DNA from: Curvularia clavata
Lineage: Eukaryota
Reading direction: 5' to 3'
DNA length: 64,000 bases
Assembly (NCBI GenBank): GCA_023920165.1
Contig: CP089274.1
Span: forward strand, 992,001 to 1,056,000
The first letter of the stretch is position 1; each line of letters opens with the position of its first letter. The notes below the pieces were generated by a model. That model was not told the DNA's origin, did not search any database, and saw only the letters and a list, made by a program, of their open reading frames with translations. A program made the position numbers and the translations under genes. Shown here piece after piece: positions 1-64,000 of the stretch.

Positions 1-338
1 GCTGGAACAAACAGGAAGTTGACATTGTTATTGGACCCGCATTCGTCGGCCCAGCTTCTGCACACGACACGGCATTCTACTGGACCTACACTAGTCTCTG
101 GAATCTTGTTGACTATCCAGGTGTCGTTGTACCAACACCGATTAGGGTGGAAGGAAAGGAAGAATATGCACCGGATTACAAACCGCTGAGTGACGAGTGC
201 AAACATGTCAAAGAACTTTGGGAGAAGTCGAGTTTCGAGGGTGCACCCATTACACTCCAGATTAACGCGAGGAGGTACCATGACAGCGATCTGTTTGGTG
301 CGCTGGCCATGTTGAAGGATGTACTCGAGTTACCATAG
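1..338 (+). CDS. Amidase (amidase-signature family), C-terminal part; 5' end lies outside the window
   Basis: Open frame from nt 3: WNKQEVDIVIGPAFVGPASAHDTAFYWTYTSLWNLVDYPGVVVP...GAPITLQINARRYHD. The YTxLWNLVDYP and G-x-P-x-x-LQ motifs are typical of fungal amidase C-termini. Confidence 0.85.
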   Translation, partial: WNKQEVDIVIGPAFVGPASAHDTAFYWTYTSLWNLVDYPGVVVPTPIRVEGKEEYAPDYKPLSDECKHVKELWEKSSFEGAPITLQINARRYHDSDLFGALAMLKDVLELP

Positions 339-822
339 TCTGTTGCGTAGGTAGTCATTGCCGAATGCTTGAGCCTACAAAGTGCCCAAGGCGAAAATTC
401 TATGAGTTCTAACCTTTCCTTTATGGGTCAACACTGATTGGATGACATACAGCTTCCAGTTCAATTGGTTGCTTCTGCTATGGGTACCACTATTGACACA
501 ACGTTGAATTCTGATAAAGTAACTAGCAACTCTCTCTGTTACAACCAAGAGGCAGTCCCAGCTTTAGCAATGTAACCATTATCTCGTGTGCTGGACGGAT
601 GTTGACGAGTGTAGACAAAGCCGAGGCGGTGGCCGAAAGCGGACAGTGCAGGGATGTGGTCGCGTCGGAACTATGCGCCGGAAGGAGCGACAGGTTGCTC
701 AAACGTCAGTCCACCAACAACAAGATCAGACGCATGGTTTGTTCTTTGGTCTGGTCGCTATACCCGCGCCTCTGCAACGTGATGTCGCGTTCAAACCAAT
801 AACCCGCGATTCTCACCCCGCC

Positions 823-3800
823 ATGGAGCAGACACCGATTGCGCAGATCAGCCCCGAGCTGGTCGCGCTCGAATCCAAGCATTTCCGGGCCACGGTCACG
901 TTGATATGGCCGTACTCGTCGTCGGCGCGGCAGTTGGCCCTTCTCCTCGCAGAGCCAGACGTCCGTTCAAGGCGAAGGAACGGGCAAGTCAGGGCCCGTT
1001 TCTCAGGCGCCAGCGCAAAAGCTATTGCGACAACAGGCATAGGCATCGGCGATGAGGTTGTGTTGAGTCTGAGGGGCGCGCAATTTGTGTCTGAGGGCAC
1101 TGTCAGCACGCCTGGAAAGAGCATCGATTGGGAGCTGGAATACGCCCAGACAGTTGTGATTCGTGTATTCCGCCACAGTGAGGAAACAGCAAATATCGAG
1201 CTCATTGATGCACCACCTACACAGACCCCGAAGTCACCGCTCCACCAACAATCTCGAGCAGCTCCGAGCCCAACGCTGAAATTCTCGTCTCCCGCTTTCC
1301 TGAAGCGTGCGCGCCTTTCTGATGGGCCCTTTTTTGAAGCGTCGTACGACCCCCTACTCGATGAGGCCGACGAAGGTCACGACAAAAAGCGGCGGAGGAA
1401 ATCATATCGGGACTGGAAAGCATGGACATACAGCGCAAGGACACCTTCGCCCGAGAAGGAGGATGTAACAATGGATGACGAACTCGAATTGCTCGAGGCT
1501 TCGCCTAGCCGCGCAGCGCAACTCCCTCGAACGCCCACTTCACCTTCAAAATCCGCTGTTGTACCCGCAGCAGAGACACCCCAGCATGCTCAAGACAACA
1601 AGCAGATAGGATTGGAGACCTCTACAGATAACAATGTCCTGCCACCGGATGCCGAATACGCTTTTGGTGGCGATACCGAAGTGGACACCGAAGTTAACAC
1701 CGAAGAAGAAGACCCTGCGCAAGGAGAGGCAGAGGCAAACCAAACGAACACGACTGAGGGTAACATCGAAGGGGTCCAGCGTACGGAGCGCGAAGCTTTG
1801 GAAAATAATACAGTCGCTGCGTCGCAAGTGAGGGTGGCGGTTGAGACGAGTGGGGATGTTGTAGAGGTCGATGACAAGGAGCAAGCTACCGAGACAGCAT
1901 CACCATCACGACAGTTTGATGCTCCGAGACTCGCCATGCCTCCTCCTACCTTATTGACCCTTCAAAACGATCTACAGAGTACTTCCTCTGCCGGACTCTT
2001 GACCCCAATCGGGAAAGAACCCAAGAGCCCAACCCTTCGGCCTTTGGATTCCACCAATCTTCCGATCCCGTCACCGTTTCCTGTGGAGCGAGAAGACAAT
2101 GCCACCTCTTACTTTGATCAACTAATTGCCAACGAGCAAGCTAAAGAAACTGAAGCCGAGGGCGAAGAGGAAGAAAGTCCGCCAAGTGAAGCAAGCTATA
2201 TTGGCGAGACGTCGTTCTTTAGCTCGATAGGCTCGTCAAAGGCATCGGGACTTCACCCCAACCATGAGTCGGTCTTTACACCTCTACGCTTTACCTTTGG
2301 TTTGGATGGTGCCGGGTCTTCGCGCCCTATGGAGCTGTCCTCCCCATCGCCTGAAAGTCAATTAGATGGAGAACGCGGCAAGTCACCGGAGCTGTCCGCT
2401 TCGACCACGGTAGTAGACACTTCATTTGCTAGTTCTCTACCCCAAAACACAGAGGAAGTTGAGACAGGCAATGAACAAGTCCAGGAAACAGGCACATCAG
2501 ATGTGCACATCGATACGGAATCCCAACACCCGAACACAACAAGGCTCTCTTCAAGCGGTTTCAGTGCCGAAAAAACAGAGCAGATGACTGCTGATCACTC
2601 GGTATACACAGACACTGACAGAGTGTTTGAAGACAACGCACCCATCCATCCAACTTCGCATTCCGGCACCAATGAAGCTATTGAGGAATCAGAAGAAGAA
2701 CAAGAGCCTTCGGCTAGGATGCATGGCGCACTCATTCAGGAAGAACATTCACAGGCCTTTTCCCACGAGCAAGACCAACATCAACACCACCCTCAGTCCA
2801 TGGATCTTGAAACTCGCGACACTTTTGAAGCATCAGATGAGCAAAAGGAAACTAACACGTCATCTCGGGAACCGGACCTTAGTCAAGACGTTGTCCCGAC
2901 AGAACAATCCTTCTCTGTCGACCACTCATACGAGGCTGATATGGAGGCTACTGATGACTACTTGCAAGACGCCTTCCCTTTGGGTCATATGTCGCAGGAA
3001 TTCCAGGATGGGCATCATACACATTCGGAACAGTATCCAGCCTTCCAAGAAGAATCGATGGAAGATCATTTTCACTCGCAACTAGATCAATCAAGTGCTG
3101 CGATGGTCTCTGAAATGTCCAATGTGTCCGCTAGCGAACAGTCTGCAGCCGCGTTTAAGCAGAGCCATGACGTGGATGAAGTACAAACAGAAGATGTGCC
3201 TGCTGGCAACACGCGGTCTAAAGCAAAAGTGGAGACATCACCCGTCGCCGACGAAGTGCCCGCTTCCGTTCGTACCACGCGCTCGACGCGATCCCGGGGT
3301 TCTGTGAGTTCCATCACTCGCTCCGTCATCTCTCCTCCTCGGACACACGCCCGCTCAGCACACTCTCCCCCACAGGGAGCTACTCAGGCTTCACCGAGTA
3401 GCGTTCGCAGCCAATCGAGGCTCTTATCACCAGAGGCGGGCTTTTCAGCTATTGCTTCTACCGCTACCCGCGAGAGTCCGCGGAGGTTCCTGCAGAGAAG
3501 CTTGAACAAAGAGTTCGCCGCGGTTCGCTCTGAGTCTGAAGCGCGAGGTCCATCAATAACCTCACAGAAGCAAGATGTCTCCGAAGGTGAACGTTCTCAT
3601 GACGACTTTACCAAAGACACGGACAAAGTTGCAGAACACTCTGTGTCGCCAGATATGCCATCGGAAGAATTTGCTGGAATAGGAAAAGCTGAATTTAGCA
3701 GTCCTATGAAACACGATGTTTCTGGCAACGAAGGAAGCTTGGACAGCAAACCTTCGTCTGAGAGAGGCCTTGAGGCAAAGACGAAATCGAAAGCTAAGGC

Positions 3801-5001
3801 TGAAAGAAAGAAGACTGCCTCAAAAACAGTTGTTGAAGCTCAAAATAATCAGTCTGTTTCGACTGAACTTGATACTCCCAGTAGACGACTGCGCTCAAAA
3901 GGATCTGTCGAGTCAACCACTGAGAGCCCTCGCGTTCTGCGGAGAACAAGAAGGAATGTATACAACCTCACTGAATCTCAGGAAACTGAAGAGGCTAGTG
4001 CGATCGATCCCAAGACTGATGGCAAGCATGGAGCGGACCTGCGACAGGGTGAAGGTGAAGGTCCAGCTCGTTTACAAGTGGATCAACAAAAGCAGAGACT
4101 CATGACACCGGATGCAACGCAGCAAACGGCAGAATCTCAATCCAGCTTCACTGCAGGTGCCACAGAACAGAACTCGTTATTGACACCTCAGCCTACCCAA
4201 CGAACATTCACCGATCCCCATTCCACCCAAACCGACATCGATATGGATGCCATGGCCGCATCACCGAGCGGCAAAAAGACACCTCTCAAGTTTACGCCTC
4301 GACGCGGCAGATCAGCCATCAAGGAAGTATCTGCTTCTTTGTCTCCAACTCTCATCGAGAAGCCCTCGTTAAAGACTGATCCCGATCGAGCAGAGGAGCC
4401 TTCAGTCGGTCTCTCAACTCCACTCGCGTACTATACACCACTCAAAGACCTTGTCTTCTTTCTCAACCGCTCTTCTCAATTCCACTCTTCTGCCAATCCA
4501 GACATTCTCGCCCTCGTCACGTCCGCGACGACCTCAAGTGAAAAGGCCAAGAAGGGCCCCAAGCACTGGAACACCACGCTTCACGTTACCGACGTGAGCT
4601 CCTGGCCTGCAACCACAACCGTACAATGTTTCCGCGCCTACCGAGAAGCACTGCCAGAAGCGACGGTTGGCGATGTCATTCTTCTGCGCGCTTTTGGTGT
4701 CAAATCGCTAAACAGGCATCCTACGCTTGTGAGTGCAGATGAGAGCGCATGGTGTGTTTGGCACTGGGGCAAGCCTGTTGAGGTCGCTCAAAAGGGTGCG
4801 TTTGCCGAGTTGAAGGCAAGGGAAGAGGTGCGAGGACCGGAGGTTGAACGCGGCGAGGGCGAGTTGCACGAGGTCGAGAGGCTGCGGAACTGGTTTGAGG
4901 CCAAGGTGAAGCAGGAGTTGCAAGAGAAAGAGGAGAGTCAGGTCAAGACGCGAAGTCGGGATAAGGCCAAGGGGGCTGCTAGTGGGAGTTCGGATGTGTA
5001 G
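823..5001 (+). CDS. Large protein with N- and C-terminal OB folds (POT1/Cdc13-like ssDNA-binding domain) joined by a long disordered acidic/Ser-rich linker
   Basis: Intronless ORF; likely start at ATG 823 (gccATGG). N-terminal beta-rich block FRATVTLIWPYSS...GIGDEVVLSLRGA. C-terminal block DILALVT...TLHVTD...VQCFR...LPEATVGDVILLRAFGVK resembles POT1 OB1. Confidence 0.7.
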   Translation: MEQTPIAQISPELVALESKHFRATVTLIWPYSSSARQLALLLAEPDVRSRRRNGQVRARFSGASAKAIATTGIGIGDEVVLSLRGAQFVSEGTVSTPGKSIDWELEYAQTVVIRVFRHSEETANIELIDAPPTQTPKSPLHQQSRAAPSPTLKFSSPAFLKRARLSDGPFFEASYDPLLDEADEGHDKKRRRKSYRDWKAWTYSARTPSPEKEDVTMDDELELLEASPSRAAQLPRTPTSPSKSAVVPAAETPQHAQDNKQIGLETSTDNNVLPPDAEYAFGGDTEVDTEVNTEEEDPAQGEAEANQTNTTEGNIEGVQRTEREALENNTVAASQVRVAVETSGDVVEVDDKEQATETASPSRQFDAPRLAMPPPTLLTLQNDLQSTSSAGLLTPIGKEPKSPTLRPLDSTNLPIPSPFPVEREDNATSYFDQLIANEQAKETEAEGEEEESPPSEASYIGETSFFSSIGSSKASGLHPNHESVFTPLRFTFGLDGAGSSRPMELSSPSPESQLDGERGKSPELSASTTVVDTSFASSLPQNTEEVETGNEQVQETGTSDVHIDTESQHPNTTRLSSSGFSAEKTEQMTADHSVYTDTDRVFEDNAPIHPTSHSGTNEAIEESEEEQEPSARMHGALIQEEHSQAFSHEQDQHQHHPQSMDLETRDTFEASDEQKETNTSSREPDLSQDVVPTEQSFSVDHSYEADMEATDDYLQDAFPLGHMSQEFQDGHHTHSEQYPAFQEESMEDHFHSQLDQSSAAMVSEMSNVSASEQSAAAFKQSHDVDEVQTEDVPAGNTRSKAKVETSPVADEVPASVRTTRSTRSRGSVSSITRSVISPPRTHARSAHSPPQGATQASPSSVRSQSRLLSPEAGFSAIASTATRESPRRFLQRSLNKEFAAVRSESEARGPSITSQKQDVSEGERSHDDFTKDTDKVAEHSVSPDMPSEEFAGIGKAEFSSPMKHDVSGNEGSLDSKPSSERGLEAKTKSKAKAERKKTASKTVVEAQNNQSVSTELDTPSRRLRSKGSVESTTESPRVLRRTRRNVYNLTESQETEEASAIDPKTDGKHGADLRQGEGEGPARLQVDQQKQRLMTPDATQQTAESQSSFTAGATEQNSLLTPQPTQRTFTDPHSTQTDIDMDAMAASPSGKKTPLKFTPRRGRSAIKEVSASLSPTLIEKPSLKTDPDRAEEPSVGLSTPLAYYTPLKDLVFFLNRSSQFHSSANPDILALVTSATTSSEKAKKGPKHWNTTLHVTDVSSWPATTTVQCFRAYREALPEATVGDVILLRAFGVKSLNRHPTLVSADESAWCVWHWGKPVEVAQKGAFAELKAREEVRGPEVERGEGELHEVERLRNWFEAKVKQELQEKEESQVKTRSRDKAKGAASGSSDV

Positions 5002-5354
5002 GTATGATGGGAGGACAGTTAGTTAGGCATTTCTTAGAATACCCCGTTCCAGAAGTAGAGAATGAAACAGACATCATATAGGTTCAATCGACGTCACATC
5101 CAAGTACAGTATCCATTGAGATCATTCATGTGTCTCATTGGTTTCTATTTATCCTTTTTATCATACGATCGTATCTCATGGCCGGCCTCTATGCTATGAA
5201 AAGCTCAGAGCAATCTTTCGCGGAGAGGTTGCAACTACTAGACTAGCTCATATCTGTTATAGCATTGAAGCCGCGAGACACAAGCTAGCTTTTCGCTGCA
5301 TCCTCATAGCTACTAGGCTACTCCATTCTCCCATGACTTAGCTGGTCAAGGCAT

Positions 5355-6090
5355 TTACTTCTCGTAGACCCAGTCGTGCTGGGCGCTCTTCCAGCTCTGG
5401 ACCTCACCCTCCTTGAACCAGAGGGCAATCTCCTTCTTGCCGTTCTCGACGGAGTCGGAGCCGTGGCAGACGTTGCGGCCGACGTCAAGGGCGTAGTCAC
5501 CACGGATGGTGCCGGGGGCGGAGGCAAGGGGGTTGGTGGCACCGAGGATGGAGCGGCCGGTCTTGACGGCGTCACGGCCCTCCCAGACCATGGCGCAGAT
5601 GGGGCCGGAGCTCATGTCTGCAAAGTTGTTAGGAATGGTGACGAAATCGAGAGTTTGTTGAGTTTGGGGTGACGTACAGGAGATGAGACCGGGGAAGAAG
5701 GGCTTCTCCTTCAGGTCCTCGTAGTGCTTCTCGAGGTGCTCCTTGGAAGGAGAGACCATCTTGATACCAGCGAGCTTGAAGCCGCGGTTCTCGAAGCGGG
5801 TGATGATGGGACCAATGAGGCCACGCTGTTGGGCGCGTCAGTACAGTTGCTTCTTTTGCTTTTTTCGGGAACAGCATCGCCAGCCACCCCCTAAGCTGTG
5901 TAGCAATTGAGTCGCGGGTGACAGCTATGTAGAGGACATTGGTGATGAGTAAGATTCGAATGTTACGTACCTGAACGCCATCAGGCTTGACAGCGATGAA
6001 ACTACGCTTTCTGTCAGTATATTGTTCACCGCCCCTCAGTTTGCCCTCTTCAAGCTCCTAGGTGTAGACGTACGTCTGCTCGGTAGTCAT
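5355..6090 (-). CDS. NDK1: Nucleoside diphosphate kinase (3 introns)
   Basis: Spliced: [34 protein letters not shown]...[21 protein letters not shown]...[16 protein letters not shown]...[10 protein letters not shown] (catalytic His). Confidence 0.97.
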
Positions 6091-6439
6091 TTTGATGGAG
6101 TTGGTATTTGTTGATCTGTCAATGGGATTAGTCTTCTGTATTAATCAATGTTTCAATGGCAGGTGGATCAATCGTACCTGGACAGAGGTGGATAAGGAGG
6201 AAAGGAAGAGACACCGAGATGGAGCTGGATTTTTTGAGAGGTGGGGGTAGGGGGTTGCTGCGGCCTTCGTTGTCTAGTGGGGTAATGTTGCATAAAGTTA
6301 TGCCTGATTTGTGCAAAGTTGCTGGACCCTGAGCTTGGCGGTGCTTCAAAGTCCACATGGCATCTTGAGTGTTGAGGATTGGTTTGAGCTGAAGGCATTC
6401 CGGGCTGGCTTCTGAAATTCTGCTCCAGAGCTGCCTATC

Positions 6440-9400
6440 ATGATCACTTTACGGGAACGGCCTCCCCGGTGGACGGCTGTGCTTTTACTGCTAGTAGTGG
6501 TGTGTTGCTTGTTTGGCACTGCTGGTACGTAGCTCACCGTAGCTCTCCATGCCAACACAGCCGTTGAACGGTTATCGTTGTCGTCATTCCATTCTTGCCG
6601 CACAATTCCAGTGTACTCGAATATGTGCTAACGGGCTGCAGTGTCGGTCAAGCACGAGAACTTCAAGACGTGCGATCAGTCTGGCTTCTGCAAGCGCAAT
6701 CGCCAGTTTGCCGATGACGTCGCTGCATCGAGCTCCTGGAGCTCACCATACTCACTCGATCCTGCCTCGATAGTTTTCAATAATGGCCAGTTGGATGCTG
6801 TTGTACTCAAGACCGTCAAGGAGGGCCAAGAAAAAGTTCGTCTGCCGCTGACTGTGACTTTCCTCGAGACCGGCGTTGCGCGCGTTACTCTGGACGAGGA
6901 GAAGCGAGCCAAGAGTGACATCGAGCTTCGACATGATAGCAAGGCAAGAAAGGAGCGATACAATGAAGCTGCCAAATGGGCTCTCGTTGGAGGACTCAAC
7001 CCGTCTACAGGTGCTGCATTCAGTCCTGACGCTGAGCAAGGATATACCAAAGTTGTCTATGGCAAGGGTGGCAAACACCAAGCTGTCATTCGACACGCAC
7101 CGTTTGGCATCGAGTTCCAGAGGGACGGCGAGACTCAGGTCAAGTTCAACGAGCGTGGCTATATGAACGTTGAGCACTGGAGACCAAAGATCGAGAAACC
7201 TGCGGAAGAGAAAAAGGAAGGTGAAGAGGAAGTCAAAGAAGAGGAGAAGAAGGTCGAGCAACCTGTCGAAGATGAGAGCACATGGTGGGATGAGTCTTTT
7301 GGTGGCAATACCGACACCAAGCCGCGAGGACCCGAAGCTGTGGCACTAGACATCTCCTTCCCAGGTTATGCACATGTCTTCGGCATTCCAGAGCATGCAA
7401 CGAGACTGTCTCTGAAGACGACAAGGTATGTGCTAACTATCACTAAGTCTTGGTCATAGCTGACATTTGCAGGGGCGGTGACAATGCCTACACCGAGCCG
7501 TACCGTCTGTACAACGCTGATGTCTTTGAGTACGAGATAGACAGCCCTATGACGCTGTATGGTGCCATTCCCTTCATGCAAGCTCATCGCAAGGGCTCGA
7601 CTGTTGGTGTCTTCTGGCTCAACGCAGCTGAGACTTGGATTGATGTTACCAAGAAGAGGAATACCGCAAACCCATTGGCTCTGGGAGTTGAGGGTCACAC
7701 TGATACACAGACTCACTGGATGTCTGAAAGCGGCCTGCTAGATGTCTTCGTCTTCCTCGGCCCAACGCCCCAAGATCTCACTCGCCAATATGGTGAGCTC
7801 ACCGGTTACACTGCTATGCCACAGTCTTTCGCTATCGCTTATCATCAGTGCCGATGGAACTATGTCACTGACGAAGACGTCAAGGATGTTGACCGCAGAT
7901 TCGACAAATTCAATATCCCATACGACGTTATCTGGCTTGACATTGAATACACACAGGAGAAGAAGTATTTCACTTGGGATCCTATGACCTTCCCTAACCC
8001 CGAGGGAATGCTACAACAGCTCGACAAGCGTGACAGAAAGCTTGTTGCGATCATTGACCCGCACATCAAGAACACCAACGACTACCCAGTCATTGACGAA
8101 CTCAAGAAGAAGGACCTCGCTGTCAAGAATAAGGATGGCAACCATTATGACGGATGGTGCTGGCCTGGTTCCTCCATGTGGGTCGACTGCTTCAACCCGG
8201 CTGCCGTTGACTGGTGGAAGAGCTTGTTCAAGTACGACAAGTTCAAGGGCACCGCCCACAACACCTTCATCTGGAACGATATGAACGAGCCCTCTGTCTT
8301 CAACGGCCCTGAGACCACGATGCCTAAGGACAATCTGCACCACGGTAACTGGGAGCACCGCGACGTTCACAACATTAATGGCATGACCTTCCACAATGCG
8401 ACATACCAAGCCATCACTGAGCGCAAGAAGGGCGAGATCCGTCGTCCTTTTGTTCTCACACGTGCGTTTTACTCTGGCAGTCAGCGCTCTGCAGCCATGT
8501 GGACCGGCGACAACCAAGCAGAGTGGTCCCATCTTGAGGCTTCGATTCCAATGATCCTTAACCAAGGCATCTCGGGTTTCCCCTTCGGAGGTGCAGATGT
8601 TGGAGGCTTCTTTGGTAACCCCAGCAAGGAATTATTGACTCGTTGGTACCAGGCTGGTATCTACTACCCATTCTTCCGCGGCCACGCTCACATCGACACT
8701 CGTCGCCGTGAGCCCTACCTTGCCGGATCTCCTTACACTGAGATCATCACTCAAGCTCTCCGTCTGCGGTACCAGCTGCTCCCTGCTTGGTACACTGCTT
8801 TCCACGAAGCCCACAAAACAGGTGCTCCGATCGTCCGTCCAAACTTCTGGACTCACCCTGATGACGAGGCTGGTTTCGAGGTTGACGACCAACTCTACAT
8901 TGGCTCTACCGGACTTCTTGCTAAGCCCGTTACCAAGGAAGGTGCTGACAGCGTCTCTATTTACATCGCGGATGACCAACCATATTATGACTACTTTGAC
9001 TATACCACATACAGTGGCAAAGGGCACCACACTGTCCCTGCTCCTCTTGAGAAGATACCCCTTCTCATGCAGGGTGGCAACATCGTTCCTCGCCGAGACC
9101 GTCCCCGTCGTTCTTCAGGCTTGATGAAGTACGATCCCTTTACGCTCGTTGTCAACCTCGATAAAGACGGCAACGCTGTAGGTACCTTGTACGTCGACGA
9201 TGGAGAAACCTTTGACTACGAGATGGGTGCTTTCATCCATCGCCGCTTCTCCTTCGACGGCGCTCGCCAGATTCTGACATCCTCGAATCTTGACACCAGT
9301 CAGCGTACCGTCAAATGTGAGAAGTACCTCAAGACTATGGAGAATGTGCGTGTGGAGAAAATCATCATTGTTGGCGCACCAAAGTCTTGGAAGGACAAGC

Positions 9401-9597
9401 AAGAAGTCCTTGTCATGCAGGAAGGTGAAAAGGAGACTCGTAGGAAGAAACCCGTGCCTTTGGAGTTCCACGCTGCTCAAGGAAAGAAGGCTGCATACGC
9501 CATCGTACGCGATCCGCGCGTGTACATTACCAAAGGATGGAAGGTCGATTTTGGAGACCAAAGCGCCGGCCATGAGCACCATGGACACCAGCATTAA
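6440..9597 (+). CDS. GLS2: Glucosidase II alpha subunit (GH31), 2 introns (~6535-6641, ~7426-7473)
   Basis: Signal-peptide exon MITLRERPPRWTAVLLLLVVVCCLFGTA; VKHENFKTCDQSGFCKRNR; GH31 nucleophile motif WNDMNE and WTGDN. Confidence 0.95.
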
Positions 9598-10559
9598 AGT
9601 ATGAAAATGGGAAGAGAAATTCGGGAATACAATTCATGCCAGTCAGAGTTCCTGGGTGGTAAGAGGAGAGCGTGTCTTGTTGAGATGAGACAAGGTGTAC
9701 ATGAATACAATGTCATGTAGCCTATAGAGAGACAAAATGTCAATATTTGGATAAATAAAAGCTTGCACTACTTTTTCCTGATGATCTTACCGGAGAGCTT
9801 GAGCGTGCGAGCCGCAAGGCTTCACTGGTCAAACTCTGTCATTTCGTTCGAGCTTCTCGGATGGTTTTACACGGTGCAGCTGCTTTCTCATGTGCTCGTC
9901 CTAATTTGTGAGGACTGCGAAGGGCATCAACGCTGATTTCCACTGCCGAAGTAAGCCCTGTTAGGATGGATTTGGGATGGTATCTATCATATTTGATATA
10001 TCGAATTCTATAGCTTCACCGATACCTCGAAGAAACATTCAGAATGTCCAGAGCACAACTCAGTGTCACCTTCCAAAGAGCATTGTGAACAGACTGTTTG
10101 CATTCACGTTGTCGATTCAGGGAAGTTGCTGTGGAAGTTGAAATTGTTATTTGCCTTGAAGTATGGGTTCAAGGTATAGATCCATGTAAAAAAGGTCATA
10201 AACAAGTGACAGTGTCTAGTTTACACGCTCATTCCTCCTCGTGGCAAAACTCCTAAACGCCAGCTCATGCAAATAGTCTTTGAAACCGGTCAGCCTCAGA
10301 TCTGATCTTCGTTGTGAGGAAGAATGAGGCAGAAGAGGAAAACGCTGAAAAAAGATTGTCGAAGCAAAATGGCAGGAAGAGCAAGCAATGAGGAACTTCC
10401 CTTACAGTCCTCAATAGGGACCTAGAAGTCATTGCGCATGAGCGAAGTAGCCATAGGGTCTCTGACTGGTTCTGGGCAGCAGTAGGGAAGCTGTTCTACC
10501 AGTCTCTCCACAGATATTCCCTGTCAGAAAAGCTTCAGTAACAAATACTGATGCCACTC

Positions 10560-12105
10560 TCAAAGCATGCCTGCAGCCGCCAGATCCTTATAGACCTTCT
10601 CAGGCATAACGTTGCCCTCCGAGTCTTCCATCTCGACAACGTTCTCAGCCATGGCCTTCTCCTTCTTCTTGTCCTTTTCAATCTTCTTCCACAGGTCCAC
10701 GGCCTCTTGAATACTTGTAATCTCGCGGAAGAGCGCCGTGCTGGTGATGCCGAGACATTTGAGACCGTGGATGTGACGAGGCTCGTTGAAATGCTTGTCA
10801 AAGGCACGTCGGCCCATGTAAACAAAGTTTCCGCAGATTTCGCAGGGGAACTCGACGCCAAGGCCGTGAAGCTTGTACAGCCAGAAGGGAATGGGCTTGC
10901 CGTCCCAAGCAAGCGGAAGCTTGAGAGGGTTATAAATCTTGTCTTCGCCGTCCGAGTCGTCCGCCTTCTCGTTCGCGCCGTTTTCGGGTGTTTCAGAGTA
11001 CAGTTGCTCTAGCTCTTGCTGTCGTTCACGTTCGGTCATGCCTTGTTTTCGCTCAACGTTCATCTTGGTATCGCCACGTTCAGTCTGCATGGCTGCAGCG
11101 AGCTTTCGTATCCTGAACTCCCGCTCGGCAACTGCGCGTTCCTTGAAGCGTTGCAGGTCTGCGGAAGCACCGTTTGTCTGCTTTCCACCATCTTGCGTTC
11201 CCTCCTGGCTCTCTTTTACGGCCTTTTTGTGTTTCTTTCCTGTCAAGTGCGATTCGTAGACGGTCTCTTTTGAGAAACCCTTCTTACACGCAGAACACCA
11301 GATTCCCTCGCCTTGAGCTTCGCCTTCAGCTGATGTTGAGGAAGCGACATTTTCCCAGCCTGGGACTTGGTCCTTTTCCCACAGCTCCTCAAACTCCTTG
11401 TCGAAGTTCGCGAACAGTTTGTCCAAGTTCTCTAAAGGCTTCGTCCGTCGCATGAAGCTCTCAAGGTAGTCTTGCAAAGCCTTCAAGTAATGGAAATAAG
11501 TCTCTGACTTCTTTTGATCGCGGCGAATGTTGCATTGTGGAGGAGTGAAGACATCGAACAGATCGAGGTACTGCAGATACGTCAGGCGGCGCGCATGCTG
11601 ATGAACTGGAAGGTTCAAGTACTGCTCATGCAGCGTAGTCAGGTCAAAGAAGCGACCGAAGCCCTCCTCGCCAGTGAACATGGCGTCGATAGCTGCAATG
11701 GACTGCGCATGATCCTCGGGTGACCGCTTCTTGTAGGCTTTTTCTAAGTTTTCGACGGGTTCGTTGGGATAGCGTCGGTGAAAGTCCTTGATGGATTCGA
11801 CTTCCTTCAAGAAAGACTCCATTGGGTCGCCGTGGGTGAGGCTGCGCACCTCGTCTTCCTTTTTGCCATCGACATCCTCGTAGATCTTGAGTAGTCGGCT
11901 TGACTGACTTTCAATCTGCTCTAGAAACCGCGCAATGTCGTGGTCGCGTGCGAGACGATCGCGAATCTAACAATATGTCAGTAGGTATCGCAGGAGGTAC
12001 AGAGGACAGACGTACATGCGGAGGATCTTCGAGAAGGCGCTCTGCTACGGCATCCTCGAGGCGCTCCAAATCCTCGTGAAGGTGGCGCTGCTCTTCCAAA
12101 AGCAT
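10560..12105 (-). CDS. PRP9: Splicing factor 3a subunit 3 (SF3a60/Prp9/Sap61), 1 intron
   Basis: MLLEEQRHLHEDLERLE; zinc finger CSACKK..HLTGKKH; YNPLKLPLAWDGKPIPFWLYKLHGLGVEFPCEICGN. Confidence 0.95.
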
Positions 12106-12384
12106 GATCGCGGTCGCCTATATCAAATATGAGTTTTGGGGTATCGGAGCGGTTCGACGAGGGATGTGCAGACCTTTGGGGGCGTAAGTTGTCGAGCTAC
12201 TAGGTGGAGCCTGTCGCCGCGACATAAACTGAAAAACGCGCTAGTACCCGGAACGGGATCGCCGAGGCTCCGGCCCTCCGCAACGCTCAGACGTAGTTGC
12301 TCCCAAACTTTGTTGCGATCGCGAACCAACGTTCTTCCAAGCCCACGAAACCCCCACATCAAATACCAACGAAGCAAAGCCAAC

Positions 12385-13683
12385 ATGGCGGACGGAATCG
12401 ATCGAAATGCCGACGACAAGATGGAGTTTTCCACTTCCAAGGAGGTCACAGTCGCGCCGACCTTCGAGGCCATGCACCTGAAGGAGAACCTTTTGCGCGG
12501 CATCTACGCCTACGGATACGAATCGCCTTCAGCTGTGCAGTCGCGTGCTATCGTGCAGGTCTGCAAAGGCCGTGATACCATCGCACAAGCTCAGTCTGGA
12601 ACGGGAAAAACAGCGACCTTTTCTATCTCTATCCTCCAAGTCATCGACACAGCCGTTCGCGAGACACAAGGTAGGATCGCATATGCTTTCGCTGAAGAAG
12701 CGCATGCTAACAGGTTCTAGCACTGGTACTGTCCCCTACGCGCGAGCTGGCGACCCAGATTCAACAGGTTATCATGGGTCTCGGTGACTACATGAACGTG
12801 CAGTGCCACGCCTGTATTGGAGGCACCAACGTTGGCGAGGATATTCGCAAGCTCGATTATGGTCAGCACGTGGTTTCTGGAACTCCAGGGCGTGTTGCCG
12901 ATATGATTCGCCGCCGCAACCTCCGCACACGCAACATCAAGATGCTTGTTCTCGACGAAGCCGATGAGCTCTTAAACCGCGGTTTCCGCGAGCAGATCTA
13001 TGACGTTTACCGCTACCTGCCACCAGCCACCCAAGTCGTAGTCGTTTCCGCTACCCTCCCCTACGATGTGCTTGAGATGACGACCAAGTTCATGACCGAC
13101 CCCGTGCGCATTCTAGTCAAGCGTGACGAGTTGACACTAGAGGGCCTCAAGCAATACTTTATCGCCATCGAAAAGGAAGAGTGGAAGTTCGACACCCTCT
13201 GCGATCTCTACGATACACTTACCATCACACAAGCAGTCATCTTCTGCAATACCCGCAGGAAGGTCGACTGGCTTACCGACAAGATGCGTGAGGCTAACTT
13301 CACTGTGTCCTCAATGCATGGAGATATGCCACAACGAGAGCGAGACAGCATTATGCAAGACTTCCGTCAGGCCAACTCCCGCGTGCTCATCTCAACTGAC
13401 GTGTGGGCTCGTGGTATCGACGTGCAACAAGTTTCGCTTGTGATTAACTATGACCTTCCATCAAACCGTGAAAACTATATTCACAGGATTGGTCGAAGCG
13501 GCCGATTTGGACGCAAGGGTGTAGCCATCAACTTTGTCACCCAGGATGACGTGCGCATCCTACGTGACATCGAGCGTAAGTTGCTGGAGCGGTTTTTCCA
13601 AATATTTGCAGCTAACTTTGACAGTATACTACTCTACCCAAATTGATGAGATGCCAATGAACGTCGCCGATCTTCTTTCATAG
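12385..13683 (+). CDS. FAL1: DEAD-box RNA helicase eIF4A-III (exon junction complex), 2 introns (~12671-12720, ~13576-13624)
   Basis: [21 protein letters not shown] and [10 protein letters not shown] motifs; [11 protein letters not shown]-terminus [11 protein letters not shown]. Confidence 0.96.
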
Positions 13684-15502
13684 ACGCACTCTTGGCGTTT
13701 GGATTAGCATATGCAATCAAGCACTGAAAACATCTTACATCCAACACCGGCGTGTTGACGCTGTGTAGAAGCGAAGAGGGGTCAAGCCACCCGCTTCACT
13801 GGACAGTGTGGAGGAAAAGGGCTCTACGACCAAAGAGTAAGTCCGCCGTTGTTCACCACGTTCAGGCTCCAGCCGCTAATTTTATGGTTGTGTCAGAACC
13901 AAATTGAATATATACCCAGTCACCTGGTACTATACCACGAATCTATTCACAAGCGGATGCTTGCCGGCAACGCTTGCCTCTTGCCATTCTTCAGGTGTTT
14001 GCGATCTACATTCACGTTACCTCAGTTGCGTCAAATAACAATGATAATGTCTCGTCATGGTACCTTCAGGAAACTCATCCGAACATTGTTTGTGCAATGT
14101 ACTATTTGATCATGTCCTCAAGCAGCTGTTGTTATACTCTATAACCATCAAATCTGTAGGTGGGCTTGATGTGTCTGCCTTGTCGACTTGCGCATAGTCC
14201 TTAGCCCAATCTATCTTCAGAGCGGATTTGTCGGTGCTGGTTGAAGCTATGGCTTCCGCCGGGACCATGGGCCACCAGTTCCACGGCTTAATGTCTTGTA
14301 GCAACGTCACTACTACCACTTTCAGGAGCGTCCGCCGCACTGCACAGCCCACTCCGGTTTTGACTTGTGCAGGATCTGGTTCTTTCGCATAATGTAACAA
14401 ATATGAGCAGCATCCACATTGGAGTGACAGTAGTAGCATGGAGACCCTGATATTGAAGCACGATTTCAGATCGGCCTTGTACCTATGTTATAGTTGTCTG
14501 AACCCGCCTGATGGATTTTGTATGAGATCCCTGTAGATCGCGCGCATCCATTGGTTCATTCTAATGGCTCTCCACAAGTATGTAATGATGCAAGAGGTAT
14601 GGGCCTTACAAAAGACGCGAATCCGATTGCACCTAATGTAAGGGTGTCTGGGTCACGTTCCAAACACTGTGTGGCCCAGGACTGGATGGGCGACATCAGT
14701 CTCCCAATATGTTGTCTCGTTTACGTAGCGCAAAAGCCTTCCGAAACCATATGAAATCTCATAAGCGAATGGACGCCAAGGCATATTACTTCAGTCAGCA
14801 ACGATGAGATACAGAGTGTTTGTTGGGTTTAATGAACGTACAAGGTATGATATGATGAGATATTCCAAGACGCATCTCTATTTGTGCTCAGAGGTTGATT
14901 AAGGAACGAAACACTGATGCTAGACCCAAACGTAGTAGTCATGGTGAAATATGATATAATTTCACCATGACTTCAAAATGGGCAATACATCATAATGCGT
15001 GTGATAATCAATAGGCCGTTCACTAGAGCCTTCATCTTCACATCATCTTATCGCGTGCTTTATCGTGGGCCGTCCGTGACCCCAGTGCAGGCCAATATTT
15101 GTACATATACACGCTAGAATCTTTCCACATAACCACTACGGTCCTCTCCATGGTGTTTCGTCCGAAATCAATGTGCCAACCGTAACGTTCGGCGTTGTAA
15201 TTTGAGATTGCACTAGAGAGTGAAAGAAAACACATAAATATCAGTCCATCGTCCCTGGGAGTTCAACTTCTTATCAGCAAACACTTTCAGTCCTTCCATA
15301 CCAAATTTTCCAAACCGACTTACATGTACGTCTTCTACACTTGCTATCTTCGGTACTCTCAACCAACTCCCTCCAGGAAGTACCTGCAAGACTTCCCTTG
15401 GCTCCTCACCAATCTCTTACTACTATCGTTCAAGTGTTCCACACTCTAACACTCATTCACCAGACGGGCCATCTGCTACAAACGGAGGAAAAAGAAACAA
15501 AA

Positions 15503-15769
15503 ATGCAACCAACCGCTCTCACCGTTGCCCTGGCTCTTTTTGCCGGCAGTGCCCTCGCCGGCAGAGATCACAGCAGAGCGTTCTTACAACATATTGCTGC
15601 GCAGCCCCCTCACCCTCAAATCACCGTTCCGGTCGAAAGCATCGCTCTGCCTATCCAAAGTGTCGTTGTTCCTGTCGAGAATATCATCGTGCCTTCCGTT
15701 CTGAACCCCCCGGCTGTATTTCCTGCTCCCCCTCCCGCTCCCAGTCCTGCTCCAATTCCAGGCGCTTAA
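15503..15769 (+). CDS. Small secreted Pro/Val-rich protein (88 aa) with heptad repeats
   Basis: Signal peptide MQPTALTVALALFAGSALA; aaaATG context; probable 5'-UTR intron (gtacgt...ctaac...cag ending ~15463). Confidence 0.7.
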   Translation: MQPTALTVALALFAGSALAGRDHSRAFLQHIAAQPPHPQITVPVESIALPIQSVVVPVENIIVPSVLNPPAVFPAPPPAPSPAPIPGA

Positions 15770-16201
15770 GTCGCGAAATATTACTTTGGGGGATGGGTAG
15801 GGGCGGATTGATTCGTGGATCAGGAGCTCATAGTACATCAAAAGACTTGGGGTTAATGCGCTCCTATCTGACAATGATAAAACATGAAATGGAGTATTTT
15901 ATATTAGAATGTCTGGGCACCTCCAGACTCGTTGTCTTATTCTCTGCAGAGTGGGTTGCTCAGTGTACTAGTGTGATGTTGTCCTTATCGCATTCACTGC
16001 TTCCCCTTCTTCATATATGCACAGATTGAGTAATTCTATCTTCTGACCATCTGTAGGCGAAATGGCCATGGGCAAAGGAACGCTAGGTGAGCTAGTCTAA
16101 TAGCAAGTGTCTGTTTTGCTCTCTGAGAATATACGATTGCCTCTTTATCTTCAAACTCAATGTTCTGGTGCTTCTTGCGCTTTAACATTACTAGCACATA
16201 C

Positions 16202-18450
16202 TTATGTATTCGCAACGTTGCCAAATGCCAAATGCATCCTCCTTGCATGTGCAGCCCGTCGTTTAGCTTGTGCCGACATTGGCTTCTTCCCAACTAGATC
16301 TTCCTGGCTTTCATTAGAACGTGATGCCGAAACATGATTTGCTGCAATTGTCGTGGGAGATTTCTTCGTTGGGACTGCTAGTGGCTCTAATTCTTCATGT
16401 GAAGAAGGCAGATCTTTCAGTGCTATTGGATCAATCTTTGGCTGTTCGAGCCTTACGGATCCTTCAACCTGTCGAACAGAAGATCGCCGTTCAGCCACGG
16501 GGTTCGTTTCCACCTCTCCTTGTAGCCTCTGCTGAATTGCAGACAGATCTGAATTCTCATCATGTACATCCTCAGGCAACTCTGTCTCAGTGGCCAGAAT
16601 GGGCAAGCAAGCATCGTCAATAACGATCATCGGCAGTGGCGGAAGACGGGGTATTGGTTTTGTACTTCCAGCAGCCTGCTTATTCGTGCTCGAGGACTCA
16701 ACAGGAAGTTGAGAGTCTCCTAGAATGGCCGTTTGTATTTCTCTAGACGTTGTTGTTGACTCTGGCCTGCCTCCGGAAGTGTTTGGTGTATTTTTCGACT
16801 TGCGCTGGGATGGTCGCTGACTACTTGGTCGGCAAACTGAGCCCTCATCTTGTAGAAAAACAAGTGTGAGCGAGGAAGTCGATGGTTGAGACTTGCTTGT
16901 TAACGATGAGGGATAAGAAGGTGGTTTCGTTGTGCTGCTCGCTGCATTGTCATACATCGTATAAGATTCAGGGTTTGTGCGAGTGTTGCTGGGGGCGACT
17001 GTTTCTGAGTTGCCATGAGTTTGAGCATTCTCTGGCTCTTCATGACTTGGAGGCAGTTCTTCCAATGTATTTCGGTCATGTCCAGACTCTTTTATAGGCC
17101 ACGAGGCAGAATTAGTAGCTATGTCAGACATTGCCATTGTCCCTGATCGAGTTGGCAACGCCGCCCATTCTTCCACTGGTAACCTTTTGATTGCTGTAGT
17201 TGGAAGTGCGAAACCAGCCGCATCATCAAGTGAGGCCTGATTTTTCGGAGTGGGTGGTCGTTGGGCTCGTGGTTGGTACTTGTTATGACTCTGGATATCA
17301 ACTGAACTGGCGCGACCACGTCTCGCAATCATTGGGATCCCAGTAGCGGGTGCTGTGAATGGGATCAAATCATTGTGGACGATCATTGTATCAATAGATG
17401 CGCGGGATCTCACTCCGCCGATGGCGGTCTGTCGAACATGGTCTGAGGAAGCGCGTGGCCTTCGAAACAAACTCTGACTTTCGGTGAGACTCTCTTGCGA
17501 AGTCTGAAAGATCAAAACGTCATGTATATTTTGGCTTTCAGAGAGTTCGGATGGAGTGCTTCCTGCTAGCTCTACAGGCGTGGAATTGATAGAGGCCGCT
17601 GATACATGTTAGGCAAACTGTCAATATGATGTGGTGTTGTAAACTTACTTTCGACATCATCTTCATCATTTTCTAATGCAAGCGTAAGACTGGAGATAGA
17701 TGCATAGTTGTAGCCTAGTCGATGTTTCTGCCTCGAATAAGGACCACGGAATGTATCACTCTCGTCACGAATCACCAACGGTCGCACTGGAGCTTCGTAA
17801 ATGGGCTCCTGAATGATGACTCCGGGTCTGTTACACAACTCTGCTGTTTGCATCACATGGATGGCCCCCATCAGATTAATGTGGCATTGGTTCAACTGCT
17901 GCTGTCTCTTCAGCAGCTTTCTCTGGTTTTTTAGACCCCACTCAAACTTGAGTTTTGATGCAACCGTGCCACCATCCTCTTCGCGGCCCCACGTTGAGTC
18001 CATGTCTGTGCCAATGTCATTCAGAGTTTGCTGCGCTTCTTGCAAGCACTCCATAGCCCATGTTCGCTTGTTCGGGTAAGCGTCGAGAAAGTTTGAGACT
18101 GCAGGCGAGACATGTAGCCTCGTTGCTTCTCTGATGCCTTGTCGCACTTGTTGAATGGTGTCAACATAAACCAAAGTTTCCGAGGACGCCTTTTCAGAGG
18201 ACAGAATATAGTCAGCGAAGTAGTACGCTGTCTGTATTGCAGGGAATTCTTTCGAATTATCAACCACAGACTCTTCAGGAGTAGGTGTCGAGATCTGTTG
18301 GCCTTCGGGGCTCCTTAGTTGCTGCTTCGACCGCGTAATCATCCGCTGGAGGTAACTCGGCTTCTGCTCTTCGATTTCTCTCGCTCCTATCGGGGTTTGC
18401 GTAACATGGTGCGATGTTTGCGAGACTAACTGATCGCTCTCAGACAACAT
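16202..18450 (-). CDS. Hypothetical ~730-aa protein: helical N-terminal domain (HeLo/SesA-like candidate) plus long disordered tail; intron 17599-17648
   Basis: Splicing GTAAGT...CTAAC...CAG joins ORFs 17572-18450 and 16202-17515 in frame (…DDVE/TASINSTPVELAGS…HDVLIFQT…). Confidence 0.75.
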
Positions 18451-19315
18451 GGAGATCGAGATTGGTTTTGGCAGTACTGCTCAGCTAGATGTGTACTCCA
18501 AGGTCGTTGAACGAACTTAACCCAGCTTGTCATTTAAGGAACAGGGTGCCGCAATGGACGCCAGGACCAACATGCAATGACGTATATGCTAAGGGTACGA
18601 ACCAGCTGTGGGAGCTTGGGGCAAAAGGCTTTGCTTGCAGGAGTCGCCCGTCAGACGGTCCGGCCAGACGATGGCTAACAGATAAGACGATCCTGATCGA
18701 GGATTGGAATGCCTTGAAAAAGAGGGGATTGGAGGGGGTCAATAACTGTAGCACAGAGGATGATGTAGTGGCGAAAGCCATCTAGAATGGTTGTCACACT
18801 GAATTGATGCATAAGGCTAAGCGCCGGGTGGGATGCTTGTTATATACTAAGCGGTCAGCCGGGAACCTAAAACGTACTATTGAACGCGTCGCAAACACAT
18901 TGCCTATCGCTCGTTTCGAGCAACCGAACCGCGCCTCGTTGGGGGCCAAAATCTAAGCCCTGACTGGTCTCCACACACCAGACTGATGTCGGGGAACGAG
19001 ACCAGCTACCGATATAGATGCCGATCCAATATTTTGGACATCGATACTGTGTTACTATGCATACTGAATGATACAGGAATCCTTTGTCGCCACAAAGTCC
19101 AACAGTATGTTGAAGCGAGCATAAGGCCGTCTATTAGGCCGAAGGGCCATAGTTGCGGCCAGACTGGAAGTGATCTTGTTTCCAATTTTGAGATATGCAA
19201 TCACGAGCAAATAACGTGAGTTTTGACTCGTGCTCGATCCTGATCTATGGCGTACACATATAACAGAGAAAATTTTCCATTTTCCGAAAGTTTTAGTACA
19301 AAATCAAAACAATGG

Positions 19316-20503
19316 CTAGACGTCTATACGCCTAATGACGGCCTCACTGAACAGGCGTGGTGGGTTGATTTGCTGACCGGTCTCATCCGCCACTTGCATT
19401 AGGGCAGGGAAAATGCACAGCTCCCCTGCTGTGATGCTTTGTTGCTCCTGCCACTCAAAGCTATATGTGCTAGGCTGAGAGAACAATGTAAAAGCAAACA
19501 AGGCTGCGCGCCTGAGGATTTGTTCAAGGTTCCTCCTGCGTTCTTCGTTAAGCTGGTAAGGGTCTTCGAACGGCTCCGAAACCCCGTTTGCATATGGCTT
19601 CAAAATCCGGTCTAGTAATGCAAGCAAAGCCTGTATATTTGCATGACGGCTGTCCGAAACATCGAAGGGAGTGCGAACATAGGTAGACTGCGAAAGTTGT
19701 GAAGTCATCTTTCTCCAGTGTGAAGTTGACTTTAGTTGTACTACAGTATGATTAGCACATATACAAAGCTATGCTTTATAAAACCTACTTTGAGATTTGA
19801 GATTCTTATCAGTGACTTTGCCGTATAGTTGCGCTATCTCGGTTGGCAAAAGGCTCTTCGAAGAATCGCTGGATGGCTCCATCCTCGAAATCACAGCCCA
19901 AGCAATGACGAATCTGAGAGCAGTTTCTCTTGTGGCAGCGTTCTCCATTAGCGAAGTAAGCGTTTCCACAGAGACTGGCAGACCTGTTCCGAGGGCACGG
20001 AGATCATCGTGGTCTACCAATACTGAGCTGGTGTGGTTGTCGTAATAATAACTTTGTACGTGATTCTTGATAGAATTACTAATCTTAGAGACATGCCCAG
20101 TCATGGCTTGATCCTCTAGAGGCTGTGGAAGTGCTTCAATGGACGTGGCGCCCCCATGGGATGGAGACACGGTGGAAAGAGAAAGTCCCTTTTCGCGAGA
20201 TTCTGGCGTATGTTGCCCAGCTTGCGCGTATTGTTGCTTGGACGATTTTCTTCGTCGGACAAAGAACCAGAAGAAAAGCGCAGCTGCGAGAGCAACAGCT
20301 GCGACAGAACCAATAACACTGCCAGCAATGGCCCCTGGTGATAGGCCAGCACTGCGTCCTGCATGTTCACGCGTAGAAGGGACGGTGGTATTAAGAGCTC
20401 CAGAAGCCAGAAGGCTAGTCGATTGGGGTGAGGTACTCATTGAGGATATTGCGCCCACCGAGGGGGGTGCGGACGAGGTGAGTGATGTCGCTGAACTAGC
20501 CAT
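19316..20503 (-). CDS. Single-pass membrane protein (379 aa): Ser/Thr-rich N-terminus, TM helix, folded cytosolic domain; intron 19741-19788
   Basis: TM segment GAIAGSVIGSVAAVALAAALFFWFFV followed by RRRK. The intron GTAGG...GCTAAT...TAG joins the two ORFs in frame. Confidence 0.8.
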
Positions 20504-21044
20504 GTTTGAATGCTTCTTTCCTATAGCTTCTGATAACAGAGCGATGCATACAAGAGAAGAAAGACCGTAACGTGGAGTTTTTGAACAAAATAGACTAGGT
20601 ACGCGTTGTGATGGCCTCGGCCTTAAGATCAGAGCACTTTCAGGCCTTCCACTGTGACACCTGCTCCGCGGATGGACCAAATCAATAGACAGTTTCTGAA
20701 AAACCAGTTCTTGTCAGTGGGTGCAAATAGAACATTGGGTTAGGTTTCGTTGCTCGGCCGCAAGATCCTTCGGGGCTGATCAGCCAATAAGCCATTTGTG
20801 CGCTCTGATTTCTAATCTGAATGAAAACCGTAAGACCCATTTTGCATGCATGTTGCGCACGTTCGAGCACTAGCTCCACTGGGGGCCAAAAGGGCGCAGT
20901 GTTGTGATCGGCTAAAAGTCGCTGCGCCGCAAGGCTGAGCCCCGGAGTTAAATCAAAGGCGCCTGGGTCCCATTAGCGTTTGATAGACATGCGATCAGAC
21001 AAGAACAGCAGCAGTGAAATCGGTATCACGGCCGACACTACAAG

Positions 21045-23311
21045 ATGCAGCGCAACGAGCGACCTCATATGATTGTGGGTGTGGATTTAGGAATGACATG
21101 TAAGTTTCAGCGAGGTCGACTTAGGCGTGACTAAGCTTTGAACGGCCCGGACTACAACTGGATTCGGATAAGCGCAGGATAACACGCTCCATCTTCTTTT
21201 GACTGACATGACCTTTTTTCTCTAGGCACTGGGGTGGCATATGTGAATTTATCCATAGGCAGTGAGACTATTCGCTGGGTTCAAAAGTGGCCTGGCCGGT
21301 TCCAGGCAAATGAAAACAAAGTCCCAACTGTTGTCGTCTATCCATCCGGTTCCAAAGATCCATCATCATGGGGTTTCCTGTCGGAGACCACGGCAGAAAC
21401 CATGGCAGAAGACAAGGAATACAAAGAGTGGTTCAAGACATGTCTCGACCCTGAGAGATTGCACCAGAAGCAGATGGAGGACCCAGAAGGCGCACCTGGA
21501 AGTTTACAAGAGGTCGAGATGTGGTACACTGACTATCTGCGGAAGATGTATGAGTACCTATCCTTCAAGCTAGGCGGAGAGCTTACCGGAGTTGGTTGGG
21601 AGAACGCACGAATCGAATTCGTCTTCAGTGTACCGACAACGTGGGCCCCCGTACCAACAGTAGAAAACTTTAGGAGAATCGTGAAAGAGGCGGGTTATGG
21701 TACGCACCCCGGACATGTGGTCGAGATAGGCTTGACAGAGGCCGAGGCAGCCGCAGTACATGTATCCACAGAGGCTCCAGGCATTTTCCGCGAGAACGAT
21801 GTATTGCTGGTTTGCGATGCTGGAGGTGGAACCACAGATTTGAGTGTGTTGAAGGTAACCGGGACCGTCAACCAAGCCATCGACCTTCGACAGATGGATG
21901 TTGTGTTTGGAGAGACGATCGGCTCAGCCGCAATCGACTATGAGTTTGAACGACTCGTGACGCACCGTTTGACACTTGCGCACAGCACAAATCCTTTACC
22001 CGCTGACCCAGCAGATGCGGCGTGGGAAATGATGAAGAGTCGCGACTTCCAGGCTGTGAAATGCGAGTACGGCGCCCCAGACGACACTCCCTTCTTCAGC
22101 ATAAGCATACCACAGGTTCCGCAAACTTACAGTAACTCGGATCCTGAAGTTCGAATTCGTAATGGCGAAATGACATTCGAACGGGGGGACCTTCAGCGCC
22201 TTTTCGATAAACAAATAGAGAAGCTATGGAAGCTAATCGACACGCAACTGGAGTCGTTGCTCCGGAAATTCCCACAAGAGCAGGTAGCACATCTTGTGCT
22301 TAGTGGGGGTTTGGGCAACAACGCGTATGTGCAAATGCAGTTACGACAATACTATGGAGTTACATCCTTCCCTAATGCGCGGTCCATCCAAGTCAGTATC
22401 GCCCCTGATCCACAGCTTGCCGTGTGCAAAGGTCTAGTCAGCGATCGTATTCGCAAGATCACGACGTCCCGGTCCGTTCTCGGATGGCGATGCTGCCGTG
22501 CGTCGTACGGCACAGTGTGCAAGATTGCGTATGACAAGAAGAATCCCGAGCATCAGGGCAAAACAGTCGTGAAGGATCCTCTGAACGGCAAGCTGTACAT
22601 TACCCAATCCATTGCATGGTTCGTGAAGAAAGGCGCACCTGTGAGTGTGGACAAGCCGATTGAGCATCAATTCATCAAGAAGATTACCCCTGGCGATCCA
22701 AGAAGAACTTTCCCGACAACCGTTGTCCAGAGCGATGTCGAAGCAGCCATGTTGCCGCACCAAATGAATCAACGTACGTGTGGACAAACCTGTGCTCAAG
22801 CTAAGATTACACGAGTGCGCTAACAATACATGCAGACACACGTATCCTTTGCGAGATCCAATCTGATCTCTCCGCTGCAGACGAGAAAAAGTTCCAAGAG
22901 AAGAACAAACACTTCTGGTCCCTGCAAAAGCACTATCTACGCGTAGAGTATTCGATACGCGTCCTGATCGGTCCGGCTGACATTCGGTTCGAGTTATGGT
23001 TCAACGACCAAAAGCTTAGTCGCGACGAATCTATCAAAGTCGAATGGATGCCCGTTTCAACGTCCCAGACACCTCAAATAGCAGAAATGCCAGGGGTGAT
23101 CTCGCCTATCGAGATGGCGGCTGCGCCGACTACGCCCATTGGCAATGCACCTCAACGTGGCGCGTTCGAGAGCTTGCCTGGTGCGAATGGGACCAAGCCA
23201 AGTAATTTTGCCATCATCAACAGAAAAAGTGTGGATTTGGAAGACCGAAAGCCGCGAGGAAGGGGAGGGTTGTTTGGAAGGAGTACTATCTTTGCACGTG
23301 CCGGTTCATAA
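21045..23311 (+). CDS. Atypical Hsp70 / actin-like ATPase (HSPA12-like), introns 21100-21225 and 22774-22835
   Basis: Phosphate-1 VGVDLGMT/CTGVAY; FVFSVPTTW; LTEAEAAA; phosphate-2 VCDAGGGTTDLS; LVLSGGLG; AVCKG. No canonical substrate-binding domain or EEVD end. Confidence 0.9.
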
Positions 23312-23706
23312 AGAAGCTAAACCGAGTGTGGCTGAGACGGGCTTGCGCCTCAACCGGCCCAGGAGATGGCGCCCGTTGAACACCTGTAGCTGAAAGCTAC
23401 GGAACTAATTATTGATGTTGCCTTGGATGCCTTAATTCTTTCGTAACTGTGATCTCATGCTGATTGGCTGTACTACGATTGATTGTCCTCCCAATGCCTG
23501 TCAGCATCGCGGTCATATTCCCGTCTTGTACTAATGCCGCCCCCAACCGGTTCTCAGCTCGTCAGCCTTGTCAGCCACATCCGTTTGGATTGCAGGCAAC
23601 TAACTACCCGCTCATTTTTTATAAGTAGCATAGTGAGCCTGTGGTTTCATCCCCAAGTCCCGGATTTCTTTCTCTCGTATTGTTTTAGATAATTCCTTCA
23701 AGAACT

Positions 23707-24426
23707 ATGCGTTTCCTCTCAGTTGGTGGTAAGAGCGAAATCAGCCTTGCTTCCGACTATCACTAACATACAAAAGCCATTTTAGTTAGCCTGCTTGCAT
23801 CAAGCACAGCTTTCCAACTACCAGCACAAGAAGTTCTAGGTGAAAACGCACTAGAAACTCCAAATGAACCGATCATCGACCCCTGCACCCTGGCGGATTC
23901 GCCGAAAGTAAACGCTAGTGTGCAGTTGAGTAACTGGCTAGAATGCGCCGTCAATGGTACGAAAATCTTACATGTATGTTACAGAACTGTTAGTCCTAAC
24001 ATCACACCAGGGTTCTATCCATTTCCAGCAAACACAAACTGGCCCCAGGGTCACGCAAAATCTTTCTCAAAAGATATCAGGTTCACATTTAACGACACAC
24101 ATTACGACTTTGATGGCTCATTGAGGCTTTACAAATCGTTCAATGCAACGCTCGGCGTGGCTTTTGCGCCATTCAAGCATGGCTTCATCAATACACTCGG
24201 TGTCCCCAATTCAAATGGCGACAAGGGTGGGTTCGTGTACATGATTGGATGGGCCGGCGGTTTTCAGACACGTGTAAAGCGCGATCTTTACTTCACCAAT
24301 GCAGCGTTTGCAGTAGTCAAGGAAGTAGATGGAGAGAGGAAAATTGTGGAGTTCAGGGAAAGTGGAAATATCCCGAACACTGCGATTCTTCCACGGCCGG
24401 TCGAGTGGACGTGTGACTTTAAATAA
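23707..24426 (+). CDS. Secreted protein, possible NTF2/SnoaL-like fold; 2 introns
   Basis: Spliced signal peptide MRFLSVG/AILVSLLASSTA; FSKDIRFTFND…AVVKEVDGERKIVEFRE pattern is reminiscent of NTF2-like folds (by eye). Confidence 0.7.
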
Positions 24427-24848
24427 TTGGGCTATTATGTTGTGCTTCCTTACCCAGCAGAAGAAGCATTGATTGCTTCCAGTATTTTGGGAATTCACTC
24501 ATGAAAGATGTATCCGTAACTTAGCGTCGTAGTCTTTGTTTTTGTCGCGGAGTATCATTGGTTGATATGATTCCGTAGAGAAACGTATTATTGGAAAACG
24601 CCATAAGCCTTCCCGTGGTCCATGATGTGAAGTCAAATGCTTTGACCGAAACAACTCACTTATTGGTGGTCTATGTGTAAAATCAATGCAGCAAACAATT
24701 GCAAGACAAGCTTCTATTATACTAGTCGCGATGAGCAAATATCTTTCATGTTCCAAAAGCAATATGCGTAGCTCTATAATTTCCCGGCCCGAAACCTCTT
24801 CTCAACGAGGACTAACGGTCCAGCAACGTTACCCAAATACGGACAACA

Positions 24849-25285
24849 TGTATCTAAACCACTCAGCTCAGACTACGATTCTTAGCAACATACCACCTTC
24901 AGACTTTAAAGACTTGGTAGATGCTGCAATCCGCCTACATACCGACAGCCTTCGCTTCTTACAAGAAATCAACTGCTTCTCCGCACCAGACAATTACGAC
25001 TCGCATGAAACAGAGGATGAACACCGCATAACCGAATGTCAAGTGACCATGGCCAGAGACTTGGTAAAGAGACATGATGATCTTGGCAGACATTATGGCT
25101 GGGTATTAGCCGGTGACCATGCGTCCGTGGATAAAGCGCTTAGCGGCATGTGCAAAACAGAAAAGCGACCAAGCGAGTGGTTCAAAGAAAAAAGCAGCGA
25201 GTTGGAAGGTTTGCACACCATGTTGAAGCTGCTGCAACTGTCAGTTTATGAGACCAGAAGTGAGCTGGCATATATTCAAGCATGA
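24849..25285 (+). CDS. Hypothetical helical orphan protein (start uncertain)
   Basis: Open frame of up to 199 aa with protein-like amphipathic composition; no recognisable motif. Confidence 0.4.
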
Positions 25286-26012
25286 CTAGCTTGGTTTGAT
25301 TGTACACATCTCGTATTCGGTATATTTACTATAATGCGGGGCCAGCAGCAGATCCCATCTCGGTAAAGCTTTGCCAAGATGGTTGATGGAATTTTCAGTC
25401 ACTCTTATGCATCTCAGTATGAGTGAACGTACCTGTTGTTCTACCCAGGAAAGGTGAATGGAATTTGCCGTCAGGTTTCTATCACAGGGAGCGCTTTGTG
25501 CTATCTCGGTGGAGTTCAATGATTCAAGACAATTCCACTAGTGCCATGACATCACCGATTCTCTAAACGAAGCGGAAATAAGGCTGCTGTTAGTGGATTC
25601 GTATAGTATGGGCCAACCCTTTGGAATTGTAAGCGAATATACCGTAGAAGATTGGTAGCGTCCTACTTTCTTAACAAGTTGAGTCATGACAAGTTGTTCA
25701 AAGTATGGATTGCCAGTGCCTCATGAAACAGCCAAGTTATTTCAAGTCACATGTACATACAAAGACGCTGATTGGAAGGCATAATTTGGATTATATCACA
25801 CACATGGTCATTACATGATTCTCTTGGATGCTTCGCATTGCTCACGATGCTCGTGATTACTCCGCTTTCCATAAAAGCTCTTTCTTATGTACTTCGTAAA
25901 CCAACATGGCCGCTGCCCGCTAATAAAACATGATTTCTAATATTCATTAGCAAAAATCATTTTGCTGAGAAGCAACTGGAAATCTCACCATAAACTGTAC
26001 GGAGTGTAGAAA

Positions 26013-26213
26013 CTAGCCTGAGCTGCATGTGCAGCCTTTCCTCTTCGCAGGGTCAGTGGAGGGCCAGGGCACGCAGATTTGGTTTCCGCAGTTCTTTCCA
26101 GAGACTCCACAGTTGTCTTGTGAGCAGGGACCGGTGTAGCCTTGTGGAAGCGGATCGGGCATAGCGAGAGCAACGCTAGCAAGGAAGGTGGCGAACATGA
26201 TTGAGAAACGCAT
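26013..26213 (-). CDS. Small secreted cysteine-rich peptide (66 aa, 6 Cys); effector or antimicrobial candidate
   Basis: Signal peptide MRFSIMFATFLASVALA; accATG context; TATAAA ~150 nt upstream; C-x4-C-x6-C-x4-C-x13-C-x-C. Confidence 0.85.
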   Translation of the reverse strand: MRFSIMFATFLASVALAMPDPLPQGYTGPCSQDNCGVSGKNCGNQICVPWPSTDPAKRKGCTCSSG

Positions 26214-27579
26214 GGTGGTATTGAGATAGTAGTTTTGAGAGTAGATAGAGAAGTAGTGATTTGTGAATTTGGTGAGGAGATAGTAATGTTCAAAGTTGAT
26301 GGGAGAGTTGAATGTGTTTTGGGAGTTGGCTGAAAGATATAGGGTGGCTTGATTAGCCCTTTATATCTTCACATCGACCATGGATGTGACGTACAACGGG
26401 ACCCGAAACGTGACCGCTGATTAGAACCCACAGGCACCGGATGTCCGCTGCACAGCCATAGGGGGAGTGCGGCCCAAGACTTGACAAGAACGCCCGATGG
26501 CCAGGATGATCATCCCCAACCAGGTCAAAAACAATGCAGTGAGCCCCCAGTTTGCAGTGTTCCGCCTGCATAACAATATGTTTTCCATGTGAACAATTGT
26601 ACAGTGCAGACGATGTAACTCGATTTTGAGGCAATTGTGAGTTCTCCCGGCAATTGTGTTTGAGCGCCACGGACTTGGCTCCTTGGCCTCCGGTCTAAGT
26701 GGGCGAGCAGGAAGCGGACAAGGACGCAGATCATGGTCGATCTTCAGCTTGGGTTTTTGCCCAGAAAGCATGCTGCGGACAACTTTCGTACATGCCTTAC
26801 GTGTCAGTTTAACCGATAGTGTTATGGCGTCGATCTATGTTCTGGATAGTGCTGATGGTGTATATGGTGTTGAGGCAAAGTTGAGATTGCCGAGACTCTG
26901 GCGTAGATCACAAGGGAAGCCAAGGCATTGCTGTGCATGTGAGGCAATATCCATGCACTATACGATTCAAACGTGGGTGAGTGTAGGAAGCATGCCTAGA
27001 AACAGAAAACCTAGTGAGTACATTTTTGGGCGCCACAGCCCGCCAACCTGACCAAGATGTGCTGTGCTATTGAAGGCTGTAATGTTGCACCCCTGACCGC
27101 TTGCATCCATTCAGTCAATGCAATGCTAGGGTGGTACGTCTGCCTAGAACTCTCATTGGCGGTTTAGACAACACGCCAATGTGTTTGTGGTCGTGGGAGT
27201 TGTAACATGTCGATCAAAGTTGGCATAGAGTCAAAGTCTACGTATGTGGCTAACGGTAAAACAGGCGGCTCAAAAGCCAAAAAAAGCAACTCCAAACGGA
27301 ACAAATAACAAAGCGAGCGAGCCGGTGTGTCGGTGGCTTGTATCAGATAGACATGGTGCGATGCGCCTCTTCGAACACGGCGCGTTTCGAGGCCGAGGAT
27401 GAAGAAGAGATGGTTGGCTAGCAGAGAGGGAAGCTGGACGCGTACTGGCTATCTTATCTCCGAGGCGGTTACTATCTCCTGCCCTGCATAGCCAGCAGCC
27501 ATGCAACGTGCGCCATCTTCCCCACCATTACCGTCTCAGTCCTACTATCACTAGCACTCGTCGCTTTGATTTCTCAAGC

Positions 27580-29139
27580 ATGGCAAGCAACAACGATGAC
27601 AGAAACAACAGCAACAATAGCGACAATGATCGGCGCCAACACCACCGCCCCGAGGATAACCCCTTCATCGCCTTCCGCCGTTTCGCCGATTCCCAAGTCT
27701 CGTCCCTCCTAAACACCGTCTTCGCTCTTCCCGCTACTCTCGCCAGTTACAACAACGCGCATCAAGCACGTGAGCAATGTCTCTTTGGTAAGGCCGATCA
27801 GCGACAGTGCGACAAGCTCCATGAGATTGAAGCGCGCATCGCCGAGCTGCGAAATGAGGGGAGAGAGCTCTTCAGAGTTGGCGATGTGCATGCTGTGCTG
27901 CGTAACAGCGAAGAACTTGTGAGGCTTGACCGTAGGGCCGATGACATTCGGAGAGACATCCTCTGTGCCTCACACCCAGAAACCCAAACACAGCCACCAT
28001 GGCCAAATGAGACCGAGCTCGTGGAGAGAGTAGCCAACAAAAAGGGGCAGGAGTGGGGTTGGGCATGGGATTGGGGCTTCCCTCGACCTTTTGATCACGA
28101 GCGTTCGAATCTCCGGGACACATCAGAGGAACAAGACGCTAAAGATTTCATGGCTCTGGACAGGCTGTTACGGATGCAAGCGGAAGCGTCGAGACTGGCC
28201 CAAGAATTTGATGACAAGGCTTGGGACGACTCCGCCGCGCGTGTTGTAAGATTCGACAACTGTAGCGAGACTCGGGTCAACGATGGGAAACCCAGGGTAT
28301 GGTCGTGGTCAAGGTCATGGCAATGGCCGCCACGAACAGATACATCACAGTCTGACGAGGACACATACTCACCTCATGCGCTCGAACAAAATCGTGCCCT
28401 GGACAGGGCTGGTATACCGTGGCGTGCTGCATATGAAGACCTTTTGCGGGCCGAAAAGATTCCCATTTCTCAACATCAGTTAGAGCAGACTACACAACAA
28501 GACGGTGAGCCCAAGTGTCCAAGTGGCATGGACACTGATGCATGGTGGTCCCGGCCTGGCACGCAGCAACAATCGGGCGAGAAAATGCAGCGAGATGAGG
28601 ACGAGCCAAGCTACGAGTACAGCCACGATCACGAAGACCAGCATGATGACCCGCCCACACCTAAGCGTAACCAGTTCCCGTCGTTCAACGAGTTCCGGCA
28701 GGATTCCGCAGCACACCCAGATAGAGAAGCCGCACGATATGAAGATTATGCCAAGGAATACGACGACCCCGCCACAGAAATGGATGCGTATGAGCGGTTG
28801 GATGCTGCATCTGCACACACCACTACCCCCTTCAATTCGGTGACGTCTGCCCTTGCAGAGAAGAGAAAAGACGAAGCCAAATCCTCTCTACTTTCGACAC
28901 TCACAACTACCGAGCGGACCGTTGCGCCTGATGGCTCTGTAACTACAAAAGTTTTGCTCAAGAAGCGCTTTGCAGACGGGCGCGAGGAAAGCACAGAAAC
29001 TGTACATACTCAGCGCGGTCATGAGACTGACTTACCCGCCAAGGATCCTTGGGAGGCACTGAAGAGTTCTCAGTCAAGATCGTCGGAGGCGGGGGACGGG
29101 CAAGCCAAGAAGAGGAGTAGTTGGTTCTGGTCGAGTTGA
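27580..29139 (+). CDS. Hypothetical Trp-motif-rich protein
   Basis: Long intronless ORF; DNPFIAFRRFAD near the N-terminus; C-terminal STLTTTERTVAPDGSVTTKVLLKKRFADGREE…SSWFWSS. Confidence 0.8.
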   Translation: MASNNDDRNNSNNSDNDRRQHHRPEDNPFIAFRRFADSQVSSLLNTVFALPATLASYNNAHQAREQCLFGKADQRQCDKLHEIEARIAELRNEGRELFRVGDVHAVLRNSEELVRLDRRADDIRRDILCASHPETQTQPPWPNETELVERVANKKGQEWGWAWDWGFPRPFDHERSNLRDTSEEQDAKDFMALDRLLRMQAEASRLAQEFDDKAWDDSAARVVRFDNCSETRVNDGKPRVWSWSRSWQWPPRTDTSQSDEDTYSPHALEQNRALDRAGIPWRAAYEDLLRAEKIPISQHQLEQTTQQDGEPKCPSGMDTDAWWSRPGTQQQSGEKMQRDEDEPSYEYSHDHEDQHDDPPTPKRNQFPSFNEFRQDSAAHPDREAARYEDYAKEYDDPATEMDAYERLDAASAHTTTPFNSVTSALAEKRKDEAKSSLLSTLTTTERTVAPDGSVTTKVLLKKRFADGREESTETVHTQRGHETDLPAKDPWEALKSSQSRSSEAGDGQAKKRSSWFWSS

Positions 29140-30533
29140 TGATTTTTTTCACATATAACATGACGCCAAATTGACAGCAGGCGTTGTACGATATCGACTA
29201 ATCTTTTGAGCAAGCATTGGTGTGCCGCTCGCTTCTGTTTACCTGAATCACATTGTCCACTTTTTCGGATATTGTAGTTGCGCATACCCCCCTCCGTTTA
29301 AGAAATATTATTTCCTCCTCTTCTAGTCAGGAACTGTAGTACATGTTCGTTTCCATGCTCACAGTGCATTGTGTACCCCAAACAGTGTCGATATCACACC
29401 ACAGCCTCTCCCATCACATTTCGACAACTTTTTCATTTTAACCCTCGGCATCATATATTTGGCGAGATCAAGTGAGAGTTATGCATCCTCACACAGTATG
29501 ACAGCGCCCTCCAACGTACAAGATCCCAGAATAGTCGTCATTTCGCTGATCTATAGCTACACCCGTTTTCTCGACTACGCCCATCATTGTACCATCTCAT
29601 ACCCCCGACGCTCTGCATGCCACATGGAAGACCAATCACGGTGTTGGATACCGTCACAAACTATTACATATAACTCCTTTCCACATGCTTCTGCAGCAGA
29701 GAGATCAATTGGCATGACGAAACTGACCTGGGCAAAGCATAAAGACTGTGGGAGACAATTTTCTGCGCCAAGAATAGAAAGCGCTTTCCAGGTCTTAGCA
29801 TCAACATGGGACGGCTTGCCTCATGCCGCCTTTAACACATGTTTTGTTCCTTGTGAGTTTCCATATTCTGCGGCGGACTTGTAACTGCTGACCACAACAT
29901 ATGGGCTGAGGTAGCTAGGAAACGATGGAGAGTGAGACGATGAATGCTGCAAACTTTCGGCCATGCTGAATTGGGATGAATTTGATTTCTTCGCCGGAAG
30001 ACGATTGTGTATGAATTGTGCTTATCAAGGAGAACAAACTTGGCGTTTCCGCTCCGCGTTCCGCGCTTGGCGTGATGCTGGAACACGGCCCGTTGAAGTG
30101 GTCCAAACGAACATTGTCGGAGACGTCAAAGATAACGGTGCTGTCTCCACAATCGTGCACTAGGGCGGCTAGGGCACACAATGGGCGAGGTGGTCGAGTG
30201 TGAAACTGTGTTTGGCCGTGTTGCCTGCTCCTCTGCCCATGTTGGACCGCGAAGGCAAGAGACCAAGTTGAAGCCATGCGAAGAGAAAAGCTTGGTGGGC
30301 TTTACAACAACACCGTGGTGCTCAACGCTCAAGCTTGTCCTGCCCTAGGTCGTGCGCCATATCGCCTGCTCTCGTAATGGAAAAAGTATGTATAAGGCAC
30401 CATTGGTGGGTTGTCTACGATGCTAACCGTCTCGTGAATACACAGCTGTCAGCTTGGGCGTTTACTCCCTGCGCGGAAGTACCAGGACAAATCTTATATC
30501 ATCAGTAAGATAGTTCAAAGCCGCAACTAGACT

Positions 30534-31106
30534 TTAGAACTCACCTTGCGAATACCCCCACTTCCTCAGAAGACGTTCGATATCGTCTCTAGTGGAATCC
30601 CTTGCGTCCTCTCTGTCGATTCCTTGATCGAGCAAGGTGTCATATTCAGTGTGTCTATGGCGAACATGTGCAATCACCGCAAGCAAGACCTTTCGCGATA
30701 GTGGAATCGAATTTGTGCGACCTACTCTGCCGGAGTACTTCTTGAAGCCATGTCTGATTACAATTTCCTTCTCATTCTTTGGCATTTTTGGGAATTGCTC
30801 CTCTACTCCGGCAGTAGCTTTGGCGATATCAATAGCATCGCGCTTGTTAGTTGCAGCACGACGCGTTGAAAGCGTTTCCTTCGCTTGCTTGTGAACTTTA
30901 TGCAAGATTTCCAATGGTGCACGCAGCCCAATCTGTTTCTTCTTTTCGAAGACAATATACAAAGGACGAGCTGCCTCATGTGTGAGCTTGCGGCAATGCA
31001 GCGTTTTATAGCGATTCCCTTTAGGGAGGAATCCATACGCTTTCGGCATTGGTGCGCTTGCGGATACGGTGATCTCAGAAGGCATACTGTTCGGTGAACT
31101 ATCCAC
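30534..31106 (-). CDS. DUF2293-family basic protein
   Basis: FPKMP…IRHGFKKYSGRVGRT…LAVIAHVRHRHTEYDTLL…LRKWG. Confidence 0.85.
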   Translation of the reverse strand: MDSSPNSMPSEITVSASAPMPKAYGFLPKGNRYKTLHCRKLTHEAARPLYIVFEKKKQIGLRAPLEILHKVHKQAKETLSTRRAATNKRDAIDIAKATAGVEEQFPKMPKNEKEIVIRHGFKKYSGRVGRTNSIPLSRKVLLAVIAHVRHRHTEYDTLLDQGIDREDARDSTRDDIERLLRKWGYSQGEF

Positions 31107-31742
31107 TGATCAAGGTGTGTCTTCGAGTATGGGCAGTAAGATCGACTTCCTGAAGGACTGTCCGGAAACCTAAGGGATGGAGAACAGATGACTGTAGCGT
31201 TCAGATTGGCAGACAATGACTCGTATCATGGTTTCCCCCCGTGTTTTTGATATGCATGGAGCACCCAAGCAAACTAAGGGGTTGAAGTGTGGCCGGGTCG
31301 AGACGCGTCGAACTCGGTGCACGAACGCGCTAGCATACGCTAGACCTCAAAGAGCATCCACACGTGATCTTGACCTAACCTATCCCAGAGCACTCCGACT
31401 ACTCTACGATCTGCGCCTTTGAATGCTGTGATATTGGCTACCGCTATGAGGGCAAGTTTTTCTTTGATTGATAGTGACGGATACCGTGCTTATGTACATC
31501 CCCCTACAACAGCTTCGGATAACGCGGCAGCTCAAACTTTGGCGCCCAGGGGCGATGGGCCCACCCGTGCGCACCAATCTGACCACAGTTACAATAATAG
31601 CTCCGACTCCGTTCAAGCCACGGCGAGGGAGATGACGACGTCGCAGTGGCATACTTATACGCTCCTCAGCCACACATACAGACTTTGTTTACCGTAGTTG
31701 ACGCGTGACTTCATCTCTAGGTTGTCTTTAGCTTCTCTGGCC

Positions 31743-34075
31743 ATGCAGATCAAGGCTTTGAGGCGAACGGACACAGCTTTTGGTGACGATACGGATCCAG
31801 GCAACATCACATATAATGACAAGTATGTTGTCGTATACGACTTCACCGACGTTGGTATGTCAAACGAAACTTTTTCAAGCATAAAATCCCACTCACCAGA
31901 TCCAGACGATGACGTCGCAATCAGAGAGTGCCAGCAGCTGTTGCACGATCTTGAGTCTGCTGGGCTGAACACCGAAGTACGTGCTGGGTATGACCAGTCC
32001 CTGCTAGTCTTTGTCCAAGTACCCAGGGATTTGCTTGGCAACACTGTTTATAAGTCGAGGTGCGTAATTATAGTTGGCAGCTTTTTTTTGAAGGCTTAGT
32101 TGATTGACAATTTTCTACAGAGTCAAGGACTGGCTTTATGGCATCACCAAACACCATCCTGGTGGCACAGCTAAGAGCGTCGTTTCGGCAGCTTTTGAAG
32201 CCGAAGATGTCCTCTCAGTGTACCATCTAGTCAACTGGCGTAAGGAGCATGGTGGAGCAGGCATCACACCAGGCTTCCCGCCTTGGGAAAACGTGACCTC
32301 AATCTTCCCTCTGCACAACCCCGTTGCGAATCGGGCGCTGCTGGCCCATCTCAGCACACGAGTGTTTTTAGACATATCCGACCTTGACCAGATCCGCAAT
32401 CTCTGGGGTGCAAAAGTCGCTTTTTACTTTGCGTTCATTCAAACCTACTTTCGTTCTCTCGCATTCCCATGTGCCCTTGGACTTTTCGCGTGGGCATTCC
32501 TTCCGAAATACTCGCTCACCTTCGCATTGCTCATTGGCGTATGGTGTACGGTGTTCTTGGAGTACTGGAAGATCAAGCAGGCTGATCTCGCTATTCGTTG
32601 GAACGTGCGAGGAGTGGGCAGCTTAAAATTGGATCGTCCGCAGTTTCGTTATGAGAAAGAGGTCATTGATTCGGCTGGACGAGTGCAACGCGTTTTCCCG
32701 AGGTGGAAGCGAATCGTGCGACAACTGGTTGTCATTCCGTTCGTTCTCGTTAGCACTATCATTCTCGGAGCTCTTATCACTTGCGTTTTCTTTATTGAGA
32801 CGTTTATCGGGGAGGCCTACGAAGGACCACATAAGCTCTATCTGGTAAGTATCATGTCTGGTCATTGTGCAAGGTTAGTCTAACAACTATTAGGAATATC
32901 TCCCGACGATTCTCCTTGCAGTTTTCCTGCCATATGTCACCAGCTTCCTGGAAAGCATCGCCACTGTTTTGACAGAGTACGAGAATCACCGTACGGAAGA
33001 TCATCATGAGATGTCTCTCACTCAGAAGATCTTCGTGCTCAACTCGATTACCAACTATTTGCCCATCCTGCTTACCGCGTTCGTATACGTACCATTTGGT
33101 GGCAAAGTACTGCCGGTGTTACAAGGCATAGTGGACGCGTTACTGGGAACCCGTAGTCGAGAAAAGATGAAATTTCGTGCCGATCCTAATAGATTACGCA
33201 ATGAAGTCATCGCACTGACCGTTACGGGGCAGGTCTCAGGTGCGATAGAAGAGTTAGCGTTGCCATGGCTGAAAGAGCAACTCAAGGAATGGTGGCGTGA
33301 CCGGCAAGCTACACGAGCGCAGAATCATGGAGACGCACGGGCCATGTCGATACCAGAAGACCCTATGGAATCCCGGTTTCTTCGTCGTACGAGAAGGCAA
33401 GCACTTCGCCCATCGTACAATGTCCAGGAAGATATTGCGGAGATGGTCATCCAATTCGGTTATCTTGCGCTATTCAGTCCAGTATGGCCGCTAGTACCCA
33501 TTGGATTCTTTATCAACAACTGGTTCGAGCTTCGGTCCGATTTTCTCAAAATCTGCGTCGAGCACCAAAGACCGGCGCCGCAACGTAGCGATGGCATAGG
33601 TCCATGGGTTGCCAGTTTAGAATCCCTAACCTGGCTAGGAAGTGTCAGCAGTGCTGCCATTGTTCATCTATTCGGTACCCAGCATTTCCTTGGCCCATAT
33701 CTTGGCTTGAGCACCTGGGCCAGCCTTCCTCTTACCATTCTCATTTCCGAGCACGTCTTTATCGCGTTTAGAGCAGCTGTCCGATTCGTCCTTTACCGGA
33801 TAGGTTCTGAGCAGATTCGTAAAGAAAGAGCCGAGCAGTACATGGAAAGAAAAAAGCATCTTGACGAGTTAGAGGCGAAGGCTAACAAAGTTTCTCATCT
33901 GGATGTTGCTGAACGTGAGAGAAGGAAGAGTGTGCGAATCAATGCGGCAGACATTTTCTGGACGAAGCAGGCAGAAGTAGGAGACAGCGCTATAGCCAGT
34001 GTCAGCATCATCAAGGCGAAGAAGAACGCGAAGCGTGAGCATATAGTCACAGGCAGAGACAACAAGATAGACTGA
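31743..34075 (+). CDS. IST2: Anoctamin/TMEM16 Ca2+-activated scramblase/channel; introns ~32060-32121 and ~32845-32894
   Basis: FPLHN; LDQIRNLWGAKVAFYFAF; ENHRT; EDIAEMVIQFGYLALFSPVWPLVP; NNWFELRSD; DGIGPW. Confidence 0.92.
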
Positions 34076-34259
34076 GGATCAAGAAGGTACAAAAGCATGG
34101 AAAGAACCACTTCTTAGCTATTCCAATCGAATATATACAATATCTTCTCCACCTATCAAATATTTACAGAAAATGGGTCTAAAAACAAGAACAGAAAGAG
34201 GGTAAGGAGTAGAATGAATCTCTCTCCAATTTTCCAGGGTGCTCCACATCGCGAATGGT

Positions 34260-35255
34260 TTACTTGAGAGCGTTGAGGACAGTGGTGTAGGCCTGCTTGG
34301 GGTTGAAGCTGTTGTCGAACAGGAGGGGGTTACCCTGAGGCCTCCAGGAGTCAGAGTCACGGACACCCCAGACAGTGATACCGACGCAGTTCTTCTGGTT
34401 AAGGCAGGCCTTGGTGACGTTGGTCCAGTCAGCCTGCTGGGCGTTCTGGATGTCGACCTCGGTCATGGCGCACTCGGAAGCAGAGCTGCAGAGAAGCTTC
34501 ATGGCATCGATGGTGGCAGCACCCTGGCCGGAAGTCAAGTGAGTCTGGGAACCGATACCGTCAATAGGGATGCCAGCAGCGATCCACTTCTTGACGTGGG
34601 TAGCCAGAGCTTGGGTCTTAGCATAGTTGGCCTTGTCAAGGTTGTAGTCGTTGATGTAGCGCTTGGCAGATGGGTCAGCCTTCTTGGCAGCCTCAAAAGC
34701 AATGCGGACGAAGTCCTCTCCGAGGACGTTGTAGAAGACACTAGCACGGAAGCTACCGTTCTCCTCGAACATCTCGTTGATAACGTCCCAGGCGTAGATC
34801 TGGCCCTTGAAGTGGCCCATGACGGTGCTGATGTGCTCCTGCATAACGGTGGTGAGGGTGGCCTTGTCCCTAATGGAGCTGACGTAAGAAGGCAGCTGGG
34901 AGTGCCAGATGGTGGTGTGGCCACGGATGAGCTTGCCATTGTCCTTGGCGAACTTCGCGGTCTGATCGGCGGTACCGAAGTTGAACTTGCCACGGGAAGG
35001 CTCAGTAGCGTCCCACTTCATGGAGTTCTCTGGGGTAATTTGACCGAAGTTGGCCTTGATGATAGCAGCGTTCTTGCCAGAGTTGAATCGGCCTGGGTCA
35101 GTGGCGGTACCGAAGTACTTCCTGCCCTTGGCCTTCATGGCAGCATCGAGACTCTGAGCGGCCTGGCGCTCCTCGAGGAAAGCCTCCGGCTCAGCGAAGG
35201 GGGCAGCAGTGACCAAAGCACTGGCGGAAAGGAGGGTGATGAAAGAGATCTTCAT
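34260..35255 (-). CDS. Secreted endo-1,4-beta-xylanase, GH10 (intronless, no CBM)
   Basis: Signal peptide; [19 protein letters not shown] (acid/base Glu); TEVD (nucleophile Glu); [11 protein letters not shown]. Confidence 0.96.
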
Positions 35256-35686
35256 GTTTGCGAAAATAAGTGATTTTTGGTGGAATGAACGAGGTGGAAT
35301 GGAAAAGCTGTAATGAGTGAAGGTGCTGGATGCCCTATTATGTCCATGGGGCCAGCCCTTCTTATACCAATCTCGCACCCCTACCAGAGGTTGTAATAAG
35401 AAACCTCATTTAGACGACGCAAACCGCCTCAAGCAACCACACCCGTCGACTTCTGACCGCATGTCCACTGGCTTGTGGAGAAACTACGGAAAATAGGGCA
35501 TTAGCGTAATCTAACATGACATGCAGCAGTACCCACCTATCACCACCATTCCCAAATCATATATGGGTTTTGCCGCACGAAGGCAGAAAGTGGAAACAAG
35601 GCGTTTCGGGTTAATTTAATCCAAGCTTCCGACGTCGGTTCTTGTGCTGCTTGAGGTGCTTGGCGTTTCCTGCATGGGGGAAGAAC

Positions 35687-35693
35687 GGCTAAA
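35687..35693. promoter_or_regulatory. Candidate XlnR/Xyr1 binding site (GGCTAAA) upstream of the xylanase
   Basis: Exact GGCTAAA ~430 nt upstream of the ATG; also a CreA-type GTGGAG at 35475-35480 and a TATA-like element near 35362. Confidence 0.55.
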
Positions 35694-36910
35694 TGTGAGC
35701 ACCAAGTCATGGGCGAAACAAAAACAACCGACCCCTGCCCGTGCCTAATCGTTCTCGAAACACGACATCATCGCACTGAATAATTTCCGACAATATCGCG
35801 CCAGGGGCAATGTACAGTGCCTATGAACACTAGGGCATTCTAGAAGTGCTCTGCTTGGATCGTGCACGACCATTGCAAGGCGTTATGGGGCTGACCTACC
35901 CAACTGACTTATGAGGCTGTATACAAAAGCCGCAACAGACTTACAATCTTGCACGTGATTAACCAGGTGCCAAACTTGCTTTTACGAATTGATGTTCGTT
36001 TTGCTTACTGCGGGGCCACATATTGAGGGCGATTCGTGGAGAATATTCCATATAGAAGGTGGAAGATTGGTGATCAACTTGGCACGAGGCTATTTGGTAG
36101 GGGTATTATAGCCGTTGGGGATGGTTTCTCCGGGACAAAGCGAACTGTGGAGTGCGTCTGTCCGGGGAAGTTCCAGGGGATTGCATATGCGGCCAAGACT
36201 GCCGCGGTTATTTGTCTCTTTCAAGCTTTCCAAGGCTACTCTTGGATAGCAGAACGCCCAGGTTCAATCGATGCATGTTTACATTAATTGCTTCGCCAAT
36301 GAAATTGGATGGCTTCCTCTAGGATGGAATATTTTTACACCGAATAGATATTCAATGCAAGCGATGTGCCCACTTGCGGTACGTAATGGAAGTCGCTTCT
36401 CATCAATCCTGTCATGCGTGGGCAACAGTGTGGATCCCGAAGAAACCGATATTTCTTCCGTGCTGGTGCGTATAAACGGTTCGTTTGCCAGTGTATATTG
36501 CTTTTCGACTTCTGCTTGCATTAGTATCCGGCTAGGTATACATTCATCGACGCGAATGTCACCAAATGAATCTGGATGATATTGTGGGTTCAATTAACCA
36601 GTAGCTGGATGAGGCCTCCGGACAAAAGGATTGGCGCCTTGATGTACATTCGTGCCCAGATGGATGCAGATCAGCTTCTTCTAATTGACGACCAGGATCA
36701 TAGATCCACATGTTCACGAACCGTATGGCCGTCACGGGCAGATAAATGTTCCTTTTTGCCGTTGGGCAGCCTGAAATGTCAGAAGATGAACAGGTTCTTT
36801 GTTCCAGAGTTCATTACTGACATGAGAATACATATTACTAGTACTGACCTCAATGGGAAAAATGTATGTGTCCTGCCACGACCTCAACCATGGATGAAAG
36901 GTGTTTGATA

Positions 36911-37184
36911 CAGCTACGCGACAAAAAGTTTTGCCGCGCAAGCCAGTTCTCGCCAAAACAAGCCTACTTTAGAGTAATTTATCTTGACAACTACTTGCTT
37001 AAAACCTTTTAAAATCTTAATAGACTATAAAGACGTATATAAATACTGATATTTCAGGTTTTTAAAATAAGTCGAGGTGCAGTAATAGAGGTATATCACT
37101 CTAAAGTTGGAAAATTTTGATGTTCACCAAATCTGTTAGTAAATCGCTAGAAATCGCCGAGGCGAAACTTTTGTCTTAGTACTG
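36911..37184. mobile_element. Non-autonomous Tc1/mariner-type MITE (274 bp)
   Basis: TA|CAG…CTG|TA ends; imperfect ~27-bp TIRs (CAGCTACGCGACAAAAAGTTTTGCCGCG vs reverse complement CAGTACTAAGACAAAAGTTTCGCCTCG); AT-rich non-coding interior. Confidence 0.7.
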
Positions 37185-37257
37185 TATAGAAAATAGAAGG
37201 AGTTAATTGTAAGAAGTATGATAGCAGCGAGCAATGAGTAAGGAAAGAGTAAGATTG

Positions 37258-37680
37258 TGTCAGGACCTGGTCCAAATTGGGCCATTCCAGCCCAATTCCC
37301 TCCCATCCTAGTATAGTTAGTCAGCTGGAGCTTACTGTCAGGACCTGGTCCAAATTGGGCTATCTTGGTCCAATTCCCTCCTTCTTTACGCTAGTTAGTC
37401 AGCTAGGGCTTACCTAAGGCTATAAAGCCATTACAATCGCTAGAGGGACTCGATAGCGATTCGTCTCGTGAATATACGGCTGTTAAAGCATAGTTCTCTC
37501 TCATCTATCTCGTGCTGTACCATTATCCCACTAACAGTCTAACACTTACTCAGGACTATGAAGCTCTAGTAATTGCTAGAGATGCTCGATAGCGATTCGT
37601 CTCGTGAATATATGGCTGTTAACGCATAGTTCTCTCCCATCTATCTCGTGCTGTACCTTCATCCCACTGACAATCTAACA
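37258..37680. mobile_element. Solo LTR (outer copy; 209 bp, split into 37258-37335 and 37550-37680)
   Basis: Starts TGTCAG, ends CTAACA; flanked by the 5-bp TSD GATTG (37253-37257 and 37681-37685). Confidence 0.9.
37336..37544. mobile_element. Solo LTR (inner copy; 209 bp) of the same family, nested in the outer LTR
   Basis: TGTCAG…CTAACA; 5-bp TSD CTTAC (37331-37335 and 37545-37549); aligns without gaps to the rejoined outer copy (~82% by hand count). Confidence 0.9.
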
Positions 37681-38216
37681 GATTGACTCATGCCGCTCTA
37701 GGGCTCCTAGCTATCTATATTTATATAGGTGGGAAATATGTTTCCATGGGAGCTCTTCTCAACACTCTTTCTATGCCGTCGGTGTATAGTGGGGAGTTGA
37801 GTAGTCTGTCCATGGGTCTCTTGTACCCCGATGTCGCAGCGCTGTTGAGGCTGCGCCTTTACATTGATAGTGGTACTAGTCACGTGAATCCATTACTTAG
37901 GATGGCGACACGAACTTTTCGTCCGTATGTAACTTCTTGTCTTCACTTCCAGCCTTCGGATCAGATTTTGTCCGCACGTGTCCGACAAAAGGGCACTTGG
38001 TAGAGCTATTCACCAGAATCATTGGTCAATATGTGTGACCGAAGACCGACCGATGAACGGCCGACGACCGACCGACTGTCAGGACTCTTGGTAGATTACA
38101 AATGATCTAGGATTTTGGCACTGGTGAAAATGAGCTCTTGTGACCTTTTCTTATATATTCAGCAATCAAATAGGATAGACATGTTGCTACCTTAATCACG
38201 CCTTTCAGTCAGCAAC

Positions 38217-39182
38217 ATGGCATCGCCAAAATTCCTCAAAAAGATCGCGATTGTTGGTGCCAATGGCAATGTCGGATCATACATTTTATCGGCTCTGCGA
38301 GCCAAAGGACATTTTCAGATTACTGCTATTAGTCGTATACAATCCAAAGCCACCTTCCCATCTGATATCGGCGTTGCACGTGTCAACTATGAGCAACCGG
38401 AGACTCTAGTCGAAGCCTTGAAAGGACAAGATGCGCTCATTATCACCATGAGCTTTTCCGCCCAGAATGCACAGGAGCAACTCATCCGTGCCGCAGCCGA
38501 AGCTGGAGTGCCGTGGATCCTGCCAAACGAATTCGGAATGTTCAACACACAAGCAATAGAGAACGAGACAATTGGGCCAGCAAAGCAAAAGGATAGAGCT
38601 TTGATCGAGTCGCTTAGGGTGTCATCCTGGATCGGAATGATCGGCGGCTTCTGGTACGAGTACTCGATTAGCGGAGGCCAATTCGGTATTGATCTCAGCA
38701 AGCGTGAAGTTGTGTACTTGGATGATGGAAATCAGCGACTGAACACTTCAACTTGGCCCCAGACAGGGCTAGCTGTAGCCAACCTGCTTTCTCTACCGAT
38801 ATCATCATCTGACGGCAAGGGCCCGACACTGGATCAATATCGTAACCGTATGCTACATTTCTCATCATTCACTCTCAGTCAACGTGAGATGTTTGAGGCT
38901 GTGCAGAAAGCTACGGGAACCACAGAGAAGGACTGGAAAATGTCCTCTCAGTCAGCGAAAGAGTGTCTAGCGAGGGCGAAGGAGAGATTGATGGCTGGAG
39001 ATTTTAGTGCACTTTCAACGGCTTTATATACACGATACTTCATCGATGATGCTGGTTTGTACGAGAAAGTCCACGGGCTGAACAATGAAGAGCTGAGCTT
39101 GCCAAAGGAGGATTTGGTCGATGCTACAAAGAGGGCTGTCGAATTGGCGAAGACTGGCTTTTGGGACAAGCTGTACAAGTAA
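38217..39182 (+). CDS. NmrA/isoflavone-reductase-like NAD(P)-binding oxidoreductase (CipA-like)
   Basis: IAIVGANGNVG Rossmann motif; LIRAAAEAGVPWILPNEFG; GFWYEYS; NTSTWPQTG. Confidence 0.9.
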   Translation: MASPKFLKKIAIVGANGNVGSYILSALRAKGHFQITAISRIQSKATFPSDIGVARVNYEQPETLVEALKGQDALIITMSFSAQNAQEQLIRAAAEAGVPWILPNEFGMFNTQAIENETIGPAKQKDRALIESLRVSSWIGMIGGFWYEYSISGGQFGIDLSKREVVYLDDGNQRLNTSTWPQTGLAVANLLSLPISSSDGKGPTLDQYRNRMLHFSSFTLSQREMFEAVQKATGTTEKDWKMSSQSAKECLARAKERLMAGDFSALSTALYTRYFIDDAGLYEKVHGLNNEELSLPKEDLVDATKRAVELAKTGFWDKLYK

Positions 39183-39342
39183 TTTATCGATTGTATAAGT
39201 CGAAAACATCAAGTAACCCCCAAAGCATAATTTACGAACCGTAAATTCTAGACCATATAGATTTTGCAAGCATAAAAGCTCTTAGAACTCACTTGTGACT
39301 CATTTTGACCGTTTTCATATTATCTTCTCTCAAAAATGCTTA

Positions 39343-40729
39343 TCAGTCAAACACTATTGCGGCCTTGACTACTTCTTGCTTCCTCACTGCCTCCAAACAC
39401 TCGGCCCATTCCTCCAATATATACGTCTTGTTCGCGATACCCTCCAACCTAAGTCGTCCAGTATTAACATACTCTAAGACATGTGGTAGATGACCCATAC
39501 TACAAAAGCTAGCCAAAATGGTAACCTCGTTTTCCCAAATCTGGAATGGCGACCAAGCGATCTTGACGCTGTTGTCATATACGCCGTACACAACTAGCTT
39601 TCCACCTTTGCGCACAAAGTCGAGGGATTGCTCTAATACTGTAGGGGCGCCGGTAGCTTCGACAACGACATCGAATCCATATGGGTTAGCAGTGCGAAGA
39701 TCATGCATGTCCGTCTCAGGCTGTTCGTCAGATATAGTGATGTAAGCATCTGCAATGCCAAGTGAGCGAGCGAGGTCCAGCTTTGGTCCTGCTTTGGACG
39801 CAATTGTCAACTAGAATTTGTCAGTAAGCGGCGACGAAAAGCACCAAGGGGTTGCGTACATGCGCGGCACCGTTCATCTTGATTAACTGCGCGAGTAGTA
39901 TACCGGTTGGTCCACATCCGAATAGCAATACACGGCTTCCAACTTCTAGTTGCATCCTCTCAATGCCATGCGCCGCACAAGCTGCTGGCTCAAGCAAAAC
40001 TGCCTCGAGATCAGGAAGGTTGCCTATGGGAAATACCATCCGTGCAGGGTATCGGCAGTACTCTGCCATGCCGCCCGGTACATTGCCGCCATATCCAGTC
40101 ACGTTTTCGCAAAGCTGTGGCTTCCTTCGAATACAGTGAAAGCAGTTGAGACATGGTTCCAGGGCATCCGCAGCTACGCGATCACCGATAGCTACATTGG
40201 TGACATTTTTCCCAATCGCAGCGACTGTGCCAGCTGCCTCGTGACCTACAATTATCAGCGAAGAATGGGTATAGAGTCATAAAATAACTATACCAGGGAT
40301 CAAAGGCCACTGACGGATTCTGTTAGCAAGGTTAATTTGACGAGTCAAGAGGCACCTATACCTTTGCAAGAAACTCGCCTTTGTGGTAGTGCAAGTCCTT
40401 GGCTCGATTAGCAAAAGATGCTTTTAGTGTTCTCCATGGTATATCACATACAGTCCCACATACACCACATGCTGAGATTTTGACCTATTTCAGATTAGTA
40501 CCCAGTAAGCAGCGGAATAGAAGCCGATGAACCTTACAAGAACGTCATCATCCCCAATGACTGGAACATCAATCGTTTCAACTGCAAATTTCTCGGGACC
40601 AGAGTATCTGGTGATTCTCAGCAAGATAAAAATGTTATCACCAAGTGCATGCATGCCTTACTGCAATGCCTTCATCTTTTTCGGCACAGCGTGAGGCTGT
40701 TGATTACCGTGGCCCGCATATCCGTTCAT
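39343..40729 (-). CDS. Zn-dependent medium-chain dehydrogenase (polyol/D-arabitol dehydrogenase-like), 7 exons
   Basis: Spliced: CGVCGT/DLH, PLIP/GHE, structural-Zn CLNCFHC…LC, LLEPAACAAHG, GCGPTG, GFDVVVEATG. Confidence 0.9.
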
Positions 40730-42870
40730 TGTAAACTTGAAGAAGGAATAGGAAGTGCTTTAGGTTTAACAAAAACATCGTGGGTTGGGACATTTTATAC
40801 TCAAGCCTTGTGTATCTATTTCGACACGAGGGTATTGTTAGACGCGTCTATGATTGGGGTGCGGGGTTCGGCAAACCTTCCTTGGGGCAATCCTGCCAGC
40901 AGTACCGGCATTTCTCTTTTAGGTAACCGTACAACGAATATAGGAATACGTCTACCCCAACTCCAAACTGCGACCATTTGATCATGACACAGCTGGATGT
41001 TTGGAATTATAGTATCTATTCTGGATGGAGTGTTTTTGATCTTGTTTGAATGGTTTTTGTTGGGAGTTTAAGGTTCTGGCCGCAGTGCACCTTGTCGGCT
41101 TTCGGAGTAAGCGCGGAGCGCAACGAAACCTTCTGAGGTTATTCTGACGTCGGCCTGGTGGAGCTCAAGTACATGAGATGGCCATGTTATTCATCCGGAG
41201 TGAACTGCAGATTTGCCCGGGATTAGGCATGCCAGTCTGCTAAAGCAACACCAATATCGTGTGTGTTGATCCTCGCAAGATCATAACTTGAAATAATGGG
41301 AGAATCTGTTGATTAGTTGCTGACCTGGTAGAGTGCTCTTCAGATAATTCGACATCACGAGGAGTCATAATCAAATAGGAGGTAACGTCAACCAGCACAT
41401 TGATATCAGGTGTCCCACTGTTGGTATCGGTTTAGTTCAACCACGGCCTCTTCATCAATAAAGGAGTATAATGTTAGGCAATTTCGCTGCTTCTTAGTAA
41501 GAGTTACGCTTTTGGGAGGATTGACGTCCCATACAAGTCAACATCGAATTCCTATTAGCCTTCTGAATCCGAAAATCAGAAGGAGGTCGTTTGAATACTA
41601 TTCCAGGGATGTAATAGACTAGTTAGAACGCAAGCAATCTCGGCTGTCGCACTTGAATCATGCAACAAGTATCCCATTAGAAAAACCGGAACAGACAGCG
41701 ACCAAAATTGACCGGAGATGAGCTTCGAAATTGCTCACTGAGGCGCATGCTGAAATCAATAGCGGATCCCTCCAAAAAACTTGAATGTATCTCAAAATTT
41801 ACAATCATCCAAGCACAACAACAACAGGCCTTTTTTTTTCTCTTTCAAGCAAGGTGAAGTGTAGAGTGACTGCAGCTAGCGAAGCGGTTTAGAGGACAAA
41901 GTGACGTGCACGACACTGTGCATTCTTTCCCATGATTTGTTTGCTATTTGACAGATTCCCTAGCGAATCGCGATGCTTACTGAATTCAAAACCTCAAGGC
42001 TCCACAAATCCAAGCCCCTCCGGTCTGTGATGGTCTGGCTCCGGCGGTGTAGCTGATTTCGTTAAGGTGCTGATCACGTGATGAACGAACTCCCACTACT
42101 GCCAAGCAGAAAAGAAGCGTCTAGACCGTGTTCTCAAAATGAAATCCGTTGACTCGCGGGTGAGGAGGACGAGACAACGCTTGGATGGATATGTCGAGTA
42201 TCCGAGTCTGACTCGGCTTACTTGCCCCAAACGGCTGACAGGGCTGATTACCGTAATGAGTGGCTTGTTGCACTGTCCCGCAATATTTTACCACGGCCTC
42301 TCTTCTTCGCTATGTAATAAAGATAGTAATGCATAAAACGAAGTGAGAGATGCTAAACTGAGCCTGTGCAGCGCTTCACTTCGCTATCGTGCTCGAAATG
42401 ACAGCTCAGCTCTGCCGCGCAGCAAACCCAACGAGATGAAGTAACTAAACGAGCGAATACTAATCTTTTCCAAGGCTCGCCAGGCACCCACTCCTATTGG
42501 TTCAAAAACATACTACTTTCGACTAGGAACAGCAATAGACCTGCAGGTAGTTACTAATGTCAAAATGTCTTTATTCAGACCACTCACAGTTAGAAGACCC
42601 CGAGGATCGCCAGTTGAGGCTTGTGAGCCTAGCGATGATTCAGCATGATTAACCCTTACAATAACGAACTTGGTGGCTTTCCCCATAGTCTATGAGTACA
42701 TGAAGTTAAATACTTGGATATGTTGATTACAATGGAGAGTAATCATTTTCACCTTGTGTACGCGATCACGATCACGTACAGGTAGGGCGTCATGATAAAG
42801 ATGGTTGCGGTTCCCAACAACAGCATTGGCAAAAGCGACACCAGAGAACCCCATTGAAGAAATTACAAAA

Positions 42871-43583
42871 ATGTTGTTTAGCACGCTTGTCCCCGCATTG
42901 TCTTTTAGCGTAAGTCTTAAGAACAATTGAGATAACATTATTTAGCTAAAACCTATCTCCAGGCTACAGTGCGATTGCCCGTAAGTCGCTCATTCAAATA
43001 TCACTTCAGCATGACCGCAAATCTAAAACTCATGGCATCTAGACTCCTATTGGCACAGTAGCAACAGGTTCAAATTCCATATACGTCGACGTCGTGACGG
43101 GCACCTTGACTTCGGAACCAGAGGTACACTTCTTCTTCCTCTTTGACCTCCAACTCACCTCTAACTCAACACGCACCCAAGTTCTCCCCAAAGATTCAAG
43201 CAACAGCCATCCGCGGCGGCGACCACATTACCACCGACCCCCCAAACCCGCACTCTAATGCCACTGTCCTCCGCCTGCACCTCGACACACTAGTACAAAC
43301 GCAAGACGAGCCGGCCGAATACATCCGCATGCGCGCTACGGGCGTTGAGATCGCAACGCCCGAAGCCGCCGCCATTCTCAGTGGCGACCGCAACGCCGCG
43401 CCTGTAGCTTTTGGCGACTTCCAGGCCGTTAGCTCCTGGGCGTTTGAGACGGGCAGTGCTAAGTATTGGGAGCTACAGAACGCGGTTTTTGTAGGGACCA
43501 CGAGTTTGGCACCCGGAAAGGAGGAGGGCACAATCGTTGTTGGGTTCAAGATTGCGAAGGTAGTGAGCTCAAAGGGAATTTGA
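42871..43583 (+). CDS. DUF3237-like beta-barrel protein with putative signal peptide (several 5' introns)
   Basis: MLFSTLVPALSFS/ first exon; IRGGDHI…LVQTQD..YIRM…WAFETGSAKYWELQNAVFVG matches the DUF3237 FETG-x-x-x-Y-x-x-L-x-x-x-VFVG pattern. Confidence 0.7.
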
Positions 43584-43918
43584 GGTACTTGCGTATGCTG
43601 GGGGCGTGGCGAGAGAAACAGTTTTACGGCTTTGGAGTGGGACGATATATTGATGTTACTGGTATAGAGAATCATGATATTTGTTTGCTCCAGAAAACGT
43701 GTGCACCGTACTCACATAATGTGACTGGACACCTCAACCTTGAGTTTCGTGAATACTCTACAGCTTCTTTTGAAAAGTTCACTGTAGCGCTGTACTGGAC
43801 ACGGCAAATGCTACTCATATGAATGGAACCTAATTGTTATTCGTAGAAAAAGAGCCCTCTTATTCAACCCAGACCTCTCGGTATTTGATGTCTATTCAAA
43901 CATCACACTACCAACCTT

Positions 43919-44062
43919 CTAGTTTGCCCATATCACATGCTCCCTGCGCATTTGTCTCCCATCTGGACTGCTCTCCAATACCCTCCCAGTCTTCATTTTG
44001 CTCGGGTGTCTTCTCTGCTCCTCAGCGACATCTTCAGGTACGCTTCTTGCTTGAAATTGACC

Positions 44063-44095
<33 letters not shown>

Positions 44096-45298
44096 GTTTG
44101 GCGCCCACTCAACCTTGAAAAACATGTGGGGAAACCCTATCAGGTCTTCTTCATTGAAGACGATAATATGACTGATATACTTGTTGCCTCCCATTTCCTT
44201 CTTGTGCTGTGCTAGAAAGTAGCCTGCTGCTAACCCGTTTGGTGATCCTTTGATCAAGATTAGCTAAGATTATGCCGACATATATTGCCACAACTTAGAA
44301 AGTGAGGGAGTTGGGTTTTGAGGAAGGTCTTACCGAGAAGAGCGTTGTATTCCTCAGTTCCAGAGTCAAATCGGATTCCTGGCCAGGCTGGCAACGATTC
44401 ATAGCCTCTCCTTTCGAGTGCTGTGTCAATGATGTCCGCCGTATCTTCGTTAACAATGCAGATAGACATAAAGCCATTCACGTTTCCTAGGTTGTGATCG
44501 CTCACTCGGTTCCAAAAACCCCATGCTATGTCTGAGCTGGACCTCAAAGCCGGCAATTCATCCTGTGGAACTGGAAGATTATGTGGCATGCCCCACAGGC
44601 TGTGAGCGCTGTGTGCGGTCGATACACGATCGAGAAAGAAGATATAACCATCTTTACCGTTCACACCGATGGTAAAATGACCCCCTGTAACCTGAAGGGC
44701 AATATATCTGTTAGCAGATCAAGCCAAGATATCTAAGAGATCCTTTTCCTTTGCTTACCCGGTATCTGCGTCCGTTCACATTGTAGTATTGGTTCGGTAA
44801 CGATGGAAAGGATCCATCGGGGTATTTCTCAACAGCAGGACCATTAAAATGATTGACAGTGAAGCACTGGTTAGGACCGCCAACGTGAGAGTCATATGGA
44901 CTAATACCCAGATCTTTGAAAGCTCTCTCCAGGTGGTATGTGTGTTTGAAGTCACAATTGTCCATTCGGTCTGCTTCATAACTGACATCGTTGTAACCCC
45001 ACATAATCAACTCATTGAACAGACTGCCCTGCCATGGAGTGGTCAGTGGAGTGCAGTGCAGAGCCGCTTCGCTCGGGTTGAGCGTGGTGCCCAAAAGCAG
45101 TTTGACGCCTTTGCAAGCTGCACGATGCCATACGTCATTGTCATTAGCCGTGACATGGACGTCTTTCTCATCGAAACCAGTGTCCAGAGCCCAGTAGTCT
45201 TGTTGAGAAGAGTTGATGAACTCAAACTGGCCTATCTCACCTGCGACGAAGCAAAACAACCTCGTAAAGATGGCAATCATCGTGAGTGGGAGCTTCAT
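43919..45298 (-). CDS. Secreted hypothetical protein with polyproline linker; 2 introns
   Basis: Signal peptide MKLPLTMIAIFTRLFCFVAG; three ORFs joined by GT-AG introns; LRSSSDIAWGFW and ALL/GSPNGLAAGYFLAQHKKEMG. Confidence 0.8.
44063..44095. repeat. (TGGCGG)n microsatellite encoding a Pro11 tract
   Basis: tggcggtggcggtggcggtggcggtggtggcgg. Confidence 0.85.
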
Positions 45299-46519
45299 CT
45301 TGGAAACCGAAGTGAGTGGTTACGAGGGAACAAGTGTTGTGAGTGAAATTGTATAAGCGAAAAGTAGGTGGAGTTGAGTTGCAATGTTACGTGTGGTTAC
45401 GTTTGTTGCGTGGGGAGCGCGGTGGCCGTTTGTTTAGTGGAAGGGTAGACATGTGTTTGCAATCAACTTTGTATCATGATAGTGATAGCGGAGGTGAAGA
45501 GGAAATTGCTAGTATCTTTATACACGAATGAGAGTGAAATGCGTCTCGTATCGACAACAGCATTTTCACAACGACGATGTCATTCAAGATTCTTATAGCA
45601 TGTTAGTGGCATAAGAGAGCATGGGACCTTTGCTACGCACTTATGCTCATTGATACCCTTCAGAAATAGGGTATGAATACCCATTGACATTGGATTTGTT
45701 GTGATGATTGCTACTACTTGCGATCCAAATTGCGGCTTCTGTCGCTGTTGCCATTATTCTTACCGGGCATCCATTCTATCATGCTACTACTGTTTTAGCT
45801 CTGATATTGCATTAGCAGCATACAAAGCTACAACAGACGTTTCATTTGCGATGTGGATTTCTCTAAGGTGTGTGTGTTGGAGAAACATCATTCCTGATAG
45901 CCCAGCCCAAGCTACTGTGTGCTTATCGTCGATTTCGTCTTCAAACCCATAATGAGCTGGTTCTTATTTCGCCAAGCCAGGATGTGGACGAGCGTCATTT
46001 TCCGGGTAGGCCGAGAACGCAAATAGACGACGGACAGCGCCTAAGCAGTAGAATCATGCTAGCTTTGCCGTAGTCTCAAGTATTTTGACCACAACGTTGC
46101 ATCCCATGCACATATGAACAATCGGTGAGACGGAATGACCTGCTAGTCTAACAGCGGAGGTTTTAGTTTTCTTAATTAGAGTACTAGACAATAAGTGAGG
46201 AGGAATTCCGTGCGTGAGCTTACTGTCAGACGCGGAAGACATCGAAGGGCGCTAGTGAATGCACTGTACAGGAGTCAATAGTAACTCTCTGATGGCATTT
46301 AGATCTAAGCGCTGCAGAGGTAGCCCCGAAATCCTGGACAGGGTAGAAAATGAAGTCTTCTACCGTCGTGTCAAACTGCAAAAGTGCCCGTGATGTCTTG
46401 TCTATCATAGTGAAGACGTTGGAGACATTCTATCCTTGAGCGAGTCGACAGCGCATCCCACAGCGAATGACTGGGTCTAGAGAAAAGGCTGTGTTGGCGT
46501 TACGGTGTGCTGAACCGGT

Positions 46520-47395
46520 TCAGTCGCTATCGCTGTCATAGCCTGGGACAAGCATGTTGGATAGCTTCGATGGCGGCGGCGCTGCTTTGGCTTGAGGGGC
46601 AGGCGTCGGTGCAGGAGCCGGTGCGGGTGCTTTCTTCTTTATGCCAAGCGCGGCGCTGTAGTCCTTCTTTTCCTTAGGCTTCTTGCTGAAGGACGAGACA
46701 ACGGGGACTTCTATTGGCACATCCATCATGTCTTCGTCAATTGCCTCCTCGCCAATGTCCGGCATACTCCGATTCGCAAATGCCTGACGTGCGGCCTCGG
46801 CATCCTCTTCTTCTTGTTTCCTCCTGCGCTCGTCGGCAGCATCGGGCTGCGCCTCTGGCCTAGTACCCTGACTTTCGGCCTTTTCAAGACGCGCATTCCG
46901 AGAGCGAATCTCGTCAAGAGCATCGGCGATAGCCATTTCAGTCTTGGCGTCGACTACTTTTGTCTCGAGCTCCTTCATGGCATCTCGTTCTGCCTCTTCC
47001 TTCTCCAAACGGTCCAGGCGCTCCTCCTCAGTCTCCTCGTTAAGCTTGGCCTCTCTCCATGGCTCAAAGTTGCGCTTTGCGCCGCGCTCGCATTCGTAGT
47101 CCATGTTCTTGGGGTCGGTCTTGAAGGTGATTTCGCCCGAACAGCGAGTGCAGCGAATGTAGAAGCGGAAGATGGCGATGTTGTAGTATTTTTCGTCGGT
47201 TGTCTCTTTTCGCGCGTTGAACTTGCGGCCCTTGTATATGAACTCTCCACAGTGCGTACATTTCATGGAGAAAGGCGCCATGAGGCGGACTGTCATCAGC
47301 TTGGGGCCAGCATTCTTAGGACCGCGCTGACGGGTGATCTTCGAGGGGTCGAAGTCGGGCGGGTAGTACTTGGTGAGAACCTTTCGTTCGGACAT
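46520..47395 (-). CDS. YJU2: Splicing factor Yju2/Cwc16 (CCDC94)
   Basis: MSERKVLTKYYPPDFDP…VRLMAPFSMKCTHCGEFIYKGRKFNARKE…RCTRCSGEITFKTDPKNMDY. Confidence 0.96.
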   Translation of the reverse strand: MSERKVLTKYYPPDFDPSKITRQRGPKNAGPKLMTVRLMAPFSMKCTHCGEFIYKGRKFNARKETTDEKYYNIAIFRFYIRCTRCSGEITFKTDPKNMDYECERGAKRNFEPWREAKLNEETEEERLDRLEKEEAERDAMKELETKVVDAKTEMAIADALDEIRSRNARLEKAESQGTRPEAQPDAADERRRKQEEEDAEAARQAFANRSMPDIGEEAIDEDMMDVPIEVPVVSSFSKKPKEKKDYSAALGIKKKAPAPAPAPTPAPQAKAAPPPSKLSNMLVPGYDSDSD

Positions 47396-47634
47396 GGCTG
47401 CAGGCTAGAGCGTCGTCGTCGTCTTTTTCTCGATGTACAATGTCGTGTCGTCGTGTCGCGTTGTGGCCGGTGTTGAGTGACGGAGTTTTGGTTGACTAAG
47501 CCCGCGGCCCCTGCAGGCAGCCCCGCAAACATGTGCTTTCGTGTCGCGCGGGCGCCATTGCTACCCACCACGCGCCGAGCCGTTACACTTCTCCTTTGAG
47601 CGCATGCCTGGGAACAGCATCACCGCAGCACACC

Positions 47635-49618
47635 ATGGAAAAATATCTCCGCGAGTGGCGCCAGGAGGCCCTAAACCGCTGCCAGTACGATACGGCCATA
47701 TTTGTTGCCGACAAGCTGCTTGCGCTCACTGGTACGCTGCTCTCTTCCACCCCACACAAATGGTTATGACCGCCCTGCTATGCGCCCATGCTCACAACGG
47801 TCCGCAGACGATGATCAAGATGCCTTCTGGCTCGCCCAAGTTCACTTCACTACGGGAAACTACAATCGTACTCAGGCGCTCCTTGCGCGCGGCAATTTGA
47901 TTGAACGCACCCCGCAATGCCGATACCTCGCTGCCCACTGTGCCATCAAACTGGGCAAAACCGATGAAGCCCTGCATATCCTGGGCGACAAGAACCCTAC
48001 ACATCTCATTGCTGCCCCAGACAGCGCACGTACGAAATTGCGCCATGTTCATGTCAACACGCGAGCCGGCCCACGCCATCACCGAAGCGGCTCACGCAAC
48101 GAGCGCCTACCTACGAGCGAGGAACGCGACCGCGAGGATGTTAACAACATCAAATCTGAGGCTGCTATGTGCTACCTGCGCGGCGTATGCTACGCCAAGC
48201 AAAACTCGTTCGACCGTGCAAAGGAGTGCTATAAGACGGCAGTGCAAATCGACGTCCAGTGCTTCGAGGCTTTCGACGCCCTCATGTCAAACTCGCTCAT
48301 GGCCCCGGAGGAAGAATGGAAGTTTCTCGAGTCACTCAACTTTGATACCATCAATGTCTCTGGCAACCCCTCGCTGTCGCAGGAGGCGGCTTCCTTTACA
48401 AAGACGCTCTACACCACCCGCCTGTCCAAATATACAAGGCCCGATGAGTTTGCGCACGCTACCGAAACCCTCACTACCCACTACAACCTTGGAGAGAACC
48501 CCGATATTGTTCTCTCCAAGGCCGACCTCATGTTCACGCTGTGCAGATTCCGTGATACTCTGGCCCTGACCTCATCCGTTCTCGCCAACGACAAACACAA
48601 CTTCAACATCATGCCTATACACATCGCGTCCTTGCACGAACTCGGCGAAAAGAACACACTATTCCTTCTTGCCCACGAACTCGCAGATACAAATCCTTCA
48701 GAACCATGCTCCTGGTTTGCTGTTGGTACATACTACCTCGCCATTGGACGCATAGCGGAGGCACGTCGATACTTCTCAAAATCGTCCATGATGGACCCTC
48801 ATTTCGGGCCAGCATGGATTGGCTTCGCACATACCTTTGCAGCCGAAGGTGAGCATGATCAGGCCATTTCCGCATACTCTACCGCGGCACGCCTGTTTCA
48901 AGGCTCTCATCTACCCCAGCTATTTCTCGGCATGCAAAACCTCCAGCTCAACAACCTGAGTTTATCAAGAGAATATCTCAAAACATCATACGAACTATGT
49001 GAGAATGATCCCTGCCTGCTTAATGAGATGGGTGTCGTCTACTTCCACGAAGGAGAACTCCTTGACGCAATACAATTCTTCCGTCGGGCACTCACCTTGT
49101 CAGAGCAGAACGAAGCAGATCCCGATGCGTGGATACCTACTCGGATCAATCTTGCCCACGCGCTTCGCAAGTATGAGCAATATAGTGAATCGCTCGCGAC
49201 CTTTGACGAGGTACTTCGCTGCGGCACAAAGGACCCTGGTGTTTTTACTGCCAAGGCATTAGTACTACTGAATATGGACCGTAGTTGGGACGCTATTGTT
49301 ACTCTGCACGAGGCTCTGGCAGTCGCTCCGCAAGACCCCATGGCTACCGACCTCCTCAATCGCGCATTAGAAGTCAACGAATCCGACAGTGGACACCTTC
49401 AATCAGGGACAGCCGGAGCGTCAACCTTGGCAGGCGATCCAGAAGACAACGAGGAGATAGAAGAACTAGAGCGGCGCATGAGTGGTAAACTACGGGAAAT
49501 TGAACAGAATCGCGTCGCGGGCAGGCGGAGTCGCAGGAGGCGCCATGCTCAAGGCGAAGCAGCTGAGGATATTAGTGCTTTTGGCGAAAGCATGGTAGTT
49601 GACTCCGATGACGGCTGA
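47635..49618 (+). CDS. CDC16: APC/C TPR subunit Cdc16/Cut9/Apc6; intron 47732-47808
   Basis: MEKYLREWRQEALNRCQYDTAIFVADKLLALT; SWFAVGTYY…ARRYFSKSSMMDPHFGPAWIGFAHTFAAEGEHDQAISAYSTAARLFQGSHLP. Confidence 0.95.
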
Positions 49619-50365
49619 GCTCTCATTGTCGCTATTCAATCTGGATAACCATTATCATGGGTTTGGGTATATCTTTCTTGCATGTAGCGGCGTTGGTAAG
49701 GATTACGGTTAAGCTTTGGCTATGGCATAGCGTGTGGAGTGAGGGTCCTTTTTTCTGCTGTTTTGCAGGGGGTCTTTTCGCATAACGAATACCAAAACAC
49801 GGGCGTTGAGTATCTCTTCGTTTATTTAGTCTTTGGAATGAATGTTATACGTTTATGTTTGTGAGGATTAGTGCCTCTACTACCATTAGTGATACCTCGT
49901 TCTAGGTTCTACAGGGAAGAAGACTCCTTCTATTCGAGAAAAAGTCTTTACAATAACCAGACGTGTGCTTGTCGAGGCATGGGAAAAGACCATTGCTTCC
50001 CGGGGAATCGTAGGTCATAAACATTGAGCCACTCTTTGGTGAGAAAAGAGAAAGGAAACCATCGTCGAGCCTGTGACTGAACCCAAATGGAGAGACATAA
50101 TCCCCACCTCTACCCCATTTTGTCTTGAAAACAAAACAAAGGACAAGACGGACAATAGCCACTATACCGAAGCCGTTCCCAAGTCTCAAATGTCAGACCA
50201 TTGGCACCTCTACAGTGAAGAAACAAGATCCGTGAAACAAAAGGAAAAGGGACAACCCCCAAGAGAACACCATGAAAGGCCCCCCTCCTCAAGACCTTTC
50301 ATATCCCCCAAACGCAAGGAAAAGCCTCGATCTGCACGCCCCTTGATCTCAGTAAAAACAGCCGC

Positions 50366-52378
50366 CTATTCCATACCCTCACACTCTTCACCCTCTCCAT
50401 CCTCCTCCGTACCCAACCCCGCATACCTCCCTTCCGTAACCATAATGTCCCACTCTAGCTGCGCCCTCTCCTCGCTCATACTCCTCTCCTCGGGCGCCCT
50501 CCAGGGATCGCGCTGTTCTTCGACAATAACAACCGCATGCGGATCGTGATAGTCTACGAAGCCAGGATAGCCGCCTTCACGGAGCTCTTGGTGGTTGTTG
50601 AAGAGGGAGAAGGGGCAGTTAGCGAGGATGTTGTGCGAGGGAGAGGGCGAACGCGGGGTTACTGGAGAGGATAATATAGGGGAAGGGGCGGTAAGAGTGA
50701 GAGGGTTGGAGGTGGTGGTGGGCGTGGTGGGCGTGGTAGAGGTAGAAGTGATAGTGGCGGTAGTAGGAGTGTTGGTGGTAGTTCTGGGTTGTGGAGTACC
50801 GAGACAACTATCACTACCTCCTGGAACGCTGTCCTGGCTGGAAGTTTCCTCCGAGGCATATTTATAGCAGTCGGCGAGATATTGGGCCAGTTCTTCGCGA
50901 ATCGCGGCATCGAATCCTATCTCAATTGGGTCGACATCGGTCCTAGGGGTGCTGGGGCGTGGGGAGCTGGTTGTAGGGTATGGGCTCTGTCCAAGAGAAG
51001 CGACCTTGGGACTTGCAGGTGCAGAGACACCAGTAGAAGGGCGGTTAGGACCTTTGGGCACAGGTGGTGGAGGCATGTCCGTCTTGCGGATTAGTGGCGC
51101 CATGGTTGAGTTGCATGACTTGGGGGTTTCAGGATTGGGGACGGGTTTAGCTCGGGAGATGGTTGTTTGCTGGACAGTTTGCGTCGCTTCTGGTATCTTG
51201 GGTGGCGCTGGGATGAGGACTGACTGAGGACGAGGCTGCTTCTGGGGCTTTCTCACGCCTTGCTTGTGTGCTGCCGGTTGAGTGCTGGGCTTTGCCGGAA
51301 TGGGAGCTTTTGCGCCATTGGAAGACTTGCTGGGTGGGAGAATATTCTTTCGAGCCTGTCGAACCCGGATCATCTCAGCCAACTGCTTTGGTACCAACTG
51401 ACACTCAGACGGTGCTGGATGAACGGGTTGTTGCATGTAACTTGTGACGACCGGCAACGCAAGCTGTGACTGCTCTTGTGATTGTGGGTGCGGTGATGCT
51501 TGTGGTGATTGTATATTCATTTGTTGGCGCTGGAGAAGCTCAGCACGAGGCCAAGGTGTCGGTGGGCGACCTGCGTTGTTGCTTGATCTCTGACTAAGGG
51601 TCATGGGCGGCGAAACTTGAGGGACATTCTGCCCTTGCTGTTGCAATAGTGGGCTCACTGCTGCCGATAAATGTACCATCTGCAGCTGCCGTCGTCGAAG
51701 CATTTCACGATACTGCTCTTGCGTCCACTGATGACCATACTGATCCGCGGCGACAATTTGTCGCTTGTTCGAAGTCTGGTATGACAGGTGCTTCTTGGGC
51801 TGCATCTGCTGGTGTGGTATAGAGCACTGCACCCACTGCTGCCCTTGCGTTTGCTGCATCTGCGCCTTTATATGCGCTGGCTGTACTTGCTGCATCTGGC
51901 GTATGTGTTGCTGCTGTAACGGCATCATTTGCTGATATGTACGTGGCTGTATGTTGTATCCATTGGAAGATGCGTGGACTTGCTGCTGCGATGGTTGCTG
52001 GAACTGGTGCTGAACTGATTGACCTGACTGACCCAGCTGCCGCGGCCGAGTGATTGCCATCATTTGATCATGTGTGAATGTCTGACCAGTGGTCAGATCC
52101 GTATAGCTGCCACCTGGTACAAGGACTCTAGGCTGTGATGGATGTTGTCGCCATATGAAGTTGACCATCTGTTCAAAAGTATACGTAAGCGCAGTGGAAT
52201 TGTCTCTATAGTGCGGCCGTAATATAGTGGTTCCTACTGGAGACGTTGCCATAATGGGAGACCGAAGTGGCTGTGTCGGTGTTGTGCAAACGGTCGATGG
52301 CGAGCTCTGGTAGTTACTGCTTGGGCTCAGGCTACTCAACATGGAGTCGTGCCTTGGGTAGGACTCAGAGTGGTTCAT
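50366..52378 (-). CDS. Gln/Pro/Thr-rich low-complexity hypothetical protein (670 aa)
   Basis: Long intronless ORF; Q-rich N-half, P/T-rich middle, acidic C-terminus. Confidence 0.7.
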   Translation of the reverse strand: MNHSESYPRHDSMLSSLSPSSNYQSSPSTVCTTPTQPLRSPIMATSPVGTTILRPHYRDNSTALTYTFEQMVNFIWRQHPSQPRVLVPGGSYTDLTTGQTFTHDQMMAITRPRQLGQSGQSVQHQFQQPSQQQVHASSNGYNIQPRTYQQMMPLQQQHIRQMQQVQPAHIKAQMQQTQGQQWVQCSIPHQQMQPKKHLSYQTSNKRQIVAADQYGHQWTQEQYREMLRRRQLQMVHLSAAVSPLLQQQGQNVPQVSPPMTLSQRSSNNAGRPPTPWPRAELLQRQQMNIQSPQASPHPQSQEQSQLALPVVTSYMQQPVHPAPSECQLVPKQLAEMIRVRQARKNILPPSKSSNGAKAPIPAKPSTQPAAHKQGVRKPQKQPRPQSVLIPAPPKIPEATQTVQQTTISRAKPVPNPETPKSCNSTMAPLIRKTDMPPPPVPKGPNRPSTGVSAPASPKVASLGQSPYPTTSSPRPSTPRTDVDPIEIGFDAAIREELAQYLADCYKYASEETSSQDSVPGGSDSCLGTPQPRTTTNTPTTATITSTSTTPTTPTTTSNPLTLTAPSPILSSPVTPRSPSPSHNILANCPFSLFNNHQELREGGYPGFVDYHDPHAVVIVEEQRDPWRAPEERSMSEERAQLEWDIMVTEGRYAGLGTEEDGEGEECEGME

Positions 52379-53358
52379 GATGTATGAGATGCAATGGCGC
52401 AGGTGGTGTGGCTGACGTGCTGTCTCCGTGGCTCAGCGTGAAGGAATCCAATGGGTTTATGATGAGAGGGTTTCGTTCTCGAAACGAGCACCAGAATCAA
52501 CTGCGTGGATGGAAGGTATAGTAGAAGCAAGACTGTCACGTTCTAGTGGTTGCTGTAGACGAGTGAACGGCAGACGTTCGGCGACATGAGAGGAACTGCG
52601 GTGAGCTGAGGTCGAAAAAGGAGATAGAGTGAACGTCAGGCGAGCAAGGAGCAAGTGAGAGTGGCTGAGAAAAAGGCGCGAGCAGCTAGCCAAGGTCAAA
52701 TGGTCGTGTGATTTACTCGAGTCGACGTCGAGTAAGAGCACCTAGTATCTACCCATCGAACAGAAACATACAAGACTTGCGGATAGTTAGTAGAGAAAGC
52801 AAGAGAGTAAATGAAACATAGGAATACTGACGTCTTGCGACCTTGTGCGGCACCACGGTGCTATTCAAGGCTGAGAGAGCAGATTATGTAGCGAAGATGA
52901 CTGTCTAGCACATGTTCAGATGCGGCAGACGTGGGAGTGAAAAGGAAGGGTTCTACGACCACAGATCGTGCAGCGTTGTTGCCTGTCATCAGCGGATTGT
53001 GGATTGTGTGCGAGCACACTTCGCTACCGGATACCACGACATCTCCTGGCAAATGGTGATGACTTTGTGTGTCAGCGGTACTGTTGACCAATGCGCGACA
53101 GTCTGGACTCAGGCAAGAGACTTTTGTACATGTTTATCGAATTTTTGCTACACCTAGTCGTTGTACCCAATTAGCCTTGCATAGACATCGGGATGCTGGT
53201 TCTCATATTTCAAGTCCCGATAACGCCCGGAAGAGACAGCACAAAACAAGAGCTTGCATGTCCCAGCCCGCCGAATATGATGATAATCAACAATTGCGCA
53301 TTCGTACATGCGCGCAGGAAATGTCCCCAAGACCCTGCTCCCAATAGTGCAAGTAAGC

Positions 53359-54256
53359 TCAGACGTAGCCTGCCAACAAATGTCAGCCCACAACTCCTTC
53401 AAAGTCCCACCATTCTTTTTCAGACATCATATAATACCTTTCCTAGCGCCCTGGAAAAAGAATCGGACGATGAAGACCTGGAGACCTGCCATGGTCACAA
53501 TCAGGCCCGACTCCATCAAACTGAAGTTGAATATCCTCTTCTCGGTACTCTTAACGGTGCTGAAGTTGCGGTTCTCGCGAGTGCGGAAGTACTTTTGGTT
53601 GCGCGAGATGGTAGAAATTTGAGCTGAAAGCTTGAGAATCGACTCTTCGATGACGGAGGTTTGCTCAGGGGAGGAGCCCTGCTTCGAGGGGATCTTGGCA
53701 CGGGCCGCTTCGTTCTCGACCTGGATGCGCAGACAGGGTCAGTACAAACGGACAAATGTAAGAAGGTACCCGGTATAAAAGGACGTACGGCAATCTCAAA
53801 GTCCACCAACTTCTCCGCAAACGTGCTCATCTCGTTGTTGAAGCAGAACTTATACTCTCCAACATCATTGGCGGTGAACACAAAGTCACCCTGGCGCTCC
53901 TTTGTTCCATCGAGAATAACCTTGCCTCCAGGGCCAGTGACACTGTAATCGATGTCGAATGAACCACCCGCTTGTACCTGTTCATGTGATTGTTAGTCTT
54001 GCTGATGCTCAATTGGTCTTGTGCTGTATAGTATATCGAGTCTCTTGTATGGAGAAGTCGCTCCATAGAGAGTTGCGAACATGGGTTCGATGATGCGACG
54101 TACAGCGAAGTAAAAGGCCAGTTTAGTCCCCTTGTTCACAGTGGTTGCGAAGAAGCATGCCGTCTCGTGTGCTTCTACTCTGTAGGTCAGAGCAGTAGCA
54201 TATACAGCAGTGGTGTAAGTCAGCAGAGCGCTGAGGAGCGTGAGAAACCCTCGCAT
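53359..54256 (-). CDS. p24/Emp24-family (GOLD domain) ER-Golgi cargo receptor, Erp3-like; 3 introns
   Basis: Signal peptide; ETACFF…AFYFA/VQAGGSFDIDY…GEYKFCFNNEMSTFAEKLVDFEI…QKYFRTRENRN…VFIVRFFFQGARK/GYV. Confidence 0.92.
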
Positions 54257-54737
54257 CGTGTTTGTTGGCGTGCGACGACCGCTTTGGCTCTTGCGTGTCT
54301 GGTGTTGCTAAGTTCCAGCTGTCGACAACGTCGGCGGTACGTTTTGCCGATGCAGGGATGCGACGGGGAAAGGAGCGGGGGCTAGCAGAACGACCAATGA
54401 GAGTGTGAAGCGCAGATCATTGCATCGCGTAGAGTAGTAGTAGTCAAGACGTGATTTATGCTATCCTAGTAGTCTACACGGCCTATAAGCTACACGTGAT
54501 CCAGACAGCAAAGTTCTAAAACATCCCGACGCTGGTGCTGGCTTCTCCCGCACACGACTCCACCTATGCGATAACTCAAAGCTCCCCGTACCAATACATG
54601 TCGAATGCGCGCGCAGTGCGCGTCATGCTGCCAAACAATACAGACATGTTATTTCCCTCTTGCCAATGATGCTATGCCACCACAACATGCGTTGGCTCTG
54701 GCGGTCCTGTGGTATCCTACACTGCTGTTTCTGTGTT

Positions 54738-57700
54738 TCAACGAATGAAGATGGAATCTGTCTTGCCCCAAAGCGTCCGTGTTTTGGCTGGATGGTCGAG
54801 TCCTAGTGATACATCGTCACGTCCTGCTGTTATATCCCACAACACATCGTCTGTAGCATGTCAGTATGTACTAAAGGTATGCTCCAGCCTGGGAAAATTC
54901 CTTACCATCATCTAGCGGCTCTGGCTTTGAGTATTGTGATCTGCTCACAAGGGCGAACTTGATCTTATCCAGCTGCTTGCCCTTAATCTTGGTAAAGTCG
55001 GAAAGTCGCTGCTTTGTCTCGCTAAATGGCTCACCCTATATCATGTCAGCATAGGTCATGCGACACCGTATCGGAGTGTGTATGGCCTACCTCTTTGATC
55101 GAGAACTGGAACGGAACGCCATGGGGCTTGGAAGGTTCCTTGTCGTAGTGGAACACTGTGATCTTCTTCGACGACTCGTCATCTGGATAAGGTGCAACAA
55201 AAATTTGTGTGTAGTCGTAAAGGCTCATGATCGAGTGATCCGGTGGGAGGACCTTGTGAAACTTGTGCATGTGCGCCTCGTATGCCCGGGCCTTCTGCAT
55301 AATCTCGTCGCTGATGCCAGCCTTCTTTTGCAAAGCTTCCAGAAGATCAGAAACCTGAGCATTCTTCGGTACCATCAACGTATGCTCCTCCTGTACAATG
55401 TTAGTATTGGGACTGCAAAATTTAGAGGATTGATGCGAGTGCTCACTTCTTTGCTGAGTCCGTCGGGCAACCAAGTCACCTTCACCGGCTTTCTCTGCTC
55501 TAGCTCCTTCAGACTCATATCCAAAACCTCGTAGAACAGAGCGTCGTTTCGCTGCATGGCACTTGCCGAGTAGTTGTAGGGACCAGGGAAGAGAATGTTG
55601 TTAAGTGTCGAGTTGGCGTTATACTTGATTGCTTGCTTGGGCTTGCCAGCCGTGCTGACAGTAGTGAAGCGGAGGTGATTGGGATCAGTCTTGAGGTGCT
55701 CTGCTACCTTGCTAGCGAACTGGTCGTACGCCATCTTCTTGCTAAGCGTAAGAGAAAAGGTTGGCAGATCTGCTTCCGGCACCCTCGGCACGAATTCTAT
55801 GTTAATCTTGTTAAGTAAATAATCATAGAATTCCTTGGCCTCGGTGTAGCCACCTGCTGCCGTTATCTGTGCAGCCTCCTTCTCGCTGAGCGCGCGCTGC
55901 ACTGTGATGATGTCGCCGTCCTGAATCTCCGAGGCCGCCAACGTGACCTTGGGCTTCATGGCTTCGATCATGTTTTGCTTGATCTCCTCGGAAAGCTTGA
56001 TTTGCGTGCCGGCTGGCCATTCCATCATCTTCAAAATCATAGGGGTAAGGTCGGACACCTTGTCTTGGTATGCTGCATAAAACGTGCCAATGCCGAACAA
56101 GCTCTGTTGATTGGCATCAAAGTGCTTCAAGAAGATCATCAATGGTCGGTTATTAGCCTGGCCCTTGAGGTCCACCAGCCGGTCACCAAAGATTGGTGCA
56201 CCACTATCATCTCGCGCCTCGGCTTTCTCAATCCACATCCTGAACTGCGCCTGTTTCGTGCCATGCTTGCTAGCGGCCTCCTCGACTGTCATCTCCGGGA
56301 ATTCGAGGGCAGTATCAGGGCGAACTGTGCCGTTTTGTCTGTTGACCATGGACCACGGTCGCAGCATATCTGCTTCGGTCCCCAAGTCACGGGCAACTGT
56401 TGCAGCAAAGTCGGCCATGGTAGTTGCTCTGAGAACCCGGTAGATCTTTGGACTGGCAGGCGTCTCCACCTCGTTCTTCCATGGCACAATGTCAAAGCCC
56501 TGGTAGACGCTGAACTGGTCATTCGATGCAACAGCAACGTCCATGTATAGATGGGCTTCCTCGCGCTCCTTTTTCCTACGCTCCAAGGCCGCTCTCTCCT
56601 CAGCAAGTCGCTCAGCCAAGTGCTTGGGGGGTTCCACAGCTTTGCTGTCCATGAGAACTTGATCAAGCCTCGTCTCCCTGATGTAGACCAACATGTAGGC
56701 GCTCATGGAGCGTTTTGCAGACCAAGCTCGTGTGTACGGGTTGCGTTGCCCAGTATTTCCGTTGGCTTGTACGTAATCGCCACCAAAGTTTTCTTCGAGC
56801 GCCTCTCGGACCGTGGCGCGCGTGACGCGATCATCGTCGAACTTGTAGTAGTGTCCATCCTTGGTGGGCTTCAGAAAAGCGTAGTAATGACCTGCGTTAA
56901 GATCACCGCTGTGAACCAGAACACCGTGGAGATGGTAGACCCAAGATTCGGATCGGTCGGCGCCCTCGGAAAGGTACGGCGCGGCATCCCATACCTCTGG
57001 GAATTCGTAGCGGTCATTGACCTTCATCATGGCATCGCGCTGGAAATCGTACTCAAAACGCTTGAGCTGAAGATGCAATACGGGTGGGAAGCTCTCGAAA
57101 ATGACGCCCTTTCTGGCGTCCTGTAGTCCAAAGCCTTCTGCAAAGTATTTGTTTTCACCGTCCATGGTCTCAACTTGGACATAGTCCCGGAAGCTGTCGT
57201 CAAGGTTCTTGTTTCCACTCACGTTTAATTGAATGTCCCAGAATTCCTCGACGCGGGATGATTCGTAGTCGACGTTAATACATGATATGTAGGTCTTCAT
57301 CTTGCCAACAAACATCTTTGTCAAGGCACCTTCTGCCTCTGTGCCTTTCATTCTCTCATCGAGCTTGTCCATGAGCACGCGGGACAGCTCTTGTACGTCT
57401 TGTTGCTCGAAGATTTGCTTGGAATCCCAACCGAAAGAATGGGTCAACTCTGTGGTTCCAACCGCATTGTTGGAAGTTTGTAGGAGGTAGAAAAGTCTCT
57501 GCAGGGCGTATGCGCTATTCGAACGGTCGGCTTCTTCTGCGGTGGGAATTTGGTACACGGCCTGGCGAGGTTAGTATTGGCATTCTTGTTTTGGGCTTGA
57601 TGCATACCTGTCGGAAAGCGGTTGTGAAGAACAGCGACTGAAGAAGCGAGTTCAGGTAGCACGTCGCGCCCTGGTTCTTGAGGCCAACCATGCCAGTTTC

Positions 57701-58467
57701 TTTCTTCGAGTCATAACTAAAGTACGTCAGCAGCCGAGACCAAGGTACTTGGATATGAAAAAAAACTGACTTGATGAAGTTGTGCCATAGTACTCCAGTA
57801 GGATCCTTTAGTACTCTTACATATGCAGTTACGTTGGCGCCGTTGTCCTCGACCATGGGCCGTCCGCGGTCCTCCCAGGAGTTGCTAAAGAGCTTTCTAA
57901 GCTCGGCAAAGCGAGTGAAACCCCAGTCTCCCTCGTCGGCTGTGAAGCGATGGTGTGCGGTATGCGTGGTGAAGATGGTAGGGTCGTTTGGGTTCCAGAG
58001 AACCAGCATGAACTCGACACAGGCATACCAGTCCTCGGGCATCTCATCCTCTTCGTAGGCCTGTTCGAGGTAGAAAGAAGCAAAGTCGACGTTGTTACCG
58101 TAGGGGAAAAAGAGAATGCGCCAGGGGTGTCCGGCGCACTTGAATATGGGACCATGTTCACGCCTAGTGAGACTTCGCCATTCTCTGATTTCCCAGGTGT
58201 GGTACGCCTCGGCCTCGACCTCGTACTCGAGCGTCTTGGGCATGTGTCTCTTCATGAAGGCATCGTAGTCGTCGGCGCGGGGCTCGGCATCGGCGTCGAC
58301 GTCGTCCATTGGGTCGTCTGTGTCCGGGGTGATGATGGCAACGTCGGTCTTTTCGTCGTACTCGTGGTCGACGAGCATGCCGCTCTCAAGCTGCAGGCAC
58401 CGGGGGTTAGCATGCGGAGGCGGCCAAGGCAGAGGAGCAACCGAGGGCGCAGACGTACCTGGTCCAT
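54738..58467 (-). CDS. UBP15: Ubiquitin C-terminal hydrolase USP7/Ubp15 (MATH + USP + UBL domains), multiple introns
   Basis: MATH domain (WRILFFPYGN…DWGFTRF); Cys box GLKNQGATCYLNSLLQ; QQDVQE; His box HSGDLNAGHYY. Confidence 0.96.
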
Positions 58468-59229
58468 GGCGTCTGCAGATGCCCGGCAGCAACGGATTGT
58501 GGTAGTGGTGGCGGGACAGGCAGCAGGAAATAGATGGCAGAGGGAGAGCAAAAGCTGCTTGTGGGCGGCGTGGCAGGTGGAAAGGCACGACGAGTGCGCT
58601 CAACGCAGGAAAGGTGGTCAAGGGGAGCTGCGCGCCAGTCGCCCTCTGTAAAGGAATCAAGTCAAGCAAGTTGCAGGCGGGCAGATGCGCGCGAGGGACC
58701 GCGGGCAAGGATGGCCTTCTCGCTAAAAGGTGGCGGCAGTGGAGAAGTGACGACTGGATTATCCTCGCCGTCAATGCTCGCACGCGGAAAAAAAATCAAG
58801 TCTTGTAGTTGCAAAGAGACTCGGGGACGGACACGGCGCACAAGGACGGAAATCGGAGCAACAGCTCTCGAAGCTCTGCGACTTCAGCTGTCTGCAAGTG
58901 GTGCAGCCTTGGCGCCGTGTACAGTGGAGAGGGCCAGGCCACGACGTCATTCGTCAATGTCGTCGACCTGGCAAGACAGCACCATGTCATGCCATGCGCC
59001 TCTGCCACGGCGATTGCACGCACTCGACGTCGTCTGCGCTGCGCCGGCCGCCCATCCGCCTGTACATTGCCTCTTTTTCTGTCCAATCACATAATTGCAG
59101 GCGCCGCAGTTCCGTCACCGCGAACCGTGTGCCCGAGTGCGGAGCCCGTCGTCACATGTCCTCGTGTCCTAGAGCGCTTCTACTGGACCCTCGTGCGCCA
59201 ACTCTCCCCTCTGTAGGGCCCCCACCACT

Positions 59230-60825
59230 ATGATTCTGCCAAAACATGCTCTCGAGATAGCTGCATGGCGCCCCTACGGTAGCTTGCGGAGACTTCCTCG
59301 ACCAGTTTCCCTTCCGCGCTCTCAGGCCCGCGCTCAGCAGGCCGCAGCAGTTGCGCCCGCATGGAGGCCGTCTTCGGCCCTCGACGAGTAAGCGGCTTAC
59401 GAGCACTTCACAGTCATGGACCACCACAGCTGACGGCACGACTCCAGATGGGTGCAGCGTGAGGCCAGACCTATAAGCTTGCGCCAGTTGACCTTTTTCG
59501 GAAGGACCCTGACCGAGTCTCGTCTGCTGGATTCGGCCAACTACTGCAGACTGGAGCTGCCAACCAGGTAGCACGCCGTCTTTGCTATCACCAAGCCTTA
59601 CTGACAAGGTGCAGACTTGCCCATCGCCTCCGCGACATCCAAACCCTGCCATATGTCGTCGTCGCCAACCCCCATCTCGCCCATGTCTACGAGTCGTACC
59701 TACGAGCCTTTGAGCGCTTTCGTCGCATACCCGAAATACGCTCCCTCCAGGACAATGAGAAGTACTGCAAGATCCTCGAGGAGACGTTGACCGAGCACGC
59801 GACCGTCATTCCTCGCCTGGCAACTGGTGTCTTGGAAGTGCGTGGCCTCATCAAGGCTGAGGAGACGGACAAATTCATGACAACAATGCTGCGATCGGTA
59901 TCACTTCGCCCTCCCACGCGCGTTTGAGCCCTACTTACAAAAAGTCAGCGTATATCTCGAAGAGTCATTGCCGAACAACATCTTGCTCTCACCGAGACCT
60001 TCAACTTACCCTGGCACTTCCCTCAGGCTCAGAGCCCTCCACAAGACCAAGAAGCCGTCGGCGAGATCTTCCTACGATGCAACGCAAAGGAAATCGTCGA
60101 AGACTGCGGAAAGACCATGCAGGAACTGATCAGACGCACATATGGCCCCGAAGTTGCTGTTCCGGAAATCAAAGTCTATGGCCATGTGGACGCGACATTT
60201 CCCTACATTTTGACCCATCTCGAGTACATTATTGGCGAATTGCTGCGAAACTCGATTCAGGCCGTCATAGAAAAGCCCAGGTCCAAAAACGCCAAGCTGC
60301 CGCCTATAGAGGTTTTGATCTGTGAGACTTCGCAGCATGTCATTATCCGCATCTCTGACCAAGGCGGTGGTATCCCCAACGAGGTCTTGCCTTACTTGTG
60401 GAGCTTCAGCAAGGGTCCCCGACGCGAAAAGCGCATGGAGAATCTCGCCAGAGTACCAAAGCTGCTAGGCACATTGCAGGAGCTACAGGTTCCTGGAGAT
60501 GAGTCCGCAGCACAAATACAACAAAAGTCAGACACGCGATCCAGATATGGCGATTCAGGTCATCACACAGGCTCCTTGTCTTCACTTACCAGTCGTGCGC
60601 CAGACCTACGTCTTGGCATCGGGCTTCCCATGTCGCGACTGTATGCAGGTAAGCAGGTTAAAGTAGTTCTCAGTCAACTCATCTGACCGTTCCTCAGAAT
60701 ACTGGGCTGGAAGTTTAGAGATACACAGCCTTGAAGGTTACGGCGTCGATGCTTTCCTACAGATATCGAAACTGGGTAACAAGAATGAACGCCTCACCAC
60801 GCGAGCCTCCATGGACGCCATATAG
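59230..60825 (+). CDS. PKP2: Mitochondrial alpha-ketoacid dehydrogenase kinase (PDK/BCKDK family, Pkp2-like); 4 introns
   Basis: Arg-rich presequence; RPISLRQLTFFG; ELPTR/LAHR; RISRRVIAEQHLAL; N-box ELLRNS; ISDQGGGIP; GIGLPMSRLYA/EYWAG. Confidence 0.9.
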
Positions 60826-61066
60826 ACTGGCAGGCGCGACGTGGATGCCCGTATTGGAAGCTAAGAACTGTGTTCCTTACCCCACTGCTGTTTAGCAAGA
60901 GCTGCCTGTGCACTGGCCCGTGCAAGTGGAAGACGCATGGCCACCTACTCTCCCGGAGCAACTATAATATCTGCATCATCCGTCAGACCACTACTGCTCT
61001 CCAACAATTCTCTCGATTGCCACAGCGCCGCATTGTTACTGTGCCATTGCTACCGAACAATACAGC

Positions 61067-63186
61067 ATGTCTGCCGAATCTCTAGTAAGCATATCGAGAG
61101 TGGCTTATGAGCCCCACTGACTTCCATAGTCGCCGCTCCACCCCTGCGACCATGCCAGGGGCCATGCCCATCCGTCCCCAGCCATAACAGCCATTACAAC
61201 AGACACCAGGGAAAATCAGCATTTGACAGACCTCCTGGATCAAATTTCATTCAATGTGGAGATGCATGGCTTTGCCAGCAAGGGCACACTGCCCCATGAG
61301 ATGTATCACCCAAGACTGCGCAAGTCTGACGTGACGCAGCAAGGTGCGCGAACGTCAACCTCCATTGTAATCTGATCGGTTCATGGGGTTTGTGTATCTG
61401 ATTAGAAGCAGCTATCAGTCATCTCGATACTATATCTTGCTGGAAGGGCATTTCCTTATGCCAAGCTGCAGAGCTCGCCTTCTGGGAGTCTTGGTTCCAT
61501 CACTGTCTAATCGAACAAATTGAAGACTGCTTGAAACGAAGTATCGTAACTCAGTTGAGCAAACGAAAAGGTGAGGGACGACTCATGAGCGCCTCACTTC
61601 CTGTACATATGGACTGTAGTTGAGGACGATGCCTCTGAATCTCCTTGGAACAACAACAATTATGTTGAAGCGACTGCTAAATTTGACTCAGATCACATGG
61701 ACGAAACCACTCTTCTTCCCTGTCTCATCCAGTCCTTTCTCAAAGACGACCCGTGTCTTTTTCATATCAATCTTTCCTGTCTCTTCCATGATATGATACA
61801 GCTTTTCTACGAAGTCAATGACAACTGGAGTACAAGAATTATCCCCTGGTCGTTTGACTCCGGCGATGTCCCACGCTTTGTCTACAATTTCCTTTACGTA
61901 CAAGACTGTTTCCAGAACACGCCTGCTGGACCTTGCGTGTTCGTCAATTGTTCCAGTGATCGGTTCGATTTTCCGTTTGTGGATGTCACCGCTGATGTGA
62001 CCTGGAATCCACTTGTTATTGAGTTCCGACACGTTCCTGCTCAGATACGGCCAGGAGCACACTATGTCATAGTCCCGTATCGTGAACAGATCGTGGAAGA
62101 CCCTCAACAATCAGAATACAAACAGTATCCTAGTTTCACTGAATACATTGTCAAAAAATCAACTTCCAAAATCCAATGGGATCATAGGGCTGCGCTCTTC
62201 CGTGCGCAAGCCCCGGAACGAGTGGCAGTATGATACGCTACTCAATAAAACAACTCTTGAAGCGTTTCGCTGACTGCCTATGAAAGATCAAGGATGTACC
62301 TGTGTCTGAGACTATAATCCAGGTTACAAATATCACGCGCTTTCCGGATAATGTGCGCTTCGAATCGACATCACGATACGTCATCAAGGTCAACTTGATA
62401 GACACTGAGGAGCTTGACACCGCAACGGACAACAATCATTCGCGAAACTCGTTACGATTAGCGTCTTGTTCATTTCCGCGCAGACGCAGCTATCCTCTCG
62501 AACCTTTGGTGTGTCAACAAGGGCCTACCTTCTCTCCTGTCTCTCTTAGCGAGTTGATGGCCCACCCAGCGCCGCCTTTGAGTACCGAGCAGTGTCAGGA
62601 GGAGAAGTTTGCTAAAACCCCTGAAATAGTTGAGAAGATGCACAACGAGTACTATACCAACCCTGAAGTCAGTGGAAGATCAACAAAAAAGCGGTCCAAC
62701 TCACTGTGCAAGAGTGAAACACCGTCTTCAGAACGAAATCGCTTGAGCAATGCTTACAGCTCTGGCCTAGATACCGAGCTCAAGCGTCAAAAGCTGGACC
62801 AGACTGACGTGGCTGGGATGAAAGGGGTGTGCTTTGACAGAGCAATGGGAACTCAGTGCCCGACACCACCGTATACACCAATCACTGCCGACTCCAATGA
62901 TTCCGACCATCCAGCTCGGCTATCCAGCCCTGTTGATATGCGGGCATCGCCTTCATGTCATACAAGAACTGGGTTCAAGGTCTTATCACAGCTATCGCAG
63001 CGGAAGATTCAATGCAACTATCACGAGTTCGAACAGACGGCTCTGCGTAAGCTGATCGATAAACCATGTGTGGGCGATGTGAGCTTTGAAAGAATATTTC
63101 TGGGTGATAGCGAGGCTGAAGACTGGCACTCGTCGGATCTTGAAGGTTTGAATGATGAGGTGAATGATATCGAAACGGAATTGTGA
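61067..63186 (+). CDS. Hypothetical 634-aa protein, 5 exons (61067-61084, 61130-61343, 61406-61570, 61620-62227, 62287-63186)
   Basis: Four GT-AG introns (most with a CTRAY-like branch point) keep one stop-free frame of 1905 nt; central beta-rich block LVIEFRHVP…IQWD…FRAQAP…VRFESTSRYVIKVNL. Confidence 0.7.
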
Positions 63187-64000
63187 CGATGGCTGTGTAA
63201 ATCATCAAAGCCGTCAAGCAAATTGTTCCAACGGGTTTGTTACAACAGGGCTATAGGTGAGGATATCCTGTCATTGCTTTCGTTTGCTATGCCCTCGTCA
63301 GGAACGGTTGGTTTGGCAAACGTTGGCCAAGTTTTTACCTTGACGTTTAAGCAGAATCATCATTGCTGGTTTATTCAATGTTGTTCTGACCAAAGATGCA
63401 TTTCGTGTTCAATTAAAGGTCAGACAACAGTCGAACGGAGCCCTCTTGCTTCAACGCAGCACCTCTAGCTCGTTCCAACGGATTGCCCTCACTACGCTCG
63501 ACACGTTTAACTACTGTCTTTGACCGAACAAGACGGCTCATTGCGTGGTTGCATGACTGACAAACATAGTATCCGCCTTTGCCACTTCATGCGTAGCAAG
63601 CGATGGCGAATGGCAAACGGGATGTGCCATCTCACTTCTTTGAAACTCTCAAACTGTTTACATATCAGCGATTCTCCGAGCAATGAAGTAATATATACCG
63701 CGATCTTCTGAGAAAGAAACCTCAAACTACCATCCTACTTTTATCGCAACTTCAAAGGCCCTCCCGCGTCTTTGCTGAAGTGACAAAAACCATGCAAGAA
63801 TACCTCTGCAACGATTTCGCGTCTATCCTGGCTCCCATACTGCTTCTTCTTACGCTGGTAAATGCGGCAATGGTCCTCACAGCCTACAAAGCTGAAGATG
63901 TCTCCGGAGAGGATAACGAAAACGAAAAGCCAGATAAACTCCTCCACGCTGTTCTCCAAAGCGTCTATGCATTTCAGACGGCGCATGTTATTGCGCAGCA

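What the first reader, a model, noticed from the sequence alone, without database searches (positions are those of the whole stretch)
16202..23311. Candidate undescribed three-gene module: HeLo/SesA-like protein + membrane GrpE-like protein + atypical Hsp70
Seen: three adjacent non-housekeeping genes in an accessory stretch. An HSPA12-like Hsp70 is head-to-head (541 bp between ATGs) with a single-pass membrane protein, which is followed co-directionally by a protein with a ~140-aa helical N-terminal domain; their upstream regions share motifs. Established: Hsp70s work with nucleotide-exchange factors of the GrpE type, and HeLo/HeLo-like domains execute regulated cell death in fungal non-self-recognition systems. 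Inference: a membrane sensor with a built-in exchange-factor-like domain could switch a dedicated Hsp70 that restrains or releases a helical effector, i.e. an NLR-independent fungal signalling or immunity unit.
Basis: partly seen in the sequence, partly recalled or inferred. Interest (0 to 1): 0.78.

Follow-up and report, generated by a model that had tools for sequence, protein, structure and literature searches.

The report
Conserved fungal Hsp70-like three-gene cluster
Three neighbouring fungal genes (an unusual Hsp70-type ATPase, a membrane protein predicted to dock onto it, and a helical-bundle protein with a long floppy tail) stay together across distantly related fungi, which points to an undescribed working unit whose job is still unknown.

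Summary
Three real, spliced, transcribed genes lie at 16202-23311. A very divergent Hsp70-superfamily ATPase (692 aa) sits head-to-head, 541 bp apart, with a single-pass membrane protein (379 aa). A 732-aa protein with a 135-aa helical bundle and a long disordered tail follows. The linkage is not local synteny. In 41 metagenome loci anchored on the ATPase, all 28 with more than 1.4 kb upstream carry the membrane gene. 15 of 19 with room also carry the third gene. Flanking genes are shared only with close relatives. ATPase and membrane-protein trees show the same clades. A 12-mer, TGGGGGCCAAAA, marks both promoter regions and is conserved in relatives. A complex prediction supports docking of the membrane protein's cytosolic domain on the ATPase (score 0.79, best control 0.06). 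"GrpE-like" is not supported (hhalign probability 0.56%, no structural match). "HeLo-like" stays inconclusive: several weak leads, all sub-threshold. The region is housekeeping-rich, not accessory. Most likely this is a dedicated membrane-anchored partner plus atypical Hsp70 ATPase, with the third protein as client or output. An immune or death role is untested. My literature searches found no description of it.

The parts
21045..23311 (+). HSP: a divergent Hsp70-superfamily (actin-fold) ATPase of 692 aa. Exons 21045-21099, 21226-22773, 22836-23311. It has a nucleotide-binding domain, a conserved beta-rich C-terminal region and a disordered tail.
   Evidence: Sequence reading. Matches the 692-aa P0003. 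Spliced contigs confirm joints 21099|21226 and 22773|22836. hhalign against E. coli DnaK: Prob 91.2%, E 9.9e-7, profile columns 157-406 against DnaK 136-361.
19316..20503 (-). MEM: a single-pass membrane protein of 379 aa. Exons 20503-19789 and 19740-19316. It has a short S/T-rich N-terminus, a TM segment, and a conserved cytosolic domain of about 250 aa (helical plus a small beta sheet) with no clear solved relative.
   Evidence: Joint 19740|19789 seen in 4 of 4 runs. AF2 model of the homologue P0354. Fold searches give best Z 5.5 and 5.0.
16202..18450 (-). G3: a 732-aa protein. Exons 18450-17649 and 17598-16202. About 70 disordered residues, a helical bundle (residues 72-206), a long S/T/P-rich disordered region, and a conserved basic C-terminal motif.
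   Evidence: Joint 17598|17649 seen in X1, X9 and X16. AF2 model. Conserved tails.
20504..21044 (.). The 541-bp divergent intergenic region between MEM and HSP, presumably a shared promoter. One X1 contig covers it together with both spliced genes.
   Evidence: record 2 of X1 spans 18814-23500 with the introns of both genes removed.
20880..20891 (+). TGGGGGCCAAAA, copy in the MEM-HSP intergenic region.
   Evidence: One-mismatch copies at the same relative place in L001, L002, L003 and L007, with a second inverted copy about 60 bp away.
18940..18951 (+). TGGGGGCCAAAA, copy upstream of G3.
   Evidence: Exact copies upstream of G3 in L001, L002, L003, L007 and L013.
16205..16288 (-). C-terminal basic motif of G3, KKPMSAQAKRRAAHARRMHLAFG..., conserved in distant family members.
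   Evidence: Tails of 37 homologues printed. BLASTP finds 69-83% identity over 23-26 residues in P0172, P0176 and P0177.

Best explanation
This is a conserved, co-regulated three-gene cluster of filamentous ascomycetes. Its core is an obligate pair. One member is a very divergent Hsp70-superfamily ATPase that keeps the nucleotide-binding domain but has no recognisable Hsp70 substrate-binding domain. The other is its dedicated membrane-anchored partner, a Mid2-like single-pass protein with a cytosolic domain of about 250 aa. That domain is of a fold without a solved relative and is not GrpE. It docks on the ATPase through the invariant motifs of both families: LPQPLED...SKISNxIKNHVQS and RNLEEILKRA on the membrane protein, QANENKVP and KCEYGxPDDTPxFS on the ATPase. 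Inferred: the membrane protein recruits the ATPase to the membrane and sets or reads its nucleotide state. The ATPase then acts on the third gene product, or on the trafficking or signalling of the membrane protein itself. The third product is a helical bundle with a long disordered, probably phospho-regulated tail and a conserved basic C-terminal motif. Shown: gene models, transcription, deep linkage, co-divergence, a shared promoter motif and Hsp70-type NBD homology. Predicted: binding and the interface. Inferred: direction of control, the role of G3 and the cellular process.
For: Linkage: 41 metagenome loci were anchored on HSP. All 28 with more than 1.4 kb upstream carry MEM. 26 are divergent; 27 have a gap of 0.5-2.6 kb and L035 has 5.5 kb; L020 and L021 are co-directional. 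None of the 13 with 1.37 kb or less upstream shows it. Some loci are duplicates (L001=L002, L010=L016, L018=L019), leaving roughly 22 distinct. A G3 N-domain HMM hits 15 of 19 loci with room beyond MEM; in L031 and L034 it is on the other strand. Control: flanking window genes hit only the close relatives L001, L002 and L005. Adjacent locus tags appear in source names: Kalmusia N0V90_008975/008976 and Coniosporium W97_02172/02173. Co-divergence: pairwise identities correlate, Pearson 0.90 over 231 pairs from 22 loci. The HSP and MEM trees share the same starred clades, including clades that hold paralogues of one species, Lophium P0069 and P0109. Co-regulation: the shared 12-mer in both promoters is conserved in relatives. 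All three genes are transcribed and spliced. Binding: complex prediction score 0.79, best of 3 controls 0.06. The mark was reached by 51 of 78 solved complexes and 2 of 108 mismatched pairs. On eukaryotes it was reached by 39 of 65 solved pairs with no like older complex and 2 of 126 unrelated pairs. The runs agree in at least 90% of contacts, and the partner's pLDDT is at least 84. MEM interface residues are enriched for columns at least 90% conserved: 14 of 29 against 59 of 220, Fisher p 0.017. Identity: hhalign against DnaK NBD gives Prob 91.2%. [quoted passage not shown]
Against: No experiment supports this. The complex score is a model's own confidence, and it was computed on Alternaria homologues (P0003 and P0354), not on the window's own spliced proteins. 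On the HSP side the interface enrichment is weak: 15 of 27 against 250 of 583, Fisher p 0.14. Co-divergence is expected for any linked pair. G3 is missing from 4 of 19 loci (L009, L011, L012, L014), so it may not be obligatory. Nothing shows that G3 touches either partner. The 12-mer is confined to close relatives and is absent from the distant loci. The taxonomy of the distant loci is unknown because they are metagenome contigs. Neighbouring genes drawn blind reach the complex mark 7 times in 44.
Confidence: 0.55

Rival explanations
1. One reading: an NLR-independent immunity or cell-death unit. A membrane sensor with a GrpE-type exchange domain switches a dedicated Hsp70, and the Hsp70 restrains or releases a HeLo-type membrane-disrupting executioner (G3).
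For: The module is conserved and binding is predicted. The G3 bundle gives recurrent weak leads to the HeLo/MLKL/CC four-helix-bundle group. Pfam HeLo is the commonest sub-threshold hit (5 of 105, best E 0.025), and MLKL_N hits 1. VIA matches: wheat CNL resistosome CC Z 9.0 (rmsd 3.7, 98 aligned), MLKL Z 6.9, AtMLKL3 Z 6.6. NRC4 CC Z 9.7 and NRG1.1 CC-R Z 7.3. An Atlas cluster in which 10% of members carry PigL_N scores 0.87. [quoted passage not shown]
Against: GrpE homology fails (Prob 0.56%). All HeLo-type signals are below threshold and within the helical-bundle background (Z under about 13). In the window's protein the bundle sits behind about 70 disordered residues, whereas the extreme N-terminal helix is what matters in HeLo proteins (PMC12881547 passages). 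No NLR, amyloid motif or protease was seen in the cluster. The genes sit among housekeeping genes and are single-copy orthologues across Pleosporales, unlike the usual variable immune loci. The word 'chaperone' does not occur in that review.
Confidence: 0.12
2. Only the HSP-MEM pair is a functional unit, for example a nucleotide-dependent adaptor that controls trafficking or turnover of the membrane protein. G3 is a frequent but functionally unrelated neighbour.
For: MEM is present in 28 of 28 informative loci, while G3 is present in 15 of 19 and changes strand in two. There is the HSPA12A-SorLA precedent. No test of G3 binding was possible.
Against: G3 stays next to the pair in all three deep clades of the HSP tree, while other flanking genes do not. 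G3's upstream region carries the same conserved 12-mer as the MEM-HSP promoter.
Confidence: 0.2
3. There is no functional unit. The three genes are unrelated and are held together by a shared bidirectional promoter or by slow rearrangement.
For: Divergent gene pairs are common in compact fungal genomes, and co-divergence follows from linkage alone.
Against: Linkage survives where HSP identity falls to about 30%, where flanks differ, and after changes of orientation in L020/L021 and L031/L034. The predicted interface scores 0.79 against a best control of 0.06 and lies on family-invariant motifs.
Confidence: 0.08

Closest known systems
HSPA12A binding the cytosolic domain of SorLA (Madsen et al. 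2019, PMC6345817; abstract read)
   Same: An atypical Hsp70-family ATPase without a classical substrate-binding domain engages the cytosolic part of a single-pass membrane protein. In SorLA the binding depends on ADP/ATP and goes through acidic residues. Here the predicted contacts include the invariant acidic LPQPLED segment just inside the membrane.
   Different: SorLA's tail is short and unrelated to the folded 250-aa MEM domain. The animal genes are not linked. Subfamily kinship of the fungal ATPase to HSPA12 was not tested.
Hsp70 with nucleotide-exchange factors (GrpE, BAG, Hsp110); general knowledge, recalled, plus PMC13580251 passages
   Same: A partner protein docks on the nucleotide-binding domain. 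The predicted contacts include ATPase residues 298-307, which hhalign puts opposite DnaK 271-280. That these lie in subdomain IIB, where exchange factors act, is recalled and comes from no call.
   Different: There is no sequence similarity to GrpE and no fold match to GrpE or another exchange factor among the listed matches. No exchange activity has been shown.
Specialised bacterial Hsp70 with an adjacent membrane-anchored cofactor gene (E. coli HscC with DjlC; recalled, no call)
   Same: A diverged Hsp70 paralogue is encoded next to a dedicated single-pass membrane cofactor.
   Different: DjlC acts through a J domain. No DnaJ family appears among the Pfam matches shown for MEM, either in the window's exons or in the 25 of 50 families listed for the 78 members. 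The fungal ATPase also lacks the Hsp70 substrate-binding domain.
Fungal HeLo/HELL effector clusters (het-S/nwd2, HELLP/PNT1; PMC12881547 passages)
   Same: A two- or three-gene cluster in a filamentous fungus that includes a protein with a helical bundle of MLKL/CC-like appearance.
   Different: There is no NLR and no amyloid signalling motif was found. The bundle is not at the extreme N-terminus in the window's protein, and Pfam HeLo-type families are not reached.
Prokaryotic conflict systems that include HSP70-family proteins (Kaur et al. 2020, PMC7159879; passages read)
   Same: An HSP70-family ATPase serves as the NTP-dependent component of a multi-gene system, sometimes with a copy that lacks the peptide-binding domain.
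   Different: Those systems are built around GTPases, tubulin, and GrpE or DnaJ fusions in bacteria. None of these partners occurs here.

Membership tests
Hsp70 superfamily nucleotide-binding domain (actin-fold ATPase) | Homology of the NBD, including the phosphate-2 DxGGGT motif and the adenosine GG motif | tested here: met
   hhalign of A5 against E. coli DnaK: Prob 91.2%, E 9.9e-7, 208 columns. DAGGGTTD aligns with DLGGGTFD, and LSGGLGNS with LVGGQTRM. Against YegD: Prob 86.1% over 97 columns. Weak Pfam hits to DDR, MreB and HSP70 fall on the same stretch.
Canonical Hsp70 (DnaK/Ssa type, PF00012) | Full-length match that includes the substrate-binding beta domain and helical lid and reaches Pfam's cut-off | tested here: not met
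   PF00012 scores 11.1 bits against a cut-off of 20.6. The hhalign alignment to DnaK stops at NBD residue 361. A PDB profile search finds only mortalin NBD at E 0.78.
HSPA12 subfamily | Closer to HSPA12A/B than to other Hsp70 subfamilies | not tested
GrpE (nucleotide-exchange factor) | Sequence-profile similarity to GrpE | tested here: not met
   hhalign of A4 against E. coli GrpE: Prob 0.56%, 34 columns. Pfam finds no GrpE match in the window's own two MEM exons at E<=1. GrpE is not among the 25 of 50 families shown for the 78 members. The PDB profile search lists no GrpE.
GrpE (nucleotide-exchange factor) | GrpE fold (long paired helices, four-helix bundle, small beta domain) | tested here: inconclusive
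   The MEM cytosolic domain is helical with a small C-terminal beta sheet. GrpE is not among the matches listed, where the best Z is 5.5 and 5.0. The model has 473 residues, so a single-domain match may be weakened.
HeLo / HeLo-like / SesA (PF14479, PF17111, PF17107) | Pfam match at the family threshold | tested here: not met
   None of the 40 homologues scanned has a family at E<=0.01 apart from one GatC hit. At E<=1, HeLo matches 5 of 105 members (best E 0.025) and MLKL_N matches 1.
HeLo / MLKL / plant CC four-helix-bundle fold | Structural similarity clearly above the helical-bundle background | tested here: inconclusive
   9h2l_A Z 9.0 (rmsd 3.7, 98 aligned), 4btf_A Z 6.9 (3.5, 98) and 6ka4_A Z 6.6. 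9cc8_A Z 9.7 (3.4, 107) and 7l7v_C Z 7.3. These rank among many unrelated bundles. Foldseek finds nothing at E<=0.001.
HeLo / HeLo-like | Bundle at the extreme N-terminus, with a membrane-targeting first helix | tested here: not met
   In the window's protein the bundle starts at residue 72, after a disordered leader. In many distant family members the matched stretch does start at residues 2-12.
Mid2/Wsc-type cell-wall sensors | S/T-rich stalk, single TM and cytosolic tail, with a Pfam Mid2 match | tested here: inconclusive
   The architecture fits, and some source names say 'Mid2 domain-containing' or 'cell wall integrity and stress response component'. PF04478 Mid2 matches only 2 of 78 members, at E 0.13.
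MIEAP domain (PF16026) | Similarity of the MEM cytosolic domain to the MIEAP domain | tested here: inconclusive
   Atlas search by structure: TM 0.54 (by query) and 0.40 over 191 residues to a mollusc cluster in which 88% of members carry PF16026, flagged 'under the bar'. MIEAP is not among the 25 of 50 Pfam families shown for the 78 members.

The most novel reading that the evidence does not exclude
The cluster is a self-contained sensor, switch and effector unit at the plasma membrane. The single-pass protein senses a surface or wall cue. Its cytosolic domain, possibly a distant relative of the animal MIEAP domain, sets the nucleotide state of an HSPA12-type ATPase. The ATPase in turn holds or releases a HeLo/MLKL/CC-type four-helix-bundle protein that acts on membranes. 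That would make it an NLR-independent fungal damage or death pathway, and it would give the first dedicated cofactor and client for the orphan HSPA12 branch of Hsp70s.
Probability: 0.12. Interest if true: 0.85.

Novelty: new variant of a known kind. Interest (0 to 1): 0.64.

Why it matters
Conserved multi-gene clusters outside secondary metabolism are rare in eukaryotes and usually flag proteins that work together. Here the cluster pairs an orphan Hsp70-like ATPase with a partner of unknown fold, and a concrete, testable interface is predicted on invariant motifs. A 2026 review states that the function of the HSPA12 branch is still unknown (PMC13580251, passage read). A genetically tractable fungal system with a defined partner, and a candidate client, would make that question directly testable. 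If the third protein proves to be a HeLo/MLKL-type bundle, the cluster would add a chaperone-controlled route, without an NLR, to the known fungal cell-death pathways.

Tried and rejected
- **Whole genome.** The genome of the window is not held, so paralogue counts in this organism could not be made.
- **Earlier scan notes.** There were none, by place, sequence or words.
- **Pfam on the window's own ORFs.** Nothing significant for MEM or G3.
- **PDB profile searches.**
  - A1 found nothing at E<=0.01 and only mortalin at E 0.78 at E<=10.
  - A3 found nothing.
  - A4 found only stalk and TM look-alikes.
- **Foldseek against PDB.** Nothing at E<=0.001 for either model. The best hit for MEM was a DH/PH RhoGEF fragment at E 0.018 with TM 0.13, which I do not trust.
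- **VIA lists.** Neither GrpE nor another Hsp70 exchange factor was listed for MEM. The HET-s HeLo structure was not listed for G3.
- **Hsp70 lid matches to G3.** Sse1 Z 7.9, Ssa1 SBD-alpha Z 6.8 and PfHsp70-x Z 7.6. I treat these as generic helical matches.
- **RNA runs.** No RNA holder was listed for the stretch. The runs I laid are labelled 'RNA?' by guess, and I treat them as RNA only because their contigs lack the introns.
- **Expression level.** Depth was not used to rank expression.
- **A matching tail motif.** I looked for a shared amyloid-like or tail motif between G3 and HSP. Both have conserved basic or glycine-rich C-termini in Pleosporales, but I saw no convincing shared motif.
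- **The 7-mer core TGGGGGC.** It is enriched in MEM-HSP intergenic regions only through the close relatives (13 in 28.6 kb against 50 in 390 kb), so it is not a family-wide element.
- **Literature.** Searches for the combination found nothing that describes this cluster.
- **Papers checked.**
  - PMC3879978 (passages) covers only the classical Hsp70 subfamilies.
  - The listing for PMC10197012 showed no occurrence of Hsp70.
- **Supplements.** No supplements were opened.

Full report
**What is there.** The window is from a filamentous ascomycete of the Pleosporales. The ATPase is 88-89% identical to proteins of Alternaria and Stemphylium, and it branches beside Pyrenophora and Alternaria in a tree. 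I built three gene models by reading splice signals.

- **HSP** lies on the + strand: exons 21045-21099, 21226-22773 and 22836-23311, 692 aa.
- **MEM** lies on the - strand: exons 20503-19789 and 19740-19316, 379 aa.
- **G3** lies on the - strand: exons 18450-17649 and 17598-16202, 732 aa.

Homologues of 725-743 aa (P0162, P0164) align across both ORFs. The HSP model equals the 692-aa Alternaria protein P0003 in length and at its junctions.

**Transcription.** Contigs of four public runs were laid on 16000-23500. They carry exact joints at all four introns: 17598|17649, 19740|19789, 21099|21226 and 22773|22836. X1 has 4 of 4, X11 has 3, X9 has 2 and X16 has 2. The runs are labelled RNA only by guess, but intron-less contigs show RNA. 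So all three genes are expressed and the models are right. One X1 contig runs from 18814 past 23500 with the MEM and HSP introns removed. Transcripts therefore cover the 541-bp divergent spacer. A contig across two genes does not prove a single transcript.

**Context.** The region is not accessory. Pfam finds these neighbours:
- Prp9/SF3a60
- a DEAD-box helicase
- NDK
- a GH31 glucosidase
- anoctamin
- GH10
- Yju2
- an APC3-like TPR protein
- p24
- USP7

The left and right flanks recur in close relatives (L001, L002, L005) at 83-96% identity.

**Linkage.**
- I anchored 41 metagenome loci on HSP relatives of 29-89% identity.
- tblastn finds MEM upstream in all 28 loci that have more than 1.4 kb upstream. 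It finds MEM in none of the 13 with 1.37 kb or less.
- Of the 28, 26 are divergent. 27 have gaps of 0.5-2.6 kb and L035 has 5.5 kb. L020 and L021 are co-directional.
- Some loci are duplicates (L001=L002, L010=L016, L018=L019), so about 22 are distinct.
- An HMM of the G3 N-domain finds G3 beyond MEM in 15 of 19 loci with room. It is missing in L009, L011, L012 and L014. In L031 and L034 it lies on the other strand.
- As a control, no other window gene is found in the distant loci, apart from one weak helicase hit elsewhere in L014.
- Source names give adjacent locus tags in Kalmusia (N0V90_008975/008976) and Coniosporium apollinis (W97_02172/02173). In Alternaria hordeiaustralica, J4E84_003929/003930 cover MEM and G3.

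**Co-divergence.** HSP and MEM pairwise identities correlate, with Pearson 0.90 over 231 pairs from 22 loci. Their trees share the same well-supported clades. Lophium mytilinum has HSP copies in two of these clades. The pair therefore predates, or was copied in, a duplication and stayed linked. MEM evolves several times faster: the window's end branch is 0.69 against 0.12. This pattern is what linkage predicts and does not by itself show interaction.

**Promoters.** TGGGGGCCAAAA occurs twice in 64 kb, at 18940 upstream of G3 and at 20880 between MEM and HSP. At up to one mismatch there are 2 matches against 0.23 expected, and 2 of 100 shuffles reach 2. Exact copies lie upstream of G3 in L001, L002, L003, L007 and L013. 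One-mismatch copies lie in the MEM-HSP spacer of L001, L002, L003 and L007, each with an inverted partner nearby. The element is confined to close relatives. This supports common regulation in this lineage.

**The ATPase.**
- Pfam gives only weak hits, to DDR, MreB and HSP70, all on the DAGGGTTD stretch.
- Profile comparison with E. coli DnaK gives Prob 91.2% and E 9.9e-7 over 208 columns of the nucleotide-binding domain. The phosphate-2 and adenosine motifs are in register, and nothing aligns beyond the NBD.
- YegD gives Prob 86%.
- It is therefore an Hsp70-superfamily NBD protein without a recognisable Hsp70 substrate-binding domain.
- Whether it belongs with HSPA12 was not tested.

**The membrane protein.**
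- The AF2 model of the Alternaria panax homologue (P0354, 52% identical; 78-sequence alignment) shows these parts:
  - a confident beta-sandwich ectodomain
  - a disordered stalk
  - a TM helix
  - a cytosolic domain with helices 231-419 and a small sheet at 424-470, pLDDT about 90
- The window's protein and its nearest relatives lack the ectodomain.
- The cytosolic domain has no clear solved relative: Foldseek gives nothing at E<=0.001, and VIA gives best Z 5.5 and 5.0.
- GrpE is not supported.
- The Atlas gives a structural lead, flagged as under its bar, to mollusc MIEAP-domain proteins (TM 0.54) and to plant GIL1/IRKI C-terminal domains (TM 0.58).

**The third protein.**
- A search of 1.84 billion representatives finds 154 relatives at E<=0.001. 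Many are 640-940 aa long with the domain at the N-terminus. None of the 40 scanned has a Pfam family, apart from one weak GatC hit.
- AF2 gives a confident bundle at 72-206 and disorder elsewhere.
- The fold matches are generic bundles. Among them are plant NLR CC domains (Z 9.0 and 9.7), NRG1 CC-R (7.3), MLKL (6.9) and AtMLKL3 (6.6).
- HeLo is the commonest sub-threshold Pfam hit, in 5 of 105 members. An Atlas cluster in which 10% of members carry PigL_N scores 0.87.
- These leads agree with one another, but each lies within background.
- The tail carries conserved islands, and the extreme C-terminus (...AQAKRRAAHARRM.LAFG) is kept even in distant members.

**Predicted complex.** The ATPase (P0003, residues 1-610) was folded with the MEM cytosolic domain (P0354, residues 225-473). 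The runs scored 0.78, 0.79 and 0.79, against 0.06, 0.00 and 0.00 for three controls.
- The mark was reached by 51 of 78 solved complexes and 2 of 108 mismatched pairs.
- On eukaryotes it was reached by 39 of 65 solved pairs with no like older complex, and by 2 of 126 unrelated pairs.
- The runs agree in at least 90% of contacts, and the partner's pLDDT is at least 84.
- The model supports binding; it does not show it.

Contacts on MEM fall on LPQPLED, KNH/QS and NLEE..KR. Contacts on the ATPase fall on QANEN and on 291-310 (KCEYGAPDDTPLFS). MEM interface residues are enriched for columns at least 90% conserved: 14 of 29 against 59 of 220, Fisher p 0.017. The ATPase side is only weakly enriched: 15 of 27 against 250 of 583, p 0.14. 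ATPase residues 298-307 align with DnaK 271-280. From recalled knowledge, that lies in subdomain IIB, which exchange factors move. This last step is inference.

**Reading.** The best-supported account is a dedicated pair, a membrane-anchored partner plus an atypical Hsp70 ATPase, with G3 as the usual third member and the likely client or output. The closest experimental precedent is human HSPA12A. Its GrpE element fails as homology.

**Novelty.** A 2025 review of fungal cell death lists NLR-HeLo and gasdermin-protease clusters and never uses the word 'chaperone' (PMC12881547, passages). A 2026 Hsp70 review calls the function of HSPA12 unknown (PMC13580251, passage). Prokaryotic conflict systems with HSP70 components use other partners (PMC7159879, passages). 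Eight other searches found no description of this cluster. These searches cover open-access papers and preprints only.

**Limits.**
- The distant loci are unnamed metagenome contigs, so the taxonomic range is known only from protein names (Dothideomycetes, Lecanoromycetes, one Leotiomycete).
- G3 binding, co-expression and any phenotype are untested.

Noticed in passing
window 17444-17464 and 17303-17323 (- strand): The G3 tail carries two basic motifs, RRPRASS and RRGRASS, of the form RxRxxS. That this is the consensus of AGC-type kinases is recalled. Both are kept in the Alternaria-like homologues, as RRPRARS and RRYRATS. This hints at phospho-regulation.
   Followed up: partly
window 18814-23500: One assembled contig of run X1 covers MEM, the 541-bp spacer and HSP, with the introns of both oppositely oriented genes removed. 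This could mean overlapping 5' ends or antisense transcription across the divergent promoter, or a merge made by an unstranded assembly.
   Followed up: no
window 19316-20503 compared with P0354 residues 17-95: Alternaria and many other homologues of MEM have a confident N-terminal beta-sandwich ectodomain. The window's protein and its two nearest relatives (P0121, P0122) lack it and start with a short S/T-rich stretch.
   Followed up: partly
window 23200-23308 (+): The ATPase ends in a conserved glycine-rich basic tail in Pleosporales, RGxGGLFGK...F.R or RGMGGLLAKARGGKW. It is absent from lichen-fungus and other distant homologues. Its function is unknown.
   Followed up: no
L020 and L021: In these two short loci MEM lies upstream of HSP on the same strand, about 0.5 kb away, instead of divergently. 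In L031 and L034 G3 is inverted relative to MEM. Linkage survives rearrangement.
   Followed up: partly
window 568-4998 (+): An uninterrupted ORF of 1477 aa has no Pfam family at E<=1e-4. The ORFs at 23767-24423, 27403-29136 and 50369-52432 also have none.
   Followed up: no
L044 (E. coli K-12, 2147674-2153128): The NBD-only Hsp70 homologue yegD sits beside a Ser/Thr kinase (yegI), a phosphatase (pphC) and yegL, which is annotated as an IPR002035 domain protein. This is another case of an atypical Hsp70 in a small signalling-type gene cluster.
   Followed up: no
window 14000-26000: G+C is slightly lower here (0.44-0.51) than in most of the window (0.50-0.59).
   Followed up: yes
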